Assembly: GCA_023133295.1 (NCBI GenBank)
Contig: JAGLWT010000116.1
Span: 13,218 to 77,217, forward strand
Length of the DNA stretch: 64,000 nt
Direction: 5' to 3'
Source: a bacterium
Lineage (GTDB): Bacteria; AUK180
Shown: in pieces, positions 1 to 64,000 of the stretch
How positions within the stretch are numbered: the stretch's first letter is position 1
How the letters are laid out: every line of letters begins with the position of its first letter
The notes under the pieces: generated by a model
The model's input: the letters and a program-made list of their open reading frames with translations, nothing else
Databases searched by the model: none
Told to the model about the DNA's origin: nothing
Program-made: the position numbers and the translations under genes

Positions 1-170
1 TTCCTTTTGAGTTTGGCGGGCAGTATCCCTTGCGGGTGATCAAATAAAGCAATTTTCTCTATGACAATTTCATTCTCAGTTTCCGGTAACATAATCGGCG
101 AGTCGGTTGTGGCAGAAATAAAGATTTGAGACATTAAGAGAAATATGATTACTGTGATCCTACTTTTCAT
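1..170 (-). CDS. Hypothetical secreted protein, N-terminal part only (the gene continues past the window start)
   Basis: Reverse-strand reading from about 170 gives MKSRITVIIFLLMSQIFISATTDSPIMLPETENEIV..., a signal-peptide-like N-terminus. It is absent from the ORF track, presumably because it is partial and under 60 aa. Coordinates were derived by hand. Confidence 0.25.
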   Translation of the reverse strand, partial: MKSRITVIIFLLMSQIFISATTDSPIMLPETENEIVIEKIALFDHPQGILPAKLKR

Positions 171-224
171 ACCTTTAATAGTGTAACAGATAAGGCTTCT
201 ATTTCCAAACACAGTAGCCAAGCG

Positions 225-420
225 TGCCCATTGTTCATTGTCAATTGTACATTGTTCATTGATTTTTTCTTCTGGATTCCCCACTTCACATAGGCAAATA
301 GCTGGATCTTTCGTTACACTCAAGATGACAAATCCGGATGTGGGTATTATTCCTATTTTCACCTCGTACTTCGCACCTCGTACATCGTACTGGTTTTTAT
401 GGTGTCGGGATGTCAATACT
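225..420. repeat. Intergenic mosaic repeat island (modules A 'cattgttcattgattttttcttctggattc', B 'ggatctttcgttacactcaagatgacaaatcc', E 'cctcgtacttcgcacctcgtacatcgtac')
   Basis: Module A recurs identically at about 10199-10228. Module B recurs reverse-complemented at about 51971-52003. Module E recurs at about 8655-8675. Confidence 0.6.
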
Positions 421-788
421 GCTAAAAGGCGAGCATGTGGCTGTAATTCACCCGAATCCCGTAACAGGCCCTACCGAAGAGGCAATTATGGTGTTCGATC
501 TCAACTGGCTCTTTGATAAGGATGGGTTCGTTATCGCGGGTGTGGGATTAGGGAGAAGTTATGGCATCTGTAATCTGTTCCTCGAGATAATTTATCACTA
601 TGGCTTCATTGACATTAATGAATCGAATCCGACCGCTGAATACATGAACCGCTCACTGATATTGGAATTCGGTATAGGATTTAAATTGAAATAGACAACA
701 ATTCTGTCCGAAGAAGCTTTCAAATTCTGAACACACTTTGACACATACTTGAGAAATGTTATAATTATTCAGATCATAGGAGTTCGAA

Positions 789-1529
789 ATGAGAAAAAGG
801 GGTTCGTTCAGAGATTGCTATTTCATCCTATTGCTTTCTATATTTTTCATTATATTGGGCAGAACAGGATATTCGGATTCATTGAACATGAACTATGTTG
901 GGGGATTTCTGTGTCATAGAGTTGTAGAAACACATGCGACTACGGATACTCTGTATATAGCAACAGAAGAATTGGTAATAGTTGTTGACATCACAGATGA
1001 GAACTATCCATATCAGAAGGGATTCATTGAGCTCGATGCGTCCGTATATTCTATTGATATTGTTGAAAATATGGCGTATGTCGGAACCTATAACGGTCTG
1101 CGGATTTTTGATATCACAGATATTTCCGCACCGGTGGACCACGGGATGTATTCGACTTCCGAACCGGTTTCCAATTTAGAGGCGCAAGGATCCATGGTGC
1201 TTATGGTAGAAAGGGACGAGGGATTCAGACTGCTCGATGTCTCGGACCCGGCAAATCCCGTACTTGATTTCCAGCTGGATTCCTACAATGCCGAAGATGT
1301 ATGTATTCAGGATACCGCAGCATATATGCTTGAAAACGGCGGGCTTCTTATCTACGATATATCAAATTCTCAATCGCCGGCACTGTTAAGCGATACCACA
1401 TATCACAGCAGTCAACAGATAGATGTGGATAGTGATTTCGGAGCGATAATGGCATACAGCACCGTAAGAGTGTTAGACCTCTCGAATCTTACCGGACCTG
1501 TTCAAACCGATACTTTTTCTTACCAATGA
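789..1529 (+). CDS. LVIVD-repeat (beta-propeller) surface protein, N-terminal segment. It ends at an in-frame TGA and continues in the same frame as 1542..3455
   Basis: N-terminal signal peptide (MRKRGSFRDCYFILLLSIFFIILG). Repeated LVIVD-type units (LVIVVDITDENYP, LRIFDITDISAP, LLIYDISNSQSP, VRVLDLSNLTGP). Confidence 0.6.
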   Translation: MRKRGSFRDCYFILLLSIFFIILGRTGYSDSLNMNYVGGFLCHRVVETHATTDTLYIATEELVIVVDITDENYPYQKGFIELDASVYSIDIVENMAYVGTYNGLRIFDITDISAPVDHGMYSTSEPVSNLEAQGSMVLMVERDEGFRLLDVSDPANPVLDFQLDSYNAEDVCIQDTAAYMLENGGLLIYDISNSQSPALLSDTTYHSSQQIDVDSDFGAIMAYSTVRVLDLSNLTGPVQTDTFSYQ

Positions 1530-1541
1530 GATTTCGAAGAA

Positions 1542-3455
1542 TTGAGCATTTCCGGCAGCAAGGTTTATGTGGCATATGATGATGAGGGATTAAGCATACT
1601 TGACATCAGCGATCCGTATGATGTGGTTGAGATCGGGACCCATGACCCCGGCGACAGATTTCCAACATATCTTACAGCCGAAGTCTTTGGAGAATATGCT
1701 TTTATAGGGACATACAGCGGTGTGCGGATATATGATATATCTGTTTCCTCGGCACCCTCCTATTTATCATATTACAATTCTCCGGAATATCCTCACGAAA
1801 CGGTGTCCGTGGGTAATTACTCGTATACCGCAGCTGATGACGATGGTCTTGTGATAATGGACATCACTGACCGACAGCACCCGAAAGCGATAAATTATGT
1901 CTATTATGATATGGGACATTTCTACGGACTTGATGTAAAGGGAGATTACGCTTATGCCACCGACATCGGAACAATTAATATCGCCGCGCTGAAGGTCTTT
2001 GACATCTCAGACCCCTACAATGTGGATTTTGTCGCGTTCTACCCTATTTCCACCGACTGGTTCTGGGGGGTAACTATCTATGGGGATAATGCGTATATCG
2101 CATGTAAGGACCTGGGAATGCTGATCATCGATATCACTGGAACAGGGGTATTGAGCAAAGTAGGGGAATATGTTCCCTCCGGTGATGTCTATGATATCGC
2201 GATAGAAAATGATATCGCGTATGTCGGACACGCATATGGATTTTCCGTGGTAGATATTTCTGAACCGTCAAATCCCCTTGAGATAGGAACACTGAATTCA
2301 ATTGCTCCTGCGGGAAGTATCACATTAACAGGGGACGGGTACTGTTATATAGCATCTCCAGACCGCTTTTCGGTGGTGGACATTGACGACCCCAGGCATC
2401 CGCAATTTATAAAAAGCATAATTCCGGGAAACAATCTGACGTCTGTTTCCATGACGGGAGATTTTCTCTACGCAAGTACTTTTTATGATTATTATAATTC
2501 CAGGGTTATCGCCTATGATATCAGCGATCGGGAAAACCCCGTGCAGTCCGCCTACATGGATGTTCCCGGCTTGGCAATATACACTTCAGCTCATGGCAAT
2601 GAGATATATGCCGGAAACGCATACAGAGGGCTTTTCCTTCTTGACAATGAGTCCGCCGCTGTAATCGCGGGAACTGTTGTCAATACGATGGGGAGCAAGA
2701 TCTCGGAAGTCAAACTTGAGTTCACCACCGCGGGAGGCAGGAAGGTCCTTTGTAAATCGGATGAGGAGGGATACTATTTCACACATTTGAAAAAAGGTGC
2801 GGACTTCGCAGTCACGCCTTTCCATCCGATGTATTATTTGGAACCCGACAGCCGTACATATACGGCGATCAACGGCGATTTTTTAAATGATACTTATACT
2901 GCAATACCGAAAACGGCTTATACGCTTTCTGGGGATATTAAGGATCAGAATGATCAGGGTATTCCTGACGTTGAACTCGATATATATGTCCTCGGGGACC
3001 TGTTCAGGACGGTATTAACGACCGGAACAGGAAGTTATAGCTTCTCAGAACTTTTCGAAGGAGCAACATATACCGTTATCCCGGAAAGGGATTTCTTCCG
3101 GTTTGAACCCGGGCAGGTGGTTATTCCAGGTGTTTCAGGAGACCATATCCAGGATTTTACCGGATTTACGATCAAATCACTTGAATTTGTAAAAGCCTAT
3201 CCGAATCCTGTTATCTACCCCGATGAAGTATATGAGATCGCTTTTGAAGGATACACAGAGGATTGTACAATAAGAATCTTCACTATTTCCGGGGAACTGA
3301 TAATAGAGTTGACACCCGTAGGCCCACAGACCTTCTGGGACCTTAAGAACGATGAAGAGAAACTTATTGCCTCAGGCGTGTATATCTACTCGATCACGGA
3401 TCCTGAAGGCAATAGAATGGCCGGTAAGTTCGCTGTGATCAAAAGCGGGAATTAG
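1542..3455 (+). CDS. LVIVD-repeat protein (continuation) with two carboxypeptidase-regulatory-like domains and a T9SS C-terminal sorting domain
   Basis: More than ten LVIVD-like repeats (LSILDISDPYD, VRIYDISVSSAP, LVIMDITDRQHP, LKVFDISDPYN, LIIDITGTG, SVVDISEPSNP, SVVDIDDPRHP, IAYDISDRENP). CarboxypepD_reg-like segments (GTVVNTMGSKISEVKLEF...GYYFTHL; LSGDIKDQNDQGIPDVELDIYV). C-terminus YPNPV...TIRIFTISGELI...ASGVYIYSI...KFAVIKSGN matches a Por_Secre_tail type-A CTD. The track start is TTG. Probably the same gene as 789..1529. Confidence 0.7.
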   Translation: MSISGSKVYVAYDDEGLSILDISDPYDVVEIGTHDPGDRFPTYLTAEVFGEYAFIGTYSGVRIYDISVSSAPSYLSYYNSPEYPHETVSVGNYSYTAADDDGLVIMDITDRQHPKAINYVYYDMGHFYGLDVKGDYAYATDIGTINIAALKVFDISDPYNVDFVAFYPISTDWFWGVTIYGDNAYIACKDLGMLIIDITGTGVLSKVGEYVPSGDVYDIAIENDIAYVGHAYGFSVVDISEPSNPLEIGTLNSIAPAGSITLTGDGYCYIASPDRFSVVDIDDPRHPQFIKSIIPGNNLTSVSMTGDFLYASTFYDYYNSRVIAYDISDRENPVQSAYMDVPGLAIYTSAHGNEIYAGNAYRGLFLLDNESAAVIAGTVVNTMGSKISEVKLEFTTAGGRKVLCKSDEEGYYFTHLKKGADFAVTPFHPMYYLEPDSRTYTAINGDFLNDTYTAIPKTAYTLSGDIKDQNDQGIPDVELDIYVLGDLFRTVLTTGTGSYSFSELFEGATYTVIPERDFFRFEPGQVVIPGVSGDHIQDFTGFTIKSLEFVKAYPNPVIYPDEVYEIAFEGYTEDCTIRIFTISGELIIELTPVGPQTFWDLKNDEEKLIASGVYIYSITDPEGNRMAGKFAVIKSGN

Positions 3456-3699
3456 CGCAGTTATTTCAAGATAGCGAATTTTCCAGACTTATTTTCAGTT
3501 GAATGCCTTTGTGTTCTTCACTGTTAGGGCGAAGTATCCGATCTTGTCCGTAAGCGCCGATACACTTCAGCCAAAGTCATCCGACTGATGAGGATGGTTG
3601 TCCCGATATCTGCAAACTGCTACGGGATAAATTGCGTTTATTGCAAATTGCTTTATCATCAGATATGATCTCCCATTATCATTATAATTATGTATCATT

Positions 3700-3800
3700 T
3701 TCAGATTGTAATGCAAGAATTGTCTCCATTCCCTGCAGGAGATGGAGTCCCGATCAAGCCGGGAATGACGGAGGACAGGTCAAGCCCTGTCCCTACGATT
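3700..3800. repeat. Intergenic repeat modules C ('gtaatgcaagaat...ccattccctgcaggagatgg') and D ('ccgatcaagccgggaatgacggaggacaggtcaagccctgtccctacg')
   Basis: Near-identical copy at about 8467-8560. Module D recurs reverse-complemented at about 51866-51900, and its first half recurs at about 54813-54835. Confidence 0.6.
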
Positions 3801-3865
3801 TTGCGACAAATGCCATTTATCCAGCACTTTTCAAGAGTGCTGGACTACCGCCACTATTACTTTCC

Positions 3866-4636
3866 CTAAAGTCTTATTATCCAGTTCGCTCCCTTATTGT
3901 TATCACATTCCCCTTTTTCATTAAGGAAAGTGAATTCTACGGTATTAGTTCCTTCAGGTATCTTTATTATGATGATCCACAGATCATCGGAAATATTAAT
4001 CATTCTCCTGTCATGAATGTCCTGCCAGTCATTGAAGCCGGAATGCAGCTTCATCTTGCCCGCTGTGGGAAAGATCGTTCTATAAAGGATATTCGCTTCA
4101 TTCCCCTCTTCATGCGCTGATATTGAAAAACTGATGCTTCCTTTTTCCTTTACTTCCTCCAGCTGCAGGAGTCCGAAGATATCCTTTAGTATCTGCTCTT
4201 TGAATTCACTGCCGGGCTCCCTTTTAAGAAACTCATAATAGTTGGAAATAGTTTCGTTCTTCCGGCGGTTCAAAAGATGGAGGTTGGCGAGATAATAGTA
4301 CGGATCCGGAAAATCCTTGTCCCTATCGATAGAGTTAGTGAACTCCTTCTCCGCTATATCAAGCTTGTCCATCAGATAATAAAGCAGGCCTACATCGAAA
4401 TGAAGTTGGGAATCATCCTCTCCCAATTCAAGAAGTGTGTTGTAATACTTTAGCGATTTATCATAATCAGTCTTTAAATAATATGAATACGCAAGGGAAT
4501 TCAGTACATCAATGTTCTTGCTGTCAATGTCATAAGCTTTCCGAAACTCTTTCAGGGCTTCATCAACAGAATTGTCCTCTAAATACAGTTCTCCCATTTC
4601 GATAAGATCGTTGATATTGCTTTTGTTTTCTTCCAT
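3866..4636 (-). CDS. TPR-repeat protein with a C-terminal CBM48/AMPK-beta-like (glycogen-binding-type) domain
   Basis: N-terminal TPR-like repeats (ALKEFRKAYDIDSKNIDVLNSLAYSYYLKTDYDKSLKYYNTLLEL...). C-terminal region HSGFNDWQDI...W...PEGTNTVEFTFLNEKGECDNNKGANWII resembles a CBM48/CBM20 fold. It lies 30 nt downstream of the second bactofilin gene. Confidence 0.45.
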   Translation of the reverse strand: MEENKSNINDLIEMGELYLEDNSVDEALKEFRKAYDIDSKNIDVLNSLAYSYYLKTDYDKSLKYYNTLLELGEDDSQLHFDVGLLYYLMDKLDIAEKEFTNSIDRDKDFPDPYYYLANLHLLNRRKNETISNYYEFLKREPGSEFKEQILKDIFGLLQLEEVKEKGSISFSISAHEEGNEANILYRTIFPTAGKMKLHSGFNDWQDIHDRRMINISDDLWIIIIKIPEGTNTVEFTFLNEKGECDNNKGANWIIRL

Positions 4637-4666
4637 TTCTTTACACCACTTTGCACAAGACTTATG

Positions 4667-5209
4667 CTATTTCCTTTTCTTGCGCTTAATATTTGGCCCC
4701 ACATTCTTCTTTTCGGATTTCACCTCTGTCTTTTCTTCATTTTTCACTTCTTCTTTCTCTTCTTTCTTTGCTTCGGCTTCTTTTTCCGCTACAGGCTCTT
4801 CTTTCACTTCTTCAACGGGTGCAGGTTCTACTTTTTTCTCTTCGGCAGGCCCGTCCTTTTTGGGAGAAATTTTAAGATCCCCCATATCAATTTTCATCAT
4901 ATCAATATTACCGCGAAATTTAGCTCCATCCTTGATAACAAGCCTTGGTGCCTTGATGTCCCCTATCATTCTACCGGATTCGGTTATCTCGATCTTATCA
5001 TTTACTGTAATGTTCCCGTTTATCCGACCACTGATCTCGGTGTTTTGAGTCTGAACATCCGCCTCAAGCACACCCGTCTCCATTATTGTAAGATTCTTAT
5101 TTAACTTGATCGATCCCTCAACTCTTCCTTCAATGATCAGATCTTCATCACCTTCAAGCTCTCCCTTGATAACAATCGTTTTTCCAATGACAGTATGTTT
5201 ATCTTCCAT
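4667..5209 (-). CDS. Bactofilin-family cytoskeletal protein with a Lys/Glu-rich C-terminal tail
   Basis: Bactofilin beta-helical repeat pattern (VIGKTIVIKGELEGDEDLIIEGRVEGSIKLNKNLTIMETGVLEADVQTQNTEISGRINGNITVNDKIEITESGRMIGDIKAPRLVIKDGAKFRGNIDM). RBS GGAGGA upstream of the ATG at 5209. KE/PAE-rich tail. Confidence 0.85.
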   Translation of the reverse strand: MEDKHTVIGKTIVIKGELEGDEDLIIEGRVEGSIKLNKNLTIMETGVLEADVQTQNTEISGRINGNITVNDKIEITESGRMIGDIKAPRLVIKDGAKFRGNIDMMKIDMGDLKISPKKDGPAEEKKVEPAPVEEVKEEPVAEKEAEAKKEEKEEVKNEEKTEVKSEKKNVGPNIKRKKRK

Positions 5210-5227
5210 GTCCTTCCTCCGTTTGGA

Positions 5228-5632
5228 TTATTCCTTGTCTTCCGCGCTTTTCTGCATATCGATACTCCCACGGAATACCGCACCGTCAGCTAAAACAACT
5301 CTGGGAGATTTGATATCTCCGGTCATTTTTCCATGATCCGTTATCTCAACGCGGTTGGTCGCTATGATATTTCCTGTGAGTTTTCCCGAGACCTTGATCT
5401 CCGAAGTATCAATATCAGCCTTGACATCTCCCGTCATATCAATAAGAAGATGTTTCTTCAAATTAATATTTCCCTCGATCTTACCTTTAATAATAAGATC
5501 CTCTTTACCAGATACCTCCCCTCTTATCAGTATGGATTCTCCAATGACGGTGGGTTTGGATTCGCTTGACGCACCGGTGTTTTTGTATCCCCCGGGCTTA
5601 CCTTGCTCATTTACTTTTCTATTATCATCCAT
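5228..5632 (-). CDS. Bactofilin-family cytoskeletal protein (paralog). Start revised to the internal ATG
   Basis: Bactofilin repeats (VIGESILIRGEVSGKEDLIIKGKIEGNINLKKHLLIDMTGDVKADIDTSEIKVSGKLTGNIIATNRVEITDHGKMTGDIKSPRVVLADGAVFRGSID). The track ORF runs to 5719, but the ATG at 5632 (MDDNRKVNEQ...) is preceded by GAGGAG at -8. Confidence 0.8.
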   Translation of the reverse strand: MDDNRKVNEQGKPGGYKNTGASSESKPTVIGESILIRGEVSGKEDLIIKGKIEGNINLKKHLLIDMTGDVKADIDTSEIKVSGKLTGNIIATNRVEITDHGKMTGDIKSPRVVLADGAVFRGSIDMQKSAEDKE

Positions 5633-5954
5633 GGTTCTATCTCCTCGTAAAATTCTAACACATAACCCGGGATATGTCAATTCTTTGATTGATGCCTGAT
5701 TTGATTGATGCCATAACATATTGACTTTTGCTTCCGATCCATATAGTTCTCCATGTAATACTCTATCGCTGACATTTTCCTTTCCTTTTTACCGATAACG
5801 GACATCTTTATTGAAATATTCCTGCTGTCTTTTCATAATTCCAGCGGACCATCTTTTCTCTCTTGCACATAATGGCGCTCTGTCCTTTTCATGTATGTTA
5901 TCTATTTGTGATAATAACAATTGAATAAGAAAAGCATTTTTGGTATAATTCACC

Positions 5955-8012
5955 ATGATAAACAAGGATCGCTTGCCAAAACTTGATAAACTGCCTTCAT
6001 ATGGCAAATTCGGCTCCCTGATCAAGCTTAATGAGGTAGAGAAACTTGTTTCAAGATACCTTATGGCATTCGACGAACTTTTTAATGAAATTGAAAAATC
6101 GAGAGAATTAAAATCACAGTTCAAAGAATTGAGAGCTGAACATCAAAAGATCCTGAAAAAGAAAGATAGGAATGAGGAAGAATTGCAGAGAAAACTTGGA
6201 CTTGCCAAAGATAGATTCCTGAATATGAAAAGTGAGATCAAGGACCTTAACAAGCAGATCAGCGGCCTCAAAAAACAAACCGACTCGGCAGGCGCATCCT
6301 TTGAAGAAATTGAAAAAGACCGTAATGAAATATACAATGAACTCAAAGCCCTTGAAAATAGCAGTGACGGGGTGAAAAACGACCTGAAGGACACGAAGAA
6401 AGAGAATAGACGGCTGTTAAAGGAAAACACAACCGCGGTGGATGCTTTGGAAAAACTGGAGAATGATCAGAAAGAAAAGACTTCCGAGATTTCCGGATTA
6501 AGATTAAAGATCGACGAGATTCAAGCTGAGAAAGAAAGAATTCAAAACGAGTTCGATGGTCTGAACAATAATTTGTCCGATTATGCTTTTGACAAGGAGA
6601 ACCTGAGCGAGCAGCTTGAAAAGGTCACAACTAAACTATCGGATAATGAAAGCGCTTTGAAGAACAACAACAATATCATCAAAAATCTGAGTGCGACCAT
6701 AGGTGAGCTCAGAGGTGAAATAAAAGACCTTGATAAGGACAAGGATGATCGCAGAATAGAAGTGAAGGAATTGAAATCACTTCAGAAGGCCGCTGACAAA
6801 GATAAGGTAAAACGGGAAAATAAAATTGTCAAATTTGAAAATAAAATTGAAAAACTGGAGTCAGAGAAAAGGGCTGTTGCCAATGAAAGGGATTCTATTT
6901 CAGAAGACTTGAAAAAACAAATAGATAAACTGAATAGCGATATCTCTGAATTTGAGGAACTGCTTTCCGATTCCGAGGTCGACCATGATCGTTTAAAAGG
7001 CGATACCGAAGAAAGTAAAGCTCACATTAAAGAACTTAAGGCTACTATAGATAGCCTCAGAAAGAGTCTTGAAGAAAATGATGAAAAACTAAAAGAGAAC
7101 GAAGCAGAAAAAGAAAGGTGCACTTCTGAACTGAAGAATAATCTAGAATCAAGAGACAGTGAGATCTTAAAAATCAGCAAAGAACTCGATGCAATCACGC
7201 AGGACGATTTAACGGCACAGAATGAGCTCAAGGGAAAAGAACAAGGTATAACCATGCTGAGCACGGAGATAGAAGACAAAGATAAGCAGATCGATCGGCT
7301 CGGAATAAAGCTTGAGGAATTATCCAAGGACGACCTTGATATAAAATCGGAGCTTAAAGAAAAGGCGTCGCTTATTGACAAACTGAGTAAAAACATTTTT
7401 GAAATGACTTCTGAAAATTCCGGGCTTAAGGATGACCTGGAAAAACTGGGCAATGAAAGAGACGAAAAAGAAACTCTTGTCTCAGAGCTGAGTGAAAGGA
7501 TCGGTCAGCTTGAAGGCCAGGACGGCAATATAAAAAGCAGTATTGCTGAAAAAGAAGGGTTGATCGCAAATCTGGAAAAGACTAATGCGGATATCCTGAA
7601 AGAGAGGGAGGATCTTAGTAAAGAAATAAAGATTATCCTCGAAGAGATCAAAAAGGAAAAAGAAAATAACAAAGAATTGAGTAAACAATTGAAATTAAAA
7701 GAAAAGGAAATGGAAGGACTTCTTAAGAAGATAGACGAGGTTCTGGGGACTCAACTTAAGGAGGTCGAGGATCCCCTTGCGGAATATCTGAATCTCCAGA
7801 AACTGGAACCAGAGGAAATACCCAGCGACAAACAAACAACTGGCGGAGATGAATCGGATATGCAAAACAAATTGATGAATACCATGAAGGAAAATAAGGA
7901 ATTGAGAGAGCAGATGACAGAACTGCAGGATATCCTGCAATCCAGGGGGAATGAGATAATCCGTTTCAAAGAGCAAGTGGAAGCTCTTCAGAAAAAACTC
8001 GATGGATCTTGA
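5955..8012 (+). CDS. Long coiled-coil protein (685 aa, Lys/Glu/Leu-rich heptad-like sequence, no ATPase motifs seen)
   Basis: Continuous coiled-coil-type low-complexity sequence (ELKSQFKELRAEHQKILKK..., KELKATIDSLRKSLEENDEKLKENEAEKER...). No Walker A motif, so not a canonical SMC. Divergently transcribed from the bactofilin pair. TATAAT at about 5944-5949, immediately before the ATG. Confidence 0.6.
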   Translation: MINKDRLPKLDKLPSYGKFGSLIKLNEVEKLVSRYLMAFDELFNEIEKSRELKSQFKELRAEHQKILKKKDRNEEELQRKLGLAKDRFLNMKSEIKDLNKQISGLKKQTDSAGASFEEIEKDRNEIYNELKALENSSDGVKNDLKDTKKENRRLLKENTTAVDALEKLENDQKEKTSEISGLRLKIDEIQAEKERIQNEFDGLNNNLSDYAFDKENLSEQLEKVTTKLSDNESALKNNNNIIKNLSATIGELRGEIKDLDKDKDDRRIEVKELKSLQKAADKDKVKRENKIVKFENKIEKLESEKRAVANERDSISEDLKKQIDKLNSDISEFEELLSDSEVDHDRLKGDTEESKAHIKELKATIDSLRKSLEENDEKLKENEAEKERCTSELKNNLESRDSEILKISKELDAITQDDLTAQNELKGKEQGITMLSTEIEDKDKQIDRLGIKLEELSKDDLDIKSELKEKASLIDKLSKNIFEMTSENSGLKDDLEKLGNERDEKETLVSELSERIGQLEGQDGNIKSSIAEKEGLIANLEKTNADILKEREDLSKEIKIILEEIKKEKENNKELSKQLKLKEKEMEGLLKKIDEVLGTQLKEVEDPLAEYLNLQKLEPEEIPSDKQTTGGDESDMQNKLMNTMKENKELREQMTELQDILQSRGNEIIRFKEQVEALQKKLDGS

Positions 8013-8033
8013 TCCGGATATTATCAGGGACGG

Positions 8034-8390
8034 TCAGTCCGAATTTTCATCGATATAATCTGAAATCAATCTGACATCGGTGTCAGACATATTTTTGAAT
8101 TCTATACCGAAATCATACAGAGTCTTATTATTTTCGTGTTTTGTGAAAACCCTCACCACCTGACCCTGACATTCGATTACCTTATCTTCAAATTCAAGAT
8201 CAAAGACAAGCGGTTTAAATACAGAAAGTTCGATCACACTGTCAGTTTCAAGATCTAACTCCAGACAGGTTCCCCCTCCGCTTATATTAATCAATTTGGC
8301 CGAATATTCCTTTTCATCTCCGCCAAACATGAATTTAATATCTGCGCTATGAGTGTGCAACCGTTCATGTTTTCTCTTATTCTCATTCAT
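8034..8390 (-). CDS. PilZ-domain protein (c-di-GMP receptor type). Start revised to the internal ATG with RBS
   Basis: PilZ signature: KRKHERL (RxxxR-like), then DIKFMF, then AKLINISGGGTCLE (DxSxGG-like). The ATG at 8388-8390 is preceded by AAAGGAG at -13 to -7. The track ORF extends to 8501, which runs into a repeat island. Confidence 0.6.
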   Translation of the reverse strand: MNENKRKHERLHTHSADIKFMFGGDEKEYSAKLINISGGGTCLELDLETDSVIELSVFKPLVFDLEFEDKVIECQGQVVRVFTKHENNKTLYDFGIEFKNMSDTDVRLISDYIDENSD

Positions 8391-8464
8391 ATGAATTCTC
8401 CTTTGTATAAAAGCAGTATATAACAAAATACCCGGATTATCAAGATAGCCTGATCCAAAGTTGG

Positions 8465-8690
8465 AGTATTGTAATGCAAGAATCATATCCATTACCTGCA
8501 AGAGATGGATCCTTCGCTCCGCTCAGGATGACGAAAGACCGGTCAAGCCCTGTCCCTACGAAGATCCTCTATTATTTCTCATTTCCCACTTGTGCCCTTG
8601 TCACTTGTGCACTTGTGCTCTGCGAAGCATGTCCATTGTACATTTCTCTTTATCCACCTCGTACTTCGCACTTGCAATAAAACTGGATCC
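8465..8690. repeat. Intergenic mosaic repeat island (modules C, D, E plus 'cacttgtgc' micro-tandem)
   Basis: It matches 3706-3800 (modules C and D) and 358-395 (module E, the cgtac-rich unit). Internal 'cacttgtgcccttgtcacttgtgcacttgtgc' repeats occur at about 8588-8620. Confidence 0.6.
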
Positions 8691-8745
8691 CACGGTCACA
8701 AGCTCCTTCTGGATGACGGAGGACGGGATAAGCTCCGTCTCTATA

Positions 8746-9207
8746 TCAGATGCCAATCCTGTAAACTTTTTGGAAACGCGCAAGGAACCATTTGTATGTC
8801 GCTGATTCGTCCCATGGCAAATATTTTACATTCACATTTTTTATCATTTTCCGGGCTATCGAAATATCCTTTTCCTTACGATTTTTCCTCAAGTCCGATA
8901 CAAATGCATTGTCGTCAAATACTTTCTCAAAGTATAATAGATACAGAAGAAAATTTCCCGGATCGTGGTTGATCTCATCCTCAAGTCTCTGGAGATATGT
9001 CAGATAAATAGGTTTTTTGATCGTACCAGCAGTTAGTCCGGGGCCGATCTTTTGGACATGATAGCCTCGGAGTGATTCCCATTTCGCACTTTTATACAAA
9101 GAACGATAAATAACACTATCGTCTGTTCTTTTATAACTGATAATCAGTGCGAGAACTCCAACTAACAACGCAATTATTGAAATAATTAATGATATTTTTA
9201 TTTTCAT
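8746..9207 (-). CDS. Hypothetical membrane-anchored protein (single N-terminal TM)
   Basis: MKIKISLIISIIALLVGVLALIISY TM anchor followed by a soluble domain. The likely start is the internal Met, placed immediately after the stop of the upstream gene. No recognisable family. Confidence 0.35.
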   Translation of the reverse strand: MKIKISLIISIIALLVGVLALIISYKRTDDSVIYRSLYKSAKWESLRGYHVQKIGPGLTAGTIKKPIYLTYLQRLEDEINHDPGNFLLYLLYFEKVFDDNAFVSDLRKNRKEKDISIARKMIKNVNVKYLPWDESATYKWFLARFQKVYRIGI

Positions 9208-9209
9208 AA

Positions 9210-10022
9210 TCATTCCATTGTGTTGCATACATGCGCACAGTCTACAGTTGAAGAAGTATCTGCCGATCCTTGAGTGCAAGTTACCTGATCACCATATATT
9301 TCTGCACACTTAATTTGACAAGCATCATGCCAATCAATTCCTTCCTTCATATTGGCTTCAACCCCCCAGCCTTTACACAGTTCATTCATTGCGACCTGTT
9401 TGTGCGTGTGACACGCACAGACCAAAATTGTTTGAGGTAAATAAAGATTGCCATCAGGATTCTCTACCATCCAATAAGTGGCCTCTAAATACATTTTGAA
9501 GATTGTCTCAAATTCTGGGTCCTGGATCCATGTTGTATGAATATATAATTCTTCAATCCGCTTCATGGCCGAAAAAAATTGTTTTTTATTTATCAAATGG
9601 GTTACAGCGTTAATTTTATGAGAAACTGCTTTTAAGTGACCAGCAGTATCAAAGCCGACCCAACCAAGATCAATGAAAGTTTGCATTCTTTCCAAAAAAG
9701 CAAAAAACTTAGGGTCTACAGGGATATATTCTCTATCATGCAAATCCCCCTCATCGCCTTTCAAGAAAGGGTTTTGGACCCTATCATGATCCACAGATAT
9801 TTGAATTTGGCATGGGTCTTCTTCATAAAGAAAAATGATATAGCCATTGTCATCAATTTCAAGAATATCAATCATATCTGAGAATTCACTATAATGAAGC
9901 GAATACTCACTACTTGTATTGAACCTATACAATGACTCTTCAGGTGTGGTTAATTCCTTATGTTCCTGACACCCTAAAAAAAAGACACCTAGGAAAACTA
10001 TAATAAGTAGATATTTTCTCAT
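9210..10022 (-). CDS. Hypothetical lipoprotein with a Cys/His-rich C-terminal region
   Basis: MRKYLLIIVFLGVFFLGCQ lipobox-type signal peptide. AGGAGG RBS before this ATG (the track ORF start is at 10070). The C-terminus CACHTHKQ...CKGWG...CQIKC...CTQG...CAHVCN suggests a metal- or disulfide-rich domain. Confidence 0.4.
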   Translation of the reverse strand: MRKYLLIIVFLGVFFLGCQEHKELTTPEESLYRFNTSSEYSLHYSEFSDMIDILEIDDNGYIIFLYEEDPCQIQISVDHDRVQNPFLKGDEGDLHDREYIPVDPKFFAFLERMQTFIDLGWVGFDTAGHLKAVSHKINAVTHLINKKQFFSAMKRIEELYIHTTWIQDPEFETIFKMYLEATYWMVENPDGNLYLPQTILVCACHTHKQVAMNELCKGWGVEANMKEGIDWHDACQIKCAEIYGDQVTCTQGSADTSSTVDCAHVCNTME

Positions 10023-10194
10023 ATCTCCTCCTACTGCCAGCAGTATAACACGGTCTACGATTAATAGCAAGCACCGTTTCTTCCTTTACAGACAATACAT
10101 TCTCCCGCTAAAATGTGGCAGAATGAAAGGCAAAGGGATGGATTCCTGATATTAAACCTTGTCCCTGGGGCATTGGTCCACTGGGTCACTGCTT

Positions 10195-10315
10195 TCAGCA
10201 TTGTTCATTGATTTTTTCTTCTGGATTCTTCTCGTGACACGCTCCACGCCACACCGTATGTGTTTCTATTCTCCTTCCTCAACTATTCACTGTTCACTAT
10301 TCATTATTCACTATT
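10195..10315. repeat. Intergenic repeat island (module A identical to 250-281; module G 'ttcactgttcactattcattattcactat')
   Basis: A 30-nt exact match to 250-281. Module G recurs at about 52150-52210 ('cactattcgttgttcactatactt...cactattcattat'). Confidence 0.6.
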
Positions 10316-10322
10316 TTTAGAT

Positions 10323-10411
<89 letters not shown>

Positions 10412-10450
10412 GATTTGAAAAGGATGCTTTTTCAGCTTCCTTTGAGTTTG

Positions 10451-10861
10451 TTATTTATTGTCTGGCTTTGCTGCCGGAGCAGGTTCTGCTGTTCCTGCCT
10501 TTTCTGCGGGCTCAGGTGTCTCTGTGACCGGTATTGCCGCTGTCTCGCCCTGTCCGGGTAAAGGCATTTCACTTTCCTGTTGAACCTCTGTCTGGCCGGT
10601 TGTCCCCGCCTTTTTCATAAGAGAGGTTTCCGCCTTCTGGGTATTACTCGCAAGGATCAAAGAGATCACAAAAAAGAGTATGGCCAATATGGTCGTAAGT
10701 CTGTTCAGGAACTTGTTCCCTCCGGTAGCACCGAAGAATGAATCTCCGCCGCCGCCGCCAAACAAACTTGACATATTTCCACCCTTGCCTGATTGTAAAA
10801 GAACAGAAATAATGAGTATTATACAAACAATAATGTAGATTGTCAATAAAAGTGCAAACAT
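10451..10861 (-). CDS. secG: Preprotein translocase subunit SecG (with a C-terminal Pro/Ala/Glu-rich extension)
   Basis: MFALLLTIYIIVCIILIISVLLQSGKGGNMSSLFGGGGGDSFFGATGGNKFLNRLTTILAILFFVISLIL is the canonical SecG signature. It sits downstream of tpiA, as in many bacteria. Confidence 0.85.
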   Translation of the reverse strand: MFALLLTIYIIVCIILIISVLLQSGKGGNMSSLFGGGGGDSFFGATGGNKFLNRLTTILAILFFVISLILASNTQKAETSLMKKAGTTGQTEVQQESEMPLPGQGETAAIPVTETPEPAEKAGTAEPAPAAKPDNK

Positions 10862-10863
10862 TC

Positions 10864-11610
10864 TTAATCCTCCCTTGAAAGTCTAGTGATCTGTGCGAAG
10901 GTTTCTGAAGATAAGCTTGCGCCGCCCACCAAAAAACCGTCTATATCTTTCATATTCATTAATTGTTTTGTGTTATCCGGCTTAACGCTGCCGCCATATA
11001 ATATGGATGTGGCATCACCGCAGCCTTTACAGAGTTTTTCAACCGTTTTACGGACAAAAGCATGTGCTTCCTGGGCGATTTCCGGCGTAGCCGTTTCACC
11101 TGTTCCGATAGCCCATACCGGTTCATACGCAATTATCAGGTCTGAGATACATCCGATGGATCTCAAGCCTTCTTTAAGTTGGCGGCCAAGAACATCAAAT
11201 GTTTTGCCTGATTTTCTTTCTTCCAGCGTTTCTCCAATACAGAATATCGGAATAAGATTGTTCTTCAAAGCGGAAATGACTTTGCGATTTAATAATTCGT
11301 CTTTCTCTCCGAAGACATGCCTTCTTTCAGAATGGCCGACAAGGATATATTTGCATCCAAGGTCACGGAGCATTCCGGGAGAGATCTCGCCTGTGAACGC
11401 ACCCTTTTCCTTATCATACATATTTTCTCCGCCATAAAGCATCTTGTCCTGCTCCTGAAAAAGGTGAAGGTAGATCGAAGGAGGAAAAATAATGTTCTTC
11501 ACACCCTCAATATCCGCCACCAATTGCGGAAAATCTTTAATGAAATCGGCAATCGCCAATGAATTCAAATTCATCTTCCAATTGCCTGCAACTATTTTTT
11601 CTCTCATCAT
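10864..11610 (-). CDS. tpiA: Triosephosphate isomerase
   Basis: IVAGNWKMN..., GHSERR, AYEPVWAIGTG and GGASL motifs. Its start overlaps the pgk stop as ATGA. Confidence 0.95.
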   Translation of the reverse strand: MMREKIVAGNWKMNLNSLAIADFIKDFPQLVADIEGVKNIIFPPSIYLHLFQEQDKMLYGGENMYDKEKGAFTGEISPGMLRDLGCKYILVGHSERRHVFGEKDELLNRKVISALKNNLIPIFCIGETLEERKSGKTFDVLGRQLKEGLRSIGCISDLIIAYEPVWAIGTGETATPEIAQEAHAFVRKTVEKLCKGCGDATSILYGGSVKPDNTKQLMNMKDIDGFLVGGASLSSETFAQITRLSRED

Positions 11611-12791
11611 TCCTCCAATGCCCTGAATCCGGGAAGGTTCACTCCCGATAACATCCCCAGCGAAGCTCCACCGCCGGTTGAGATGTGGGACATTTTATCA
11701 CTTTTATTAAATTTCTTTACCGACGAGGCGGAATCTCCTCCACCCACTACGGTAATGCCCTCGCACTCTGCCATCGCGTCAATAACGGCAACAGTGCCCC
11801 GGGCGTATTCATCTATTTCAAAGATCCCCATGGGGCCGTTGAATACAACAGAACCCGATTTAACTATCAGGCCGCTGAATAATTCACAGGTCCGCGGACC
11901 GATATCCACTCCGATATCCGAATCCTGCATGGCATTGACATCCCGGATCTCCTTGTACTTCGGAGATTCAATACTGTCAACCGCGAGAGTATCCAAGGGA
12001 AGTACTAGTTTATCACCCGCTCTTTCCATTATTCTCGATGCGATGTCAAGAGATTCCTCTTCCAGCAAAGACTTTCCGACATTATATCCCTTTGCCTTCA
12101 GGAAAGTGAACATCATTCCACCGCCGATAAGTATATGGTCGGCCTGCACTATCATTGTTTCCAATAGTCCTATCTTGTCCTTGACCTTTGCTCCTCCGCT
12201 TATCACCGAATACGGCCTTTCCGGTGTTGTGAGCTTTTCATTCAAATACATATACTCTTTTTCCACAAGGAAGCCCATCGCTTTGTTCTCCATGGGAAAA
12301 AGTCCGGGCAGAGTGAAGACGGAAGCATGTTCTCTGTGCATTGTACCAAAGGCATCATTCACATAGAATTTCGCGCCGAGGGCAGATAATTGTTTCGCAA
12401 ATTCTGTATCGCCTTTTTTCTCGGCCTTGTGAAACCGGAGATTCTCAAGCAAGAGAATTTGGCCCGGCTGAAGGTCAGAAACGCGGCTGTTGACATCCTC
12501 TCCGATCACTTGCTTCGAATATTTAACATTCGCGCTGCCAAGATACTCCTGTAATTTCTCAAATACGGGCTTCAGAGAAAATCCCTCTTCATAACCGATA
12601 CCGGAAGGGCGGCCCAAATGCGAAGCCACTATTATCCTAGCGTCTTTTTCCAGTAGATATTTGATCGTCGGCAGGGCGGCATCTATCCTTTTAGTATCTT
12701 TAATAATACCGTCTTTAACCGGGACATTGAAATCCACCCTAAGAAAAACTACATCGGCTTTCCCGATGGTAAGCCGCTTTATCGAGTTCAT
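11607..12791 (-). CDS. pgk: Phosphoglycerate kinase
   Basis: ASHLGRP, FHKAEKK, TGGGASL, GGGDS and NGPMG motifs typical of Pgk. Confidence 0.95.
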   Translation of the reverse strand: MNSIKRLTIGKADVVFLRVDFNVPVKDGIIKDTKRIDAALPTIKYLLEKDARIIVASHLGRPSGIGYEEGFSLKPVFEKLQEYLGSANVKYSKQVIGEDVNSRVSDLQPGQILLLENLRFHKAEKKGDTEFAKQLSALGAKFYVNDAFGTMHREHASVFTLPGLFPMENKAMGFLVEKEYMYLNEKLTTPERPYSVISGGAKVKDKIGLLETMIVQADHILIGGGMMFTFLKAKGYNVGKSLLEEESLDIASRIMERAGDKLVLPLDTLAVDSIESPKYKEIRDVNAMQDSDIGVDIGPRTCELFSGLIVKSGSVVFNGPMGIFEIDEYARGTVAVIDAMAECEGITVVGGGDSASSVKKFNKSDKMSHISTGGGASLGMLSGVNLPGFRALEE

Positions 12792-13805
12792 TTATTCTTT
12801 ATCTGCCATGTATTTTATGAGGTCGGCCATTCTACAGGAATAACCCCATTCATTGTCGTACCATGAGAATATCTTTGCCGTCTTTCCCATCACTCTGGTC
12901 ATTGCAGGATCAAATATTGAGGAGTGTGAATTACCGATAAAATCGGTTGAGACCAGCGGATCTTCTTCATATTCCAAAATTCCCTTCAATTCTCCATTGG
13001 CGTATTCTTTCATCTTACCATTGAGCTCTTCTACTGTAACTTCTTTGTTAAGCTCTACCGTAAGGTCGACCATAGAAGCGTCCGGAGTAGGAACTCTGAC
13101 AGCAAGGCCGTCAAGTTTTCCATCCAATTCAGGAATTACAAGGCCAACGGCTTTTGCGGCACCGGTGGTGGTGGGGATCATGGACATAGCCGCGGCACGG
13201 CCTCTTCTGAGGTCACTATGGGGCAGGTCAAGGATCTTCTGATCGTTCGTATAGGCATGTATCGTTGTCATGAACCCGTGGTCCAGTCCGAATTCCTTAT
13301 TCAGAACATAGGCAACAGGGGCAAGACAATTTGTCGTACAGGAAGCATTCGAGATAATGAAATGTTTTGCCGGGTCATAATTTTTATGGTTAACACCCAT
13401 TACAAAGGTCGCGTCCGCACCGGGGGAACCTTTTGCGGGAACACTCAGAACAACACGCTTTGCGCCTGCCTGAAGATGAAGGGATGCCTTCTCATGCGTT
13501 CTGAAGATACCCGTGCATTCCAGCACATAATCTACTCCCAATTCCTTCCAGGGAAGTTTTGAGGGGTCTCTTTCTTTGTATATTCTGTACTTTTCTCCGC
13601 TTATGTTCAGGAAATCGCCCTCAACCTTTACCGGATGGGGAAATTTTCCGTGAACACTATCATATTTCAGAAGATGAGCCAATGTTGCGGGATCGGTCAG
13701 ATCATTAATAGCAACTACATCTATATCCGAAAAGCGATCACAGCTCAATAACCTCTTGAAAACAAGGCGGCCGATTCTACCAAAACCATTAATTGCAACT
13801 TTCAT
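12792..13805 (-). CDS. gap: Type I glyceraldehyde-3-phosphate dehydrogenase
   Basis: [13 protein letters not shown]ossmann start. Catalytic [20 protein letters not shown]-terminal signature. Confidence 0.95.
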
Positions 13806-13831
13806 AAAATAAATCCTCCAATCAAAATAGT

Positions 13832-14782
13832 CTATCTAAACAATAAACTGATTCCTAAATGATTTGTCTCGCCGAGATCACCGAAGGGAACATAGGCATA
13901 ATCGAACTGCAGAGTAAGAATATCAACCTTTCTGTTGCCCTGGGTTTTCTGGAAAGTATGATCAAAACCAAATCCAAAGCCTATACTTCCTATCTCCACA
14001 TTGGAATATCCCACACGAAGAGGAATGGCGCTGAACAAGGAATACTCAAGGCCCACAGAGATCACCGCAGGATTACCCGAAGGTATGGATGCCTGAAGCG
14101 AAAGATCCATTCCTTTGATGAGATTATAATTTCCGCCGATAGTAATATTCATAGGTATCTTTTCTGTCGGTATTTCATAATCGCCCGTGACATCCCGCTC
14201 GTATAAGAGGCCTGAGCCGAGATTCGAAATAGCAAGACCGACATTTCCATTGCCTATCTTATACTTCATACCGATATCCATAAGAAAGGTCTCTGCGAGA
14301 ACATTCGCAAGTTCTTCTTTGTAAAATTTACCCGCAACGGCAAAGGAGAAGTTATCTCCTAATTTTTTCCCGTATGTCAAAAAGAATTGATTGTAACTCA
14401 CATCGAACTGCTCTACCGACTCTTCCCAGCTTCCCCATGTAAATGCGTCTATGGGCTCTGTAAAAAACACATTGACCGCAAGGCCGAAGAAATCTGTTTC
14501 CGTGAAGGGAATGCAGAACGCGAAATATTCCATGGATGTATCCACGAGGTAATTTGTCTGGCCGATTGAAACAGAAGCCGCGGTAAATGATGTTACATTC
14601 GCGGGGTTGTAGAATATCGCCAAGGGTTCATTGCTTGAGGTGACCATAGCATTTCCCAGTGAGAACGCCTTTGCTCCGATGGGCATTAAGAGAAATGATC
14701 CGGAGGTCTCACCGTTAGAAACCGCAAATGTGGATACTGCAAAAAGGATGACCGCCAGCGTTATTATTATTTTTTTCATCAT
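13832..14782 (-). CDS. Outer-membrane beta-barrel protein, FadL/TodX/PorV-like (NPA hatch motif). Putative cognate partner of the upstream T9SS cargo
   Basis: Signal peptide [23 protein letters not shown]-terminal [22 protein letters not shown] motif, like the FadL NPA hatch. Alternating hydrophobic beta-strand pattern. Ends in an aromatic-rich C-terminus. Lies 8 nt downstream of the 1081-aa CTD protein. Confidence 0.5.
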
Positions 14783-14789
14783 TATCTCC

Positions 14790-17700
14790 TTATCTCACTA
14801 TTACAAGTTTCCCTTTCATGACATCCTCGTCATCATCAGGGTTGGTTATAACATAGAAATACAATCCGGTAGCTATCGCTTTGCCGTCCTCATTCATCAG
14901 GTCCCACTTCTCGCCGCCGTCACCATAAGTAGTTTCACTGGTGGCGGAATGCTCAATAGTTCTGATAAGACCGCCCTTAATATCGTAAATAGTAATGGTC
15001 GCATTTTCGGTCAGCTGCACGAATACCATATGATTGTTTTCCTGAAGAGCGTCTGCTGTTCCGTAGATGAAAGGATTGGGAACACAATGCGCCAGTTCAA
15101 GATTCTGCTCCTTATCAAAGTCCTTGGAAACCGTAGCGATATTAGACGGCTTACTTTCAAGATCCGTGGTTCTGTTAAAGGAGGTCACAAAATAGTAATA
15201 TGTAGCATACTCATCAATATAAGTATCAACGAATGTATAGGTGTCGGCTCCCGTGGAAGCCACGGCACCGATTTTCTCGATATAATCCTCATCCAAAGGC
15301 TCTACACTATCGTATATCGCGGCAGTGGAACATCTGTAAACATAGTATCGGAAAATATCTCCGGAAGCCTTATTAAAAGTGAGCGTGACGCTTTTATTGG
15401 TGTCTATAGCAACAAGATTTGTGGGATAGTCCGGATTTGTAAAAACACTCCCTGTTTCTACCGGCAATTCTCCTAATGAAGTGTGGTAGTCATACTTTTT
15501 AACCGTATAATTAACGGTAATGTCTCCGGATAGCTCCGGATATACCCAATCAACCATTATTTCCGGATAAGATGTTAGATACAATGTAGTATCCTGCACC
15601 CAACTATAGCCGTTAGGAAGATCCCACAAAGAATATATTTTTGAACCATCGCTTACTCTGTAAAAAGTAGCACCCCAATCGTCAAGACTTTCCCAAACCA
15701 TTTTCTGTGTATTGGTTTCATAAAAGACGGTTTTAGTAGTCCCATATCCTTCCCAAAAATAATTGACCGGGGAGGTATCTGAAGTGGAAATGGTAAAAGG
15801 CGTACTATTCGCAATTTCCTGCAGACAGAAATTGTTCACAATAATCTTCTCAATATTATTCCCAGCAGAGTAATTATACTCTGAGAGGTCAATTAGCACT
15901 TCCGTAAGAGATGATGTATCAATGTAAGTAACATCACTTAAATTGAATCTGTAATCTTCATCACCATATTTGGCATAAACCACATGATCCGTGGCCGCAG
16001 ATTGCAGATATTCATATGCGCCGTTCTGAACATATACTGTGTGAGCGAGCACGGCATTTCTGGTAATTTCATACTTTTCAATGTCCTTTTCCCGTGAGAG
16101 CGGCTCCGTCCACATCAAACGGAATATATTCGAATTATCGTCCAGATAAAAACTAATCTCACCTATTGCGGTAGTAAAATACGGTTCAAAGGTCATCTCT
16201 AGAAGATACGCGGGAACACTCTCATTAAAATACCCTGAGTAAAAATCCGCAAGATCGGTAGAATAGTTGTAATATGCATCATCATGAGCGGATATGCCGA
16301 AGTTGTATTCACCAGATGCACTTGACACATAATCTGTTGACGACAAAACATAAGAGGTTGAAGTGTACACCGCATAAGACGTCGGAGAATTACTCAGGTA
16401 TCCAGTCAGTCGTTGGAGACCTCCATTATCCCCCAATCTGTGAAAACGGAAATCAGCTTTTCCTCCTGCAAACATAAACACCTGATAACCCGCAGCATAT
16501 GGAACTGTTTCGGACGAATTGAAATCAGCAGGATCCCAGATAAGCCGGAATTCAGTCAAGCAGGTTTCTGGGTTATAATACTCATAGTAATTTGTAAGCG
16601 AGGGGGCGGCCGGAGGGGCAATATCTGCGTAGTTCAGTCCGACATTATGCATATCGGCCATTGCGTCATATGAGGCATCAAGGGCATCAATAGCTGCATC
16701 CAGAGTATCTCCCATGGATTTACCAATAGCAAAAAATACTACTTTCGATTCACCCGCTTCGAGCTCATAAGGACCCGCTGTAAGCGCGATAGCGTAATTG
16801 CCTTTTACAGCTGTATTCGAATCAAATCCTTGACCTACAAAATCGCTATAAGTGGCCACCATAGGGTTCCACGGCATGAGTCCGAATTCTTGTGAACTTA
16901 TGCTGTCGCCAAGAGGCCTGTCAATGGCGTAAGCGACCGGAATATTGTCATCGATCCCATTGGAATCTATGTCAGAATAAGCGGGGTCATAGCTAATTAT
17001 CTTGAATCCTGCTGGAGATTCATCCTTATTGAGAAGTTTTACTCCGAGAACAAAATAAGGATTCTCTCCTGCAGTGGACTGCTCATCATATATCACGCCG
17101 AAATTGCCGGTACGATTGAAGTCGGGCTCAACCCAGGCGGCCATATCATCATTTTGCCCTCCATCGGGTATATAAAAACCAAGTGTTTCGGGCGATCCGG
17201 TGCTATACTCATAGTCTACAACTACAGCCGCCTCACTCCATCTTGTCCTGATATCTGCATCAAGACGCTGGGTAACAAAAACCTCTTTCTCTGAATCACT
17301 ATTATTTGTTATTACATACGCCTTTAGCATGATATTATCAAAATCGGGGTGGTAAAACGCAGGGTTGATATCATAATCCGCCCAATCCAAGGCGACACTT
17401 TCAAAGAAATTATTCGCATTTTCTGATGTATAGGAAAAAGTACGGGCATCGACAGATATTCCTTGAGGACTGTGAGAATATTTGTCCATTATTTTACAGT
17501 ATGACTCCAATGGCGCGTAGATTGCATGTCGAGGCGCAAAGTGCCGGTCATATCTGACCATACCCCAAAAACTATCATTGGCGACCGGACCGCCGCCCTG
17601 ATCCAGAAAATAGTCATGTTCCTGAAGAAAATATGTTTGAATGAAGTTGGCATGGCTGAAATCATTTGCATTCCCATTGCTGCCTTGTAAAAGCCAGCTT

Positions 17701-18035
17701 CCAGAAGAATCAGAAACGATCAAACTTCCCATGTACAGGTGATCATAATCCATATACTCATAATAAGCGCCATAGGCCCCCCAGTCCCTTCCCTGGAAGG
17801 AAGTACCCACGCCAAGGTCGGTGGCGCCCGTAACAAACTGATGATCGAAATAACCGCCGAGAAAAGAAAAATTGGTGCCGTCACATCCAGAATAGATGTA
17901 ATCTGCAAGCCAATGTGTCATATACGGCTTATTCCCGTCATTTCCCCACACCCACTCAGGGGTTTCGTAAGAACAAATTGAAACGCTGAACGCGATTAGC
18001 AAAAGGGACAATAGAACTTTCTTTAAAGCTCCCAT
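14790..18035 (-). CDS. Large secreted protein (1081 aa) with a T9SS C-terminal sorting domain; catalytic or adhesive function unknown
   Basis: Signal peptide MGALKKVLLSLLLIAFSVSICS. C-terminus PNPF...ATITIYDIKGGLIRTI...GLYFYVI...KGKLVIVR matches a Por_Secre_tail type-A CTD. The N-terminal 900 aa are Gly/Tyr/Asp-rich beta-type sequence with no recognised catalytic motif. Confidence 0.7.
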   Translation of the reverse strand: MGALKKVLLSLLLIAFSVSICSYETPEWVWGNDGNKPYMTHWLADYIYSGCDGTNFSFLGGYFDHQFVTGATDLGVGTSFQGRDWGAYGAYYEYMDYDHLYMGSLIVSDSSGSWLLQGSNGNANDFSHANFIQTYFLQEHDYFLDQGGGPVANDSFWGMVRYDRHFAPRHAIYAPLESYCKIMDKYSHSPQGISVDARTFSYTSENANNFFESVALDWADYDINPAFYHPDFDNIMLKAYVITNNSDSEKEVFVTQRLDADIRTRWSEAAVVVDYEYSTGSPETLGFYIPDGGQNDDMAAWVEPDFNRTGNFGVIYDEQSTAGENPYFVLGVKLLNKDESPAGFKIISYDPAYSDIDSNGIDDNIPVAYAIDRPLGDSISSQEFGLMPWNPMVATYSDFVGQGFDSNTAVKGNYAIALTAGPYELEAGESKVVFFAIGKSMGDTLDAAIDALDASYDAMADMHNVGLNYADIAPPAAPSLTNYYEYYNPETCLTEFRLIWDPADFNSSETVPYAAGYQVFMFAGGKADFRFHRLGDNGGLQRLTGYLSNSPTSYAVYTSTSYVLSSTDYVSSASGEYNFGISAHDDAYYNYSTDLADFYSGYFNESVPAYLLEMTFEPYFTTAIGEISFYLDDNSNIFRLMWTEPLSREKDIEKYEITRNAVLAHTVYVQNGAYEYLQSAATDHVVYAKYGDEDYRFNLSDVTYIDTSSLTEVLIDLSEYNYSAGNNIEKIIVNNFCLQEIANSTPFTISTSDTSPVNYFWEGYGTTKTVFYETNTQKMVWESLDDWGATFYRVSDGSKIYSLWDLPNGYSWVQDTTLYLTSYPEIMVDWVYPELSGDITVNYTVKKYDYHTSLGELPVETGSVFTNPDYPTNLVAIDTNKSVTLTFNKASGDIFRYYVYRCSTAAIYDSVEPLDEDYIEKIGAVASTGADTYTFVDTYIDEYATYYYFVTSFNRTTDLESKPSNIATVSKDFDKEQNLELAHCVPNPFIYGTADALQENNHMVFVQLTENATITIYDIKGGLIRTIEHSATSETTYGDGGEKWDLMNEDGKAIATGLYFYVITNPDDDEDVMKGKLVIVR

Positions 18036-18258
18036 AGGACCTCCTATAATAATTGTTTAGATATTATACCAAATATATGTTTTGAATTCAATATGTCAAA
18101 ACTTATTGAGCGGTATTAAGATGCTGAAAAATAATTTCTGCAGTTTTCCTTTCTCCTTCCGAAGTAAAATGAAAATTCTGAGGGTCTCACCATTTCACTC
18201 TCAACTTAATTTTACTTTTGTGGAGCGGCCGGTTTTGGAGATCCGTGAATAATAAGTA

Positions 18259-18591
18259 TTAGTTCTCCTGCTTATTCTCCAGAATAATTTCTATATAGGG
18301 ATTTTTCTCAGAATAAATATCGTTGAGGCCGACATATCTCCATTGCTGTCTGTTTGGAGTTCCGGTACTATCATGCAAAAAAATCAATATTGGCTTATAT
18401 GCTTCTTTGAATTTCAGATAGCATATTAACGTATTTTCATCCTTTCGAAAACTGTACCCCTGAAAAACTACTGGGCCACAATCTCTATTAATCATAATAT
18501 CCGGAGATAAATCTATTTCTGACTTACTTTTCGCACATTTCTGCAGATAGAACTCTGTTGATAACCTATCGAAATAAAATGGATACGCCAA
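18259..18591 (-). pseudogene. Orphan or truncated copy of the C-terminal domain shared by the GT-C-like membrane proteins at 21108..24877
   Basis: YLKFKEAYKPILIFLHDSTGTPNRQQWRYVGLND aligns with FLRFEKYKPIYLFFHDNFEKPTYQKWRYIDYKLLD from the C-terminus of the 601-aa protein. There is no membrane domain upstream. Confidence 0.5.
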
Positions 18592-18884
18592 CTCTGATTT
18601 CGATTCAAAAAAGCTTTCCCGAGAAAAAGGTCGATGGCAGGATCAATGTCACTTCTAAATACTCTTTTATTTTAAAATATCATATGAGTATTGAAGTTAA
18701 CTGAAAGGTTCTCCGAAGAGAGTAAGATCATATCGCTTCTTAATTCTGAAAATATCACCTCGCTGAATCCTATATTGTGAAACCGCCAACGCAGATACCC
18801 GTCAGATATGACTTTAATATTGTGTGGGGACTCAAATGATGGCATTTTTTCAATTAAACCTCTATTGTTGGTATTTTTCCTGCT

Positions 18885-20231
18885 TTGATGTATAATTTAC
18901 CTATGAAGGCAGTAATAATTGGCGCGGGATTAGCCGGTATCAGCGCGGCAAAATCCTTGCATGAAACAACTTTGTTCGACATGATCACATTGCTGGAAAA
19001 GAATCCGTATATTGGCGGAAGCGCCCACTCATTTTCCTTTGACGGTCTTCTATTTGACACTGGACCGCATCGTTTTCACACGCATAGCAAAGAGCTTAAA
19101 TCCGAAATAATATCTCTCTTTCGTGAAAGTGAGTTGGTATTGAAGAAAAAATCCAGCTCGATTTTTTTCAGAGAAAAAATATTGAACTACCCGATAGAAA
19201 TGAGTGATGTTCTCTTCAAACTACCATTAACCGATTCCGTTTCTTCGCTTAGTTCCTACTTATCTTCAAAGATCAGAAATGGCTTCAGACAGCAGGAACC
19301 CGCGAATTTCGAGGAGTATATAATTTCTAATTTCGGAAGAAAACTATATAATATCTATTTCCGCCCGTACACCGAAAAAATGTGGCATATGCCCGCCAAG
19401 GACATCTCCTCTCTCTGGGCAACGGAGAGGATCCCTTTGGCATCTTTTTCAAAGCTACTTCTAAAAACTGTCGTATCTCTATTCAAGCGGCGTTTCAAAG
19501 AGAGCCACCCTCACTCTCCATATGAAACCCTTTTTCTTTATCCCGAAAACGGCATAGAGATGATCTCACAGCGCCTGATACCCGGGGGCATTGAATTATT
19601 AAAAGGATTTGAAGTAAAGAGTGCTGTAAATAACGGAGATAGGCTGACCGCTGTATCTAACGGAGACATGATAGTTGAAGGCGACCTTTTCATTTTTACA
19701 AATCCGCTGCCGCAAACCGCACGGATGTGTTTAAACACCGACGCAGCAGATCTGAAATACCTGCCGATACATATGTTTTTTATTCCGATCGAAACCGCAC
19801 GGATATCCCGTAACCACTGGATATATTTTCCGGATACAAAAGATGTTTTCTACAGGGTATCAGAGATGAAAAATTTCACAAACACATACCCGGAGAACAG
19901 GACCTCGCTCATTGTTGAAGTTGGAGAATTGCACAATGACAGCGTGGACGAAACTTTCGAGCTCATTATCAAGCAGCTTTCAGAAAAGGGACTCCTGCAA
20001 GCCCGGCATATCCGTAAGGGTAATTTTAAATATCATTTTCTGAAGAACGGATATCCTATATATAAAAAGGGTTTTGAAGCAAAAAGGGAAATGATGTACT
20101 CAAAACTCGGCCATATAAAAAATGTAGGCATTGCGGGCAGGCAGGGGCTGTTCTCATATTTGAATATGGACGCGGCAATACTATCCGGCAGAAGGACGGC
20201 GGAAAATTTACTTACAGAGCTTAAGAACTGA
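18885..20231 (+). CDS. FAD-dependent oxidoreductase, UDP-galactopyranose-mutase (Glf)-like
   Basis: MKAVIIGAGLAGISAA dinucleotide-binding motif (the likely true start is the ATG at 18903). GGSAHSFSFDGLLFDTGPHRFHT closely resembles the Glf GG..(x)..GPHIFHT motif. At 448 aa it is longer than canonical Glf. Confidence 0.5.
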   Translation: MMYNLPMKAVIIGAGLAGISAAKSLHETTLFDMITLLEKNPYIGGSAHSFSFDGLLFDTGPHRFHTHSKELKSEIISLFRESELVLKKKSSSIFFREKILNYPIEMSDVLFKLPLTDSVSSLSSYLSSKIRNGFRQQEPANFEEYIISNFGRKLYNIYFRPYTEKMWHMPAKDISSLWATERIPLASFSKLLLKTVVSLFKRRFKESHPHSPYETLFLYPENGIEMISQRLIPGGIELLKGFEVKSAVNNGDRLTAVSNGDMIVEGDLFIFTNPLPQTARMCLNTDAADLKYLPIHMFFIPIETARISRNHWIYFPDTKDVFYRVSEMKNFTNTYPENRTSLIVEVGELHNDSVDETFELIIKQLSEKGLLQARHIRKGNFKYHFLKNGYPIYKKGFEAKREMMYSKLGHIKNVGIAGRQGLFSYLNMDAAILSGRRTAENLLTELKN

Positions 20232-20819
20232 TAATCGTCCTGAAAACGATGAAGCCGTCTTTTTCATATACTTTTTCAAAATTCAGATCTGCAGTCTTTT
20301 CCACCAGGAAGGGTTTTTCAGGGATCCATTGATTAGAATATGCCCGCATATCTTCAAGGCTCACTACCTCTAAAGGAATGAGATTGTTCTTTTTCCCGAA
20401 AAAATACGGGTTGGGAACTATATAATTGATCCGGTTCCTTAAAACCATCTTTTTCATCTCTGCAGGGGTGATATCGGGATGGAAAAAGTCATCGTATTCC
20501 CTTTTTCTATGAAGAACATCCGCGGCCGCGGGATTTGCCACCAGCGGCCATACATGGAATGCGTAATTGTCCGTGGATGTGGCGATATGATAGGCTGTCC
20601 ATTCATCGGAAAGAATATTTTTTTCTCTATTTTATTGTCTGTAAAATAAGTAATGACGCCGGGGAGTTTCGCTTGATCACCCTTGGGTATATGGCGGTTT
20701 AGCAGTGAGAAATTCCGCTTAATGTTGCCTGTATTGAAAAACATCAAAAGGAGTATAATGATACAGATAGTTCCGATAATATAGGGCCGCTTAATTTTCT
20801 TCAGAAGTAACGCCGCCAC
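20221..20819 (-). pseudogene. Frameshifted, N-terminally truncated paralog of the 773-aa membrane protein (26215..28536)
   Basis: Two overlapping track ORFs in different frames. One reads KGDQAKLPGVITYFTDNKIEKK. The other reads NILSDEWTAYHIATSTDNYAFHVWPLVANPAAADVLHRKREYDDFFHPD...NYIVPNPYFF. Together they align collinearly with residues about 500-773 of the 773-aa protein (KLPEIIRYFNKNNIKGGNIISDHWTSYHMAIFTNNYAFAIWPLVADPNAKDVLQREKDYRIFFNE...YIILNPYFY). The frame switches within an A7 homopolymer near 20622-20630. Confidence 0.65.
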
Positions 20820-21107
20820 ATAAGCAATAATAAGAAATACCGTGATAATGTTCGGGAGCTTTGATGCGTATGCACTTGAAATCAGTTTTGATATCAGAGG
20901 AACAAAAAATGGGTTATCGGGTCCCCGATGTAATCGGGGTTTCCAAGGTCACACGCTCAATAACGATAATGACAGTACTTTTTTAGTCATTCCTGTCCCA
21001 TATTAAGCATGTACTCAACTTGATTGGTTGTGCGGGGTAAACTGCATCGTGATAATCTCATTTTCAATTCTTTCCTTATCAACCTACCAACCTATCAACT
21101 TATTTAC

Positions 21108-22913
21108 TTAATTCACTGATATTTCCATTTTGTAATTATTTTTATCTCCAACGGGATAAATGGGCTTCAAATTATCATCGGTAAACAGAATATAGCCATT
21201 TTTGACATCACCTTTAATCTCCATATCAATTTTTACATTTTTTTCTGAATCAAGTAACTTATAGTCAATATATCTCCATTTTTGATAGGTAGGTTTTTCG
21301 AAGTTATCATGAAAAAACAAATATATCGGTTTATATTTTTCAAATCTTAAAAAAGTGATCAGTGTCTTTTTTTCTTCCTTTATTTTTATTGAATAACCTC
21401 TAAATCTAAAATATTTAAAATCCTTATTCAATATATTTTCCGGATTCATTTCAATTCTTTTGTTATTTGCAACTCTATACAATTTTGTATCAATTAAACT
21501 CCGTTCAAAGATAATCGGGAAGGTGTTGTTCCCACATATAAATGTTCCTTTTATAAAAAGATCAAAAGGAAGTTTCGTTTTTCTACTGTAAGATTTCATT
21601 AACATAATATTATACGGTAATTCATTCTTTATAATTAAATTTTCTAAATTTGCATTTGTAGCGATTAACATATCCGCTTTCATTTTTCCAAAATCAAGTT
21701 CCGGAATATTATTTTTATAAAACAAATACCTACTTGCTTCACCGCTTACAGCATAGATTTTCTTATTTTCGTTATCGTTAATTACTTTGTTTCCGACCTC
21801 CGCTGCCGTCTTTGAGTAATCGTAAAATCCTGTAATAAATATTAGAGAAAATGAGATTGCAAATATTAGTTCAAATACACTAAATTTTCTTTTAAATAGA
21901 TTATCTCTTGAATAAAATATAATGAACGGAAATATTAAAGAAAAATTCCTTACCGTTGGCTGCGGATACACAATTATAATTGCAAAAGATATAAAAAGTA
22001 ACCACAAAATATTTTTAAGATCAAATAGCAAAAGGATAGAAATAAGCAAATAGAGAGAAATAATGAATGCAATAATTTTTGAAATATCCGTATTCAAATA
22101 GATACAAAGAAATAATATAGGTAAAAGGAAAAAATACATTTTCTTTTTTCGGGATAAATAGATTAGGATTGGTAATGTAAGAATAGCTAAGTTAATTGGA
22201 ACCGAAAATACTTTTTGAAAAAATCCTATCCTATTTCCGTAATGGTAATCTCCTCTCCATACCAAGGCATCCAAAATAACATTTCCCCCTTTTTCAATAT
22301 AACATATTAGGATATAAAGAAAAATAACAATGATTGGAAAAAAGTAAATGTATACTTTCTTATCTTTTCGTATGATCATATCTATTAGAAAAAACAAGGC
22401 AACTAAAATTATAGCGTAATTTGTTAGAAGTGAAAAGGACAAAAACAAAGATGATAGAATAATATCTTTTAATTTTCTACTTTTTTTATAATCTTCATAT
22501 TTTAAGAAACTTAATATCAGAAAAACAAAGCAGTATGCTTCATGCATAAATGAATTAACAAACAACAAAACAATTGGTGAAATAAATACCAGAAATATTA
22601 GATATTTTTTAGCGGTATATTTTCTAATTATCAGCATAAACACAAAAAGGTAGAGCAAACTTGAAAAAAGATAAAATAAAAATATGTCCTCCTGAATTGG
22701 GAAAAGCGAGGCAAAGAGTAATAAAAGCGGCGGATGCGTATCATTATATACATAAGATTCTTTACCGTAATATGAAAAAGAAGCATTAAATAAACCGCCA
22801 TTTTTGATTGATATCGCGCTAATTAAGTTTTTGGAACTATCCCAAAAGGGAGGGATGAAAATAGTTACTAACACCAGTACGGTTAAAATTATAATGAGAT
22901 ATTTCTTTTTCAC
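21108..22913 (-). CDS. Multi-TM membrane protein, GT-C fold ArnT/PMT-like (GT39/GT83-type) putative glycosyltransferase with a conserved C-terminal soluble domain
   Basis: More than ten predicted TM helices. The first extracytoplasmic loop contains NDTHPPLLLLF, like the HPPL motif of PMT_2/ArnT-type GT-C enzymes. The C-terminal about 110 aa (FLRFEKYKPIYLFFHDN...YQKWRYI...VKNGYILFTDDNLKPIYPVGDKNNYKMEI) is shared with the protein encoded at 22925..24877. Confidence 0.45.
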   Translation of the reverse strand: MKKKYLIIILTVLVLVTIFIPPFWDSSKNLISAISIKNGGLFNASFSYYGKESYVYNDTHPPLLLLFASLFPIQEDIFLFYLFSSLLYLFVFMLIIRKYTAKKYLIFLVFISPIVLLFVNSFMHEAYCFVFLILSFLKYEDYKKSRKLKDIILSSLFLSFSLLTNYAIILVALFFLIDMIIRKDKKVYIYFFPIIVIFLYILICYIEKGGNVILDALVWRGDYHYGNRIGFFQKVFSVPINLAILTLPILIYLSRKKKMYFFLLPILFLCIYLNTDISKIIAFIISLYLLISILLLFDLKNILWLLFISFAIIIVYPQPTVRNFSLIFPFIIFYSRDNLFKRKFSVFELIFAISFSLIFITGFYDYSKTAAEVGNKVINDNENKKIYAVSGEASRYLFYKNNIPELDFGKMKADMLIATNANLENLIIKNELPYNIMLMKSYSRKTKLPFDLFIKGTFICGNNTFPIIFERSLIDTKLYRVANNKRIEMNPENILNKDFKYFRFRGYSIKIKEEKKTLITFLRFEKYKPIYLFFHDNFEKPTYQKWRYIDYKLLDSEKNVKIDMEIKGDVKNGYILFTDDNLKPIYPVGDKNNYKMEISVN

Positions 22914-22924
22914 ATCAATAATCT

Positions 22925-24877
22925 TTATTTTATCTCCATTTTACAGTTATTTTTATCTCCAATGGGATAAATGGGTTTCAAATTATCATTGGTAAACAGG
23001 ATATAACCGTTTTTGACACCACTTTCAATCTCCAGATCAATTCTTACATTTCCGTTCAGATCAAGCAAGTAGTGAGCAATATATTTCCATTTTTGATAAT
23101 CAGGTTTTCCGATATTATCATGAAAAAAAGCATAAGTCGGTTTATATTTTTCAAATCGTACGAAAAGACTCAATATCTTTTCTTGTTCATTCTCTTCAAT
23201 TGAGTAGCCTATAAATTTAAAATACTTAAAATTCATATTTATAATATGTTCCGGTTTCACTTTTCTTGTCTTTATTTTAGCGAAGTGATTTTGTCTATCA
23301 AATCTGAAAATATTAATATTTTCCAATTCAACATTGGATAATGAGTACGGTAATATTCCTAAGTTATTATCATAAAATCCTGCATGTGCCTTGGCGTTCA
23401 TTATTCTATATGGAAACTTACTTTTATAAATAACTTTTTCTATGTGAAGCAGATCCGGTCTAATACTATTTTTTAATTCAGCTGGACATGAATAAGTTGG
23501 AATGATCATTATATCATTTTCCTTTAATTCATTTGAATTCCAGCAATAATATTTAGCATCTATCTTCTCTAAATAGTATCTAAAGCCCCATTCACCCATA
23601 AACCAGACTCTGTTGTTTTTAACAGTAGATTTGATTTCATCAGCAAATCTTTTATAGCTTTCTGCAAATCTATAATCAGCATAAGTAATGCCGATGGTAT
23701 TTCCTAATGTAAGTATTAGCGTAATTGCAATGAACACTTTTTTTAATACTAAATTTAAATTCAAATTTATTAGATCATACGAAATAATAATTGTAATAAC
23801 CGGCAATGTAATTAATAAATATCTTGCAATGCCCAACGGCATAATTAAAGTACAAATGATTAAATACAAAAGAAAGCAAATTGATAAGAATTTTGTAACA
23901 GAATTATTGGGTCTTATAAATTCTTTAATAATTCTAAACATAATTAATAATCCGGAAAATAGAAATATTATAAATAATGACCTGCTTATAAAATTGAAAT
24001 TCCTGGTAAAAAATATCGTACAAGCGATAGTTATTAGTAATTGAATTATTAATAACTTTTTATTTACCGACTTAAGAAGATACAGAGCTATTATTGATAT
24101 GGGGAAAATAGTGGTGGAGCCTATCACTATAATATTTGAAATAAATTTAGGAATGAGCATTGATATAGCCCTTAGCTTTAAATTTGTGTCACCGGGCCAC
24201 ATTAACGCATATAATGGATGTGGAAATCCAAATTTTATTGTTGTGAAGATTATCCAGATCAATATTGATGATAAACAAATTAAAAAGGGTATATAATAAA
24301 TAAATTTCTTTTTTTTGAAAATAAGATAGTACAAAACAAACAAAAAAAGTAGAAATATACCCCGATAATCAATTCCCCATGATATTATTGAAGTAAGTCC
24401 TGATAAAATTAAGAGTAACACATTGTCGTTTTTTACTCCTTTTATAAAAAACAAAAATGCTAATAAAAAAAATGAAAACATTGGAACATCACTCATTATA
24501 CTAATTGACGAAGTAAACAGTATTGAAGAGAAGGAAAACAGAAAGATTGCTGTAAAAGAAAACAAATCAAATTCCTTTAGTATAAAGTACATAGAAACAA
24601 TAGATAAAATATAGAAAATAATATAAAATAAATGAAAATAAGTTTCATTTACCTCTCCTACAATTATATAACAGAAATGACAGTATAAAAAGTTTAGAGG
24701 TGGCTTGGTAAATTTGTAATACGGTACAGTTTCACCAAGAAAATATACATAATTCTCCTTCGAAAAGAAATTCTTTATAGGAACTTGACCATAAGGTGTC
24801 CTCTGAATAGATTCAATTGTCTTATGGTCATCTATATTGAATGGTTTGTTTACAAAAATTAACTGGACTGATAACAT
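22925..24877 (-). CDS. Multi-TM GT-C-like putative glycosyltransferase, tandem paralog of 21108..22913
   Basis: Same architecture. Loop motif YKFTKPPLNFLY. C-terminus FVRFEKYKPTYAFFHDNIGKPDYQKWKYI...GVKNGYILFTNDNLKPIYPIGDKNNCKMEIK. The 3' ends are about 85-90% identical to 21108..22913 at the nucleotide level (compare 21125-21200 with 22935-23010). Confidence 0.45.
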   Translation of the reverse strand: MLSVQLIFVNKPFNIDDHKTIESIQRTPYGQVPIKNFFSKENYVYFLGETVPYYKFTKPPLNFLYCHFCYIIVGEVNETYFHLFYIIFYILSIVSMYFILKEFDLFSFTAIFLFSFSSILFTSSISIMSDVPMFSFFLLAFLFFIKGVKNDNVLLLILSGLTSIISWGIDYRGIFLLFLFVLYYLIFKKKKFIYYIPFLICLSSILIWIIFTTIKFGFPHPLYALMWPGDTNLKLRAISMLIPKFISNIIVIGSTTIFPISIIALYLLKSVNKKLLIIQLLITIACTIFFTRNFNFISRSLFIIFLFSGLLIMFRIIKEFIRPNNSVTKFLSICFLLYLIICTLIMPLGIARYLLITLPVITIIISYDLINLNLNLVLKKVFIAITLILTLGNTIGITYADYRFAESYKRFADEIKSTVKNNRVWFMGEWGFRYYLEKIDAKYYCWNSNELKENDIMIIPTYSCPAELKNSIRPDLLHIEKVIYKSKFPYRIMNAKAHAGFYDNNLGILPYSLSNVELENINIFRFDRQNHFAKIKTRKVKPEHIINMNFKYFKFIGYSIEENEQEKILSLFVRFEKYKPTYAFFHDNIGKPDYQKWKYIAHYLLDLNGNVRIDLEIESGVKNGYILFTNDNLKPIYPIGDKNNCKMEIK

Positions 24878-25390
24878 GATGATCAGTAATAAAAAAAACT
24901 TAATTCCTTTTAAATTATATTTTTCTATAATAACTAACCATCCTTTTCTTTAAGGAACCTTTTCTCGCTTCCTTCGGTCATTTCAGATTTTTTTAAATCT
25001 CCTTCTCTATCGTAAGTCTGCTCCTTTTTGACATATTGCCTTCATTTCATCCGAAAGGACGAATTCCATTTCGCTACGCTGCATTCCATTCGCCCTTCAT
25101 GGTGTAAACTATTGTTTGTCTCACTTTCAAGGGAGAGCAGGACATTGTGACCTATCAGATTAGTTGAAATATATCGGATTTTTCAGAAAAAGTCAAATAA
25201 TTTATTGTTTCTATATATCAAAATATGCGTTTTTTTATTCTAACCATTTTGATTTGATAATATTTTTAAGTTCACGATTGCCTTTAACATTTAAATGATA
25301 AGTTTTATCGAGAGAGAGTTTATCCGGAATAAAAATGCAACTTTTTATATCTAATTCCTTATTAATTTTTTCAATATCATCCACCATTTT

Positions 25391-26218
25391 TTAAAAAAAA
25401 TAATACTTATTATCTTTTTTGTTCTGTGTCAACATATAATTCCCAAGTATAATAATTGACAAATTGTATTCATTCTGAATCTTTTTTATAAGATACCTAT
25501 ACCTATTTAATCCTTCATTATAATCTTTACTGTACTTTTTAAAATATTCATAACTGTCTTCTCCTTGATAGTATTGGCTTTTCTTTTTGTCTTTAATATT
25601 TAATGATAAATACATCGGGTGCAAAAGAGCAATCAATGGATCATTATTTATAATCCAGGGAAATGCTCTTTTATTGGGATAAACTATTGAATATTCATTC
25701 CCATTTTTAACTATTGTCGGGGCTGATCCTGGATAACGAAAGAACTCTCCAAAATCATTTCCTATATAGAAAATAATAAGCACATTTGAACCTTTTGAGA
25801 TATTATATTTTTTAAGTAAAAGATACTCTTGTATCGGCGAATATGTAATAACCCCGAAATTATAAAAATAATACCCATTCCCCTCTTTATTTAACAGAGA
25901 TGTAAAGAGATTGTTGTTTATAACATAATTATCAGTTTGAGAATCTCCCAATACATATATAGGAATCTCATTATCTCTTATTTTTCTGCAATTTCGATTA
26001 CCATATTTCCCTGTTTTGATCTTTGCCTTTGATCGTCGAGCCTGATAAAATTCATTGTGTTTAATTCCAAGTATATTATCATAAACATAGGAACCATATC
26101 CATTTTTACCCTTATTAAAACCACTGATATTACAATGAACAAATAAAATAATATCCAATAATAAAAAACAAATTATAATAAAAAGTAGTATCTTTAAAGC
26201 TTTTTTGAAGATATTCAT
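25391..26218 (-). CDS. SGNH/GDSL-family hydrolase-like protein (possible glycan O-acyl esterase or transferase)
   Basis: N-terminal TM anchor. IPIYVLGDSQTDNYV gives a GDS(x) block-I motif. Overlaps the upstream 773-aa gene by 4 nt. Confidence 0.45.
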   Translation of the reverse strand: MNIFKKALKILLFIIICFLLLDIILFVHCNISGFNKGKNGYGSYVYDNILGIKHNEFYQARRSKAKIKTGKYGNRNCRKIRDNEIPIYVLGDSQTDNYVINNNLFTSLLNKEGNGYYFYNFGVITYSPIQEYLLLKKYNISKGSNVLIIFYIGNDFGEFFRYPGSAPTIVKNGNEYSIVYPNKRAFPWIINNDPLIALLHPMYLSLNIKDKKKSQYYQGEDSYEYFKKYSKDYNEGLNRYRYLIKKIQNEYNLSIIILGNYMLTQNKKDNKYYFF

Positions 26219-28536
26219 TTTAAGTTCACCATTATAAATCTTTTATTTCTAATGGGTAAATACGGTCTATGATTCCTATCTGTAAAAATGATTTTATAGT
26301 CTCCATTATTCTTAGATATCTTAATATGACATTTAACAAAAGACCATACACCCATTTCTTCCATAGTTAATGAGTGCCAATTTTGTACTACAAGTTTATC
26401 ATCCTTATAATTATGAATAAACATAACCAGATCATCATCTATTTCCTTCATCTTTAAATATATTTCATAGATATAATTATTTTCTTTTTCAATCTTGTTA
26501 TACCCTAAAAAAATGAATTTTCTATAATTTAAATTTACTTTATGTTTATAATCCAAAGCTATTTTTTTGCTTTTATCTAACATTTGATTGCTATGGAAAT
26601 TCATCTTAAAAATATAATATCCATTTTCACAAAAAACCTGTTCTGCATTTAACTTTAAAACTTTATCTACAATAAAATTCCGATCCGGGCCCCATTGTAA
26701 AGAGTGTTTCCACATATTTTCAATAGAATTTACTTCAATGGCTTTAACATTTCGTTCCGGTTTATAAAAATAGGGATTTAATATTATATACTTTATACCC
26801 CATTTTTTTAAGATTTCATCCATTTCTTTTACTTTAGTTTTCTCATTAAAAAAGATTCTATAATCTTTCTCCCGTTGTAGAACATCTTTGGCATTGGGAT
26901 CAGCTACGAGTGGCCAAATTGCGAAAGCATAATTATTTGTAAATATAGCCATGTGATATGAAGTCCAGTGGTCTGATATTATATTTCCCCCTTTTATATT
27001 ATTTTTATTAAAATATCGTATAATTTCGGGCAACTTGCTTTTTTGTGATACACCTATATTATTCTTTATCAGTTTATAATCGCGTACCAAATTCTTAAAG
27101 ATTTTGGGACTTATAATCAGCAAAAAACATATTAGCAAAAAACCGAAATATTTTGTCTTCAATTTCTTTTTCAATTCAAGAATTATAAAAGCCAAAATTA
27201 AAAAAGCAGGTACAAATATACTTAATTTCGAAGCATAAGCACTACTGATTATTTTTGATAAACCTACTACAAGAATTGGATTTAACAACAACAAAGGAGA
27301 AAGGACTGCTGTTGATATCATAAATTGTAAAGTAGTGTTTCTTCTAATTTTTTTAATAAAAAACAATATTCCTAAAAAAGCTATCAATGGAGTAATCGGA
27401 TAAATTGTAGGTGGTAGTGTAAACATAATATAGATTTGGCGAAAGACAAATTTTGGATGAATAATAAACAGATTTTTTGTAAGAAAGACGAGGTGATCCG
27501 GAAGAAAGAAAGCTTGCTGTGCAAGTTGTGGATCATAATGTAATGGATTGTGAATACCATAAGATAACCATTTTAGAATGTAATAAGGAATATTGAAAAT
27601 CGTAACATAGAAAAAGATCTCTATAACCCTTCTATTACTTTTATCCCTCAATAATATTTTCACAAGAAATATCGCAAAGAGCGAAAGATAGAAAAGAATC
27701 ATATAGAATATCTGAAATTCCGTCAATATCAAAGAAATAATTATTGTAGTCCAAAGGTATTTTTTATCACTGCTGTCAAGGTATTTAATCATTTCAATTA
27801 GTGCCAACGGCAATATCGTATACATTGCAATAGCATCCGCGAGTGCAAATTTTCTCAATATCAATCGCTCATACCCTATTCCCCCGAAATGAAAAATAAA
27901 TACTAATACTACAAGTAAACCACCAAGATTTTTCTTCAAAAGATGTTTCCCAAAACAATATTGGGCAAATATAGCAATAAAGCTCATATACGCCGGAAGA
28001 TTTATCCATATTTTTAAAGGATCCAATCCGGAAATTTTGCTGTAAATCAATATCATAAAATGGTAAAGGCTAAAAGAGAATCTCGGATCCATCCCTTCAT
28101 TACTATAGACAAAATTCTTGTTTTGCACTATATTGTTAAAAAGAGATTTGTAAATTATGGAAAGGTTGTTAAGATCGTTTGCAATATCTCCTTTAATAAT
28201 ATAAAGCAATATTACATAAACCAGTGCTATACCAATTGTAACAGATGAATAAGTGTTAAGCGGTATGATTTTTGTGCTTTTTATTTTTTTTGAAAGCAAT
28301 AGAAACAAAAAGAACATTACTAATAAAATATATATTACATATACTAAAAATACCGTTTTTTTAAGCGATAGCTCAAAAAGAAACCCTAAACCACAAGGGA
28401 TATAATAAATTAAAAGGGAAAGCACAAAGAAATACGGAACTTTTTCAATACCTAATTCCTGAGAAAAGAAAATTCTATATATGACGATGCCTGGAACAAT
28501 AAATAAAAAAATAAAATAGAGTAATTCAATTATCAT
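26215..28536 (-). CDS. Large multi-TM membrane protein (773 aa), GT-C/YfhO-like putative glycosyltransferase, with a related C-terminal soluble domain
   Basis: About 14 TM helices followed by a roughly 280-aa C-terminal soluble region. The last 80 aa (DDLVMFIHNYKDDKLVVQNWHSL...GDYKIIFTDRNHRPYLPIRNK) resemble the C-terminal domain of the 601-aa and 650-aa proteins. The pseudogene at 20221..20819 is a paralog. Confidence 0.4.
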   Translation of the reverse strand: MIIELLYFIFLFIVPGIVIYRIFFSQELGIEKVPYFFVLSLLIYYIPCGLGFLFELSLKKTVFLVYVIYILLVMFFLFLLLSKKIKSTKIIPLNTYSSVTIGIALVYVILLYIIKGDIANDLNNLSIIYKSLFNNIVQNKNFVYSNEGMDPRFSFSLYHFMILIYSKISGLDPLKIWINLPAYMSFIAIFAQYCFGKHLLKKNLGGLLVVLVFIFHFGGIGYERLILRKFALADAIAMYTILPLALIEMIKYLDSSDKKYLWTTIIISLILTEFQIFYMILFYLSLFAIFLVKILLRDKSNRRVIEIFFYVTIFNIPYYILKWLSYGIHNPLHYDPQLAQQAFFLPDHLVFLTKNLFIIHPKFVFRQIYIMFTLPPTIYPITPLIAFLGILFFIKKIRRNTTLQFMISTAVLSPLLLLNPILVVGLSKIISSAYASKLSIFVPAFLILAFIILELKKKLKTKYFGFLLICFLLIISPKIFKNLVRDYKLIKNNIGVSQKSKLPEIIRYFNKNNIKGGNIISDHWTSYHMAIFTNNYAFAIWPLVADPNAKDVLQREKDYRIFFNEKTKVKEMDEILKKWGIKYIILNPYFYKPERNVKAIEVNSIENMWKHSLQWGPDRNFIVDKVLKLNAEQVFCENGYYIFKMNFHSNQMLDKSKKIALDYKHKVNLNYRKFIFLGYNKIEKENNYIYEIYLKMKEIDDDLVMFIHNYKDDKLVVQNWHSLTMEEMGVWSFVKCHIKISKNNGDYKIIFTDRNHRPYLPIRNKRFIMVNLK

Positions 28537-28786
28537 TTTTAGTTATTATATAAATCTTGGAAATCCCGAAAAACCATGAATAAGCATTTTTTATCAGGGA
28601 TTTTATGATTTTTTTAAAGCGGAGTGTAACAATACTGATATAATTTTCCTTATTATGGTAAGGGCTTTTTATCCCAAAAAGTAAACGAAAATATGGATTT
28701 GAATTTAAAACAAATCTGGACTGTATCCATGTAAACTTAAATATCAGTTTATTTTGAAATATTCTTTCTATTACGGTCATAGTCAT
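28526..28786 (-). CDS. Small hypothetical protein (86 aa) whose start and stop both overlap the neighbouring genes
   Basis: The ORF overlaps the start of the 773-aa gene (28526-28536) and the stop of the methyltransferase gene (28783-28786), consistent with translational coupling. No recognisable family. It could also be a spurious bridging ORF. Confidence 0.3.
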   Translation of the reverse strand: MTMTVIERIFQNKLIFKFTWIQSRFVLNSNPYFRLLFGIKSPYHNKENYISIVTLRFKKIIKSLIKNAYSWFFGISKIYIITKNDN

Positions 28787-29646
28787 CTACCCTCTACTTT
28801 TTTTGCATAAATTGTTGCCACATCAAAAAGATTGAGATATATTTTAATCTTTCCTATCTTATTTTTCAATAAAAATAAATATATCGCTTTAAATATAGGA
28901 AATTTTCTTTGAATATGATAAAAGATATGTCTTGAATAATAAAATTTCCCGTAATATTTAATAGATTTAATTTCAAACCCATTATTATTACAAAAGTATT
29001 TAATACTTTTCTTTGTAAAATAATTTAAATGATATGGGGGTATAAAAAGGTACCATTTTCTCCCCATTATTCGAGCAAATAGTGAATCTATCAGAGGAAC
29101 TGTTAATATGAGCGCTCCATTTGCATTAAGATCTTTACCTATGTTACGGAGCATTCGCGCGGGGTATTTTACATGTTCAAATATATCAAATGCGGTGATA
29201 ATATCATATTTCGTATCTTGTGAAGAGGTTTCGTAATTATGAACTTTCAGGTCAAGAAAGTATCTTTCCTTTCCAAGGGCAATAATCTCCTCTCCTATAT
29301 CAACACCCTGAAGCTGCATATTCGAAATTTCGGAAATGGAGTAAAGAAACTCACCGGAAGCACAACCGATATCTAAAAGAGAAGATGCTCGCTTGGAAAC
29401 ATGTTTCACAAGCCTTCTGAAAATCTGACACCAATTTCCATCAATGCAATCGTCAATATAATTTCCGTATCCTTCGTCACTATTTGGATTTACAAAGGAG
29501 TCCAGATTATATAGATCGTCATATCGTATATCTGCAAAACCCTCATAGAACACCGAGCCGCAATTTGAACATTTTACATGCTTTTTCACAATCTCTCTTT
29601 TCAATATCATAAGGGAGTTGCAGCCGCATAATTTACATTTTTTCAT
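28783..29646 (-). CDS. Class I SAM-dependent methyltransferase with an N-terminal zinc-ribbon (sugar C/O-methyltransferase-like)
   Basis: CKLCGC...CSNCGS zinc ribbon. LLDIGCASGEFL matches motif I (GxGxG-like). A later D..FEH(V) acidic motif is typical of Methyltransf_11/12-family enzymes. Confidence 0.65.
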   Translation of the reverse strand: MKKCKLCGCNSLMILKREIVKKHVKCSNCGSVFYEGFADIRYDDLYNLDSFVNPNSDEGYGNYIDDCIDGNWCQIFRRLVKHVSKRASSLLDIGCASGEFLYSISEISNMQLQGVDIGEEIIALGKERYFLDLKVHNYETSSQDTKYDIITAFDIFEHVKYPARMLRNIGKDLNANGALILTVPLIDSLFARIMGRKWYLFIPPYHLNYFTKKSIKYFCNNNGFEIKSIKYYGKFYYSRHIFYHIQRKFPIFKAIYLFLLKNKIGKIKIYLNLFDVATIYAKKVEGR

Positions 29647-29750
29647 ATTTAAATATTTAGTTTTCCATGATTCTGAACAACTCTACTCCTTCACATCGAG
29701 GAGAAGAGAAATAATTATTGTAAAGCAAAAGACTGCTTTTGCTATTTATT

Positions 29751-31412
29751 TCATTTCTCAATTTTATAATCTCCCATTACGAGAATATCGATCCCTGTGC
29801 CGCTAAATGTATTTATCGCATCCTGAGGAGTGCATACGATCGGCTCTCCCCTGATATTGAAAGAGGTATTCAAAACCAACGGGATGCCCGTAAGTTTTTC
29901 AAATTCCCGTATTAGAGAATAATATCTCCCATTCTGTTCTTTACTTACCGTTTGAACCCTTGCCGTTCCGTCGACATGTACAACTGCAGGTATTTCTTTC
30001 CGCTTTTGCTGAACTGTATCGAAAACAATTGTCATATAAGGAGATTTACCGCAGCCGATAAAATAATCTCCGGCTTTTTCCTCAAGAACACTTGGTGCAA
30101 ACGGGCGGAAACCCTCTCGATGCTTGACCTTTTCATTAATAAGGTCTTTCATGTCCTTCTTTCTGGGATCCGCAAGAATGCTTCTGTTGCCGAGGGCGCG
30201 TGGTCCGAATTCCATTTTCCCCTGATACCAACCGACTATTTTCCCCCTGCTTATTTCCAAAGCCGTATCCTTTTCTATTTCACTTGATCTTGTAAAATGA
30301 AGTTTATTCTTTTTGAGAACATTCAATATCTCTTCATTGTCAAAAGCAGGACCCAGATAGGCATTATTCAACGGCAATTTACTTTCATTACCAAGTATAT
30401 TATAGTATCCGTACAGAGCGGCGCCAAGCGAAGTTCCCGCGTCATTGGAAGCGGGCTGGACATACATATCTTCGATATCGGTTTCTCTGAGCAACCGTCC
30501 ATTAGCAACCGAGTTCAGGGCGACGCCTCCTGCCATACAGAGATATTTCAAGGAGTATTTGTTGAGATAATACCGTACTACCTCTAGAAGCACTTCCTCT
30601 GTAACTTTTTGTAAAGAAGCGGCCATATCCATTTCAAGATCCGTAAATTCAGTAGCATTGTCATGGGGATAGAAGTTATGCTTTCTTTCAAATTTTTCAG
30701 TGATATAACTCTCCCAGCCATGTGAGAGATTGAATTTTGAAAGATCAAAAGAAAACCGTCCTTTGCCTACCCTTACAAGTGACATGATCTCAGAAAAATA
30801 CTTCGGTGTACCGTAAGGAGCCAGGCCCATGAGCTTACCTTCTCCATTATGTGCTTTGAACCCAAGATACTGAGTGATATCAGAATACAGCATTCCCAGG
30901 GAATGAGGGTAGTTCACATGTGCCACCTGTTCAATAAGGTTACCCCTTCCGATTCCAACGGTCATCGTCTCGAATTCCCCTGAATGATCAATTGATAGTA
31001 TAAGGGATTCGTCGAAGCCGCTCGGATAGAAAGCGGAGGCCATATGCGCCATATGATGTGATATCTTGACAAAGCGGGCATCTCTTAATATATCAATAGC
31101 CCTTACCTTTTTCCTGATGCCCAAAAGAGATGATACATATGAGCTCCTGGAATGAAGGTATTTTAACGATGAGGGAAATCGCAGCAGAAGAAATCCCGCC
31201 CGCTGAAACAGCATGGGAGTATTGAGCCAGGGAAAAACGATCAGCTCAGGAGAAGTATCATACTTGTTGCCGATAAGCTCAAGGGATTCATGCGGAAAAA
31301 CCGATGTATGTTTTTCTCTTGAAAGACGCTCCTCCTCGATCGAGAATACGGATTCCCCTGAGATCACAGTTATAGAAGAATCATGTGTATAACAATTCAA
31401 TCCCAGTATCAT
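29751..31412 (-). CDS. Carbamoyltransferase, NodU/CmcH family
   Basis: MILGLNCYTHDSSITVI...EEERLSREKH...HHMAHMASAFYPSGFDESLILSIDHSGE...ALNS...SFN matches the NodU/CmcH N- and C-terminal domains along its length. Confidence 0.85.
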   Translation of the reverse strand: MILGLNCYTHDSSITVISGESVFSIEEERLSREKHTSVFPHESLELIGNKYDTSPELIVFPWLNTPMLFQRAGFLLLRFPSSLKYLHSRSSYVSSLLGIRKKVRAIDILRDARFVKISHHMAHMASAFYPSGFDESLILSIDHSGEFETMTVGIGRGNLIEQVAHVNYPHSLGMLYSDITQYLGFKAHNGEGKLMGLAPYGTPKYFSEIMSLVRVGKGRFSFDLSKFNLSHGWESYITEKFERKHNFYPHDNATEFTDLEMDMAASLQKVTEEVLLEVVRYYLNKYSLKYLCMAGGVALNSVANGRLLRETDIEDMYVQPASNDAGTSLGAALYGYYNILGNESKLPLNNAYLGPAFDNEEILNVLKKNKLHFTRSSEIEKDTALEISRGKIVGWYQGKMEFGPRALGNRSILADPRKKDMKDLINEKVKHREGFRPFAPSVLEEKAGDYFIGCGKSPYMTIVFDTVQQKRKEIPAVVHVDGTARVQTVSKEQNGRYYSLIREFEKLTGIPLVLNTSFNIRGEPIVCTPQDAINTFSGTGIDILVMGDYKIEK

Positions 31413-32374
31413 TCAATTCTCCGTATATGATCGGCCAGAACCCCTGCAATATATCTATTGCCTTCCGGAGAAAAGTGAATATCATCCACATAAAGGTCAT
31501 CATAAAGCAAGAGATCGGTTTTGCGCATTTCCTGTGAGATATCCACAAAATCTACTCTGCATTCCTGAAACACTTCCCTCATTACTTCCTGATATGAAAA
31601 GTCCGCTCTATTGAGTAATTGATATCTTAGCGGAGTAATTATAAATATGGGGTGGATCTTTCTCTTCTCGCAGGTCATTTTTATTCTCTCTATCTTCTTT
31701 GTCAGATCTTTGCGCAAATACGGATCATTATATTTCATGGCAGCGGAAGCGTAAAATTCTTTGCTGTTATAAGCTTTTTCATAATTTCCGGCAAAGAGGA
31801 GCTTTGCTAATGCAAATAAATATGAATACGAAAAAGGGCGCTTTGTTACTATAACCTCGGCGTCTGTGTCAAGTTCCAGAAAACCTATCCCGTTCAGATG
31901 AAATGCATAAAGTATATCATCGATAAAATACTGCCATACTACAATTTCGGGGGGATTTTTCTGGAGATTCTTCTCCAATATCACAATATTTTGATCAAGT
32001 CCATAGCCGCAAACCCCCATATTGTGAACATTGAATTCTTTCAATTCGCCTTGAAGAAACACCGGGTAGGTTTCATCGTCCTCAACTCCCAGGCCGGCAG
32101 TAATGGAATCGCCTATGCAGATAATGTTTTTTTCTGACTTCTCTATGGTATTCAAATTCCTGTACCCTGATGAATTTATTGTAAATTTCTTATTTCGCCA
32201 CATATATGACGATGATTTTCTATAACGATATCCAAGTTCACTGTCTTTTTCGAAAATTCTTCTGTCATAATCCTGTAGCTTTGATATGGGGTCCAATAGT
32301 CTTGCAAGGCCTTCAAAAAGCAGAAAAAGGATCAAAAAAAACAATAAATACTTAGACAGCCGTTTTATCAACAA
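31409..32374 (-). CDS. SGNH/GDSL-family hydrolase-like protein
   Basis: N-terminal TM. IICIGDSITAGLGV block-I motif. Later DDIHFSPEG, similar to the DxxH catalytic block. Overlaps both flanking carbamoyltransferase genes. Confidence 0.55.
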   Translation of the reverse strand: MLIKRLSKYLLFFLILFLLFEGLARLLDPISKLQDYDRRIFEKDSELGYRYRKSSSYMWRNKKFTINSSGYRNLNTIEKSEKNIICIGDSITAGLGVEDDETYPVFLQGELKEFNVHNMGVCGYGLDQNIVILEKNLQKNPPEIVVWQYFIDDILYAFHLNGIGFLELDTDAEVIVTKRPFSYSYLFALAKLLFAGNYEKAYNSKEFYASAAMKYNDPYLRKDLTKKIERIKMTCEKRKIHPIFIITPLRYQLLNRADFSYQEVMREVFQECRVDFVDISQEMRKTDLLLYDDLYVDDIHFSPEGNRYIAGVLADHIRRIE

Positions 32375-34043
32375 TTAAATAATCTCCTAATATAAGCACA
32401 TCAATATCTGTTTTCAAGAATGTCTCTATCGCCTCGGCAGGAGAGTTGACGATAGGTTCTCCCCTGATATTAAATGAGGTGTTCAATACAACCGGAACAC
32501 CTGTGATCATTTCAAATTCTCTGATAAGATCATAGTATCCCGGATTTTGCTTTCTATTTACCGTCTGAACCCTGGCCGTACCGTCAATATGCACTACCGC
32601 GGGAATATCATTTTTCTTTTCATCCAATACATCAAAAACAAAAAGCATAAATGGAGAAGAGACACACCCTTTAAAATACTCCCCTGCCTTCTCTTCGAGA
32701 ATGCTCGGCGCAAAAGGTCGAAATCCCTCGCGATGCTTTACCCTTTCATTCAGAATATCTTTCATTTCCCCTTTTCGGGGATCCGCAAGAATACTTCTAT
32801 TGCCAAGGGCGCGGGGGCCGAATTCCATCTTTCCCTGATACCAGCCGACTATCTTGCCGCGGCTTAATTCCTGAGCTGCTGCTTTTTCAATATTAGCCCG
32901 CTTACTATAGGGAAGTTTATTCTTATGGAGTTGAATCTTGATATCATCATCACTGTAGCTGGAACCAAGGTATGCATTATCCATGATATATTTCCGTTCC
33001 CGCCCCAATATTGAATGTTGAACATATAGCGCTGCTCCGAGCGCGGTTCCCGCATCATTTGCCGACGGTTGAACAAAAATATCCTCAAAGGGACCTTCCC
33101 TTTGAATGAGACCGTTTGCAACCGAGTTCAGCGCCACGCCCCCAGCAAGGCAGAGTTTTTTCTCGCCGGTCTCTTCATAGAGATTCTCGGAAAGCAAAAG
33201 CATATACTTCTCCAGTATTCTCTGAAGGGATGCTGCCATATTCTCATGGAATGTTGTTATTTCGCTTTCCGGGTCTCTTCTTGGACCGAATCGGCGGATG
33301 AACTTCTTTGAGATATCCCTTTCTACTGAATTCTGAAATTCAAAATAACTGAGGTCTATTCTCATCCTATTTTCCTTCACGGTGATCATCTCATCAAGAT
33401 CATTGAAATACTCCGGCTTTCCGTAAGAAGAAAGGCCCATTACCTTTCCATCGCCGGAATGCACCTGAAACCCCAGATATCTTACAATGGCGGAATAAAA
33501 ATAGCCTAATGAATGGGGAAATGGATTTTCGTATATTTTCTCGATACGGTTTTTCGATCCCTTTGCCAAAAGATAGGTGGATCTTTCTCCGGAACCGTCA
33601 ATTGACAATATTGCCGCGCTGTTAAAAGGTGTGGGAAAGAAAGAAGATGCCGCATGGGCAAGGTGATGTTCTACAAAATATGTCTTTTTTACTTTCAGCG
33701 GAATATATTTTCTGACATTCAGCATCTTAAAAAAATCTCCGCCATGTGTTCTACCCCAACTCAGGCTTTTTGGGAAATTCCTTATTATGGTGGGTAGTCT
33801 TCCCTGAATTCCCAGGAGAGGTTTCACATAATATGCAAGGATAATCTCCTCATCCTTTGCCAATATTCCATTTTTAAAAAGATAATCAAATATTCCATGC
33901 GGAAATTTTCCGGTGTATTTTTCTCTGTTGAAACGCTCCTCTTCGGCTGCGAAGAGGATACTGCCGCCTTCATCGATGACGGCAACAGAGCTAAGATGCC
34001 TAAAGCAATTCAATCCGATTATTTTCATCTGTAAATTATACAT
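32352..34043 (-). CDS. Carbamoyltransferase, NodU/CmcH family (paralog)
   Basis: IIGLNCFRHLSSVAVIDEGGSILFAAEEERFNREKYTGKFPH...HHLAHAASSFFPTPFNSAAILSIDGSGE. The C-terminal 170 aa are nearly identical to the first carbamoyltransferase (RALGNRSILADPRK...KHREGFRPFAPS...LNTSFNIRGEPIV). Confidence 0.85.
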   Translation of the reverse strand: MYNLQMKIIGLNCFRHLSSVAVIDEGGSILFAAEEERFNREKYTGKFPHGIFDYLFKNGILAKDEEIILAYYVKPLLGIQGRLPTIIRNFPKSLSWGRTHGGDFFKMLNVRKYIPLKVKKTYFVEHHLAHAASSFFPTPFNSAAILSIDGSGERSTYLLAKGSKNRIEKIYENPFPHSLGYFYSAIVRYLGFQVHSGDGKVMGLSSYGKPEYFNDLDEMITVKENRMRIDLSYFEFQNSVERDISKKFIRRFGPRRDPESEITTFHENMAASLQRILEKYMLLLSENLYEETGEKKLCLAGGVALNSVANGLIQREGPFEDIFVQPSANDAGTALGAALYVQHSILGRERKYIMDNAYLGSSYSDDDIKIQLHKNKLPYSKRANIEKAAAQELSRGKIVGWYQGKMEFGPRALGNRSILADPRKGEMKDILNERVKHREGFRPFAPSILEEKAGEYFKGCVSSPFMLFVFDVLDEKKNDIPAVVHIDGTARVQTVNRKQNPGYYDLIREFEMITGVPVVLNTSFNIRGEPIVNSPAEAIETFLKTDIDVLILGDYLIVDKTAV

Positions 34044-34083
34044 TATCTAATAATTTATGCAAGATTCTTCCGATTGGAGGAAA

Positions 34084-34788
34084 TCATTTTTTCAGTCTTT
34101 CGCTGAAGAGGACAAAAAAGGCATAAATAGCATCTATCCAATGAATTTTGCTTTCCTCGACCTTTCTCGGAGTATAAGATATCGGGATCTCACAGAATCT
34201 ATAATTGAATTTAAAGATCTTTGCTGTGATCTCACACTCCATTTCAAATCCGTCATATTTCAGATTCAACGACTCCAGAATGCCTTTTCTGAACACCTTA
34301 TAGCCCGATGCTTCATCTGTAATATTTTTTCCATATAGTATCCGCACCGTCAGATTAATGAGTTTATTCGCCAGGAGCCGGGGAATTGATTTCATTTTTA
34401 CTTTTTTCAAAAATCTTGAACCGTATACAACATCGGCCTGCCCTGCTATGATCGGGAGTAACAAACCGGATATCTCTTCCGGATAATACTCCAGATCGGC
34501 ATCCTGAATAACAACAATATCACCGGAAGACACTTTCAAGCCTTTTTTTATTGAATAACCCTTTCCTCTGTTCACGCGGTTTTCACAAAGGATATCATAA
34601 AGATTGAAGTTCTCTTTCAATATTGCGTTCGAACTGTCTGTCGAACCGTCGTCCACTACGATGACTTCATGTTTAAATGAAAGCTTGGCGATCCGCTCAA
34701 GGACCTTCAGGATAGTTTCCGATTCATTGAAAGCCGGAATGATTATCGAGATCATCGCGTCAAATTCCGCGTTCTTCATATTTCTCAT
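34084..34788 (-). CDS. Family-2 glycosyltransferase, polyprenol-phosphate sugar synthase (Dpm1/ArnC/GtrB)-like
   Basis: ISIIIPAFNESETI, VIVVDDGSTDSS, VVIQDADLEYYPEE (DAD) and GSRF motifs at 234 aa are typical of Dpm1-like GT2 enzymes, which supply lipid-linked monosaccharide donors to GT-C enzymes. Confidence 0.7.
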   Translation of the reverse strand: MRNMKNAEFDAMISIIIPAFNESETILKVLERIAKLSFKHEVIVVDDGSTDSSNAILKENFNLYDILCENRVNRGKGYSIKKGLKVSSGDIVVIQDADLEYYPEEISGLLLPIIAGQADVVYGSRFLKKVKMKSIPRLLANKLINLTVRILYGKNITDEASGYKVFRKGILESLNLKYDGFEMECEITAKIFKFNYRFCEIPISYTPRKVEESKIHWIDAIYAFFVLFSERLKK

Positions 34789-37310
34789 TTTTCATCCCAT
34801 AAGATCCGGTACAATAAGGGGTAGTTGCTTCTATCTTCTATTGTGATATCGGGAAGGGATGATCCTTGGTCATTAAAATCGTAGTAGGTGAACAAATATC
34901 TAAAATAATCCTCCATTACAAGCGTCTTAGCACTCGCAAATTCATTGTATATCTTCAATGAATCAGCAGGACCCCAATCCTTATCAATATATTTTTTTGT
35001 GTACATCTCAATGGTAGTCCTTATAAGATCTTTTTCATCCTGATTCAGTCTTTTCTCCTCCTTTAGAAGAAAGGGAAAAAGTTCAGGAAAAAATAGACCG
35101 ACAGAACGAAGATCCCTGATAAACCCCTCGCCCAGGACAGAATATGTGTTTCCGTATAATTTATTATGACGCAGAGCAAAGCGGCAAGGTTCAATAATGC
35201 TACTTTTCATTATTTTTTCGTAAAGTTCCTTGAAAGCAGAACTTTCCGAAGGATTTATCAGGTATTTAAGATAGGGATATTCTGAAAATTCTCCTTCAAG
35301 TATCATACTCGCAAAAGAACTGGTGCAATCTGGATCGATCCTGTACGGGAGATTCCATATGGTGTAAAGCGGCCCTTTCAGGTAGGAGTAGGAAGAGAAA
35401 TATTCCGCTAAGACAACGATATTCTCTTTTTCGGCAATCTTCGTATCGAAATTAAATAAGTAATAGAGCGGATTGAAAATATTCTCTTCGGAATCCTTCA
35501 GAAAAGGAGGAAAAGGGCTGTAAAGGTCTTTCAGGAGAAGATATTTTCTGTCTTTTTCAATTCTAACGAGAGCCGATATTTTATCAAATCTCTTTTTGCC
35601 AAATCCAAATGGTGAATTTCTTAAGGATATTATTTCCTCGATCTCCTTCCTTCTGTCTGATAATTCCCCATAAGTCCTTGCGGCTTCATAATTTCCAAGC
35701 AGTATATTTATTACCGCTATATTTTCTGTGGTATATATCGGTTTGCGAAGCAGTCCTTTTCCCTCGCCGTATTCACCTGTTCGGAATTTAGCGATTGCCA
35801 ATGAAAAAAAGTTTTCCGCGGAGGGGTCGTATTTGACCAGCTCCTCAAGTTCGTCTGAGATCTGCTGCCATCTATTTTCAAAGCGGTAGTATTTCAAAAG
35901 CATTTTCCTTGTGTGTTTCAGTTCCGGTACCAGATATTTAGAAAAAAGGAGTAATTCTTCCGCCTCGCTTTTCTTTCCGCGCTGAAGCAGAATTTCTGCT
36001 TTCAGATTTAAAAGTTCTGGATAAAGATCCTCATCCAATGCAGAATCAATATATTTAATCGCCTGTTCATAATCACCTTTTTTATAGGATTCCACTGATT
36101 TTGCATTGAATTCAAGATAGCGCTTATAAAAGATCTGATGATTTCCAAGTTCGCCTGTGAACTGGATTATATTAATAGAGATCGGGATCAGCAGGAGTGC
36201 CCATTTTATGCTTCCGGGCAGGGCTATGCTCCGGATTTTATATTTGAACGGATAAAATAGGAGTATGAAGATCAAGACAGCGATCGGCTGATGCAAAGGA
36301 AAATCAAATATAAGGGATATTAAAAATGCCAGAAGGGGGGCGCTTCGGGATGTTGCCTGACCAAGAAGATATTCTGATAAGGAAATAAATACGATCAGAA
36401 ATAAGAAAATGCCGATGAATCCTCCCTCAACACCCATGTGTATGATCTCGCTATGGGCGCGCCTGACCAGAAATTTGGAGGTGGAGTAAAGCCCTTTTTC
36501 TTTACTTACTGCAGCAAGGTTCTTCTTATATGCCGATGGAAACCTGCCTAGGCCGGTGCCGAAAGGATTTTCAATTACTGTTTTCAAGCCGGTCCTGATT
36601 ACGGTTCTTCTGGTATTTAAAGGGTGAGCAACGGTTATTACAAGGAAAAATCCCAGAATGATGGCAGTATAGAATATTATTCTCCTCAGAATACTTTTTT
36701 TGATTAATGAGATCAAAATAGACAGCAGGGTTATTGCTATCATTATTTTAGAAAATGTCATCAAAAGAGCTATCCCTGAAACAAATAGAAAAAAGTAATT
36801 TCTCTTTTTGAAAAAGAACATTTCTGCAAGAAATCCCATCGTCAGTACTACCGCCAGTTCATTAGGATTCCCCATAGTCGAGAACACACGCTTACCCGAC
36901 CAGTCAAATTCCCAGAATGAAAAATCTATCTTGAAAAATTGCAGGACTGCGTACAGCGAAACAAGGAATATCGAAACACGCAGCCAACGATAAAGAATAT
37001 CGGTATTGAAACTGGATTCCGAGATCAAAAGAAAAAGCAATACCTGAACAAGGCAGAAAAATCCACACCAGGATGGATTGACAGCAAAGAAGACCAGAGC
37101 GGCGAAAAAGATCAGAATCGATCTGAATGTAACCCTCTTAATAGTAAAAACCACGGGCAAAAAAGATATTAACAGTAATTTGGGAAGAAGAAAAGAACTT
37201 TTAAGTATTGGAAGAAATATCAGTACCGATAGAAATATCAATGCCCCGGCAAAATGTACGGTATATGTTTTCTTTCCCATTGATTTTTTTTCTACATCTT
37301 GTTTCTGCAT
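34785..37310 (-). CDS. Wzy_C (O-antigen ligase / PglL-type oligosaccharyltransferase)-like polytopic membrane protein with C-terminal TPR repeats
   Basis: About 10-12 TM helices with a HSEIIHMGVEGGFIG loop, resembling the Wzy_C His/Arg catalytic loop. The C-terminal about 450 aa contain TPR-like repeats (YEQAIKYIDSALDEDLYPELLNLKAEILLQRGKKSEAEELL...). Confidence 0.5.
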   Translation of the reverse strand: MQKQDVEKKSMGKKTYTVHFAGALIFLSVLIFLPILKSSFLLPKLLLISFLPVVFTIKRVTFRSILIFFAALVFFAVNPSWCGFFCLVQVLLFLLISESSFNTDILYRWLRVSIFLVSLYAVLQFFKIDFSFWEFDWSGKRVFSTMGNPNELAVVLTMGFLAEMFFFKKRNYFFLFVSGIALLMTFSKIMIAITLLSILISLIKKSILRRIIFYTAIILGFFLVITVAHPLNTRRTVIRTGLKTVIENPFGTGLGRFPSAYKKNLAAVSKEKGLYSTSKFLVRRAHSEIIHMGVEGGFIGIFLFLIVFISLSEYLLGQATSRSAPLLAFLISLIFDFPLHQPIAVLIFILLFYPFKYKIRSIALPGSIKWALLLIPISINIIQFTGELGNHQIFYKRYLEFNAKSVESYKKGDYEQAIKYIDSALDEDLYPELLNLKAEILLQRGKKSEAEELLLFSKYLVPELKHTRKMLLKYYRFENRWQQISDELEELVKYDPSAENFFSLAIAKFRTGEYGEGKGLLRKPIYTTENIAVINILLGNYEAARTYGELSDRRKEIEEIISLRNSPFGFGKKRFDKISALVRIEKDRKYLLLKDLYSPFPPFLKDSEENIFNPLYYLFNFDTKIAEKENIVVLAEYFSSYSYLKGPLYTIWNLPYRIDPDCTSSFASMILEGEFSEYPYLKYLINPSESSAFKELYEKIMKSSIIEPCRFALRHNKLYGNTYSVLGEGFIRDLRSVGLFFPELFPFLLKEEKRLNQDEKDLIRTTIEMYTKKYIDKDWGPADSLKIYNEFASAKTLVMEDYFRYLFTYYDFNDQGSSLPDITIEDRSNYPLLYRILWDEK

Positions 37311-37352
37311 CTATATTTCACCCGAAGAATGATCTACAGGTTCTTTCTGTTA

Positions 37353-40253
37353 TCAGAATTCATGCTGAAGATCCGCGATCTCCATATCGCCCGAGGAATT
37401 GCCGGAAGTAAATCTCAGTAATTTGCCGTCACGGATCTTATATCTTACATAACCCACAGAGAGATCGTAGAAGTTAGTACCGGCCTTATCCTTCAGATAA
37501 CTAAAATCCTTCTGGAATTGAGCAAGTTCCTTGCCCTTGTTGAAATAATCAATATGGAAAAGCATGTCCATGGGCAATGCGAGATTCAGCATATCCTTGA
37601 GTTTGTAATTATACAGAAAGCGTGTGGGCATAAGCACCACATCGACCTTATCGAAATACTGCTTGTATGACATCAATTTATCCACTTCCCCCCTGTCCAG
37701 ATCAGCGGCTAATAAAAACTGTTTTCTTGAGATCTCAATACCCTTTTTCTTCAAGATATAATCGGCCTTAAGTACCATATTATCCTGAAAATAATCCTCT
37801 TTGCCGCTGCTTTCCGGGTATATAGCGTATATCTCAAACACATATTCACTGCTTCCCACTTTCTTACTCTCTTTCAGAATATAATCACCTGCCTTTACCA
37901 CTTCATAGGGTATTTTACTGGACAATAGGGTGTTGCTTACCTTTTGACATGTTTCATATCTGCTTTTTACCCAATAAGCCTGGCCTCTTTCAAGTAAATA
38001 CTCATTATCAGTAGATTTCAAGAAGTCTTCATATGTAGATGCGGATGCTTTTTGCACATTTGTGGGAAGATATACCTTTCCCACGGGATATTCTCTTAGT
38101 ATTGTAGTAACCGCCGAATTATTATCCTGAGAGTAATCCGTCAGGATCAGATCGTCTATGCGGTTGATACCGTAAGACATCAAAATGCTCATGACCACAC
38201 GGTCGGCCTCGTCCCATTCCCTTCTGTTATAGAGAGAATGTTTCCCCGCATTTATCAATACATTTCTCCCCGAAGGCGTTTTGATGAAAACGACATTGCC
38301 TTTGGAAAGGGAGAAGAAGGTTATGTCAACTTCATTATCCCTCTTTGTTGGTATCAGCAGAAGTATGGAGCCCAGAAGTACAATGGCGATTATGATCGCG
38401 GGCAGAAACTTAAATATACGCGCCCTCTTGTCGTGTTTCTGTTTGAATACCGTCAATTTATATTTATAGTCAAGCCATTTACTTTTGATATACGGCAGAT
38501 TGATAATGATAAGCAGCGCTATAAAATAGAATATCAGCCCGCCGAAGGTGAACTTCTTCACATATGGATATGGAAAAGTGGTCGAAAAGAAATGCGCGGA
38601 CTGTATGAAGAGCTTCAACAGCAGATAATTAGCGGCATTGATGAACAGTCCCATATAGATACCGACAACGGGTATCAGAGACAGAATTGCCGCGATCATC
38701 CCCAATTGAACATTGATACCGATGAGGGGTATGGCGATATAATTGGCGTACATACCCGCAATTGGATATCTGCCGAAATAATATGCGGAAAGCGGGATCA
38801 TCATTCCCAGCTGTATCGCGAATTGTGCCGATATAAAGGAGATCAGCCAAGGTGGCATCTTCCTGTAGGATGGAGCGGCAAGTTGCTTTTTTTCCTCAAA
38901 TTTATTGGATAAATACAAAAACACCCCGGAAGCGGCAAAAAATCCCCACAGAAATAGTGAATTAAAGAAATAACTCTTGAAGATGATGATCAGCGCGGTG
39001 AAGGAGGCGAAAACAAAGCAAGCCGCCCAAAAGGTATATCCGATCAGATACTTCTTGAAAATATCATCCAGAAACGGCGTGATAAGGACAAGAGACAGCA
39101 CCGCTCCAAACGATAGAGTAAAGGATGCCTCTCTCAATAGAAGCGGGTTCACAAATAATATCATAAGAGCGGCAACGGAAATACCCACCTCGATCGAGGT
39201 TCGCAGACCCTTGCCGGAAAGTACCCAGGCCATCAGCACGGCACTGTTCATTATTACAGCACGGAGAGTGGATGGCCGTCCGCCGGTGATTATCGCGAAG
39301 ATCACTAAAAAGAGTATTGTAATAACGGCATAAACTCTCCTCGGTACGCCTATCAATGAAAAGATCCCCACAAATAATATCATAAGGATCGTAACATGAA
39401 GCCCCGACACTGCCAGTACATGATTCACGCCCGCCCTTTTGAACTCATCCTTTATCTGATATCGGGCATCGGGCAAGAAGATCCCGTCCATGCCGTATCT
39501 CAGCCCCAGAGTAATACCGCCTAAAAATGCCGACTCCGGGTATTTCACCGTTCTTCGAATGGTCTTCAAGAACTTCTGCTTAATACCCAACGAGAAGGCT
39601 ACAAAGGGATTCTTCTTTGTCAGCTCATCAGGGGTGATGCGTGACGCATCCTTGAAATATGCTGTATAATATACTCCGGTGCTTTCCAGAAATTTTCTAT
39701 AATCAAAGCCGCCCGGATTCGTTGCTTTCTGCGGCCTCTTCAAGTCTGTCTCAAAGGTGATATAGTGGCCGTATGAGAGAAACTCCGGGTATTTGCCTTT
39801 CTTGAACGAATAATTAAGAAGGATCTTCCCCTTTTTTACTTCTTTCGAACGGGCGCCGTTGACCGAGATCTTCAGGGGCTTGATATAAACCCGCATCCTG
39901 TTCTCAAAATATTCGGGCTCTCTGTACACATATCCTTCGACCGTTGCGGATACGAGATCTTCTCCACCGGTAACGGTCAGTATATGCCCTTTTCTGTCAA
40001 TATTCAGAGCATTGTGCGTAAAGGCAAGGCCCAGTACAAATGGCAGAAGGTAAAAAGCCATCAGCATAGGTATCTTCTTGATATAACCCCAGCGCTTATA
40101 GCTATAAAAACCCACAGCTACAGCCGCGAGAAGAATCGCGGCAGAGAGGGCAAAAAAGATAAGCGGAGAGGCCAAAGGAAAGACGCCGAAACTGATGAGG
40201 ATGCCGAGGACAAAGAACAATGTAAAGAGATAGAGTTTATTTTCCCAATACAT
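37353..40253 (-). CDS. comEC: ComEC/Rec2-family DNA internalisation channel with N-terminal DUF4131-like region and a degenerate C-terminal metallo-beta-lactamase domain
   Basis: Competence domain signature AGVNHVLAVSGLHVTILMILFVGIF...RPSTLRAVIMNS. The C-terminal MBL-like fold has DDLILTDYSQDNNSAV where canonical ComEC has LVLTHxDxDHxGG, so the HxHxDH metal ligands are missing. Confidence 0.75.
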   Translation of the reverse strand: MYWENKLYLFTLFFVLGILISFGVFPLASPLIFFALSAAILLAAVAVGFYSYKRWGYIKKIPMLMAFYLLPFVLGLAFTHNALNIDRKGHILTVTGGEDLVSATVEGYVYREPEYFENRMRVYIKPLKISVNGARSKEVKKGKILLNYSFKKGKYPEFLSYGHYITFETDLKRPQKATNPGGFDYRKFLESTGVYYTAYFKDASRITPDELTKKNPFVAFSLGIKQKFLKTIRRTVKYPESAFLGGITLGLRYGMDGIFLPDARYQIKDEFKRAGVNHVLAVSGLHVTILMILFVGIFSLIGVPRRVYAVITILFLVIFAIITGGRPSTLRAVIMNSAVLMAWVLSGKGLRTSIEVGISVAALMILFVNPLLLREASFTLSFGAVLSLVLITPFLDDIFKKYLIGYTFWAACFVFASFTALIIIFKSYFFNSLFLWGFFAASGVFLYLSNKFEEKKQLAAPSYRKMPPWLISFISAQFAIQLGMMIPLSAYYFGRYPIAGMYANYIAIPLIGINVQLGMIAAILSLIPVVGIYMGLFINAANYLLLKLFIQSAHFFSTTFPYPYVKKFTFGGLIFYFIALLIIINLPYIKSKWLDYKYKLTVFKQKHDKRARIFKFLPAIIIAIVLLGSILLLIPTKRDNEVDITFFSLSKGNVVFIKTPSGRNVLINAGKHSLYNRREWDEADRVVMSILMSYGINRIDDLILTDYSQDNNSAVTTILREYPVGKVYLPTNVQKASASTYEDFLKSTDNEYLLERGQAYWVKSRYETCQKVSNTLLSSKIPYEVVKAGDYILKESKKVGSSEYVFEIYAIYPESSGKEDYFQDNMVLKADYILKKKGIEISRKQFLLAADLDRGEVDKLMSYKQYFDKVDVVLMPTRFLYNYKLKDMLNLALPMDMLFHIDYFNKGKELAQFQKDFSYLKDKAGTNFYDLSVGYVRYKIRDGKLLRFTSGNSSGDMEIADLQHEF

Positions 40254-40402
40254 TATTTTTCTTCCAAAAACCCGTAATACGATTCATTGGACCTGAGATT
40301 TCCCTCGATCGTATAATTCTTATCAAAGGCCAGAACCAGGATCGCGGCAATCGCAATGATAATTATCCCTATTAAAATAAAGGCCTTCTTTCCTTTTTTC
40401 AT
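40253..40402 (-). CDS. Small single-pass membrane protein (49 aa), not in the supplied ORF track
   Basis: The reverse complement reads MKKGKKAFILIGIIIIAIAAILVLAFDKNYTIEGNLRSNESYYGFLEEK. Its ATG overlaps the stop of the 663-aa gene as TAATG. Its TAA overlaps the ComEC ATG as TAATG. It fills the only gap in the operon exactly. Confidence 0.5.
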   Translation of the reverse strand: MKKGKKAFILIGIIIIAIAAILVLAFDKNYTIEGNLRSNESYYGFLEEK

Positions 40403-42393
40403 TAACTTCTCCAGTCAAGATAGAATTTGAAAGCCCTCTGCGGAACCGTATTATCAGCCCTTGCCGAATTATCCTGAATATAATACCTTCTTTTGTACCC
40501 TATTTTCAGCTTCAGATTCTTCCACCAGAGTTTTCTGCTGTAATCAACCGACCATTCACGGTATTCCTCAGAGGTGGATGAGTCCGACTTCCTGTAGATA
40601 TTATTATCCGTGGATTTAAACGAGAACAGGAAGTTACCCAGGGCGGGTTTCCAATTCGCCTTCAGCTGATAGGATGCATTGGCCTTTCTCTGAGGCAGAG
40701 AATGTTCCATATAGGTATTGAAGCGGTAAATGCCTGTCAGGCGCAATTTCTCGGACAAGTTGTAATTAAAAGTCACATAAGTCCTTGTGCTTTTGTCCGA
40801 TTCGGAATAATCCGTAATATATGAATCATTCAAGTTCCTTGCTACATCATTATCTTTATACCGCTGCGTCACCGCCATATCAACAAGCGGCGTTATCGGA
40901 TATTGAAATTTTATCGAGCCGTCGAAATTGGTCTGAAGAGTTGAATAATACCTCCAGATATCCGCCTTGGGAGTGATCTCCAATTTTCCCAATTTTAAAA
41001 GCGCATCGAATTTAATACCCCTTTCGTTCTGGGCGGAAAGCTCCGCAGGAGATTCATATGTGGCGAATGTATATGAATAGGGATTTTCAAATTCCCTGTG
41101 GAAATCCCTGTAAATAAAATTGATCCGCGCGGTTTTCTTTTTCATGGTCATCTTCAATAAGAAGCCGTGAGCGCCTGATTCCAATTGCCCGAATTCCGCC
41201 TGAATAGCCGACTTTTTAAAAGGAGTCCACCGCATATTCAATCCCCATACCCATGCATCGAACATGCCTTCAGAGTAATTATTCGGCTTGTAGAGGTCAG
41301 AGGCATAGATCTCCTTATTGTGGTAAACGGTCATTCCGATAAAATTGTCCTCTCCGCCGATGCGCATATGCCCGCCGAAAATGGTCTTGTTAACATAATT
41401 CGGAATGGAAAGAGCGATCGTATCTTCGTCAAAATCGCTCTCTGAATACGCCGATTCATCCGCGCTGAAATCGGCCGAACTGACCAGAAGATGTGAATAC
41501 TGATAGAGCTTGTCCTGTATCTGTGACGCGAAGATGAATATCTCCGCCGGTCCCAGCACCGTTCGCATACCGGCACCAAGGAGGTTCAGATTGAAATCGG
41601 AAGTAACATCACTGGAACGGTCGCCCTTGAAGCCGTACAGATTCTTGTTATCGGATTCATTAAAGACCACGCCAAGACCGAAGCCCGCCATATAATTTCC
41701 CGTGATCAATTGGAAGTTCTTTGTATTCCAGTTTATAAATACCTTAGGCAGAGGCCATACCGTTTTCTTCGGGTCAACGATAACTTCGCCCGGCTGAAGG
41801 AAGATCTCGCCGTTTTCATCATAGGTAACAGGCCCGTCATATTCCTCAAAGCTGTATGTGGCGTATCTGCGTTCCTGAAGAATTCCTATATCCAATACCT
41901 TTCCGAGACGGAAGCGGTATTTGAACTGTACATAAGGCGTCTCTTCTGATTTGGTCGTGGAAGAAACCTCGTCCCTGAATTTAAAGTTGAGGTCGGTTTT
42001 CCTTTTCAATACCTTCTTACCCTTGACCTTCTTTATCTTTACCGGGGGAATGATGCGCATAAATCCCTCAACAAAACTGAAGTCTGTACGCCCGAGGATC
42101 CTTTTGAGGGGCTTGTCATCTTTAAATGGCCGGTTCTTGATGATCTCATCAGCGATCTCAAGGGTTACCTTGGGAAGCCGCAGCAGCTCACTCTTAGGAG
42201 CGCTATTGACCTCTATAGGATTTGAGTAAAGTTCCCAAAGCATAATATACTGCTCTTGATCGATATCTCCGGACTCGTACAGATCGGCGATCTCGTCTTC
42301 CGTAGATATGGGTATCGAAAGATCATAATCCTGAGCAAATGCAAAAGAGGCCAAAAACAAAACGATCAGAAATAGTATTCTACCTTTCATCAT
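40402..42393 (-). CDS. Secreted or outer-membrane protein with an N-terminal ComEA-like helix-hairpin-helix motif followed by a large beta-rich (putative beta-barrel) domain
   Basis: Signal peptide MMKGRILFLIVLFLASFAFA. Then IEVNSAPKSELLRLPKVTLEIADEIIKNRPF, a ComEA-type HhH (NxNxA..eLxxLPGIg.xxAxxIixxR). Then about 550 aa of alternating beta-strand-like sequence rich in Tyr/Phe/Asn. Its start overlaps the stop of the upstream gene as ATGA. Confidence 0.5.
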   Translation of the reverse strand: MMKGRILFLIVLFLASFAFAQDYDLSIPISTEDEIADLYESGDIDQEQYIMLWELYSNPIEVNSAPKSELLRLPKVTLEIADEIIKNRPFKDDKPLKRILGRTDFSFVEGFMRIIPPVKIKKVKGKKVLKRKTDLNFKFRDEVSSTTKSEETPYVQFKYRFRLGKVLDIGILQERRYATYSFEEYDGPVTYDENGEIFLQPGEVIVDPKKTVWPLPKVFINWNTKNFQLITGNYMAGFGLGVVFNESDNKNLYGFKGDRSSDVTSDFNLNLLGAGMRTVLGPAEIFIFASQIQDKLYQYSHLLVSSADFSADESAYSESDFDEDTIALSIPNYVNKTIFGGHMRIGGEDNFIGMTVYHNKEIYASDLYKPNNYSEGMFDAWVWGLNMRWTPFKKSAIQAEFGQLESGAHGFLLKMTMKKKTARINFIYRDFHREFENPYSYTFATYESPAELSAQNERGIKFDALLKLGKLEITPKADIWRYYSTLQTNFDGSIKFQYPITPLVDMAVTQRYKDNDVARNLNDSYITDYSESDKSTRTYVTFNYNLSEKLRLTGIYRFNTYMEHSLPQRKANASYQLKANWKPALGNFLFSFKSTDNNIYRKSDSSTSEEYREWSVDYSRKLWWKNLKLKIGYKRRYYIQDNSARADNTVPQRAFKFYLDWRS

Positions 42394-43868
42394 TCACCTC
42401 CCTGGCCATTATCAACAGCGGGATCGTATTCTCCCGCTTTTATCATATTTCTCATATTCTCAAAGGTCTTGGGACCTATTCTGGGAACATTCATAATATC
42501 CTCTATGTTCTTAAATCCGCCGTTTTGCTTCCTGTAGGAAAGAATGTTCGCCGCTGTCTTCACTCCTACGCGCGGAAGTTTCTGCAGCTCCGCACTGTCC
42601 GCGGAGTTGATATCTATTAACGGTCCGCTGTAAGAGGTTTTCGAGGAGGTGGAAGTGGCCGAGGAACTGCGTGACGGCACAATTTGAGTCGATGACTCAT
42701 ATTTACTGCCAACGGTAATATGGGACCGTATTTTTTCAACGGTCTTAACGCCTATTCTAGAGACATTCTGCAGGTCTTCCACTCTTCTGAACGGCCCGTT
42801 CACCTTCCGGTATTCCACTATACGCTCTGCTGTCTTGCTGCCTATGCCCGGGATCGCGGAAAGCTCCTCCGCATTTGCAAGATTAATATTTATCCTGCCG
42901 TTGATCACCGAGAGTTCGGGTTTGGATTCTTTGTTTCCGAGTCCAAAGGCAAAGGTATGTGTGGCGCCCAGCTCCGGATGTACCTTCAAAGCATATGAAA
43001 CTGCCATTCCGCCGCCGTAAATTCCGAGGCCGGCAGAATAGGAAAAACGCTCCGAGTGAAGATATTCAATGCCGCCAAAGAGAGCAAAGTTATCTGTCAT
43101 ATCGTACTTGATACCAAAATGATATTCGGAGTAAAGGTCCCGTTTAGCCGCGAAATTTTCCAGATATGCGTCATAGTCGGCAAAATCACCGACCGCTTCT
43201 TCTATCTCCGCTTCCTCGGCATCGGTATAACTCCCGAGTCCGTAAGTATGTTTCAGAAACGATGCGGGAATATTCGCGATAAGGTTGAAATAGATATTTA
43301 ATTGGGTAAAAGGGGTATATGAAACCCCTATGCCGACATCCCTCGCCATGTATTCCTGGCCGATATACGGTGCTGAAACATTTCTGAATCTTGCTCCGAA
43401 ATAAAGATCGTTATTTACAAAGAGCACCATTCCCATATCCAGGGCAAGTGTGGATGCCGAACCGATCTCGTCGATAACGACACTCATATACTTCCCCTTG
43501 AAACCAAGCGCGAAATTGGAGCCCACATTGAATGCGCCGGCAAATTGTATTTGCTGTTCCGCATACAGCCATGAGCCGAATTTTACAAGGTTCAGGCCCA
43601 TTGTCATCGAGCCGAAGCGCTTGATATAATTTGCTGAGGTGTTTGCCAGTTCATCCATGCCGTATAGCCGGGATGTGGTAAAATTCAAATGGACATTCTC
43701 CAGATAGGCCAGCATGGCGGGATTATTGTATATCGCCTCAGGTCCCATAAGCACCAGATTGGCTCCACCGGTAGCAAGGTTGAGGGGCATATTCCCCTCA
43801 AATTCAAAGGCAGTCCATCCATTGATGGCTAGAATGATCGAGAAAACTACTATTATTATTTTTTTCAT
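42390..43868 (-). CDS. Fusion protein: FadL/PorV-like outer-membrane beta-barrel (NPA motif) plus two C-terminal ComEA-type HhH DNA-binding domains
   Basis: Signal peptide. GGANLVLMGPEAIYNNPAMLAYLEN N-terminal hatch-like motif, paralogous to the proteins at 13832..14782 and 46947..47831. About 320 aa of barrel-like sequence. Then ININLANAEELSAIPGIGSKTAERIVEYRKVNGPFRRVEDLQNVSRIGVKTVEKI and IDINSADSAELQKLPRVGVKTAANILSYRKQNGGFKNIEDIMNVPRIGPKTFENM, two full ComEA HhH domains separated by a Ser-rich linker. Confidence 0.6.
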   Translation of the reverse strand: MKKIIIVVFSIILAINGWTAFEFEGNMPLNLATGGANLVLMGPEAIYNNPAMLAYLENVHLNFTTSRLYGMDELANTSANYIKRFGSMTMGLNLVKFGSWLYAEQQIQFAGAFNVGSNFALGFKGKYMSVVIDEIGSASTLALDMGMVLFVNNDLYFGARFRNVSAPYIGQEYMARDVGIGVSYTPFTQLNIYFNLIANIPASFLKHTYGLGSYTDAEEAEIEEAVGDFADYDAYLENFAAKRDLYSEYHFGIKYDMTDNFALFGGIEYLHSERFSYSAGLGIYGGGMAVSYALKVHPELGATHTFAFGLGNKESKPELSVINGRININLANAEELSAIPGIGSKTAERIVEYRKVNGPFRRVEDLQNVSRIGVKTVEKIRSHITVGSKYESSTQIVPSRSSSATSTSSKTSYSGPLIDINSADSAELQKLPRVGVKTAANILSYRKQNGGFKNIEDIMNVPRIGPKTFENMRNMIKAGEYDPAVDNGQGGE

Positions 43869-43877
43869 GGCAGCCCC

Positions 43878-46800
43878 CTACATCCTTTTCCCAATGGCAA
43901 CGACTTCTTTCTTATAAATAGATTTCGTTTCATTTCTCAATTCGATATATAGAATATACACACCCATTGGCAGCGGCCGGTTGCGATTATCATCGCCGAT
44001 CCATTTCACAGAGAAAGGCCCCGGCGGAAGAACTGTCTTTTCCGATAATGTCTTTACTTCTCTTCCGGCAATGTCATATACACGCAGCGTGAGCACTCCC
44101 TCGGAAACAACATGCAGGGAGATCTCGGTATATAATCTATTCGGATCGCTGCCGTCATTAACAAAGCTCCTCGGGGAGATCTCGATCTGCGTAATATTGC
44201 CGGCGGGTATCTCCGTTTCATCGCAAGGCCTTCCCATCGTGGGGTTTTCCGTGATCGTCCAATCGGCAAGCGTGTTCGTATCCGTAAATTCCGCATCACG
44301 CGTTATAGATGATTCTTCCTCCACATTATTTGATCTGATGGCATTGGTAGCGGCATAGATCCAATCGTAAATATATCCGCTGTCCGGCTGCTCGCCAAGA
44401 GGATAATCGGGATACTTCGCCATATTGGGGAAAAATTTATAGATCTCTCCGTCCCAATGATATGCTCCTAATTTGGGATCGGATGAAAAATATACCTCAT
44501 AGAAATCGCTGTATTCAATATAAGAGATATCTATCAATTCTGAAACGACCCATGTCGACGCGGCGGGAACCACCTGTCCGTCGGCTATAAGATCGCCGTT
44601 CTCGTCAAAGGGGAATATTTGTTCTTCTGAATTTCTTTCAGCCCATACAACGGCATCTTTGATATTTCCGGAAAAATCCCGGAACTCAAGGTTCTCATCC
44701 GTGCTGGAAAGCGAGAGTTTCGAAAGATAGATCGTTAATATTCCGTCACTTCCCGCGGTAAGTTCGCTGTCATTTTCATTTCCTACGGTGATAATGACAA
44801 ATTCACCGGTTTTCAAGGTCGTTCCGGGCTGAATTATCGCAATTACGCTGTCCGTCAGCATGAAACAACCACCGACATCAACACCTGCTCCGGAATTGCC
44901 GTCATCCTTGCAATAAAGCTCTATCCAATCCGGAAATCCTGAGGGTGAGTAAAAATAAACCTCTGAGATCACGATATCCGTTTCGGCGGGCAATGTATCG
45001 ATCGGATGGCCGTAACCCGGCGTAACGACCAGGGTATTCTTCCAGTCAACTTTATCATTGGTATCCGTATTGTAATAATCTCTGACAATAGAGCCCTTTG
45101 AAAAATCCGATGAAACACAGTCGATCTCTTCGCCGTCAACGGGAGAGCCGTAGCCTATGTTCCATTGGCCGACAGCAAAAGCTTCCTCAAAGTCATCATC
45201 GGACAGGGAGCCGCCCTGATCCGCCCAGCAGACAAGGTCTATCAATTCGCCATTCGGCGTAAATATGCCCATTTGCTCGTCCGAATCGGTTATCCCCGTA
45301 TCGGCGGTCGTCACAAAATACGATGCCTTGGTCAGGGGAAGTTTCCAGTCATCCGCATTATCATATATCAATAATCCGTAATCTCCTGTGCGGAAGATAC
45401 CGGATGAAAGTTTTTTATCGGCTTTTTCGTTCAGGTCCGTAATGGAGGCGCGGGTGCCGTAAGTGGATATCGAATCAAGATCATCAAGATAAAATCCTTT
45501 AAGGTCGATACCGTTTCCATTATTACCGTCATCGATCATGTAAAACTCCACAAAATCCTCGCCATATGTCCCGATAGAATCTACTTCGGTAATTAGGATC
45601 ACAGGGTCCTTTACCGTTATGGACTCTAAATAGTCCGAAACAGAATTTCCGGTGTCCGAGATCGCATTTGCTTTTTGATCCGCTCCCGTGACCCAGAAAC
45701 CTATGATCGAGAGATTGGGTATATCCACGGTAGAACCCTTGGTAAGGTCAGCTCCGCCTTTATAAACCAGGGTATTTCCCCATATAATGCCGTCTTCGCT
45801 GCCGTCAGCGCCGGAGCTGTAGGCGAGTGTTACCGTGCCGGAATCTACGAATACTCCAGTAGAGGTCTTGATCTCATACCATAAACTCAAGGTAGATGTA
45901 TCTTCAATACCGCCCTCTTCTGAAAGTATCAGCTCAAACGATGTGGCTGAAAGAGAAACACGGGGGAAATCTCCCGAAGGAGACATGGAAACAGGAGAGG
46001 GGCCCGTAATATCTATCGGCAAGACCGTAAGGTCCGCGGAAACAATACCATCCACTCCTGTATTTTCCGGTGTTATTTCAATAACTCCCGAAGACAGGCA
46101 TCCGCCGAAATCAACCGTACCCTCACCATTGATCAAGGTCAGCGCGATCGTGTCAGTGCCTCCCGAAAAATGTCCGGTTCCGGCAGGAGAAGCGGATATC
46201 GTAATATCTAGTGTCGGAGACGAGGTATAGACGGAGTAGTTCTCATCAAGAAGCTTAACCGTGACCGTCGTGGTCTCCGGCGTACCCCCGGTAACTTCGA
46301 TCCTTGTGGGGTATACAAAAGCACGGAGATTGATCGAGGACTCGGTAGGCCCGACCGAATTGGGGTGGCGCGGCGTGCCGTAGATAGGGTTGCCCAGATA
46401 ATCGGTGCCGTATATGGTAATAAGATCATTATCCGCCCAATTGGAAGAATCGTTGCCGTCCTTTCCGAGAATGATCTTTTCCATGGAAACGCCGCCCGAC
46501 TGGCCGGCGAACCATCCATCTGAGCAGTCGACTTGATCAATGAGATTAGCGGAGTTATCATACAGGCGGAGGTTTTCTCCGTCATTTGAAAGTTTGCTGT
46601 AGCCAAGGTCTTCAGAATCGCTTTCGATATCGGCGATCGCCTGTTTTACCGGCTCGGTACTGCTTCTGTATTCTATCAGATAATATGCTCCCGATCTGAT
46701 CGTGGTTGTGTTAGCAGTGGTAAGGTCAACAATTATTCCACCGCTATCCCAAATATACCATCCGGTAAGATCGATATCGGAACCCGTGGGATTGTAAAGC

Positions 46801-46940
46801 TCGATCCATTCGTACCCGCTCTGGGCAATGGTCCCGCTCCATGAAAGCTCTGAAATAACAACATCACCGCTTGAAGCGGAATGTATCGCAAGGGGCAGTA
46901 TCGAAAGGATGATCAACAATGCTAATATTTTTTTCATCAT
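43878..46940 (-). CDS. Large secreted multi-domain protein (1020 aa) with at least three lamin-tail-domain (LTD) repeats and a T9SS C-terminal sorting domain
   Basis: Signal peptide. LTD signatures: GDVVISELSWSG...GYEWIELYNPTGSDIDLTGWYIWD; PVILITEVDSIGTYGEDFVEFYMIDDGNNGNGIDLKGFYLDD; DIVISEVYFYSPSGFPDWIELYCKDDGNSGAGVDVGGCFML. C-terminus LTLRVYDIAGREVKTL...GVYILYIEL...KKEVVAIGKRM matches a Por_Secre_tail. Confidence 0.65.
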   Translation of the reverse strand: MMKKILALLIILSILPLAIHSASSGDVVISELSWSGTIAQSGYEWIELYNPTGSDIDLTGWYIWDSGGIIVDLTTANTTTIRSGAYYLIEYRSSTEPVKQAIADIESDSEDLGYSKLSNDGENLRLYDNSANLIDQVDCSDGWFAGQSGGVSMEKIILGKDGNDSSNWADNDLITIYGTDYLGNPIYGTPRHPNSVGPTESSINLRAFVYPTRIEVTGGTPETTTVTVKLLDENYSVYTSSPTLDITISASPAGTGHFSGGTDTIALTLINGEGTVDFGGCLSSGVIEITPENTGVDGIVSADLTVLPIDITGPSPVSMSPSGDFPRVSLSATSFELILSEEGGIEDTSTLSLWYEIKTSTGVFVDSGTVTLAYSSGADGSEDGIIWGNTLVYKGGADLTKGSTVDIPNLSIIGFWVTGADQKANAISDTGNSVSDYLESITVKDPVILITEVDSIGTYGEDFVEFYMIDDGNNGNGIDLKGFYLDDLDSISTYGTRASITDLNEKADKKLSSGIFRTGDYGLLIYDNADDWKLPLTKASYFVTTADTGITDSDEQMGIFTPNGELIDLVCWADQGGSLSDDDFEEAFAVGQWNIGYGSPVDGEEIDCVSSDFSKGSIVRDYYNTDTNDKVDWKNTLVVTPGYGHPIDTLPAETDIVISEVYFYSPSGFPDWIELYCKDDGNSGAGVDVGGCFMLTDSVIAIIQPGTTLKTGEFVIITVGNENDSELTAGSDGILTIYLSKLSLSSTDENLEFRDFSGNIKDAVVWAERNSEEQIFPFDENGDLIADGQVVPAASTWVVSELIDISYIEYSDFYEVYFSSDPKLGAYHWDGEIYKFFPNMAKYPDYPLGEQPDSGYIYDWIYAATNAIRSNNVEEESSITRDAEFTDTNTLADWTITENPTMGRPCDETEIPAGNITQIEISPRSFVNDGSDPNRLYTEISLHVVSEGVLTLRVYDIAGREVKTLSEKTVLPPGPFSVKWIGDDNRNRPLPMGVYILYIELRNETKSIYKKEVVAIGKRM

Positions 46941-46946
46941 ATACTC

Positions 46947-47831
46947 CTACCACCGATACCCAAGGCCGGCTGATACCGTTCCCGGTAAAAGCGATCCGAA
47001 CCCGTATGAGACATCGATCTCCAGCTTGTTCAATCCGATCTGAACACCGAAGAGAATATTTCTTGTGGTATCATTCAATGCATCACTCGCGCCGAATCTC
47101 AATTTTATCCATTTAGTAATATTAAAAGCTAAGCCCGAATTCAAGATCATTGAAGATTCCCTGATAACCGCCTGTGTCAAGAGGGTCAGCGCCATGCCTC
47201 CGTCACCCATTTGCCGTTTATATCGAAAGCCGATACCTCCGGATATAGAAGGGAACGCGCCTTCCTGTTCAAATTCCAGCTTCGTACCCCAATTATTTAC
47301 AAAAAGTCCTATCAGAAGCTTTTTCATCTTAAAGGCAAGGCCGAGGTCAATTAAAAAAGAGTCCGCTGTATATGTATCGATACGGCTGAAAAGGTATTTT
47401 ATATTTACACCGGCATATGTATTCTGGCCGATGGCATCGCCGAAAGAAAGCACAAGTCCAAGGTCGGAAGAATGGAATTGCCCGGTAACCGTGCCTATCT
47501 CATCCCGGGAATCCTGATATCCCCAATTGCCGTAAATGGCAGAGATCCCGACATTGCCGAAATTCTCAAGATACACCGCCGTTGATATTAAAGAGACATC
47601 CATCTCCTCATAATATTTTCTGTAGCTGGTTTTAAAATAATTCCAGCCCGAGATAGGCATCAATGCCGGATTGACCAGTATGGAACCAAAATCATCAATA
47701 TCAACGCCGAGAACGGACCCGCTGCCGCGTGCTCCCGAAGTCGGGTCAATATTAAAAACATTGGAAGAGCCCATTGCGGCAATGCAAACCGAGATCAAGA
47801 GAACCATTATGAATATTACAGATCTCTTCAT
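46947..47831 (-). CDS. Outer-membrane beta-barrel protein, FadL/PorV-like (NPA motif). Putative partner of the adjacent LTD cargo proteins
   Basis: Signal peptide MKRSVIFIMVLLISVCIAA. GSILVNPALMPISG NPA motif. Beta-strand alternation. C-terminal ...GLGYRW. Paralog of the proteins at 13832..14782 and the N-terminal domain at 42390..43868. Confidence 0.5.
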   Translation of the reverse strand: MKRSVIFIMVLLISVCIAAMGSSNVFNIDPTSGARGSGSVLGVDIDDFGSILVNPALMPISGWNYFKTSYRKYYEEMDVSLISTAVYLENFGNVGISAIYGNWGYQDSRDEIGTVTGQFHSSDLGLVLSFGDAIGQNTYAGVNIKYLFSRIDTYTADSFLIDLGLAFKMKKLLIGLFVNNWGTKLEFEQEGAFPSISGGIGFRYKRQMGDGGMALTLLTQAVIRESSMILNSGLAFNITKWIKLRFGASDALNDTTRNILFGVQIGLNKLEIDVSYGFGSLLPGTVSAGLGYRW

Positions 47832-47834
47832 GAT

Positions 47835-50800
47835 CTACCTCACCACCGAGAACTTAACCATCGCGGTGAAGCTATCCGCTTTTACCAGGCCGAAATATAT
47901 CCCCGCGGGGATCTTTCTCCCGTATCTGTCCTTCAAATCCCAACTTATCTGATGGAATCCCGCAGAAAGCACAGCATCGTGTATCTCAATCACCTTTCTC
48001 GCATCCAATGTCAAGATCGTCAGCGTAACATTGGATTCTTCCAGTATGTTTATCTCAAATGTTATCGTGTCGACATCCGGAGTTGCCGGATTCGGATATG
48101 GAGTATATATATTATTCCCGTCAAATGAGGTGTCAATGAAATACTCCAGCAGGTCAACACATGTGAATTCAACTATATGCTTTCCCGCCTCGGAGGCCAG
48201 GGTCAATGTGAATGACGCCGAGCCGTCGGTGCCGGTCCGGGCGGAGGATGGGGCGATAGACGCACCCAAAGGAGTGTCGATAAGAGAGGTGGCGACATCC
48301 GCACCATACAATCCCAATCCGGTATCAGAAGTGATATAGACCAAGATATCCCGATCCTTCCCGGGAGCGGTATGCGGATCTTCCGCGGGGTCAAATGTCA
48401 TTACCGCGGGAGAAAGGACATCAAATTCAGGCGAATTCAGTTCAACAAGGTCTGTACCGTTCTCTAAAATGCTTATCCCGAATTCGTATATTCCTTCCGC
48501 ATCAGGGAAATCATAACCATTGAAATCTATGCTCACCGAGCTTGCCGCGGTTATCCCGGGAATGGTAATGGTGGAGCCGGAAACCGTATAGGCGACCGTA
48601 TTGGAAGCATCGACGGTTACCGTCAGATTTGCCAATGTGGGTTGAGTAAAACTTGAATGAACAACAATATACAGATCATCGTCTCCATCCAGCTTGGGAT
48701 AACCTACCGTATAATCAATACCCAGATCTCCATTGCCGCCTTGGCAAAGCGGGACATTGGGAGTTTTTGAAATGCCATAAGAGCCGGAAACCGCAGAATC
48801 CACATTGCCGAAAGGCGAGGAATTGCCTGATTCATCAAGGGCCTTCACCGAAATATAATATGTTGTGCCGGCAGGCAGCATCGTCAGTGCATGCTCCTCT
48901 GTCTGAGTCGGCAGAAGCGGTGTTATCCCCGAAGTATCGTATTTATCCGCAGCGATAAAGTCAGCGTCATCAGAGATCGGGGCGGTGGAATAAGCGATCT
49001 CATAACTATCACATTGAGATACGCCAAGTCCGTTCTCGCCCACTGCGGTAAAGTTTATTCTGATACCGCCGATCGTAGGATGGGAATATGCGCTAAGGTC
49101 ATTGATCACCGATGGCGATCGATTATCGATGGTATTGAAAGAGAAGAGATAATCTCCACCGGGAGCGCCGTCATTATCTCCGTCAAGGCCGTTGCCTGAT
49201 ATATCCATCGCTCTAGAGTAAACGGTAATATCATATGAGGTGTCTTCTGTAAGCGGAGCCGTAAGGGTCATCGTTAATGTCTCATTGCCGGCATCCCAGG
49301 AAAGCGTATATGCTACAGCCGGCACTATCTCAAGCGATAAATCCACCGATACGGTATTCATTTCCTCTGAGAATGTGATGATAATATCGGTCACTGTATC
49401 TATATTCACTCCCGAATCGATCGGAGATGTGTATAGAACGGTCGGTGAGGCATAATCTCCACAGCTTGTACTGTAATTTGAGTTTTCAGCACAGGGTGTG
49501 GCATTAAGCGGATTATTGTCGGCATCAAGGCCGTTTATTGTAATTCCGTCATTGGAACCCCAGTTACCGGCGACCGAACCGCCGACACATGGATCTATTC
49601 TCTCCATTGTGAAATAATTAGGGGATCCCGTACCTGCGTACCAACCGGCACTACAATCGACCAGATCAACTGTCACATTGGATGAATTCTTTAAAGTTAT
49701 CGTCACACCGGTGTTGCTCAAACTGAGAGATGTATCCACAAGTCCGCCCGCAACATCATTCACGGTATCCTCGGAATTTTCAATAAGGTAATATCCGAAA
49801 GCGGGAATAGTTCCCGAAAGCGTTTCCGTCGAGAACCCGACTCCCTGAACATACCAGCCGGTAAGGTCGATCCCCTCACCTGTCGGATTGTACAGCTCTA
49901 TCCACTCATCGGAAGATGAGTGCAATGTACCGCCGAAGGCGACTTCATTTACAACAACCTTTCCGGTCATTGACTCATATACTTCGATCAAGGGAGATGC
50001 TCCGATCGCCGAAAGCGTCCCTGTGCCTTTTGATCTTACGGTATAGGTATATGTTCCGAGCGTGTCGCACATAGCACCGGGCGAACCCGAAGACATATCT
50101 CCATAAATGAATACTAATGTATTTCCGGTATCGAGCGTAGTAATATCCGCTATTATCTCCCAACCAGTGGTCTCATTTCCCGTAATGGAAGCGATCGATG
50201 CCGCGGCATCGCCGGAAAGGGAAAGATATCCTTCCGATGCAGGAGCTCCGTCCTGCGGCTGTGACCAATTCGCGGGAATATATAGCGCGACCTGCCCGCC
50301 TGCCATATCAAGCGATGCGGTATAGATCACATTTACGCTCTGATGATTATCCTTGAGAATATTAGAGGGATATGCGACCGCCGTACCGGTACCGTCACCG
50401 TATTGCGATGTCTGAAAACTGAATGTATATGTATCTCCGCCCGAATCATCCACTGAAGCGGAGTCAGCCAGCGTATTGCCCGCTACATCCGCAACTATGG
50501 TCTTATCGATCTCAATATAATATGTCGCCCCGAATGACAGTGTATTATGTGTGATCGTAAGTGTTTGTGTAGTATTTGACCATGCATATCCTTCTCCTCC
50601 GGGTGAGGGTGATATAATTATCCCCAAAGTGGAGGTATCCGCCATTTCCTCGTCAAAATCTATTGTGATATCGGCCAAGGGGTTGACCGCCGACGCGCCG
50701 TTAACCGGGGCCGTCGCGGTTATGGTCGGAGCTTGCGTATCCGCAGCTGCACCGCCGCAGGTCGAAACCATACAGGAATTGTCCTGACCTGGAGTACCGT

Positions 50801-51371
50801 GAATGGCATTTGAACCAGAATCCGCTCCATTTATGGTAACTCCATCATTTGTAGCCCAATTGGAACACACATTTCCGGGCGAGCACGGGTCTATCCTTTC
50901 CATCGTATATTCTCCGGTAGTATTTCCTGCACACCATGCCCCGCTATTGTCATCAGCAACATCGATCACATTGCCGGTAGCGTCCTGGCCATCGTATAAG
51001 ATAATACTGTCTCCGCCGGCGTTCATTCCTATCGTAAGGTCCCAGATCTCAATTGTAGCTCCCGAAGTGAATACTCCGGCATCATTTGCGTATATCAGAT
51101 AGCCATTGGCGGGAATGATAGTGGTATTGTTTCCGTCGGCTGCTGAAATATTCAGGACAACCCCGGTATCAGCGCCATAGATCGACCAAGCGGCTATATC
51201 GATCGGTGCATCTGTGGTATTATAGAACTCTATCCATTCATCACTTGCCGAATCCGTGGTTCCGTCATAGGCGATCTCATTGATGACAACATCACCGGGA
51301 GTCGCCGCTTCCGCGATCTGCATAGATATCAAAAGCAAGGCGGCAATAAATATGATCGTTATTTTCTTCAT
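47835..51371 (-). CDS. Large secreted protein (1178 aa) with two lamin-tail-domain (LTD) modules, Ig-like/beta-rich repeats and a T9SS C-terminal sorting domain
   Basis: Signal peptide MKKITIIFIAALLLISMQIAEA. LTD signatures: GDVVINEIAYDGTTDSASDEWIEFYNTTDAPIDIAAWSIYG and GKVVVNEVAFGGTLHSSSDEWIELYNPTGEGIDLTGWYVQG. C-terminus VTLTILTLDARKVIEIH...ISWDL...GIYFGLVKAD...KFSVVR matches a Por_Secre_tail. Confidence 0.65.
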   Translation of the reverse strand: MKKITIIFIAALLLISMQIAEAATPGDVVINEIAYDGTTDSASDEWIEFYNTTDAPIDIAAWSIYGADTGVVLNISAADGNNTTIIPANGYLIYANDAGVFTSGATIEIWDLTIGMNAGGDSIILYDGQDATGNVIDVADDNSGAWCAGNTTGEYTMERIDPCSPGNVCSNWATNDGVTINGADSGSNAIHGTPGQDNSCMVSTCGGAAADTQAPTITATAPVNGASAVNPLADITIDFDEEMADTSTLGIIISPSPGGEGYAWSNTTQTLTITHNTLSFGATYYIEIDKTIVADVAGNTLADSASVDDSGGDTYTFSFQTSQYGDGTGTAVAYPSNILKDNHQSVNVIYTASLDMAGGQVALYIPANWSQPQDGAPASEGYLSLSGDAAASIASITGNETTGWEIIADITTLDTGNTLVFIYGDMSSGSPGAMCDTLGTYTYTVRSKGTGTLSAIGASPLIEVYESMTGKVVVNEVAFGGTLHSSSDEWIELYNPTGEGIDLTGWYVQGVGFSTETLSGTIPAFGYYLIENSEDTVNDVAGGLVDTSLSLSNTGVTITLKNSSNVTVDLVDCSAGWYAGTGSPNYFTMERIDPCVGGSVAGNWGSNDGITINGLDADNNPLNATPCAENSNYSTSCGDYASPTVLYTSPIDSGVNIDTVTDIIITFSEEMNTVSVDLSLEIVPAVAYTLSWDAGNETLTMTLTAPLTEDTSYDITVYSRAMDISGNGLDGDNDGAPGGDYLFSFNTIDNRSPSVINDLSAYSHPTIGGIRINFTAVGENGLGVSQCDSYEIAYSTAPISDDADFIAADKYDTSGITPLLPTQTEEHALTMLPAGTTYYISVKALDESGNSSPFGNVDSAVSGSYGISKTPNVPLCQGGNGDLGIDYTVGYPKLDGDDDLYIVVHSSFTQPTLANLTVTVDASNTVAYTVSGSTITIPGITAASSVSIDFNGYDFPDAEGIYEFGISILENGTDLVELNSPEFDVLSPAVMTFDPAEDPHTAPGKDRDILVYITSDTGLGLYGADVATSLIDTPLGASIAPSSARTGTDGSASFTLTLASEAGKHIVEFTCVDLLEYFIDTSFDGNNIYTPYPNPATPDVDTITFEINILEESNVTLTILTLDARKVIEIHDAVLSAGFHQISWDLKDRYGRKIPAGIYFGLVKADSFTAMVKFSVVR

Positions 51372-51595
51372 ATATTTCCTCTCGAACCCTCATTGAGTTC
51401 ATCTTTTATTTTTTTCATTTTCTCCAGACGGGCCTTCGTCTCGTCCGCGTCAATGGAAATGTCAACATTCAGAACATCTCCTTCCTTAACCCCTTGCGGA
51501 AGATGCGCGATGGGGATGAGCATTTCTCCGCCACGGTCAAGGACCACAACGGCGAGCTCTTCTTCAAATCTGTCTATAACTGCTGTGAGAATCAT
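51368..51595 (-). CDS. Small DUF3006-like protein (75 aa)
   Basis: MILTAVIDRFEEELAVVVLDRGGEMLIPIAHLPQGVKEGDVLNVDI resembles the DUF3006 consensus (IDRFEGdfAVlel.dG..l.vP...LP.gakEGDVL). Its start overlaps the stop of the upstream LTD gene by 4 nt. Confidence 0.4.
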   Translation of the reverse strand: MILTAVIDRFEEELAVVVLDRGGEMLIPIAHLPQGVKEGDVLNVDISIDADETKARLEKMKKIKDELNEGSRGNI

Positions 51596-51849
51596 AGGTC
51601 TCCTCCATATTTATTTATTATTTTGCGTAGTTTGGGATTGCGCGCCTGCGGCGCAGGCTGTGAACTCAAGAGAAACATCGATAATGTTGTCTTTCTCATA
51701 TATTTTCAGTTAAATTCTAACCTTTTTGAGAATGAAATGCAAATAAATATGGTTCTTTATTATCCTTATAGTGTTCTGACAGACTATATAAGGCAATGCA
51801 AGACAAAGAAATACTAAATACCAAAAACGATTTCACTTACAGCGGAAAT

Positions 51850-52260
51850 ATTGGTAGAATGAATTATCACAGGGACAGAGATTGACCTGTCCTCCGTCAT
51901 TATCGTTATTGGGCGTGTCACCTTGGAAACCCCGATTACATCGGGGACCCGATAACCCATCTTTCTTGCTGTTTGTCAGCTTGAGTGTAACGAAAGATCC
52001 ATCTTTATTTCCTTCTCTCCAGCTTTTAACCTTGAACATTTGAACTTTTGAACAATCCTATCCGTTTCACACGAAAACATTCTCCACACATCTTTGATTG
52101 TCATTCCAGCGAAAGCGGGAATCCATCTGATATTTGCTTCTTGTGTTTTCCCCACTATTCGTTGTTCACTATACTTAAGCCTATCAACCATTTCTACACT
52201 ATTCATTATATTCTGTCATCCTGAGCTTCTCCGCGAAGGATCCTTCCCCCCGGAAGTTCG
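51850..52260. repeat. Repeat-rich intergenic island: reverse-complement copies of modules D and B, palindromic 'gtcattccagcgaaagcgggaatcc', 'gtcatcctgagcttctccgcgaaggatcc', and module G
   Basis: About 51866-51896 is the reverse complement of 'atgacggaggacaggtcaa(g/t)c(c/t)ctgtccctg' (compare 3768-3800). About 51971-52003 is the reverse complement of 301-333. The 52097-52124 unit is an inverted repeat (gtcattcc...gggaatcc). About 52150-52210 matches 10283-10312. Confidence 0.6.
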
Positions 52261-52509
52261 CTAATTCAATTCAAATAAAAAATAAAGACAAGTGATCTTA
52301 TCTTAATTTGCAACAAATGCAATTTATCCCGTAGCTGCTTGGAGGTATCGGGACAACCATCCCCGTCAGTAGTCCCCGTCAGTACCCAGTCAAGCCTTCT
52401 TCTCAATTACGATATGGAATATTTTTTCAAGAAAGCTTTTTTCGTTATCCATCAAAACCCCCGACATTTGTATAGAAAATCTGGAGACCGGAGAGCAGCG
52501 CCTGTATTT

Positions 52510-54663
52510 CTATCTGTTGTTGATGATGCCAACAGTTTCCTCAATGGAAAAGGTCCCATCTTTCATTATTCGGAGTCTGCTTTCAGGTCCTGATCTCTCT
52601 TTATTAAAAATACCAATTACAACCTTGTATTTGCCCTTTGGGGCATCTTTTGGAAATATGAAGGCTAGATTTTCTCTGATGAATCCCCTTCCGGAAATGA
52701 TTTGGTTTGAGAGAAAATCCATATGGGGTTCATGGTCAATATTATACCGGTATGCCTTTTCATTATAGTCCATTTCTATATGTACCATGATAGAAAAAGC
52801 TCTATCGATAACCTCTTTGGGTTCCCAGTAGAAGTCAAAGTCGAACATTCCATTGGAATCATTGTAGCTATGTTTAAATCCCCGGAAAAGGACTTTTCCT
52901 TCAAAATCCAGCGTAGTATCTTCAATGCTGTCAGGAAGTTCAGACAGGATCGCATCACCTTCAGTGAAGAGCTTTCCTTTGTTGACTTTGTATAATGTGA
53001 ATGATAACTCAAATTCTTTCAATAAATCCCGTATAATTTCTTTGCTGTTGCGAATCTTCTTATATGACGGAAGGTCAAACCATGTATCAAGATTGTCAGC
53101 TGAATATTTCCCCATGTATGTCAGAAAGTCTGTTTCGTCGTTCTCCCTGTCAAGAAAATCGAGTTTTTCATTAACAAGCCACCAGCCAGTGTTCGCCCGA
53201 TTAAACAGTAAATAGTCGGGATTTGTTTTCATGAGATACCGCTTCAAGTCATCTATATCCATACCATGGACATAAGTCACTTCCTCTCCCTCAGCATAAA
53301 AGATGATCTCAGGAGGAAACGCCATTATTTTGGAATGTTCCGGAATATTTGATCTAATATCCAGGCCGATGTTTTTTGCCATCATCCCCAGCTTGAGATA
53401 ATACTCGAAGTTGTTTGCCTTGGGGGGGATATTGAACAGAGAGAAAAGGAGAAATACAGCCATAGTAATAACCGATATCAGCTTGGAACGTTCAGATAAA
53501 AGAAATATCACATATGCCTGAATCCCTGCTATCAAAGGAAGAAGGTATATCAAATATCGGGTAGCTAGTGACTTCCATGGCACAAAGAATGGGATGGTCA
53601 TCGTAAAAAGCATTACAGGGGTAAGCAGTTTCAGCAAAGGACTCTTCTTGTATATGATAATCAGAAAACCGAAGATCAGAAGCAGTATTTTCAGTATATT
53701 GTTGTTGAAGAGCTTTGGAATTACCCAGCCAAACATCTGACTCAGGTTGTTTATGTATCTAAGTGAGAGGTTTTTTACATCTGAAAGGGTAAGTTCTCTC
53801 CGATTATGCATGAGGTGCATCTTGGATATGTTCTGGTCATCATCGTATTCATAGAGGGTTTCTGTGTAAGTGGAATCCTTGAAGAACCTCCTCAAAGCGT
53901 GGGTTTTGCCGCTCAAGGTCCATCGTCCGGTTTTCTTATGTAAGAAGTTTATATATGGCAAGGAAAAAATAGTAAAGATTAACATATACAATAAAACGAC
54001 CGGTAGGTATCTCTTAAGACTGACTTTGCCCAACCCTTTCGTCAGAAAAATGAATATGGGGATAATAAAGAGTAGAAAAAAACCTTCAACCCTGGTCATA
54101 TAAGCAAGCGAAGACGCTATCCCCGAAAAGAAAATAAGCAGGACGCCTTTTCTGCAGTCAAGGCTCATGACGGTAAACATCAATGAAAGAAAGAATAAAA
54201 ACGCAAAGACAGTGCTTTCCCCGTTCTGAATTGAATATTCGATCAGGATCGGATCAAATGTTAGAAGTACTACGAAAAGGATCGCGGCGGGCCGGTTTAG
54301 GAGTTTTTTCAAAATTGCATAAGCAGGAATAAACACAGCACTACCGAAAATGATCGCGGGGATCTTCGCTGCAAGAATCGGGATATCGGTGATTTTTAAC
54401 ATGACGGCCAGGAGGAAGGGGAAAACAGGAGGTTTAAATACATTGAAGAGAGCTCCATTGCCATCTAGCCAGTTGGTCGCGATTTGATACTTCACAATAT
54501 CGTCAAAATTGGTAAAGAAAGTGAAATAGTCAATGAGAGACAGCCTGATCGCCACATTTACGAATAGTACCGCCAGAAGAAAATACTTATCGGCCTTGAG
54601 GGGTTTATGGCTAAAAATGAACGAGTTTACTGGCTTAAAAATTCCCATAATGATTCTATCCAT
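52510..54663 (-). CDS. Multi-TM GT-C-like (ArnT/PMT-type) putative glycosyltransferase with a C-terminal soluble domain (native-composition paralog)
   Basis: About 12 TM helices. The first-loop motif NVFKPPVFPFLLAV compares with HPPL/KPPL in the other GT-C-like proteins. The C-terminal about 250 aa are beta-rich and soluble. The likely start is the ATG at 54661-54663 (MDRIIMGIFKP) with AGGAG upstream; the track ORF extends to 54756. Confidence 0.4.
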   Translation of the reverse strand: MDRIIMGIFKPVNSFIFSHKPLKADKYFLLAVLFVNVAIRLSLIDYFTFFTNFDDIVKYQIATNWLDGNGALFNVFKPPVFPFLLAVMLKITDIPILAAKIPAIIFGSAVFIPAYAILKKLLNRPAAILFVVLLTFDPILIEYSIQNGESTVFAFLFFLSLMFTVMSLDCRKGVLLIFFSGIASSLAYMTRVEGFFLLFIIPIFIFLTKGLGKVSLKRYLPVVLLYMLIFTIFSLPYINFLHKKTGRWTLSGKTHALRRFFKDSTYTETLYEYDDDQNISKMHLMHNRRELTLSDVKNLSLRYINNLSQMFGWVIPKLFNNNILKILLLIFGFLIIIYKKSPLLKLLTPVMLFTMTIPFFVPWKSLATRYLIYLLPLIAGIQAYVIFLLSERSKLISVITMAVFLLFSLFNIPPKANNFEYYLKLGMMAKNIGLDIRSNIPEHSKIMAFPPEIIFYAEGEEVTYVHGMDIDDLKRYLMKTNPDYLLFNRANTGWWLVNEKLDFLDRENDETDFLTYMGKYSADNLDTWFDLPSYKKIRNSKEIIRDLLKEFELSFTLYKVNKGKLFTEGDAILSELPDSIEDTTLDFEGKVLFRGFKHSYNDSNGMFDFDFYWEPKEVIDRAFSIMVHIEMDYNEKAYRYNIDHEPHMDFLSNQIISGRGFIRENLAFIFPKDAPKGKYKVVIGIFNKERSGPESRLRIMKDGTFSIEETVGIINNR

Positions 54664-54938
54664 GTCTTCATAGCTCCTATAATGAACATTTATCATAAAA
54701 TGAGAAAAATTGCAAAGCATTTCGCAAATACATGTTTTCGATTTGATCGAGGCCAACCCGCAACTTAAGCAACTTGTTGGGCGGGAGAAGTGAGAGGGTG
54801 AGGCCTGGATTCCCGATCGAGCCGGGAATGACGAATGGAAAGAAGATAGGTGCCCGATCCACGATAGTAAGCAGGATTCCTGAAGTCACAGGCTTAGGAA
54901 TGGCGAAATATATTATTTAACCCGAGATATTTCCCTAA

Positions 54939-56510
54939 CTAGACCGATGGAGGAATTCTTTTTCTGAATATCCTGATAAATTTGGAAGGCCCGACAAAGA
55001 GCATATACGGAAGCATATTGATCATAAGCAGTACTATGGATATTAATGTATTAGCAAAAAATACCGGCATTCTCGGCGTAAAGAACGCATTCAGATGAGC
55101 ACCGGAATATTTTAAAAGAAAATACGAGACAGCAAACGCGGGGATCAATTTGATCATCTTGGAAATATTCAATGTCAGTCCGAACATTTTCTTCAGATAG
55201 ATCCATAGGAACACCACATTTACAGCAGCCGATAGCGCAGATGCCAAGGCGAGTCCGGACGCTCCCATATATCGTATGAATATCATATTCAATTCAATAT
55301 TTATCAGCATCGCAACTGATGTGAATATCACAGGATATTTCACCTGCTTGTAGGCATAAAATACCTGGCCAAATAATTTTGCCAGCGAGTAAAATATGAT
55401 CCCCGCAGCATAAAAGGTGAGCAGAGAAGCGGTTATAGCCGAGGAGGCAAGGTCGAACTCCCCTCTTTGAAAAAGTGCCTTGACGGGGTAAATTCCCGCT
55501 GCCATAAGATAACTGGATACGGGCAGTATCACATACATAAGGGAATTAAAGCTCGTCTGCAAGTCTTTTTGGGGGCTTTCCCCCTTGGAGACTTTTCTGG
55601 AAAAGATCGTCAGTGATACTGTCGCTATGCTGATCGCGAATATTCCCATCGGAAGCTGCATAAGACGGGTCGAATAATACATCGCGGAAATGACACCCGA
55701 GGATAACATCACAGCAAAGAGATTATCCGCGATCAGATTTATCTCGATGATGGCTTGGCCGAATATGGCAGGTGTTATTATCTTCACCAAGCGCTTGATC
55801 GCTGGTCTCTCCTCTTTCAGATTAAACTTGAACGGCCGTTTGAGGCGGGAAGAAAAATACCATTGAGAAAGCATTTGAACTCCGCCGGCACCGATCACGC
55901 CCCATGCGGCAATATATATCTGCCGTATCTGATCCTTCTCCTTGAAGAGCATCAGCAGGATCAGAATAAAAGTTATATTATAAAATATCTGTCCCGCAGC
56001 CGGGCGGGCAAAGGAATTGTGCGATTGCTGAACACCCATGAAAAAAGCAGAGATACCGACCAGAATAAGATACCAGAAAGTTATGCGCAGCAATCCCGTT
56101 GCATTGTCCCGGAATATATGATTATCCGGAGCGAATACCGTTATCGCCTTGATGATATACGGTGACAGCAATGTACCCGCAAGAGATACCAGAAAAAGGA
56201 CAAATGAAAAGCGCAGAAAGAGATTGCCGAGAAAGAGGCCTTCGCGCCTCTTGTCATCTTTGCTTACATATCCGGAATATACCGGAATGAACGCGGAGTT
56301 GAAGGCGCCCTCTCCCAAAAGGCTTCTTAGTGTATTGGGTATTCTATATGCCAAAAAATACGCATCAGCAAGTGTTGAAGTGCCAAAGAAAGCTGCCAGA
56401 ATGATATCTCTTAGAAATCCGAATATCCGGGAAATAAAGACCATTATGCTCATCAAAAGCGAGCTACGGTAAAAATTCTTTTCCCGCATCGGGATTCTCC
56501 ATAAAAACAA
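54939..56510 (-). CDS. murJ: Lipid II flippase MurJ (MviN)
   Basis: SRIFGFLRDIILAAFFGTSTLADAYFLAYRIPNTLRSLLGEGAFNSAFIPVYS is the canonical MurJ N-terminal signature. 14-TM topology. The likely start is the second Met (MREKNF...) at about 56489. Confidence 0.85.
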   Translation of the reverse strand: MFLWRIPMREKNFYRSSLLMSIMVFISRIFGFLRDIILAAFFGTSTLADAYFLAYRIPNTLRSLLGEGAFNSAFIPVYSGYVSKDDKRREGLFLGNLFLRFSFVLFLVSLAGTLLSPYIIKAITVFAPDNHIFRDNATGLLRITFWYLILVGISAFFMGVQQSHNSFARPAAGQIFYNITFILILLMLFKEKDQIRQIYIAAWGVIGAGGVQMLSQWYFSSRLKRPFKFNLKEERPAIKRLVKIITPAIFGQAIIEINLIADNLFAVMLSSGVISAMYYSTRLMQLPMGIFAISIATVSLTIFSRKVSKGESPQKDLQTSFNSLMYVILPVSSYLMAAGIYPVKALFQRGEFDLASSAITASLLTFYAAGIIFYSLAKLFGQVFYAYKQVKYPVIFTSVAMLINIELNMIFIRYMGASGLALASALSAAVNVVFLWIYLKKMFGLTLNISKMIKLIPAFAVSYFLLKYSGAHLNAFFTPRMPVFFANTLISIVLLMINMLPYMLFVGPSKFIRIFRKRIPPSV

Positions 56511-57315
56511 TTCTTTTCTCCGCGTTCACATTCTCGGACATCTCTTTGAGCTTCTTATATACCTTTTGTCTTTCGGCAAATACATATCTGTACTTCCCGT
56601 CTTCTCCAAGAAATAATTCACCCCTTAGGCGGCCGCGCATCGGAGTTTGCGACACCCTCTGCAAAAATATATCCTTCATCCCCTTGGTGAGGCGGAGAAG
56701 TCCTATCCCCAATCTGTCAATATGATCAAAAGCGCTTTCAATTGATCTGAATATCTGAATATACTCTTTTTCCCAGTCATCGTACAGGATCACAGGGTCT
56801 AAAATAACGCCGATCCTATAGCCCTTTTGCTGAAATTTCTTCAAAGCGGAAATACGCTGATCGACCGGTGATGTGCCTTTCTCAAGATAATGTGAGATCG
56901 CGTATCCTGAAATCGTAGAGGTAAAGACAATATTTTCCGGGGGGCTGAATTTTAATAATTCAAGAACACCGCCGCTTTTAAACCGTATCTCAAAGGTCTT
57001 CTGCGGAAAGCGGGAAAGGATCTTGAATACTGCTGAGATATCGTCCTTCAAAAGAGGCAGCATGCTTCCGTCGCATGTAACCGTGAGATTGAATTCGTCG
57101 CCGCTGCTTTCTTGAAGCTCTTTTTCCAGATCCATGGGGTTTGAAAATATGACAATAAGGTCTGCATTGAGATAGTCATCCAGAAAGCAGTAAGCACAAT
57201 GCGAGGAGCATCCCTCGATCAGGTCGATCTGATATCTGCAGCCCGGAGGATATTCCGGATGAGAAGTGAAATCCTTTATGAATCTCCCTTTATTTTCTCT
57301 GGTGTTCTGCTTCAT
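56464..57315 (-). CDS. Radical SAM protein, SplB/DNA-photolyase-like family
   Basis: CSSHCAYC fits CxxxCx(Y)C, the 4Fe-4S radical-SAM cluster motif. At about 283 aa with a downstream GYRIGVILDP, it resembles COG1533-type enzymes. Confidence 0.45.
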   Translation of the reverse strand: MKQNTRENKGRFIKDFTSHPEYPPGCRYQIDLIEGCSSHCAYCFLDDYLNADLIVIFSNPMDLEKELQESSGDEFNLTVTCDGSMLPLLKDDISAVFKILSRFPQKTFEIRFKSGGVLELLKFSPPENIVFTSTISGYAISHYLEKGTSPVDQRISALKKFQQKGYRIGVILDPVILYDDWEKEYIQIFRSIESAFDHIDRLGIGLLRLTKGMKDIFLQRVSQTPMRGRLRGELFLGEDGKYRYVFAERQKVYKKLKEMSENVNAEKRIVFMENPDAGKEFLP

Positions 57316-57329
57316 AAATCCGCTGACAA

Positions 57330-57760
57330 TTGTTCGCGAGGGTTCGCGTGTAACGTATGACGTGTAACGTGTGAGGTGGAAATGAAAACAATATCCACAT
57401 CCGTAACCGAATATAGATATGGGACATGTCGTACGCCACCGGCGTTCGTCTGTCCCGATGTAAAAGTACCAAGCAAAGAGTTGACAGGAAGCGGAGCGTG
57501 TAAACTCTTTGCCTCGCTAGAACCACCTGGAAACAGTATCCGCATATGTTTTTCCGTTATTTCCGCTTTCGCGGGAATGACAGAGGAAATGGATTCTTCG
57601 GTCGCTACCGCTTTTTCAGAATGACAAATATAATGCTTCTCAGCTTCACAATTATTCATTCTTTTTTCCTATTCATTGTATTTTCCCACTTTACACTTCA
57701 CACTTGCTTTTGTATTTATTCCCCTCTGCACTAACCTCCAACCTCCAACCTCATATTTAT
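57330..57760. repeat. Repeat-rich intergenic island ('cgtgtaacgt' tandem, reverse-complement copy of the 'gtcattcccgcgaaagcgg' module, 'cctccaacctccaacctc' tandem)
   Basis: About 57565-57592, 'cgctttcgcgggaatgacagaggaaatgg', is the reverse complement of the 52097-52124 module type. Short tandem motifs lie at 57340-57380 and 57730-57750. The track ORFs here are probably spurious. Confidence 0.5.
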
Positions 57761-58027
57761 GGAGCTGCTCGCTAGTGTCCTGTCTCGTAAATACAATGGC
57801 AATGGAATGTTTAGATTTGAGGCAATTCCAACGAACAAGGAGCGTTGCGTACCCTTTGTGGTCCGTAAGCGAAGAGAGAGGAAGAAATTGACCAAAGATG
57901 ATATTCCCTTCGGGCTGAAGCTCTTTTTCGGTCTTTTCATACCGCAGTGGGTATTCGGAGTTCACTGCGCCTCTCATGCTGAATATAATAGCTTCAGCCA
58001 TTGTAAATGTATTTACGAGACAGTACA

Positions 58028-60685
58028 CTATTGAATACTCTCAAGATTCTCTTCGATCCTCTTTATAAGCTCCTGATTCGCCCTTAATGTCTCGCGAACA
58101 CCTTCTACAACTGATTTCGGAGCTTTGTTAATAAAATTTTCATTAGACAATTTATTTTCACTCATGGAGATGAACTTATCCACCTCGGCTCTCTGGGCTT
58201 TCAGCCGGGATCTTTCCTTTTCAATATCAATGAGCCCTTGAGCCGGAATATACGATGTAATGCCTTCTGTGATCACATTTATACTGCCGCCGGGTTTCTC
58301 TGTCATTGTAAAATCCAAGGCGGATGCTTTAACAAATGTTGTCAGCTCCTCATTCATTTGGAGCATCAATTTCTTTATCTTTTCATCCGCTTGCAAGATA
58401 ACCTTTAATTCCGATGACGGCTTGATATTGAACTCCTTTCTTGATCTTCTTACCGCTGTGATCCATTCGAGGATTGAAGCCATCAGTTCCTCTCCGGAGA
58501 TATCGATATCGTCCTTTTTAGGCATAAAGACGGGTTCGTCCATTATCCCGGTGTCCGTGCGGAAATTTTTCGGAAGATAGTCATATAGAACTTCACTGAG
58601 AACAGGCATTGCCGGATTAAGATATATCAGAAATCGCTTTGCGATATACAGTAGATTCTGCAGAGTTTCCTTTTTATCCAGATTCTTTTTGCTTGCCTCT
58701 ATATACCAATCGCAGAACTCATCCCAGAAGAAGTGATAAAGCGTATCCGCATATTCAGAAAAATTGTATTCGTCGAGAGCGGCCTTCATCTTCGCGGCTG
58801 CTTGGGAGAATCGTGAATATATCCACTTGTCAAATGGAGTTCTTTGATTGAATTCATCGACATACTCAACGCTTTCATCGATATTCATCAAGATAAAACG
58901 CATGGCGTTCCATATTTTATTGGAAAAATTTCTACCCATTTGAAATTTATTCTCCGACAAAGAGATATCCTGGCCGAATGTTGTGAGAGATATCAATGAA
59001 AAACGAACCGCGTCTGCGCCGTATTTATCCGCCATCTCGATCGGATCGATCCCATTGCCCAATGATTTAGACATCTTTCTTCCTATCTCATCAAGTATGG
59101 TGCCGTGAATATAAACATCAAAAAACGGTTTCTTGTCCATGAATTTCAGGCCCATCATTATCATTCTCGCGACCCAGTTAAAAATGATGCCCCGATCCGT
59201 TATCAATACCGAGGTAGGATAATATTCGCTGAGGAGTTCTGTTTTCTCCGGCCAGCCCATTGTTGAGAACGGCCACAATGCGGATGAGAACCAGGTGTCA
59301 AGAACATCTTCGTCCTGATGGATATCGGAGGATCCGCATTTCGGGCATTCTTGCGGAACTTCCTTGGAAACCCATTTTTCATCGCATTCATCGCAGTAGA
59401 AAACCGGGATCCTGTGTCCCCACCAGAGTTGCCTTGATATACACCAGTCCCTGATATTCCGCATCCAATTCAAGTAATATTTTTTCCATTTCTCGGGATA
59501 GAAGGTTATCGAGCCGTCCTCCACGGCCTTGATCGCGGGCTGCGCCAGGCTTCTCATGGACACGAACCATTGATTTGACACCAAGGGCTCTAAAATAGTA
59601 TCACAGCGGTAACATGTCGAAACAGAATGTACATGCTCTTCTGTTCTTACAAGATAGCCCTTTTCCTTCAGGAGTTTAACTATCACCGTCCTTGCGTTAT
59701 CGCGGTCAAGATTCTCAAAGTCCGGAGGTATATCTCCGGTCATCATACCTTCTTCATCAATGACCTTGACAAATTCAAGCGCATGTCTTTTTCCCATTTC
59801 ATAATCATTGGGGTCGTGATAAGGCGTGACCTTGACAGCGCCTGTGCCGAATTCCATCTCAACTGCAGAATCGCCTATTATCGGTATCTCCTTGTCCTGT
59901 ATCGGCAGGATCAGTGTTTCACCGATCAGGAATTTATATCTTTCGTCTTCGGGGTTCACTGCAACCGCGGTATCGCCAAGCATTGTTTCCGGACGAGTTG
60001 TGGCAACCGTCAGATGTGTCAGGCCTTTGATCTCCTTTTTTAACGGATATTGAATATACCAGAGATTGCCATTGCGCTCCATATGCTCCACTTCCGTATC
60101 CGCCAATGCCGTTTGACATCTTGGGCACCAATTGATTATATAATTTCCTTTATAAATGAGGCCTTCCTCAAAAAGCGTTTCAAAAACCTTATATACCGCA
60201 TGGGACAAACCCTCATCAAGAGTGAATCTTTCCTTTGACCAGTCGGGGAGAACGAGTATTCTTCTCAATTGCTTCATAATAATATCGCCCGATTCCTCTT
60301 TCCATTTCCAGATCTCTTTGACAAAATCTTCCCTTCCGATGTCCCATCTTGTCTTTCCCTCTTCCTTTGCCAATTTCTTCTCGACAACCGTATGGGTGGC
60401 AATGCCGGCATGATCCATGCCCGGGATCCAGAGCGAGTTCTCTGACAGATGACGGTGGTATCTGATGAGTATATCCTGAAGCGTATTATTCAGCGCATGA
60501 CCGATGTGCAGCATACCGGTGACATTCGGCGGCGGCATTACGATAGAATAATTCCCGTTCTTCGCTGTACCTTTGACCTTGAAGGCCTCTGTTTTTTGCC
60601 AGTTCTCATAAATTCTCCGCTCATGCTCTTTTGGTATATAGTGTTTCTCTAATTCCATAACTACCTCACATATTTTCCGGGGCAT
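58028..60685 (-). CDS. valS: Valine--tRNA ligase
   Basis: PPPNVTGMLHIGHALNNTLQD (HIGH motif), KMSKSLGN (KMSKS motif), the editing-domain region and the C-terminal coiled coil are typical of ValS at 885 aa. Confidence 0.95.
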   Translation of the reverse strand: MPRKICEVVMELEKHYIPKEHERRIYENWQKTEAFKVKGTAKNGNYSIVMPPPNVTGMLHIGHALNNTLQDILIRYHRHLSENSLWIPGMDHAGIATHTVVEKKLAKEEGKTRWDIGREDFVKEIWKWKEESGDIIMKQLRRILVLPDWSKERFTLDEGLSHAVYKVFETLFEEGLIYKGNYIINWCPRCQTALADTEVEHMERNGNLWYIQYPLKKEIKGLTHLTVATTRPETMLGDTAVAVNPEDERYKFLIGETLILPIQDKEIPIIGDSAVEMEFGTGAVKVTPYHDPNDYEMGKRHALEFVKVIDEEGMMTGDIPPDFENLDRDNARTVIVKLLKEKGYLVRTEEHVHSVSTCYRCDTILEPLVSNQWFVSMRSLAQPAIKAVEDGSITFYPEKWKKYYLNWMRNIRDWCISRQLWWGHRIPVFYCDECDEKWVSKEVPQECPKCGSSDIHQDEDVLDTWFSSALWPFSTMGWPEKTELLSEYYPTSVLITDRGIIFNWVARMIMMGLKFMDKKPFFDVYIHGTILDEIGRKMSKSLGNGIDPIEMADKYGADAVRFSLISLTTFGQDISLSENKFQMGRNFSNKIWNAMRFILMNIDESVEYVDEFNQRTPFDKWIYSRFSQAAAKMKAALDEYNFSEYADTLYHFFWDEFCDWYIEASKKNLDKKETLQNLLYIAKRFLIYLNPAMPVLSEVLYDYLPKNFRTDTGIMDEPVFMPKKDDIDISGEELMASILEWITAVRRSRKEFNIKPSSELKVILQADEKIKKLMLQMNEELTTFVKASALDFTMTEKPGGSINVITEGITSYIPAQGLIDIEKERSRLKAQRAEVDKFISMSENKLSNENFINKAPKSVVEGVRETLRANQELIKRIEENLESIQ

Positions 60686-62252
60686 TGAACCCGATCATAT
60701 TAAGAATATCTTTGACCATCGTACCCAGAGCGGAGACGAATTTTAAATATTCTGCCTCTTCATCCGAACCGATGATCTTGCTTTCGTGATAAAAACGGTG
60801 AAACTCCGTGGCAAGGGCATTCAGATAAGTGATCACCATCGCAGGCTCCCTTTTTAAGAGCGCTTCTTTCATCGCGTTTTCAAAAAGGAATATCGAATAC
60901 AGGAGTTTTTTCTCGGCATCAAGCACTTTACTGATCCCGTCTTTGTCCGGGCGGCCCGCCTTTTCCAAGATGCTGTTGATACGAGCAAACATATATTGAA
61001 CATAGAATACCGGTGATTTTTCCCCTTCTTTCTCAAAACGGTCCAATGAAAAATCCACATGCTGATTAGCGCCCTTGGAAAGGAAGAAATACTTGGCGGC
61101 ATCCGCGCCGACGCTATCTACTATGTCATTTAACTGAATATAATTGCCGCTTCTTTTGGACATCACCAGTTTTTCTCCATCCTTGATAAGATTGACCTGC
61201 TGAAGAATAATGATCTCCAGAAAATCCTCGGGAATATCGAAGGCGGTGAGGGCAAGTTGAAGCCGGCGAACACCGCCGTGATGGTCCGGGCCCCAGATAT
61301 TTATCGCCTTATCGAATCCCCTCTCGAATTTATTGATATGATACATAATGTCTCCGAAAAGGTATGTGTATTCGCCGTTGGATTTTTTCAACACCCAGTC
61401 CTGAGAATCTCCCAAAGCGGTATTTTTAATAAAGAGAGCGCCGTCCTTTTCATATGAAAGGGATTTTTCCTTCAATATCGATAATACGCGATCGGCTAAT
61501 TGGGCATTCTCATATAAAGAAGATTCGGAGAACCACACATCGAAAGAGAGGTCTATTCTCTCCAGTATCTTCTTGTTCAATGCTACCGTATGGCCGATAG
61601 CAGCATCTTTTAAAAAGGCCTTGGGGTCGGACGCGGACCGTATCTCTTCGCTGAAATGCTCCGCAAGCTCACGGACATAGGCATTATTGTATTCATTTTC
61701 CTCAAAGTTCACCGTTTGTTTCTCGAATTTCTCCAGATACGCCTTATAAATAGAATTTGTGAAGATATTTATCTGATTACCGGCATCGTTGATATAGTAT
61801 TCTTTTGTAACTTCCCAACCTGCATATTCAAAAAGGTACGACAATGCCCTGCCAAAAGCGGCGGCACGGCCGGATACCACATTCAGCGGCCCGGTGGGAT
61901 TGGCGGAGATGAATTCGATATTGACTTTTTTACCGTTCTTGCTGCGGCAAATGGAAGAAAAATCATTGAAATGTTGAAGGTAGACATTTTCTGAAAGGGT
62001 GATATTCAGAAATCCGGGCTTTACGGCTTCCAGGCGGATAATTCCATCCGCCTCTATGGATGTAAGCTCCTCGGCGATCTCCAATGGAGATCTTTTCAGT
62101 TCGCGGGAGAGCTGCAGGGGAAGCGATGTGTAGAATTCAACGCCCTCGATCGTTCCCTTTTGTATTACGGGATCGACCGTGAGAGAATATTTATCTTTGA
62201 AATGATTTTTTATCCGCTGTGAAAGGCCTTTAAGAATATCTCTATCTGACAT
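60666..62252 (-). CDS. argS: Arginine--tRNA ligase
   Basis: FISANPTGPLNVVSGRAAAFGRAL (class I HIGH-region variant of ArgS) and the C-terminal DALR-type anticodon-binding region. Confidence 0.9.
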   Translation of the reverse strand: MSDRDILKGLSQRIKNHFKDKYSLTVDPVIQKGTIEGVEFYTSLPLQLSRELKRSPLEIAEELTSIEADGIIRLEAVKPGFLNITLSENVYLQHFNDFSSICRSKNGKKVNIEFISANPTGPLNVVSGRAAAFGRALSYLFEYAGWEVTKEYYINDAGNQINIFTNSIYKAYLEKFEKQTVNFEENEYNNAYVRELAEHFSEEIRSASDPKAFLKDAAIGHTVALNKKILERIDLSFDVWFSESSLYENAQLADRVLSILKEKSLSYEKDGALFIKNTALGDSQDWVLKKSNGEYTYLFGDIMYHINKFERGFDKAINIWGPDHHGGVRRLQLALTAFDIPEDFLEIIILQQVNLIKDGEKLVMSKRSGNYIQLNDIVDSVGADAAKYFFLSKGANQHVDFSLDRFEKEGEKSPVFYVQYMFARINSILEKAGRPDKDGISKVLDAEKKLLYSIFLFENAMKEALLKREPAMVITYLNALATEFHRFYHESKIIGSDEEAEYLKFVSALGTMVKDILNMIGFNAPENM

Positions 62253-62631
62253 AGGTCTTTCCTTTTGATGTGCAGTAGAATCTGTAAAGCTGTTCCATGA
62301 ACATCAGCACCGTCAGCTCGGATGTCATTGTCAACGGTGACAGTGAGATCATTTTCTTCGACGGAATATCTTCTTTAAACCCGGAAGGCGGGCCGATAAG
62401 AAAACCTACGGGCGCGCCCTTGCTGCCTTTTACAAATAATGAAGAAAGTTCTTCCGGGCCGATAGCCCTTCCCCTTTCCGAAAGTATGTAGTCGGTATCA
62501 CCGGCGGTTTTATGATTTTCACGGAGATTCACCTGCCAGCCCTTGGTATTGATCCTTTTCAGGTATTCATTGACGCCCTGACGGATAAAATCATTCTTTA
62601 TTTTACCCATATAACGGATATCAATCCTCAA
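62242..62631 (-). CDS. rlmH: 23S rRNA (pseudouridine1915-N3)-methyltransferase RlmH (SPOUT family)
   Basis: [25 protein letters not shown] matches E. coli RlmH [38 protein letters not shown]...[24 protein letters not shown] matches LLIGGPEGL...[24 protein letters not shown]. Confidence 0.8.
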   Translation of the reverse strand: [129 protein letters not shown]

Positions 62632-62959
62632 AACTTATCCTTTTTCCACTCCCCCAGATACGCTCCAGGTCATAATACTCCCTTTTTTCGGCAGAAAAAC
62701 AGTGAACAATTATGTCATTATAATCAATGATTATCCAGCCGGATGCGGGGTCACCCTCCATGCTGAGGGGAAGCTCATCCTCTTCATGTTTCATATCATA
62801 CTTCACCTCTTCCTTCAATTGTTTAAGATGAGGAGTGGACATTGCTCCGGTAATGATGAAGTAATTTGCAAATGTAGCCATTTCGCTGATGTCAATGATT
62901 ACAGTATTCTGGCCGTTCTTGGCCTCGAGCAAACGATAAAGTTTTTCAAGTCTTTCCAT
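62621..62959 (-). CDS. rsfS: Ribosome silencing factor RsfS (Iojap family)
   Basis: DYFIITGAMSTPHLKQL...GWIIIDYNDIIVHCFSAEKREYYDLERIW matches the DUF143/RsfS consensus (gWvllDygdvvvHvf..e.ReyYdLE.lW). Sits upstream of rlmH as in many bacteria. Confidence 0.85.
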   Translation of the reverse strand: MERLEKLYRLLEAKNGQNTVIIDISEMATFANYFIITGAMSTPHLKQLKEEVKYDMKHEEDELPLSMEGDPASGWIIIDYNDIIVHCFSAEKREYYDLERIWGSGKRISFED

Positions 62960-63959
62960 GTTTTAGTATTTCTTCTCCGGCGATCGAGATCTTTTCAAGC
63001 ATGCTGTAAAGTATTCCCGTCCCCAATGTAACAGTAGGCAGAATAATCTCTTCTTCAACTATACTGCCGCAGGAAAATGTAAAAAGGCCCATATCAAAAG
63101 TGGGCGTGCCGGAGGCATTTATCAATGAGCCGTCCAGAGGAAGCCCTGTTTCAATAGGCAATAATGTGATCTTCTCCATTTTCGCAATATCATTTACGGT
63201 ACTCTCAAAGAATTCTCTCAATATTCCACCCATTGGATTGGCTCTCGGGCCGATCCGCTGTACTATATTAAAATCCGCACCAGTGGATTTCAGGTAATTT
63301 TTTAACTTTTTAATAAGAAATGAAGGTTCTAATTTCGGAGAGGAAAATAGAAGATCGCCAAAGGCCATTTTCGGAATAATGCCCTTCCGACCCTGATGAA
63401 TGAGTTTTTTTATCATTACATGCCAGTCCGTTGTACTTTTTTCTATTTCATAAAGCATTTTACACAACTCGAAATACGGGTCCTTTCTTCCTGAGTTCTT
63501 ATACACGCGCAAATGCACATATGACAAGGGTTTGATGCCCATTCTGTTAACCGAGTGCTGATTCATGGTAAGGCATATGTCAAAGGTCCTGTTCTTCAGG
63601 AAATAATGCAGCCCTTCATTGTTGGAATTCTGTCCCCGGTGAAATAGAAAAGTGATCTTCAGGCCTTTTAAAAGTTTTTCTTTTTCTATCACCGAAAGAA
63701 ATTTGATCAGTATAACAAGGCGAATATCATCAATAATACCGATACCAAATAAATTCTTTTTATATATCTTGATCCTTCGGTCGATTGAGGCGAAAATGCC
63801 ATCATCGAGTCCGGCGGCAATGCATATATGCAGCGGGCCCGAGCCCAATGTACAGGTAATGTTGCCTACCTCATCTTTATTAGCGGAAGCAGGAAGACGA
63901 TGAATAATAAAATTCTCTCTTTGTTCGGTGTCCATCATCGAGCCGTTAAACGAGGTCAA
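62946..63959 (-). CDS. Hypothetical protein (337 aa, family not recognised)
   Basis: A long ORF in operon position upstream of rsfS. No motif I can assign with confidence. Starts about 40 nt from the window end. Confidence 0.3.
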   Translation of the reverse strand: MTSFNGSMMDTEQRENFIIHRLPASANKDEVGNITCTLGSGPLHICIAAGLDDGIFASIDRRIKIYKKNLFGIGIIDDIRLVILIKFLSVIEKEKLLKGLKITFLFHRGQNSNNEGLHYFLKNRTFDICLTMNQHSVNRMGIKPLSYVHLRVYKNSGRKDPYFELCKMLYEIEKSTTDWHVMIKKLIHQGRKGIIPKMAFGDLLFSSPKLEPSFLIKKLKNYLKSTGADFNIVQRIGPRANPMGGILREFFESTVNDIAKMEKITLLPIETGLPLDGSLINASGTPTFDMGLFTFSCGSIVEEEIILPTVTLGTGILYSMLEKISIAGEEILKHGKT

Positions 63960-64000
63960 TTTATAAAAATCATCGATTATCTCGCTATTTCTTTCTTTAA

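Follow-up and report, generated by a model that had tools for sequence, protein, structure and literature searches.

The window, a stretch of 64,000 nt of bacterial DNA, contains a plus-strand gene whose reading frame is broken by one in-frame stop codon. As originally predicted, two ORFs, 789..1529 (246 aa) and 1542..3455 (637 aa), share one frame, with nothing but TGA and four codons between them. The triplets at 1527-1544 read TGA GAT TTC GAA GAA TTG, the TGA at 1527-1529 (plus strand) being codon 247. Beyond this codon the frame remains open for 641 codons, stop to stop, up to position 3455, where it ends with TAG. The chance probability of such an open run is approximately 1e-18 by our own estimate, which assumes ~6% stops per random codon at 41% GC. 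When both parts are read through, they make up a protein of 888 codons. In the NCBI annotation, 789..1529 corresponds to KAU32_08610, and the 3′ part, starting at TTG 1542, to KAU32_08615. The parts of the interrupted gene are:

789..1529, plus strand: 5′ fragment, 246 codons and TGA, with a signal-peptide-like start and predicted blades 1-5 of propeller 1
1527..1529, plus strand: premature stop TGA at codon 247; orthologs have TGG (Trp), the sole difference being A versus G at 1529
1530..3455, plus strand: 3′ continuation of the frame, 641 codons and TAG, with predicted blades 6-14, a CarboxypepD_reg-like region and a candidate C-terminal sorting domain (CTD)

The product of the read-through frame is predicted to be a surface protein exported by Sec and T9SS. 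Its putative signal peptide would be followed by a pair of seven-bladed LVIVD beta-propellers, then by an Ig-like domain, and a T9SS C-terminal sorting domain would close the protein:

789..872, plus strand: signal-peptide-like N-terminus (MRKRGSFRDCYFILLLSIFFIILGRTGY...) in the translation, collinear with the N-terminus of the homolog P0002
891..2650, plus strand: LVIVD repeat region, 14 blades of ~42 residues each, predicted to form two seven-bladed beta-propellers
2922..3083, plus strand: CarboxypepD_reg/SdrD_B-like Ig-type domain, residues 712-765 (28.1 bits, under the Pfam cutoff of 32.3)
3198..3431, plus strand: T9SS type-A-like C-terminal sorting domain, residues 804-881 (TIGR04183, 22.9 bits against a cutoff of 23)

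The read-through translation matches the Pfam LVIVD family (PF08309) in five stretches (112.1 bits, cutoff 20.2, E = 7e-33). Counted from the Asp of the LvivD motif, successive repeats are spaced 41, 42, 40, 40, 42, 44, 42... residues apart. With 42 residues from D230 to D272, the step across the stop keeps to the register of the repeats, and the original prediction that an LVIVD repeat spans the stop is borne out. LVIVD-repeat cell-surface proteins were first described by Adindla et al. (2004; PMC2447325). Like them, the protein in the window has tandem LVIVD repeats of ~42 residues, is predicted to be secreted and is predicted to fold as a beta-propeller, but its gene is interrupted.

Evidence for the fold was taken from P0002, standing in for the fused window protein. 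The AlphaFold model of this collinear homolog has a pLDDT of ~90 at residues 20-615, with ~56 strands, and its best PDB matches are tandem seven-bladed propellers (TM ~0.6) and PorZ (5m11 among the fold matches). Two beta-propellers followed by a CTD are also the arrangement of PorZ itself; the protein is nevertheless not PorZ, because its PorZ equivalog score is 64 bits against a cutoff of 260. We know of no established biochemical function for the LVIVD family.

The putative signal peptide was recognized by eye in the translation from a basic n-region followed by a hydrophobic core of 13 residues, and P0002 is modelled with an N-terminal helix at residues 2-14. Only the N-terminal part of the gene has such a signal-peptide-like start (MRKRGSFRDCYFILLLSIFFIIL), and the candidate CTD is found in the C-terminal part only, both as had been claimed. 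An N-terminal signal peptide combined with a C-terminal Ig-like sorting domain is typical of T9SS type A CTD cargo (TIGR04183/PF18962), from which the present protein differs in that its CTD scores 0.1 bit under the curated cutoff. The C-terminal region of PorZ matches the candidate CTD with E = 9e-18, and for the ortholog P0001 a faint PF18962 match is on record. A PorV/PorQ-family protein is encoded at 13832..14782 (115 bits against a cutoff of 90), and a second candidate of this family at 46947..47831 (77.6 bits, below the cutoff). The core T9SS components SprA/Sov, GldKLMN and PorU were not seen within the 64-kb window.

The base responsible for the stop, at 1529, is the same in the Logan assembly (L004) of run SRR13892600, the window's own sample, which is 100% identical to the window over 3,487 bp. 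The stop is independent of the assembler: two assemblers give the same base, and an assembler error is therefore unlikely. A sequencing, assembly or consensus artefact, in which most cells would in truth have G at 1529 and an intact gene, could draw on the short-read metagenome source, and on the fact that for the window strain TGA is seen only in two assemblies of one and the same run. It is nonetheless a very unlikely explanation, as the two different assemblers produced an identical 3.5 kb, the sample was sequenced deeply (~70 Gb) and yielded a 125-kb contig, and a genuine in-frame TGA is present in a sister lineage. The TGA of the sister lineage is seen in two separate assemblies, so the gene does have alleles of this kind. 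A further reading would be a mixed population at 1529, with both TGG and TGA.

Comparison with orthologs points to the origin of the stop. Two MAGs that are ~97% identical (L001 and L002) have TGG (Trp) at codon 247. The orthologs P0001 and P0122 (96-97% identical) are encoded by an ORF that is continuous across codon 247; they read FSYQWDFEEL, and the DNA at this codon differs only at 1529 (A versus G). The outgroup P0002 (35% identical) is a single ORF over both codon 93 and codon 247, collinear from the signal peptide, with Gly at codon 93 and Ala at codon 247. The idea that the orthologs might naturally be two genes is thus contradicted, since the closest orthologs as well as P0002 are single ORFs across the site. 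These alignments show the premature stop to be a single G-to-A nonsense mutation, a transition by which Trp codon 247 changed from TGG to TGA. The original suggestion of a recent nonsense mutation stands in this respect, but its 'phase-off' variant in the strict sense is unsupported, as the site contains no repeat tract. No other homolog of more than 35% identity was found among 5.8 billion proteins, a search of JGI metagenomes yielded no further alleles, and GTDB species representatives returned only the L002 record again and CTD-only matches. The gene for P0002 is located at a contig end and has different neighbours, so its synteny is uninformative.

Two facts are new with respect to the original prediction, namely an independent TGA at codon 93 in a sister lineage and a third lineage without the gene. 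The features concerned are:

1065..1067, plus strand: codon 93, GAA (Glu) in the window, TGA in sister lineage B (L001 and L002) and Gly in P0002
3705..3798, plus strand: intergenic repeat element, present again at 8468-8561; marks the end of synteny with lineage C

Lineage B combines TGA at codon 93 with TGG at codon 247 and hence carries an independent second stop, seen in two low-coverage assemblies (L002 ~3x) that are perhaps not fully independent. The gene is likewise annotated in pieces in these sister MAGs, as pairs of 92/59 aa and 794 aa. All three gene-bearing assemblies (3/3) have a premature TGA, never TAA or TAG, and there is no intact allele among them. In a comparison of ValRS sequences, the best labelled matches were ~51% identical (Calditrichota and others), which leaves the label 'Atribacteria' of L002 unconfirmed. 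Lineage C is represented by five assemblies, one of which is a 1.44-Mb scaffold. Its flanking genes are ~95% identical to those of the window, and blastn and tblastn gave no match to the gene at the locus. Neither the ORFs found in place of the gene in lineage C nor the upstream 460-aa ORF had a match in Pfam. Short intergenic repeats flank the locus and coincide with synteny breakpoints. The gene is dispensable in this species group, lineage B having its independent TGA and lineage C lacking a copy at the locus. That the sister lineage has a different stop and a third lineage no gene argues for ordinary gene decay and not for recoding.

A surface-protein gene that is 'off' by different means in two lineages might also call to mind phase variation, in which a surface antigen is switched on and off reversibly. 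The change in the window is, however, a point transition in non-repetitive sequence, the lineage-B site has only T2-3 and A3-4 runs, and no invertible element or inverted repeats were found round the promoter (window 1-11000). We consider this explanation exceedingly unlikely.

TGA is otherwise an ordinary stop codon in the window. It terminates 14 of the 31 ORFs of at least 230 aa and is the commonest genuine stop. The pgk gene (11607..12791, minus strand) ends with TGA and has a 4-nt ATGA overlap with the start of tpi, and a second ATGA overlap is found between 29751..31412 and 31409..32374. Inspection of same-frame junctions across the 64 kb (~50 genes) revealed no other interrupted gene. 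Four same-frame ORFs at 42390..51389 were considered as further interrupted genes and rejected, because every one of them starts with an ATG and a signal peptide of its own. The original prediction was correct in stating that TGA terminates other genes, pgk among them, and that a genome-wide recoded genetic code is unlikely.

Programmed recoding, whether by selenocysteine or by a reassigned code (table 4 or 25), would be compatible with TGA as the interrupting codon. In LVIVD consensus repeats Gly is frequent at both of the positions concerned, and it is also the residue of the outgroup at codon 93. The orthologous residue at codon 247 is, however, Trp, neither Cys nor Sec, and that of the outgroup is Ala. 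The RNA downstream of the stop has a minimum free energy of -7.4 kcal/mol against a shuffle mean of -12.7 kcal/mol (z = +2.1), weaker than 199 of 200 shuffles; the regions 1527-1600 and 1500-1620 both fold more weakly than their shuffles. Rfam, searched with E up to 5, returned only a chance match to a plastid intron. A SECIS-like hairpin, which had been thought unlikely from the outset, was thus searched for downstream and not found. The window contains no suppressor tRNA, tRNA-Sec or tRNA-UCA, its sole tRNA being tRNA-Leu(GAG). The stop-codon usage of the window, with TGA ending pgk and 13 other large ORFs and taking part in ATGA overlaps, effectively refutes recoding, which is almost certainly not the explanation.

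Tolerated or exploited UGA readthrough, by which full-length protein would still be made at lower dosage, is judged very unlikely. Basal stop-codon readthrough in bacteria is in the range of 1e-3 to 1e-2 and reaches ~10% under stress (PMC10057733), and 0.3% of genomes with the standard code have suppressor tRNAs (PMC13092985). The base at +4 after the TGA is G. Readthrough at codon 247 would regain the ancestral Trp, and it would agree with the exclusive use of TGA in the gene-bearing assemblies, with a dN/dS that is not raised and with an intact promoter and Shine-Dalgarno sequence. These points are opposed by two stops at different, non-conserved sites, the second of which replaces Glu/Gly and not Trp, and by the lack of a stimulatory structure downstream. 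In addition, only 1 of ~50 genes in the window is interrupted while TGA is the commonest genuine stop, no suppressor tRNA is encoded in the window, and the third lineage lives without the gene. The option of programmed readthrough in the original prediction has no support, nor has selenocysteine: downstream structure is absent, the stop is not conserved, and the orthologs have Trp, not Cys.

The closest known parallel to such readthrough is UGA-to-Trp decoding by a near-cognate tRNA-Trp or one with a 4-bp anticodon stem (PMC13092985), which shares with the present case an in-frame UGA where orthologs have Trp. Here the phenomenon is confined to one site in one strain, UGA is otherwise the main stop, and the gene for tRNA-Trp lies outside the window. 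A bolder version would hold that the lineage reads UGA as Trp to an appreciable degree, the TGA alleles being selected, stress-responsive 'dimmer' variants that reduce the dosage of a T9SS surface protein. We regard it as very doubtful; if it were true, a tRNA-Trp with a 4-bp anticodon stem or a suppressor tRNA would be a possible decoder.

The signals for expression of the gene are located directly upstream of its start codon:

738..765, plus strand: putative sigma-70-type promoter, TTGACA, 16-nt spacer and TG-extended TATAAT (12/12 matches in the scan)
778..782, plus strand: putative Shine-Dalgarno sequence AGGAG, 6 nt ahead of ATG 789, conserved in L002

The promoter is 100% conserved between the window and L002, whereas the next 55 nt upstream carry five substitutions. 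The gene has a dN/dS of 0.265 (31.5 synonymous and 29.5 nonsynonymous changes), neutrality being rejected with P = 1.3e-6, and it is no different in this respect (Fisher P = 0.88) from four intact neighbours, whose dN/dS ranges from 0.11 to 0.39. No indels are present in its 2,667 nt. The gene has thus been shown to have been under purifying selection in the past. Both knock-outs look evolutionarily recent, because dN/dS is like that of the intact neighbours, indels are absent, and the predicted promoter and Shine-Dalgarno sequence are intact. All four differences between L001 and L002 (4/4) are nonsynonymous, and such differences after the codon-93 stop weakly fit relaxed selection. Recent horizontal acquisition was also considered and is not indicated, GC (0.444) and GC3 (0.457) being within the range of native genes.

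Sequence inspection and a promoter scan revealed neither a promoter nor a Shine-Dalgarno sequence for the 3′ part, before 1542. This bears on a functional split, in which the gene would now encode two proteins, the second being produced by termination-reinitiation at TTG 1542. Such a split would be in line with the two genes of the NCBI annotation, with the position of the TTG 12 nt past the stop (CTG at this place in lineage B) and with an ATG 3 nt past lineage B's own stop. Apart from the missing initiation signals, the break falls inside blade 6 of the predicted beta-propeller, product 2 would have no signal peptide and product 1 no CTD, and the orthologs and the outgroup are one ORF across the site. 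We therefore rate a functional split as highly unlikely.

The interrupted gene is probably a young pseudogene or null allele, by nonsense mutation, of a dispensable accessory T9SS cargo gene. Translation would be stopped by RF2 at TGA 247, inside blade 6 of propeller 1. The resulting product of 246 residues could reach the periplasm, where it would have an incomplete propeller and no CTD, while the 3′ 641 codons would lack their own promoter, ribosome-binding site and signal peptide. Because the 5′ product would be incomplete and the 3′ codons would have no signals for expression or export, the allele is likely to be null or at most a weak hypomorph. In the latter case, basal misreading of UGA by tRNA-Trp would restore the original residue. 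We infer this fate of the protein fragments, and also that loss of the protein is neutral or advantageous.

Known nonsense pseudogenes (young 'unitary' pseudogenes or null alleles) resemble the present gene in having one in-frame stop where orthologs have a sense codon, with the rest of the ORF intact. They also share with it an intact promoter and ribosome-binding site, a dN/dS that shows past constraint, and relatives with independent inactivation or loss. Nothing essential differs. The phenomenon is an ordinary one, of a kind already known, and it opens no new mechanism. It provides a small, clean case of gene loss under way in an uncultured cold-seep bacterium, and the pattern of loss hints at relaxed or negative selection on the surface protein, for example under phage or grazer pressure. 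For annotation, KAU32_08610 and KAU32_08615 are best merged and flagged as one pseudogene with an internal stop at a Trp codon instead of standing as two hypothetical proteins, and the pairs in the sister MAGs should be treated likewise.

The LVIVD gene (888-codon frame 789..3455) most probably carries a real, recent nonsense mutation, which would make it an ordinary young pseudogene or null allele of a dispensable accessory gene for a T9SS-type LVIVD surface protein. The window reads TTC TCT TAC CAA TGA GAT TTC GAA GAA TTG AGC, with the TGA at 1527-1529 (codon 247), the TTG at 1542-1544, and a stop-to-stop interval of 641 codons after the TGA. As originally predicted, this in-frame TGA splits a single gene, the two ORFs lying in one frame:

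789..1529, + strand, 5′ ORF of 246 aa, frame common with 1542..3455
1542..3455, + strand, 3′ ORF of 637 aa, frame common with 789..1529

The NCBI annotation gives the locus tags KAU32_08610 and KAU32_08615 on a 125-kb scaffold. The 888-residue read-through translation matches Pfam LVIVD at 112 bits (cutoff 20.2). With the Asp of the LvivD motif as reference point, successive repeats follow at intervals of 40-44 residues; the interval that contains the stop, from D230 to D272, measures 42, and one repeat unit therefore crosses the stop, which the original prediction had also claimed.

The N-terminus, MRKRGSFRDCYFILLLSIFFIIL..., has a basic n-region and a hydrophobic core and looks like a Sec signal peptide. 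It is followed by about 14 LVIVD blades. The structure model of P0002, a collinear, uninterrupted outgroup homolog (35% identity), has good confidence between residues 20 and 615 (pLDDT about 90, pTM 0.71) and contains about 56 strands; in the PDB it is closest to tandem seven-bladed propellers, Utp21 among them, and PorZ, a surface protein of the T9SS, is listed as well. Towards the C-terminal end, a CarboxypepD_reg-like domain scores under its cutoff, while the C-terminal domain (CTD) falls just short on TIGR04183 (22.9 bits; cutoff 23) and, against the PorZ model, aligns with the CTD part (E = 9e-18). These features agree with the predicted placement of signal peptide and CTD on opposite parts of the split gene. 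The expression signals precede the first ORF:

738-765, perfect extended -10 sigma-70 promoter, upstream of ATG 789
between promoter and ATG 789, Shine-Dalgarno sequence AGGAG

No promoter or Shine-Dalgarno sequence comparable to these was found upstream of 1542.

From established knowledge of Sec/T9SS export and beta-propellers, RF2 would end translation at codon 247, and the 246-residue product would carry the signal peptide plus blades 1-5 of the seven-bladed propeller 1. Because this propeller could not close and the CTD would be missing, the product should reach the periplasm and be degraded, not displayed. The 641 codons after the stop have neither expression signals of their own nor a signal peptide, and reinitiation at TTG 1542 would yield a cytoplasmic fragment at best. 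Basal UGA misreading occurs at 1e-3 to 1e-2 in studied bacteria (PMC10057733). As such misreading would insert Trp and remake the wild-type protein at trace level, the TGA-247 allele may be slightly leaky.

A T9SS-type sorting route for the LVIVD protein is plausible, since two PorV/PorQ-family genes within the window adjoin other large cargo-like proteins:

13832..14782, - strand, PorV/PorQ-family gene, 115 bits, over the cutoff of 90
46947..47831, - strand, PorV/PorQ-like gene, 77.6 bits, under the cutoff of 90

No core T9SS machinery was seen in the 64-kb window. The cargo-plus-shuttle arrangements occupy 13832-18035 (-) and 42390-51371 (-). In the former, the PorV/PorQ-family gene is directly downstream of a gene for a 1081-aa protein with a FlgD_ig-like CTD; in the latter, the PorV/PorQ-like gene is flanked by genes for two giant Lamin-tail-domain proteins (1178 and 1020 aa), and four consecutive genes share one reading frame with gaps of just 1-3 codons. 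HHH_3/ComEA-like genes and ComEC come after this block.

An assembly error, one of the options originally considered, is unlikely to explain the stop, because the Logan assembly of the window's own run, produced by another assembler, agrees with the window at 100% identity across 3,487 bp, TGA included. That run (SRR13892600 = SAMN18200500, sample RS_12) belongs to the South China Sea Site-F cold-seep data set, sequenced to about 70 Gb Illumina (PMC9357000). TGG may be present as a minority allele in its reads. The lineage-B proteins P0001 (GCA_030600895.1) and P0122 (GCA_048635215.1), both 794 aa and 96-97% identical to that of the window, read ...FSYQWDFEELSISG... across the codon-247 site; in lineage-B DNA this codon is TGG, differing from the window only by G versus A at 1529. 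Together with the single ORF of P0002 across the site, these orthologs point to a TGG-to-TGA transition in the window's lineage (A), in line with the nonsense mutation first proposed; none is naturally two genes here.

TGA terminates 14 of the 31 ORFs of at least 230 aa in the window, including pgk (394 aa, normal length), as had been noted, whose TGA overlaps the tpi start as ATGA; 29751..31412 / 31409..32374 is a second pair among such ORFs. Among all same-frame junctions between long open intervals in the 64 kb, only the one in the LVIVD gene proved to be an interruption; the remaining junctions are normal boundaries, where an ATG lies 0-10 codons from the stop and a new N-terminus or signal peptide begins. 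The window's one tRNA is Leu(GAG). RNA 3′ of the TGA has no stable structure (199 of 200 shuffled versions fold better; z = +2.1), and an Rfam search of it gave no relevant match. These results give no support to recoding, selenocysteine or a structured readthrough signal, and the original doubts about genome-wide recoding and a SECIS-like hairpin were well placed. Selenocysteine and a code change each fail a defining test, as do a functional split and phase variation.

In both lineage-B MAGs (L001, L002), the gene caller split the LVIVD gene into a first ORF of 59 or 92 aa and a second of 794 aa. Codon 93, GAA (Glu) in the window and Gly in the outgroup, is a stop:

L001 394-396 and L002 392-394 (window 1065-1067), in-frame TGA

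This is a second, independent knock-out, the gene being stopped at codon 247 in lineage A and at codon 93 in lineage B; a GGA ancestor would reach GAA or TGA by one step each. At the start of contig JAUVUR010000209.1, L001 1-148 repeats the gene's own 5′ region (window 898..752) in inverted orientation, a fold-back assembly chimera that makes the neighbouring codon-10 difference unreliable.

Lineage C comprises five further assemblies of the Site-F seep, among them a 1.44-Mb scaffold and a 190-kb contig, whose syntenic locus was reached through the adjacent TPR gene. Lineage C shares 94-95% identity with the window over 3773-8484 and 10298-13285 and retains 85 bp (3632-3716) of the LVIVD gene's downstream spacer, nothing more. 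Neither blastn nor tblastn matched the gene in these assemblies, and a search of 5.8 billion proteins returned one close cluster only, with no further homolog above 35% identity; the gene thus appears to be missing from lineage C. Its site holds short ORFs that together span about 5 kb and lack Pfam matches (e.g. L014 7865-12804 versus window 1-3773); there, one mismatch between L012 and L014 alters ORF calls. Between L008 and L009 (4631-6631, lineage C), SPL-family calls differ (223 versus 286 aa), as do MurJ calls (501 versus 329+ aa); additional stops or frameshifts in particular strains may be the cause, or else errors of assembly.

Lineages A and B differ in the LVIVD gene by 31.5 synonymous and 29.5 nonsynonymous changes and no indels. 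The dN/dS of 0.265 rejects neutral evolution (P = 1.3e-6) and is not distinguishable from that of four intact neighbours (0.11-0.39; Fisher P = 0.88). Promoter, Shine-Dalgarno sequence and start codon are identical, while sequence just upstream has diverged. These patterns argue that the gene was functional during most of the A-B divergence and that both stops are young. The sole changes necessarily later than the codon-93 stop, between L001 and L002, are four nonsynonymous and no synonymous, one adjoining the chimeric contig end, and fit relaxation weakly.

Stronger, organism-specific UGA-to-Trp readthrough, for example through a tRNA-Trp with a 4-bp stem (PMC13092985), is the sole non-trivial alternative compatible with the data. 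TGA in every gene-bearing assembly and the unelevated dN/dS would suit it, but the two stops lie at different codons, one of which is no Trp position, no second gene is affected in 64 kb, TGA serves as the principal stop, and a sister lineage does without the gene, leaving readthrough very improbable. The nonsense allele is instead caught beside a parallel knock-out (lineage B) and absence (lineage C), a kind of state already known; its value lies in annotation and as a small population-genomic example.

Nearest named relatives of the ValRS (58028-60685, -) are just about 51% identical (Calditrichota, Bacillota, other MAGs), suggesting a deep lineage that has been little sampled. In view of the T9SS-type genes, the names used at NCBI, 'bacterium' and 'Candidatus Atribacteria bacterium', tell little or are questionable.

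The LVIVD gene is native-like in GC and GC3. The synteny break with lineage C falls at an intergenic repeat element, a second copy of which marks another indel breakpoint:

3705-3798, REP/MITE-like repeat, at the synteny break
8468-8561, REP/MITE-like repeat, at the second breakpoint
8713-8746, partial copy
250-290 and 10199-10239, further copies

The repeats are about 94 bp, 88-91% identical, with a hairpin GGACAGG...CCTGTCC; an Rfam scan of 1-4200 found no match for the copies inside it (3705-3798 and 250-290). Window 8484-10298 (PilZ to tRNA-Leu), with two ORFs without known function (8746..9288, 9210..10070), has no counterpart at the matching point of lineage C (versus L014 7910-8756), where a 78%-identical copy of window 9416-10240 adjoins the TPR gene, which suggests a small mobile or shuffled cassette. 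The repeats bracket a TPR-bactofilin-coiled-coil-PilZ block, in which two tandem bactofilin genes, a 685-aa glutamate/lysine-rich coiled-coil and a PilZ-domain gene (4667-5632, -; 5955-8012, +) may form a cytoskeletal or c-di-GMP module.

Follow-up and report, generated by a model that had tools for sequence, protein, structure and literature searches.

The intergenic repeats of the window, which is the whole 64,000-nt stretch of DNA analysed here, probably form a mosaic of the NIME/BIME kind, in which hairpins of NTS/SRM layout are combined with lineage-private fillers and degenerate 7–8-nt tandem arrays. We give this reading a probability of about 0.6. The host belongs to an uncultured cold-seep lineage, and its closest named relatives by MurJ are Cloacimonadota (~38% identity). 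Recognisable modules totalled ~1.7 kb (Table 1) and were present in 8 of the 11 intergenic regions longer than 250 bp, with a coverage of 11–68% of each region; the remaining three (5633–5954, 18036–18887, and 24878–25390) contained none. The first-pass annotation had described a REP/BIME-like mosaic that fills most large intergenic regions. It named the correct class of object, and modules do occur in most of these regions, but "fills" is too strong for the coverage observed. All regions it listed contained modules. Module regions absent from it were 3584–3700, 8690–8746, 10082–10150, 20905–21105, and 52260–52392. In the module maps, hairpins alternated with several segment families in variable order and orientation, as in NIME arrays. 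The GC content of the hairpins was 52%, compared with 40% in the remaining repeat-bearing intergenic DNA. Relative to the adjacent genes, both orientations of modules were found.

Table 1. Repeat modules mapped in the window, with strand, copies, and the self-BLAST pair to which each belongs (rc, reverse complement).
Feature	Position	Strand	Copies and remarks	Self-BLAST pair
Heptamer array CATTGTT ×4.7	229–261		within 225–290; array sequence recurs in L100 975–1011	
41-nt module with exact 30-mer, overlapping CATTGTT array	within 225–290		second copy 10199–10239	250–290 / 10199–10239, direct
SRM-like hairpin TGTC-ATCTT-loop-AAGAT-CCAG	300–332	-	inverted copy 51972–52004, 94%	300–332 / rc 51972–52004
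Heptamer array ACCTCGT ×4.3 and 24-nt module	350–392		24-nt copy (353–376) recurs at 8648–8671; region matches L100 1758–1817, 83–89%	
Filler M_C	3584–3649		inverted copy 52305–52370, 88%	3584–3649 / rc 52305–52370
Filler M_B	3637–3714		copy upstream of window, L003 8046–8121, 84%	
First 94-nt composite unit	3705–3798		order: CTCCAT/ATGGAG small hairpin, SRM hairpin, H2 hairpin GGACAGG/CCTGTCC	3705–3798 / 8468–8561, direct; 3764–3799 / rc 51866–51901
SRM hairpin CGTC-ATTCCCG-gcttgat-CGGGA(c)T-CCA	3743–3770	-		3743–3770 / 54806–54833
Second 94-nt composite unit	8468–8561		pairs with 3705–3798	
Central SRM of second 94-nt unit, CGTC-ATCCT-gagcggagcga-AGGAT-CCAT	8507–8532	-		
Octamer array CACTTGTG ×7.6 and 24-nt module	8587–8674		24-nt module is copy of 353–376	
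Degenerate SRM-like hairpin CGTCATCC...GGATCCAG, then H2-like hairpin	8685–8746	-	H2-like stem shifted, GACGGAG/CTCCGTC	
Filler M_A	10082–10150		copy upstream of window, L003 7919–7987, 86%	
41-nt module, second copy	10199–10239			
Heptamer array ACTATTC ×4.9	10282–10315		abuts 3' end of tRNA-Leu(GAG) 10323–10411(-)	
69-nt compound SRM-like element	20905–20973	-	inverted copy 51896–51964, 96%; outer TGTC-ATTATCG...CGATAAC-CCAT around inner hairpin CCCCGAT-tac-ATCGGGG	20905–20973 / rc 51896–51964
Octamer array after 69-nt element	21077–21103			
Largest cluster, start	51866–52004	+	inverted H2 51866–51901, 69-nt element 51896–51964, SRM-like copy 51972–52004	
Octamer array TTTGAACA	within 52024–52126	+		
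Module in common with L100	52067–52108	+		
NTS-like SRM TGTCATTCCAGCGAAAGCGGGAATCCAT	52099–52126	+		
Heptamer-like runs	within 52150–52392	+		
SRM TGTC-ATCCT-...-AGGAT-CCTT	52215–52243	+		
Inverted M_C	52305–52370		13-nt repeat ATCCCCGTCAGT also within 52150–52392	
SRM hairpin CGTC-ATTCCCG-gctcgat-CGGGAAT-CCAG	54807–54832	-	between MurJ and PMT_2	
SRM hairpin CGCC-ATTCCT-...-AGGAAT-CCTG	54874–54904	-	between MurJ and PMT_2	
Repeat-laden insert, 712 bp	57316–58027		between ValRS and SPL	
Array CGTGTAA	57347–57381		in 712-bp insert	
154-nt two-hairpin module	57408–57561		in 712-bp insert	
SRMs	57558–57583, 57591–57625	-, -	in 712-bp insert	
Arrays	57674–57752		in 712-bp insert	
33-nt inverted repeat	57773–57805 / 57998–58030		in 712-bp insert; encloses 192 nt	57773–57805 / rc 57998–58030

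About 13 modules shared one layout, 5'-YGTC, a pyrimidine-rich stem starting with AT, a loop, the complementary stem ending in AT, and CCAK-3'. When the head HGTCWY was looked for directly before the palindrome, all 13 of 13 hairpins showed YGTCAT or its one-base variants GCCAT and GTCAG. Inside these constant flanks the stems varied (ATTCCCG, ATCCT, ATCTT, ATTCT, ATTATCG, and ATTCCT), and some stems contained G–T pairs. The NTS and SRM patterns were taken from PMC11893778. The published degenerate SRM pattern fitted one of the ~13 hairpins (52099–52126), the others being excluded mainly by longer loops, and a structural scan with shuffle controls was used in its place. GTCAT...ATCC pairs with three fully complementary inner bases occurred 8 times in the 81 kb of scaffold (shuffle mean 0.74, maximum 4), and seven of these eight sites were intergenic with YGTCAT...ATCCAK. 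A looser structural scan gave 12 hairpins compared with 2.6 ± 1.6 in shuffles. The 81 kb held ~14 SRM-type copies, almost all intergenic; known repeats of this type number tens to hundreds per genome. The hairpin at 52099–52126 differed from the Neisseria NTS CGTCATTCCCGCGMAVGCGGGAATCYRG by 3 mismatches over 28 positions (0 expected by chance). Because of this resemblance, the window repeats, judged on their sequence, are a further example of a known repeat kind and not a new one. Literature searches on the exact hairpin strings turned up no description besides PMC11893778. Individual hairpins were weak as ssDNA (−1 to −10 kcal/mol, z 0.1 to −1.95) and none was individually significant; going by the predicted folding, several weak hairpins may be decayed relics.

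The hairpin cores were distributed far beyond the host lineage. At least 118 stretches contained an exact copy of the 23-nt core TCCCGATCRAGYCGGGAATGACG of the 3743–3770 hairpin, and they represented more than 15 phyla, including Campylobacterota, Bacteroidota, Ignavibacteria, Patescibacteria, Cloacimonadota, Nitrospirota, Alpha-, Gamma-, and Deltaproteobacteria, Chloroflexota, Caldisericia, Planctomycetota, and others. The sequence around these copies was unrelated, except for a conserved TGGAT/AAGAT. In a Thalassospiraceae MAG (L032), the TCCCGATCRAGYCGGGAATGACG hairpin and an NTS-type hairpin lay on both sides of a GIY-YIG gene, and the window SRM at 52099–52126 was 96% identical to the SRM just upstream of that gene. 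Its product is a single-domain protein of 95 aa (PF01541, Pfam E = 1.2e-16), for which NCBIfam and PDB searches gave no subfamily placement. This arrangement corresponds to the SRM-ssn-SRM gene layout described for Ssn systems (PMC11893778). Small GIY-YIG nucleases of the Ssn family bind and cut NTS/SRM hairpins as single-stranded DNA, and SRMs lie on either side of cd10448 GIY-YIG genes in bacteria as different as Wolbachia and Rhizorhabdus (PMC11893778). Among the 118 listed loci with the TCCCGATCRAGYCGGGAATGACG hairpin, a small GIY-YIG gene was present in two, which is not clearly above chance. Motif and phmmer searches detected no GIY-YIG/Ssn gene in the 81 kb of scaffold, in ~100 kb from relatives, or in L100, L129, L130, and L131, and the host genome may be without one. 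A weak GIY-YIG match inside the LTD gene was dismissed. As the 81 kb of scaffold held no Ssn gene, we infer both the SRM membership and the function of the window hairpins; by analogy, an Ssn nuclease would recognise them.

The closest likeness in layout was to the Neisseria NTS/dRS3 repeats, with CGTC, then ATTCCC...GGGAAT, then CYRG in the same orientation. As in the Neisseria NIMEs, the hairpins were intergenic, clustered, and alternating with filler families of 30–150 nt; their clusters flanked strain-variable genes, the host has DNA-uptake genes, and the higher GC content of the hairpins resembled the GC wave of NIME arrays (PMC1797815). The window differed from Neisseria in its more varied and often longer stems and loops, in the presence of several stem families together, and in the interleaved 7–8-nt degenerate arrays; no ssnA homologue was seen in 81 kb, and the window system is known from sequence. 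With the published SRMs it shared the HGTCWY head, the hairpin, and the C after the palindrome, and the 23-nt hairpin flanks the GIY-YIG gene in L032, whereas one window copy alone satisfied the degenerate pattern. The arrays resembled the heptanucleotide repeats (LSSRs) reported with the unit TAACTGA in Beggiatoaceae, Cyanobacteria, and Bacteroidetes (PMC4679880), which are also intergenic, with a 7-nt period, a patchy phylogenetic spread, and an unexplained function (PMC4679880). However, LSSRs lie just upstream of start codons, whereas the window arrays were embedded among hairpin modules, with degenerate units in 3–8 copies and in several families (CATTGTT, ACCTCGT, ACTATTC, AACCTCC, and others).

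Self-BLAST of the window gave eight significant intergenic repeat pairs. The exact 30-mer claimed at first reading was confirmed in two copies (250–279 and 10199–10228; 0 expected by chance). The 48-nt unit was said to have four copies, two of them inverted, but at up to 3 mismatches it had a single full copy (3750–3797). Partial matches of 28–36 nt were found at 8528–8561 (91%), 8713–8746 (74%), and 54806–54833 (93%), with one inverted partial at 51866–51901 (89%). The two 94-nt composite units had flanks of 88–91% identity, and their central SRM was swapped for a different SRM of equal length.

The first-pass label "genome-specific" suited the fillers and failed for the hairpin cores, which are pan-bacterial. 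Against 825 kb of loci from other phyla, SRM hairpins alone matched, apart from one weak heptamer-array match (Cloacimonadota L054, E = 0.007); the fillers of 3584–3714 had no match there. The remaining modules had matches in L100 alone, another MAG of the same study and cold seep, at a locus unrelated to the window (154-nt module: 82% identity, E = 8e-40). Beyond the window, the scaffold carried more module copies, at window positions −1293..−1091 and +64485..64516. The repeats are thus dispersed and not a local duplication confined to the window. In 93 kb of distant relatives (five loci from four genomes, MurJ 52–57% identical) the hairpins were lacking, with the exception of one AT-only, chance-like match counted twice (L135 and L136 are one genome). 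The absence of the mosaic from these relatives suggests recent acquisition and expansion. Near SRM hairpins of the 118 listed other-phyla loci, heptamer arrays were ~2-fold enriched, a figure based on 37 arrays only. Plasmid BLAST of 3560–3830 gave no match, and when JGI metagenomes were scanned for the lineage-specific H2 module, one chance match in a high-GC coding region resulted.

Repeat clusters coincided with structural change at two loci, and the proposed association of the repeats with structural variation is based on these two. In the sister strain L129 (93% DNA identity), homology with the window ended exactly at 51867, where the first module starts, and the ~3.1 kb of 51868–54956, with SRM clusters at both boundaries, were swapped for a 966-bp methyltransferase gene. 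At the second locus, the 712-bp insert separated ValRS from SPL in the window; in all four relative genomes (L130, L131, L134, and L135/L136) these two genes overlapped directly. The arrays thus adjoin strain-variable genes at both loci, as NIME arrays do. Among the roles suggested earlier, that of recombination hotspots is the one to gain support, from these breakpoints of a cassette replacement and a lineage-specific insert.

Under the NIME/BIME-like reading, the host lineage would have acquired an SRM/Ssn system horizontally, and the hairpins may then have spread and been reshuffled through recombination at or near them. Fillers of 30–150 nt are joined in differing order and orientation at or beside the hairpins, much as RS elements are in Neisseria NIMEs. 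An Ssn nuclease might cut single-stranded (e.g., transforming) DNA at the hairpins, as in Neisseria, and such cutting may shape the exchange of flanking genes; the host encodes ComEC (37353–40253) and a ComEA-like HHH_3 protein (42390–43868). NIME arrays were long considered peculiar to Neisseria (PMC1797815), and it was only in 2025 that a widespread family of single-strand nucleases was shown to target their hairpins (PMC11893778). Here the same architecture, with universal hairpin cores, private fillers, and variable genes beside the arrays, appears in an uncultured deep-sea lineage, and the window provides defined substrates and loci with which the role of Ssn/SRM in gene exchange beyond pathogens could be examined.

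The hairpins might instead be inert, decaying relics of past transfer or recombination with no cognate nuclease, and the mosaic debris under weak selection. We consider this unlikely. Many hairpins were indeed weak or degenerate, the module copies were 74–96% identical to one another and not near-identical, and the examined DNA of scaffold and relatives lacked an Ssn gene. However, several cores were still letter-perfect to copies from other phyla, the YGTC and CCAK flanks were retained despite stem differences, and the clusters lay at recent differences between 93%-identical strains. It is quite unlikely, at the other extreme, that a few letter-perfect hairpins circulate in more than 15 phyla as portable cassette-exchange junctions, seeding private mosaics and marking the boundaries of ssDNA cutting or recombination. 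If this were true, uncultured lineages such as the host would use minimal mobile elements like those of Neisseria, and the 7–8-nt arrays might have arisen as a side effect of slippage or repair linked to the hairpins.

In the REPs of Enterobacteria and Pseudomonas, the head of the palindrome is GTAG and the partner enzyme is a Y1 (RAYT) transposase. Spread of the window elements in this way, by an IS200/IS605-like Y1 enzyme, or as IS-mobilised MITEs, appears very unlikely. The likeness lies in short, hairpin-forming, clustered intergenic palindromes arranged in mosaics, with a hairpin-recognising enzyme presumed; but the head here was YGTC and not GTAG, the hairpin cores matched NTS/SRM, and no Y1 or other transposase was found among the called genes of 81 kb. 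The first-pass comparison with MITEs was not borne out by the modules, which were 25–150 nt long, compared with 100–400 bp for MITE units, and lacked terminal inverted repeats and target-site duplications. The 33-nt inverted repeat around 192 nt (57773–58030), the only such pair and a point in favour of a mobile element, had no visible target-site duplication.

A role in RNA, whether as terminators, attenuators, small RNA genes, or hairpins that stabilise mRNA, seems equally improbable. The predicted fold of the 154-nt module was a pair of strong hairpins (z = −2.4), and one base pair showed compensatory change between the two copies, which would fit such a role; but both strands folded equally well, a sign of a palindrome at the DNA level. 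Filler M_B carried a promoter-like TTGCAA-17-TATGAT, and the G–T pairs in some stems also point towards RNA. Terminator and promoter scans covered 1–10500 and 51300–58100. No intrinsic-terminator-like site lay on any module and site counts did not exceed those of shuffles; the proposal of terminators is not supported. Promoter-like sites in 1–10500 numbered 37, compared with 26.1 ± 4.5 in shuffles, and were unremarkable on modules. No Rfam family matched the modules at gathering thresholds or at E ≤ 5, the sole credible match being tRNA-Leu. Two further points argue against an RNA role: the elements face either way with respect to the flanking genes, and the published action of SsnA is on ssDNA and not RNA (PMC11893778).

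Chimeric joins from assembly or binning are hardly credible: metagenome scaffolds can mis-join at repeats, and Logan contigs break there, but independent Logan contigs overlapped the ENA scaffold and reached the modules through unique sequence from either side, and the gene order across modules was syntenic with relatives (e.g., ArgRS-ValRS-[insert]-SPL-MurJ). Independent Logan contigs ended inside modules at ~303, 3769–3789, 8626, 20927, and 51949, a pattern that likewise speaks against a merely local duplication, and contig SRR13892600_32851 had both ends inside copies of the 69-nt element (20905–20973 and 51896–51964). The practical effect of such repeats is that they fragment short-read assemblies and yield spurious ORF calls in MAGs. 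The earlier remark on spurious ORFs was correct here: ORFs 20864–20986, 51976–52206, and 57312–57659 lay wholly and 57669–58028 partly in modules, and the three module ORFs scanned had no Pfam match. The ORFs 57312–57659 and 57669–58028 belong to the insert that is missing from the four relative genomes.

The intergenic repeats of the window form a real, dispersed mosaic that resembles the NIMEs of Neisseria (mosaic arrays of hairpins and RS fillers) and is built on hairpins of the NTS/SRM type, NTS being the Neisseria hairpin that extends dRS3 and SRM the Ssn-related motif. This kind of repeat is already known, and the window adds a new example from an uncultured cold-seep lineage. The window lies in the ENA metagenome scaffold ERZ23498665 ZHAN22-2_SAMN18200500_METAG-scaffold_46 (125,552 bp; window position 1 is at about record position 44,424). 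The sample was sediment RS_12 of the Site-F cold seep, South China Sea (PMC9357000). We analyzed 81 kb of this one scaffold: the window, 9.2 kb on its left, and 8.3 kb on its right. Beyond its own strain cluster, the nearest homologues of MurJ were in MAGs (52–57% identical), followed by Cloacimonadota at about 38% identity.

Self-BLAST gave eight significant intergenic repeat pairs. The exact 30-mer of the first-pass annotation was indeed present twice, but its 48-nt unit, described as four copies with two inverted, occurred as a single copy at ≤3 mismatches; the remaining pieces measured 28–36 nt with 74–93% identity, and only one was inverted. Modules were present in 8 of the 11 intergenic regions >250 bp (as defined by the gene calls of the source records), with a coverage of 11–68% and about 1.7 kb of recognizable module DNA in total. 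The repeats are real and mosaic; however, the claims that they fill most large intergenic regions and include four copies were overstated, because there was one full 48-nt copy, coverage was partial, and three regions were module-free.

About 13 modules share one strand-defined design: YGTC, a pyrimidine-rich stem starting with AT, a 7–50-nt loop, the complementary stem ending in AT, and CCAK. GTCAT...ATCC sites with fully complementary inner triplets numbered 8 in 81 kb, whereas shuffles averaged 0.74 and never exceeded 4, and 7 of the 8 were intergenic. A looser hairpin scan gave 12 sites against 2.6 ± 1.6 in shuffles. The stems varied (ATTCCCG, ATCCT, ATCTT, ATTCT, ATTATCG, and ATTCCT) between constant flanks. 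The clearest stem change was seen in the 94-nt direct repeat, where the flanks are 88–91% identical and the central hairpin is swapped from TCCCGATCAAGCCGGGAATGACG to TCCTTCGCTCCGCTCAGGATGACG at equal length. Single hairpins were thermodynamically weak as ssDNA in computed folding, and some look decayed. The 94-nt repeats, 4763 nt apart, bound a cytoskeleton-like cluster (3866-8390) of a TPR protein, two bactofilins, a 685-aa coiled-coil protein, and a PilZ protein. The coiled-coil protein was strongly purine-skewed and showed a weak crescentin-rod match.

The reading of the modules as terminators or known RNAs was not supported by terminator scans or Rfam. In predicted folds, the 154-nt module formed two strong hairpins (z about −2.4). 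Its two known copies differ by one compensatory GC-to-UA pair, which favors an RNA role, but the two strands of the module fold equally well, and it gave no Rfam match.

Copies of the modules were found outside the window on the scaffold and in another genome, so the repeats are dispersed and not a local duplication only. A block upstream of the window joins three elements in an order differing from that of the window (see table). The MAG RS_10_39 (JAGLGN010000001.1; L100), from the same study, carries the window's modules around an unrelated response-regulator gene, sharing the 154-nt module (82% identity, E=9e-40) and nearly identical heptamer arrays.

Repeat features of the window and their further copies (M_A and M_B are filler modules; H2 is the hairpin GGACAGG/CCTGTCC; L003 is scaffold DNA upstream of the window)
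Feature	Window position	Further copy
Exact 30-mer	250-279	Window 10199-10228
94-nt direct repeat	3705-3798	Window 8468-8561
M_A	10082-10150	L003 7919-8121 block
SRM plus H2	3741-3787	L003 7919-8121 block
M_B	3637-3714	L003 7919-8121 block
Array copy		Window +64485..64516, right of window on scaffold
154-nt module	57408-57561	L100 1892-2045

In the independent Logan assembly of SRR13892600, contigs end inside modules at ~303, 3769-3789, 8626, 20927, and 51949, as expected for sequences repeated in the assembly graph. An assembly artefact is unlikely, since these contigs were assembled independently and gene order is conserved. The features of REP/RAYT and MITE elements were absent within the 81 kb.

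Neisseria dRS3 has been extended to the oriented 28-nt NTS, CGTCATTCCCGCGMAVGCGGGAATCYRG, which SsnA, a small GIY-YIG protein, binds and cuts solely as single-stranded DNA, thereby modulating natural transformation; NTS-like SRMs flank Ssn genes across bacteria (PMC11893778). The stretch 52099-52126 fits the published SRM pattern and has 3 mismatches to NTS, with 0 such matches expected by chance. When a single genome from each GTDB species was scanned, the hairpin core TCCCGATCRAGYCGGGAATGACG was found in at least 118 stretches, covering >15 phyla among the matches listed. Among these listed matches, the flanks were unrelated save TGGAT/AAGAT at the 5' side, other SRM types were often nearby, and a GIY-YIG gene was present at only 2 of the 118 loci. 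In a Thalassospiraceae MAG, a 95-aa single-domain GIY-YIG gene is flanked on both sides by the TCCCGATCRAGYCGGGAATGACG hairpin and an NTS-type hairpin, and the NTS-like copy of the window is 96% identical to the hairpin immediately upstream of this gene. NCBIfam and PDB searches placed the 95-aa protein in no subfamily. Neither the 81 kb nor the relatives' loci yielded a GIY-YIG gene. By inference from Neisseria, the hairpins could undergo ssDNA cleavage and affect recombination or transformation, possibly with a role for the ComEC/ComEA-like genes. The organism may be naturally transformable (ComEC, ComEA-like), which bears on the Ssn model. ComEC, with its DUF4131 and Competence domains, and a ComEA-like HHH_3 protein of 492 aa are encoded at 37353-43868; giant LTD/Big_5 surface proteins come next (43878-51371). 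A second pan-bacterial hairpin family, ..CCTTCGACAGGCTCAGGGCGAACGG.., was observed in a Sulfuricurvum MAG (L018 3100-3600) and in the flanks of loci L038, L057, L086, L104, and L124; it flanks another small GIY-YIG gene, and its translation is the spurious peptide 'PFDRLRANG'.

The non-hairpin modules (M_A, M_B, M_C, H2, the 69-nt unit, the 154-nt unit, and the arrays), searched against 825 kb of DNA from other phyla, matched L100 only, except for a weak match (E=0.007) of the 10282-10315 heptamer array to a Cloacimonadota locus. A sequence scan of JGI metagenomes did not find H2. With pan-phylum cores and fillers matching L100 only, the mosaic combines universal hairpin cores with private fillers. 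This architecture is that of Neisseria NIMEs, in which dRS3 alternates with RS elements (PMC1797815), and the window hairpins, like NIME hairpins, are GC-richer than the rest of the repeat-bearing intergenic DNA (52% vs 40%).

Degenerate 7–8-nt arrays, with units including CATTGTT, ACCTCGT, CACTTGTG, ACTATTC, and AACCTCC, were confined to the repeat-bearing intergenic regions. Similar units occurred in L100, in the relative L131, and in a Cloacimonadota locus, and in other phyla arrays near hairpins were enriched about 2-fold, no more. Comparable heptanucleotide repeats of unknown function have been described (PMC4679880). The ACTATTC x4.9 array (10282-10411 region) stops 7 nt short of the 3' end of tRNA-Leu(GAG), the only tRNA of the window.

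The mosaic has recently expanded in this lineage. In 93 kb of more distant relatives (five loci, four genomes), we found no such hairpins or modules, bar one AT-only chance-like match; heptamer arrays were present at one of the five loci. Each of the four relative genomes has overlapping ValRS and SPL genes, whereas in the window a 712-bp stretch parts them, about half of it recognizable modules and bearing two called ORFs without Pfam match. A 33-nt inverted repeat (57773-58030, 88% complementary) surrounds 192 nt, its right arm abutting the stop codon of ValRS. A called 119-aa ORF without Pfam match overlaps this repeat, of which no second copy was found. The sister strain L129 (sample ERZ23498528), 93% identical in DNA, lacks 51868-54956, which comprises the large repeat cluster, a PMT_2 gene, and the SRM pair adjoining MurJ. 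In its place L129 carries a 966-bp methyltransferase gene in opposite orientation (L129 2077-3042), and homology resumes exactly at 51867, the start of the first module. Repeat clusters are associated with local gene-content change, at two loci only, in agreement with NIME arrays flanking strain-variable genes.

An AT-rich island (21000-30000; GC 27–31% vs about 44% elsewhere) is probably an acquired glycan-modification cluster. It holds a tandem pair of PMT_2-like paralogues (21108-22913 and 22925-24877) together with genes for an unknown protein of 773 aa, a methyltransferase, a GDSL lipase, a GT2, and two carbamoyltransferase paralogues that share 68% nt identity (29751-31412 and 32352-34043). 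The stretch 18301-18405, in the 852-bp module-free intergenic region 18036-18887, showed weak similarity (65% over 105 nt) to 21237-21341 in the 3' part of the first PMT_2-like gene, and may be a gene fragment.

Follow-up and report, generated by a model that had tools for sequence, protein, structure and literature searches.

PorV/PorQ-like outer-membrane barrels encoded beside CTD proteins, and a ComEC operon with a barrel-ComEA fusion, in an uncultured bacterium

Three large secreted proteins with a T9SS-like C-terminal sorting domain (CTD) are each encoded directly before a PorV/PorQ-family outer-membrane beta-barrel in the window, the whole 64-kb stretch of DNA analysed here, which comes from an uncultured bacterium. 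By analogy with PorZ-PorQ and PorU-PorV, these barrels are most likely dedicated carriers or anchors for the adjoining CTD protein. The explanation preferred as a whole, to which we give a probability of about 0.55, is that the barrels are dedicated partners of their neighbours and that pairs 2 and 3 form a DNA-capture module feeding ComEC.

Cargo-barrel gene pairs

The six ORFs are all located on the minus strand: cargo 1 (14790..18035) and barrel 1 (13832..14782), cargo 2 (47835..51371) and barrel 2 (46947..47831), and cargo 3 (43878..46940) and barrel 3 (42390-43868). The gaps between cargo and barrel are 7, 3 and 9 nt, respectively, which bears out the three cargo-then-barrel pairs with gaps of 3–10 nt given in a preliminary description of this DNA. 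HMMs of the three barrel families match no ORF in the 64-kb window other than these three barrel genes, each directly after a CTD gene; under a naive random-gene-order model the chance of such adjacency is ~2.5e-4. The adjacency is also kept in other species. This conservation, and the fit to the 1:1 PorU:PorV and PorZ:PorQ sub-complexes, supports the cognate pairing that had been suggested (PMC5562754, PMC10947112). Likewise, cognate pairing agrees with a hypothesis of ‘cognate PorV-like barrels’ that has already been published (PMC10202324).

The preliminary description had a barrel following each large CTD protein; the window has four CTD genes, and this holds for three of them, whereas no barrel gene adjoins the fourth (1542..3455, plus strand). 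The fourth gene encodes a 637-aa LVIVD beta-propeller protein that scores 23.7 bits on TIGR04183 (curated cut-off 23 bits) and 40.4 bits on the local CTD HMM, with a PorZ-CTD-like match of 53 bits. It is flanked by a further LVIVD gene (789-1529) and by a convergent gene for a TPR protein (3866-4636). Four loci of unrelated CTD proteins were sampled by CTD similarity, one of which ended at a contig edge and was left out; a PorV/PorQ-family barrel adjoins the CTD gene at two of the three informative loci and is absent at one. Behind another CTD gene stand two barrel genes in tandem. CTD proteins do not always have a barrel encoded next to them. As no T9SS core component (SprA/Sov, PorK/L/M/N or PorU) is seen within the 64-kb window, the CTDs and PorV/PorQ-like barrels are the only grounds for a predicted T9SS in this organism.

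Directly downstream of pair 1, 26 nt from the end of barrel 1, lie gap, pgk and tpiA (10864..13805, minus strand; Pfam Gp_dh, PGK and TIM). Identity across the conserved pair 1 is 39–53 %. The order cargo-barrel-GAPDH is kept in L003/L004, L089 and L090, and the linkage to gap-pgk-tpiA, in the same order, in L090, L089 and L003; a functional tie between these three genes and the pair is improbable. In one relative, a 2896-aa protein with LTD (lamin-tail domain), Big_5 and PLD-nuclease-like domains adjoins the pair-1 orthologue.

Family, paralogy and fold of the barrels

HMM assignment, which the preliminary description had proposed as a check, places the barrels in the PorV/PorQ family; PorP/SprF models match none of the three, and no Pfam FadL/Toluene_X match is found on the window proteins at E <= 0.01. 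All three are PorV/PorQ-family 14-strand outer-membrane beta-barrels, not PorP/SprF. Barrel 1 (316 aa) scores 115.3 bits on NF033709 (NCBIfam PorV/PorQ family, PorV_fam; curated cut-off 90 bits) in an alignment spanning residues 26–313, and the only significant PDB match of its family profile is PorV (6h3i_F, 3.5e-9). Barrel 2 (294 aa) matches T9SS_PorQ at 82.8 bits (E 2.3e-23) and PorV_fam at 77.6 bits (E 1.2e-21), both scores being under the curated cut-offs. It ends 6 nt before cargo 3, and its slot is filled by orthologues in L008, L009, L010 and L011. The third barrel is the N-terminal part of a 492-aa fusion protein, a ~310-aa barrel followed by two ComEA helix-hairpin-helix (HhH) modules; its orthologues score 37.7–97.8 bits on NF033709, and the window's own fusion protein is under the cut-off. 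On the equivalog models the barrels score 46 and 18 bits for PorV (cut-off 250) and 55 and 83 bits for PorQ (cut-off 220).

The barrels had been called paralogues with an N-terminal NPA motif, and both points stand, the paralogy being distant and visible at profile level. The motif is present near the N-terminus of all three (FYNPANV, LVNPALM and YNNPAML). Pairwise identity is only ~18–27 %; hhalign nevertheless aligns the full barrel length of barrel 1 with barrel 2 (97.7 %, E 1.7e-12), of barrel 1 with the N-domain of barrel 3 (99.0 %, E 5.5e-18) and of barrel 2 with the latter (97.7 %, E 2.5e-12). A size of about 300 aa, given earlier for all, applies to barrels 1 and 2 and not to the fusion.

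The PorV/PorQ-like domain of the fusion protein (~aa 20–311; 42936..43811, minus strand) is supported by hhalign against barrel 1 and by an AF2 model (9-sequence alignment, pLDDT 73.7), in which an NPA-bearing hatch segment is accompanied by 14 strands across residues 60–311. The top Foldseek matches of this model in the PDB, 8gl6_F (E 4e-11) and 6h3i_F (E 3e-10), are both PorV, the best of them being PorV within the SprA translocon; CymD, TodX and FadL come next. Of the earlier label ‘FadL/PorV-like’, the PorV half is upheld by NF033709 scores and PDB matches, whereas the FadL half applies to the fold and not to the sequence models.

The two ComEA-type HhH modules occupy ~aa 325–386 and 417–479 (42432..42896, minus strand; HHH_3 1.4e-45 in two stretches) and score 123.9 bits on TIGR00426, the ComEA HhH repeat region model (cut-off 53.1). 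They are joined by a Ser-rich disordered linker, residues 392–414 being of low confidence in the model. The modules are predicted to be periplasmic, since outer-membrane barrels have an even number of strands. In a scan of 185,579 species genomes, the fusion was found in only 7 of the best 80 loci of 172 ComEA-like matches.

Cargo proteins and their sorting domains

Cargo 1 (1081 aa, secreted) has a signal peptide but gives no Pfam or PDB match outside the CTD. An exhaustive phmmer search of 1.84 billion representatives returned two full-length relatives (P0050, 47 %; P0051, 39 %) and three fragments, and ~600 further matches that cover only the C-terminal ~100 aa. The family is lineage-restricted. 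Cargo 2 (1178 aa, secreted) contains LTD in two stretches (6e-31), Big_5 (1e-24) and a weak fn3 match, with orthologues in L008–L011. Cargo 3 (1020 aa, secreted) likewise has two LTD stretches (1.2e-22), and its orthologues in L002 and L008–L013 are 47–96 % identical. No nuclease domain was detected in cargo 2 or 3.

All three cargos end in a ~90-aa tail that resembles the T9SS type-A sorting domain. In cargo 1 (~aa 995–1081; 14793..15053, minus strand) the matches are all sub-threshold (FlgD_ig E 5.8e-4, CHU_C E 2.3e-3, TIGR04183 16.7 bits), with 103.7 bits on the local CTD HMM. The cargo 2 CTD (~47838-48098) scores 20.3 bits on TIGR04183 at residues 1092–1176 and 101.6 bits on the CTD HMM; that of cargo 3 (~43881-44162) scores 13.6 and 119.9 bits, with FlgD_ig at 2.6e-4. 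The three domains are homologous to one another and have further homologues at the C-terminal ends of hundreds of unrelated proteins. The type-A look noted previously is retained, in that the cargo domains are type-A-like rather than type-B, with the qualification that all three score under the TIGR04183 cut-off.

The operon around pairs 2 and 3

Pairs 2 and 3 belong to a single conserved operon that ends in comEC and carries LTD on both cargos; this was missed in the preliminary description and alters the purpose of the two pairs. Its order is DUF3006, LTD-CTD, barrel, LTD-CTD, barrel::ComEA, an HhH plus beta-rich protein, a 48-aa membrane peptide and ComEC, at spacings of −4 to 9 nt, all on the minus strand. 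The first gene encodes a 75-aa DUF3006 protein (51368..51595; PF11213 E 1.1e-20), its stop codon overlaps the cargo 2 ATG, and its position is unchanged in L001 and in the distant L095. The last encodes a 966-aa ComEC/Rec2-type inner-membrane DNA channel (37353..40253) with PF03772 Competence at 132.9 bits, DUF4131 at 83.5 bits, TIGR00360 at 66 bits (cut-off 36.5) and TIGR00361 at 159.6 bits, under the cut-off of 190. Before it lies a 48-aa ORF with one hydrophobic helix (40256..40402), called at the equivalent place in L001 and L002.

The start of the gene for p663, the HhH plus beta-rich protein (40402..42393), shares 4 nt with the end of the fusion gene, including its stop. The protein has a signal peptide, a ComEA-like HhH (aa 57–112) and a ~540-aa beta-rich domain of no known family, and is without a TM helix. 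HHH_3 is found in all five p663 orthologues (best E 1e-13), and the family profile matches ComEA (2duy) at 6.8e-4. Beta-amphipathic periodicity exceeds helical periodicity, and the C-termini are ...DWRF or ...LKF in some orthologues and ...LSKF or ...QYMF in more distant homologues; by composition and C-terminal residues only, the beta-rich domain is a putative outer-membrane barrel. A single-sequence structure model of p663 has a pLDDT of 31.

The operon is syntenic at 36–97 % identity in seven related loci from six other assemblies (L002 and L008–L013), of which L008 is from the same species as the window. In five of them (L002, L008, L009, L010 and L012) comEC is the syntenic terminal gene, and the p663 domain is kept in L009–L013. 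In L019 and L095, lineages that are far more remote, the LTD-CTD genes, the barrel::ComEA fusion and an HhH-carrying large protein are kept; this last protein matches the whole of p663 in L019 and only its HhH region in L095. The ComEC linkage is lost in both, which have the module in its most divergent form.

Alternative explanations

It is quite unlikely that the barrels are instead the organism's general PorV and PorQ, at work for every cargo or for the attachment complex, and their large neighbours PorU- or PorZ-like machinery rather than private cargo. In favour, porU and porV are adjacent in Bacteroidota, and barrel 1 passes the PorV/PorQ family cut-off. The cargos, at 1020–1178 aa, are near the size of PorU (1156 aa in 6za2), and PorV and PorQ likewise have large CTD proteins, PorU and PorZ, as the partners that they hold (PMC5562754). 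However, no barrel comes near the PorV or PorQ equivalog cut-offs, and the cargos match the PorU model in the CTD only, with no C25 peptidase and no PorZ match. Additionally, cargo 1 is an orphan with no more than five relatives, which would be odd for a core part of the machine, and cargos 2 and 3 are LTD proteins within a ComEA/ComEC operon. It is most improbable that the barrels act as generic porins or as FadL-type channels that take up small hydrophobic molecules, sharing operons with the cargos but not physically paired: the sequence models that match, at E 1e-21 to 1e-33, are PorV/PorQ and not FadL/Toluene_X, PorV is the best PDB match by fold and by sequence, and the cargo-then-barrel order occurs three times here and is kept across species and in unrelated loci. 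It would fit the FadL-like fold, with CymD, TodX and FadL among the top PDB matches, weak precomputed PF03349 matches on some homologues, and the NPA motif, which we take to be the hatch motif of the FadL family.

Were there no SprA-type T9SS, the barrel and the Ig-like CTD could be a self-contained two-gene export or anchoring unit, in which the barrel, with BAM, carries or anchors the passenger, in loose analogy to two-partner or autotransporter systems. The window without a T9SS core gene, the divergent paired CTDs under the TIGR04183 cut-off and the strict adjacency of the pairs would all suit such a unit. We find it very doubtful, given that the barrel-less protein at 1542-3455 has a cut-off-passing type-A CTD, which therefore implies a general CTD pathway, that CTD homologues occur on hundreds of diverse proteins, and that we know of no plugged 14-strand barrel, as in FadL and PorV structures, that translocates proteins of ~1000 aa. 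A further alternative, judged unlikely, differs from the preferred explanation in physiological purpose only, the pairing mechanism being equal: the operon would degrade or forage surface DNA as a nutrient, or build an eDNA matrix, rather than serve genetic transformation, with the ComEA modules retaining fragments and the ComEC linkage secondary. LTD typically occurs in extracellular nucleases (PMC6085458, PMC8289736), the 2896-aa protein beside the pair-1 orthologue combines LTD with a PLD-nuclease-like domain, and the most divergent forms of the module have no linked ComEC; yet cargos 2 and 3 are without a detectable nuclease domain and comEC is the terminal operon gene in five loci.

Comparison with known systems

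As in the Porphyromonas gingivalis attachment complex of the T9SS (PorZ-PorQ and PorU-PorV), a PorV/PorQ-family (NF033709) barrel is here matched one-to-one with a large CTD surface protein. The partner genes are adjacent here, whereas P. gingivalis porZ and porQ are presumably unlinked. In contrast to those pairs, neither PorU nor PorZ is among the cargos, the barrels score far too low for the PorV and PorQ equivalogs, the host is from an unclassified non-Bacteroidota candidate group, and the pairing here is a predicted one. Type-B cargo genes have cognate carrier genes downstream (PMC12618676), and SprB-SprF of Flavobacterium johnsoniae and other type-B/PorP-SprF pairs share with the present pairs the order of cargo then carrier and one private carrier each; they differ in that the present barrels are of the PorV/PorQ family and the cargos end in short, type-A-like CTDs of ~90 aa. 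In F. johnsoniae one PorV serves all type-A cargos (PMC12618676), so that a private barrel for each type-A-like cargo would be an exception to the rule known from that work.

The fusion resembles ComEA in that its HhH modules score above the cut-off of the repeat-region model, and in its setting beside comEC in one operon, like the comE operon of Firmicutes. ComEA, which serves natural transformation as a periplasmic receptor or ratchet for DNA, is known in soluble or inner-membrane-anchored forms (Vibrio cholerae; membrane-anchored in Bacillus), whereas two tandem modules here stand at the C-terminus of an outer-membrane PorV-like barrel, and a further HhH module is part of a separate beta-rich protein. 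Shewanella ExeM, an LTD nuclease, is likewise a secreted, envelope-attached protein with an N-terminal lamin-tail domain and a DNA-related context. The two LTD cargos differ from it in the lack of a detectable nuclease domain and in their anchoring, where a T9SS-type CTD with its barrel would take the place of the hydrophobic or rhombosortase signal at the C-terminus.

Proposed mechanism and significance

By analogy with known complexes, the extracellular loops of each barrel would bind the CTD of its neighbour and collect the neighbour from the translocon; the CTD is bound by PorV loops inside SprA (PMC10994853). The barrel would then hold the neighbour uncleaved at the cell surface, as PorQ does with PorZ and PorV with PorU; in both of these 1:1 complexes the surface protein keeps its CTD and is anchored by the barrel (PMC5562754, PMC10947112). 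For pair 1, an equal anchoring logic may serve a lineage-specific surface protein. In the operon, cargos 2 and 3 with their lamin-tail domains would be exposed at the cell surface, the fusion barrel would bear two ComEA DNA-binding modules at its periplasmic C-terminus, and p663 may add a further ComEA-like module on a probable large outer-membrane beta-domain. Extracellular DNA could be captured at the surface, pulled or retained by ComEA tethered beneath the outer membrane, and then imported through ComEC, for transformation or DNA foraging. It counts against this proposal that a plugged 14-strand barrel is not known to let double-stranded DNA through. ComEA draws DNA in, acting in the periplasm (PMC3879209). 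LTD is found in extracellular nucleases such as ExeM, in which LTD deletion slows DNA degradation in vitro; the ExeM LTD is dispensable for DNA clearance in vivo, however, which also counts against the proposal (PMC6085458).

The barrel::ComEA fusion appears to be undescribed so far, and the arrangement of the operon suggests a previously undescribed way to anchor a DNA-uptake machine in the outer membrane.

Gene organization

All six open reading frames of the three proposed cargo–barrel pairs are present, on the minus strand and at the coordinates given in the preliminary description, and the intervals of 3–10 nt claimed between the members of each pair are borne out. Pair 1 consists of cargo 1 (14790–18035) and barrel 1 (13832–14782), separated by 7 nt (14783–14789). 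The other two pairs are consecutive genes of one compact minus-strand operon, an arrangement that had been missed. This operon begins with a DUF3006 gene (51368–51595), the stop of which overlaps the next ATG, and continues with cargo 2 (47835–51371), which carries lamin-tail domains (LTD) and a C-terminal sorting domain (CTD), barrel 2 (46947–47831) after a gap of 3 nt (47832–47834), the second LTD-CTD protein, cargo 3 (43878–46940), and, 9 nt further (43869–43877), a barrel::ComEA fusion (42390–43868). The fusion gene overlaps by 4 nt with that for a protein here called p663 (40402–42393), which is followed by genes for a 48-aa single-helix peptide (40256–40402) and ComEC (37353–40253).

The order of the operon is kept, at 36–97 % identity and up to the contig ends, in L008, the GTDB species representative of the window organism, and at the relative loci L009 (the same as L001), L010, L011, L012, L013 and L002; one of these relatives is labelled Candidatus Mcinerneyibacteriota. 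More distantly, L019, from a metagenome-assembled genome labelled Spirochaetia, encodes a fusion of 28 % identity, two LTD-CTD proteins and a large protein carrying a helix-hairpin-helix (HhH). In L095 the fusion, of 29 % identity, is accompanied by DUF3006 and by three LTD proteins, two of which show only weak CTD-like matches; the first LTD gene is followed by that for a 401-aa PorV/PorQ-like barrel, and a large protein with an HhH is encoded as well. No ComEC is found within 10 kb in L019 or L095; the ComEC linkage is clade-specific. No core type IX secretion system (T9SS) gene lies within the 64 kb window.

Selectivity of the pairing

A signal-peptide-like hydrophobic N-terminal segment is evident in the directly read translations of all six proteins. 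The NPA motif ascribed to the barrels is present in each of the three, approximately 50–60 residues from the N-terminus (FYNPANV, LVNPALM and YNNPAML). The three barrel-family HMMs match just these three ORFs in the whole window, and each of the three stands directly after a gene with the same kind of C-terminal domain, an arrangement with a chance probability of about 2.5e-4 under a naive random-order model. Two ORFs considered as further barrels, at 62946–63959 and 9210–10070, were examined and rejected.

A window scan with the local CTD HMM revealed a fourth CTD protein (40.4 bits), an LVIVD-repeat beta-propeller encoded at 1542–3455 (+). Its tail scores 23.7 bits on TIGR04183, above the cut-off of 23, and is PorZ-tail-like (53 bits). 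No barrel gene lies beside it, its neighbours being another LVIVD protein and a convergent TPR protein. The two adjacent LVIVD-repeat beta-propeller genes span 789–3455 (+), and the second, the CTD protein, has a CarboxypepD_reg-like domain; its product might be the organism's PorZ analogue or simply an unpaired cargo.

Four unrelated large proteins, picked for CTD similarity only, served as a sample from outside this genome. One is followed by a PorV-family barrel (L092, 184.9 bits) and another is preceded by one (L094, 227 bits); the third has no barrel, and the fourth lies at a contig end and is uninformative. At a further locus, L006 (5484–9830), a BNR/Sortilin-like protein with a FlgD_ig/type-A-like tail precedes two tandem PorV/PorQ-family barrels of 320 and 296 aa. 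This two-barrel variant of the pairing has a FemAB-like gene, of the kind associated with PEP-CTERM systems, 3′ of the barrels. The preliminary description had let its reading depend on adjacency being conserved for other CTD proteins, and this holds only in part: the motif recurs widely, but it is selective, and in the window, given the barrel-less beta-propeller, it covers three CTD genes out of four. A pairing that is widespread but selective argues for private partners of some cargos and against a general rule.

Family and fold of the barrels

Among the families suggested at the outset for the barrels (PF11751, PF03349 or PorV), it is PorV/PorQ to which they belong, as divergent members with a FadL-like fold. 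The NCBIfam PorV/PorQ subfamily model NF033709 (cut-off 90 bits) matches barrel 1 along almost the entire protein, with 115.3 bits, and barrel 2 with 77.6 bits (E 1.2e-21), which is significant yet under the cut-off. The window's own fusion has no match to this model at E <= 0.1; orthologues of the fusion score 37.7, 63.9, 66.4 and 97.8 bits, the last of these, from L012, being above the cut-off. The equivalog models are not reached by barrels 1 and 2, which score 46.2 and 18 bits, respectively, on PorV (NF033710, cut-off 250) and 54.7 and 82.8 bits on PorQ (NF033711, cut-off 220); by contrast, the distant homologue P0046 attains 261.5 bits on PorQ. None of the three barrels matches PorP/SprF (TIGR03519/PF11751; Pfam E <= 0.01, NCBIfam E <= 0.1), and no window protein has a Pfam match to FadL/Toluene_X (PF03349) at E <= 0.01, the likeness to FadL being at the level of the fold only. 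In full-length profile–profile comparisons, the N-terminal domain of the fusion matches barrel 1 with a probability of 99.0 % and barrel 2 with 97.7 %, and the barrel 1 and barrel 2 families match each other with 97.7 %. The single significant PDB sequence match of the barrel 1 family profile is PorV (3.5e-9). The assignment to PorV/PorQ therefore follows from the HMM, profile and PDB matches, together with the lack of a PorP/SprF or FadL match.

Cargos and sorting domains

Over their final ~90 residues, the three cargos can be aligned with one another and with their orthologues, sharing the motifs ‘G-[VIL]-Y-F/I’ and a terminal ‘K...V-V/I-x-R/K’. These CTDs had been said to look like type A. 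Their position, ~90-aa length and shared motifs fit that class, but none of the three paired cargos reaches the TIGR04183 type A cut-off of 23 bits: cargos 1, 2 and 3 score 16.7, 20.3 and 13.6 bits, each match lying at the very end of the C-terminus. Weak FlgD_ig matches are also apparent on the tails. As regards type B, the cargos have no TIGR04131 match, and there is a single weak CHU_C match (PF13585), on cargo 1, at 18.5 bits (cut-off 27).

When cargo 1 was compared exhaustively by phmmer with 1.84 billion representatives, 624 proteins matched at E <= 0.001, yet the body of cargo 1, which is without a recognisable domain, is common to two full-length relatives and three fragments only. Among the matches listed, it is the last ~100–200 residues of cargo 1 that are covered, mostly ending at or near the match's own C-terminus, a pattern that one would expect from a portable sorting domain. 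A word-indexed homologue search with cargo 1 returned the query alone. Cargos 2 and 3 have two lamin-tail domains each, and cargo 2 additionally has Big_5 and a weak fn3 match. Single-sequence PDB searches with cargos 1, 2 and 3 and p663 matched nothing.

Cargo 1 and barrel 1 could be read as a porU-porV pair, and the cargo 1 profile does meet PorU (6za2), in the CTD alone and at E 0.088. The PorU model also matches just the last ~80 aa of cargos 2 and 3 (23 and 15 bits, cut-off 420), while no cargo matches PorU (NF033707) or PorZ (NF052228) at full length. Cargo 1 gives no C25 peptidase signal, and the porU-porV reading was rejected for this reason.

Neighbourhood of pair 1

Three relatives share the gene order in which cargo 1 and barrel 1 lead into gap and then pgk, tpiA and secG. 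In L003/L004 the barrel has 53 % identity and the upstream CTD fragment 55 %; in L089 the cargo 1 orthologue has 47 % identity; and in L090 the cargo has 39 % identity and the barrel scores 98.5 bits on NF033709. The genes gap, pgk and tpiA (10864–13805 (−) in the window) lie 3′ of the pair in the window, L089, L090 and L003, with secG also in L090. Only 26 nt separate barrel 1 from gap. It is odd to see glycolysis genes linked in this conserved way to a surface-protein pair. Upstream of the cargo 1 orthologue in L090 (1–5835) is a 2896-aa protein with LTD, Big_5, PLDc_2, PD40 and Tricorn-like repeats. PLDc_2 is a PLD-type domain and possibly a nuclease; thus, the LTD of this clade also accompanies a candidate nuclease domain. 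Neither the promoter scan nor the terminator scan exceeded the counts in shuffled controls, the sole suggestive promoter site being TTGACA-16-TATATT, ~37 nt upstream of cargo 1.

The barrel::ComEA fusion

The third barrel had been counted among the small barrels of about 300 aa. It is instead a protein of 492 aa, with a PorV/PorQ-type N-terminal part of ~310 aa and two ComEA-type HhH modules in the C-terminal third. These modules match HHH_3 (1.4e-45) and, in two stretches, TIGR00426 (123.9 bits, above the cut-off of 53.1). On the full-length comE model, TIGR01259, the fusion scores 124.3 bits, under the cut-off of 152.35, as expected because its N-terminal half differs.

An AlphaFold2 model of the fusion, built from nine sequences (mean pLDDT 73.7), has an N-terminal helical segment and 14 strands (residues 60–311), then HhH module 1, a disordered Ser-rich linker (392–414) and HhH module 2. 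The best PDB fold matches are 8gl6_F (E 4e-11) and 6h3i_F (3e-10), both PorV chains of the SprA translocon, and then CymD, TodX, FadL and OmpG. In the fusion, the only barrel modelled, the fold is accordingly the 14-strand FadL fold with an N-terminal hatch, and PorV is nearest.

A genome scan of 185,579 species with a six-sequence alignment and two peptide patterns gave 172 ComEA-like matches. Among the best 80 loci, only seven had the barrel N-domain; this figure is a minimum, since the scan depends on those two patterns. That the fusion is an assembly artefact was considered and rejected, the architecture being repeated in seven species representatives and additional metagenomes.

p663, the 48-aa peptide and ComEC

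The p663 protein has a signal peptide and a single ComEA-like HhH module (residues 57–112). Its family profile matches ComEA (2duy, 6.8e-4), and HHH_3 is found in all five orthologues (best E 1e-13). The remaining ~540 residues match no family, lack a hydrophobic helix and have a high content of Tyr, Phe, Asn, Ser and Thr, and their beta-type amphipathic periodicity exceeds helical periodicity. The C-terminus reads ...DWRF or ...LKF in some orthologues and ...LSKF or ...QYMF in the more distant homologues. From these sequence features we infer a putative outer-membrane beta-domain. A single-sequence structure model of p663 (pLDDT 31) was uninformative. The possibility that p663 is another PorV-like barrel was rejected (hhalign 10 %).

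The 48-aa ORF has one hydrophobic helix, overlaps p663 upstream by 1 nt and is separated from comEC downstream by 2 nt; a 48-aa gene is called at the equivalent site in L001 and L002.

The 966-aa ComEC scores 132.9 bits on PF03772, the model of the competence transmembrane domain, and 66 bits on TIGR00360 (cut-off 36.5), which places it with ComEC/Rec2; on the equivalog TIGR00361 it scores 159.6 bits, under the cut-off of 190. It has no Pfam metallo-beta-lactamase match. Where the HxHxDH site is expected, the sequence by eye is LILTDYSQDNNSAV, so the nuclease domain at the C-terminus may have degenerated or be missing. In that case, another nuclease would be needed to make single-stranded DNA.

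Other genes of the window

Directly downstream of comEC is a long same-strand envelope-glycan gene cluster (21108–37310 (−)). It encodes an O-antigen-ligase-like/TPR protein, a GT2 glycosyltransferase, two carbamoyltransferase paralogues, two GDSL/SGNH hydrolases, a methyltransferase, one PMT_2-type glycosyltransferase and the products of two large ORFs without matches (26215–28536 and 21108–22913). A second PMT_2 gene (52510–54756) lies upstream of the operon. The cluster could produce a surface glycan that serves as the attachment site of the CTD proteins. Elsewhere, two bactofilin genes (4667–5209 and 5228–5719), a gene for a 685-aa coiled-coil protein with weak crescentin-like matches (5955–8012) and the gene for a PilZ-domain protein (8034–8501) look like a cell-shape or cytoskeleton cluster (4667–8501). 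A spore-photoproduct-lyase-like protein (PF20903 SPL) is encoded at 56464–57315 (−), overlapping the start of murJ. The outer-membrane barrel genes suggest that the organism is diderm.

Possible functions and significance

Apart from the machinery pairs PorU-PorV and PorZ-PorQ, for which carrier–cargo specificity is known as well, we know of experimental evidence for such specificity in type IX secretion only with type-B signals and PorP/SprF carriers. The pairing principle is already known from PorZ-PorQ, PorU-PorV and SprB-SprF-type pairs. Type-B cargo has the gene of its cognate PorP/SprF carrier directly downstream (PMC12618676). In contrast to the SprB-SprF type, here PorV/PorQ-family rather than PorP/SprF barrels are genetically coupled to individual cargos with type-A-like tails, and the pairs are located in an unclassified lineage outside Bacteroidota. 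PorV spans the SprA barrel's lateral opening; its extracellular loops bind the CTD of the substrate, and the two leave together (PMC10994853). PorU and PorZ keep their CTDs and are held at the surface by PorV and PorQ in 1:1 complexes (PMC5562754, PMC10947112), and a review has suggested that individual CTDs are shielded and retained by cognate PorV-like barrels (PMC10202324). By analogy, each barrel of the window would serve the CTD protein of the gene immediately upstream as its private carrier or anchor.

When an outer-membrane barrel has an even number of strands, both its termini lie in the periplasm, so the fusion's two ComEA modules would be suspended beneath the outer membrane. Duplex DNA cannot pass through a plugged 14-strand barrel. 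In Gram-negative bacteria, under the outer membrane is where ComEA acts (PMC3879209). The LTD is a typical domain of extracellular nucleases; in ExeM it plays a part in degrading DNA in vitro (PMC6085458). The LTD proteins predicted at the surface, the further HhH module borne by a probable outer-membrane protein and the inner-membrane ComEC together give the operon the look of a DNA-handling line running from surface to cytoplasm, for which transformation and DNA foraging are candidate purposes.

A tentative reading, to which we give a probability of about 0.3, is that the operon encodes a pilus-independent DNA-uptake apparatus built on type IX secretion parts. The T9SS would export the LTD proteins, and private PorV/PorQ-like barrels would hold them at the surface, where they would capture extracellular DNA. 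The PorV-like barrel with its two ComEA modules would serve as an outer-membrane-tethered ratchet, possibly docked at the SprA lateral opening as PorV is. The second HhH-bearing protein, with its large putative beta-domain, may be the conduit, and DNA would be handed to ComEC.

The interest of these loci comes mostly from the fusion and the operon, and less from the pairing itself. A further difference from known systems is a PorV-like barrel fused to ComEA inside an LTD/ComEC operon; no account of such a fusion or operon came up in full-text literature searches on ComEA and type IX secretion, on LTD with ComEA/ComEC and on PorV/PorQ homologues and paralogues. If the private carriers are real, the ‘one PorV for all type-A cargo’ rule would not be general, and the paired sequences would be ready material for studying carrier–cargo recognition. 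Porphyromonas gingivalis has a T9SS, and its competence needs ComEA and ComEC; the outer-membrane step is described as unknown (PMC11532111). For this step of DNA uptake in bacteria without competence pili, the fusion with its operon is a testable candidate, and it is of relevance to DNA foraging in sediments, a possible source of some of these genomes. If the pilus-independent reading is true, it would offer a candidate answer to how T9SS bacteria without a competence pilus move DNA over the outer membrane.
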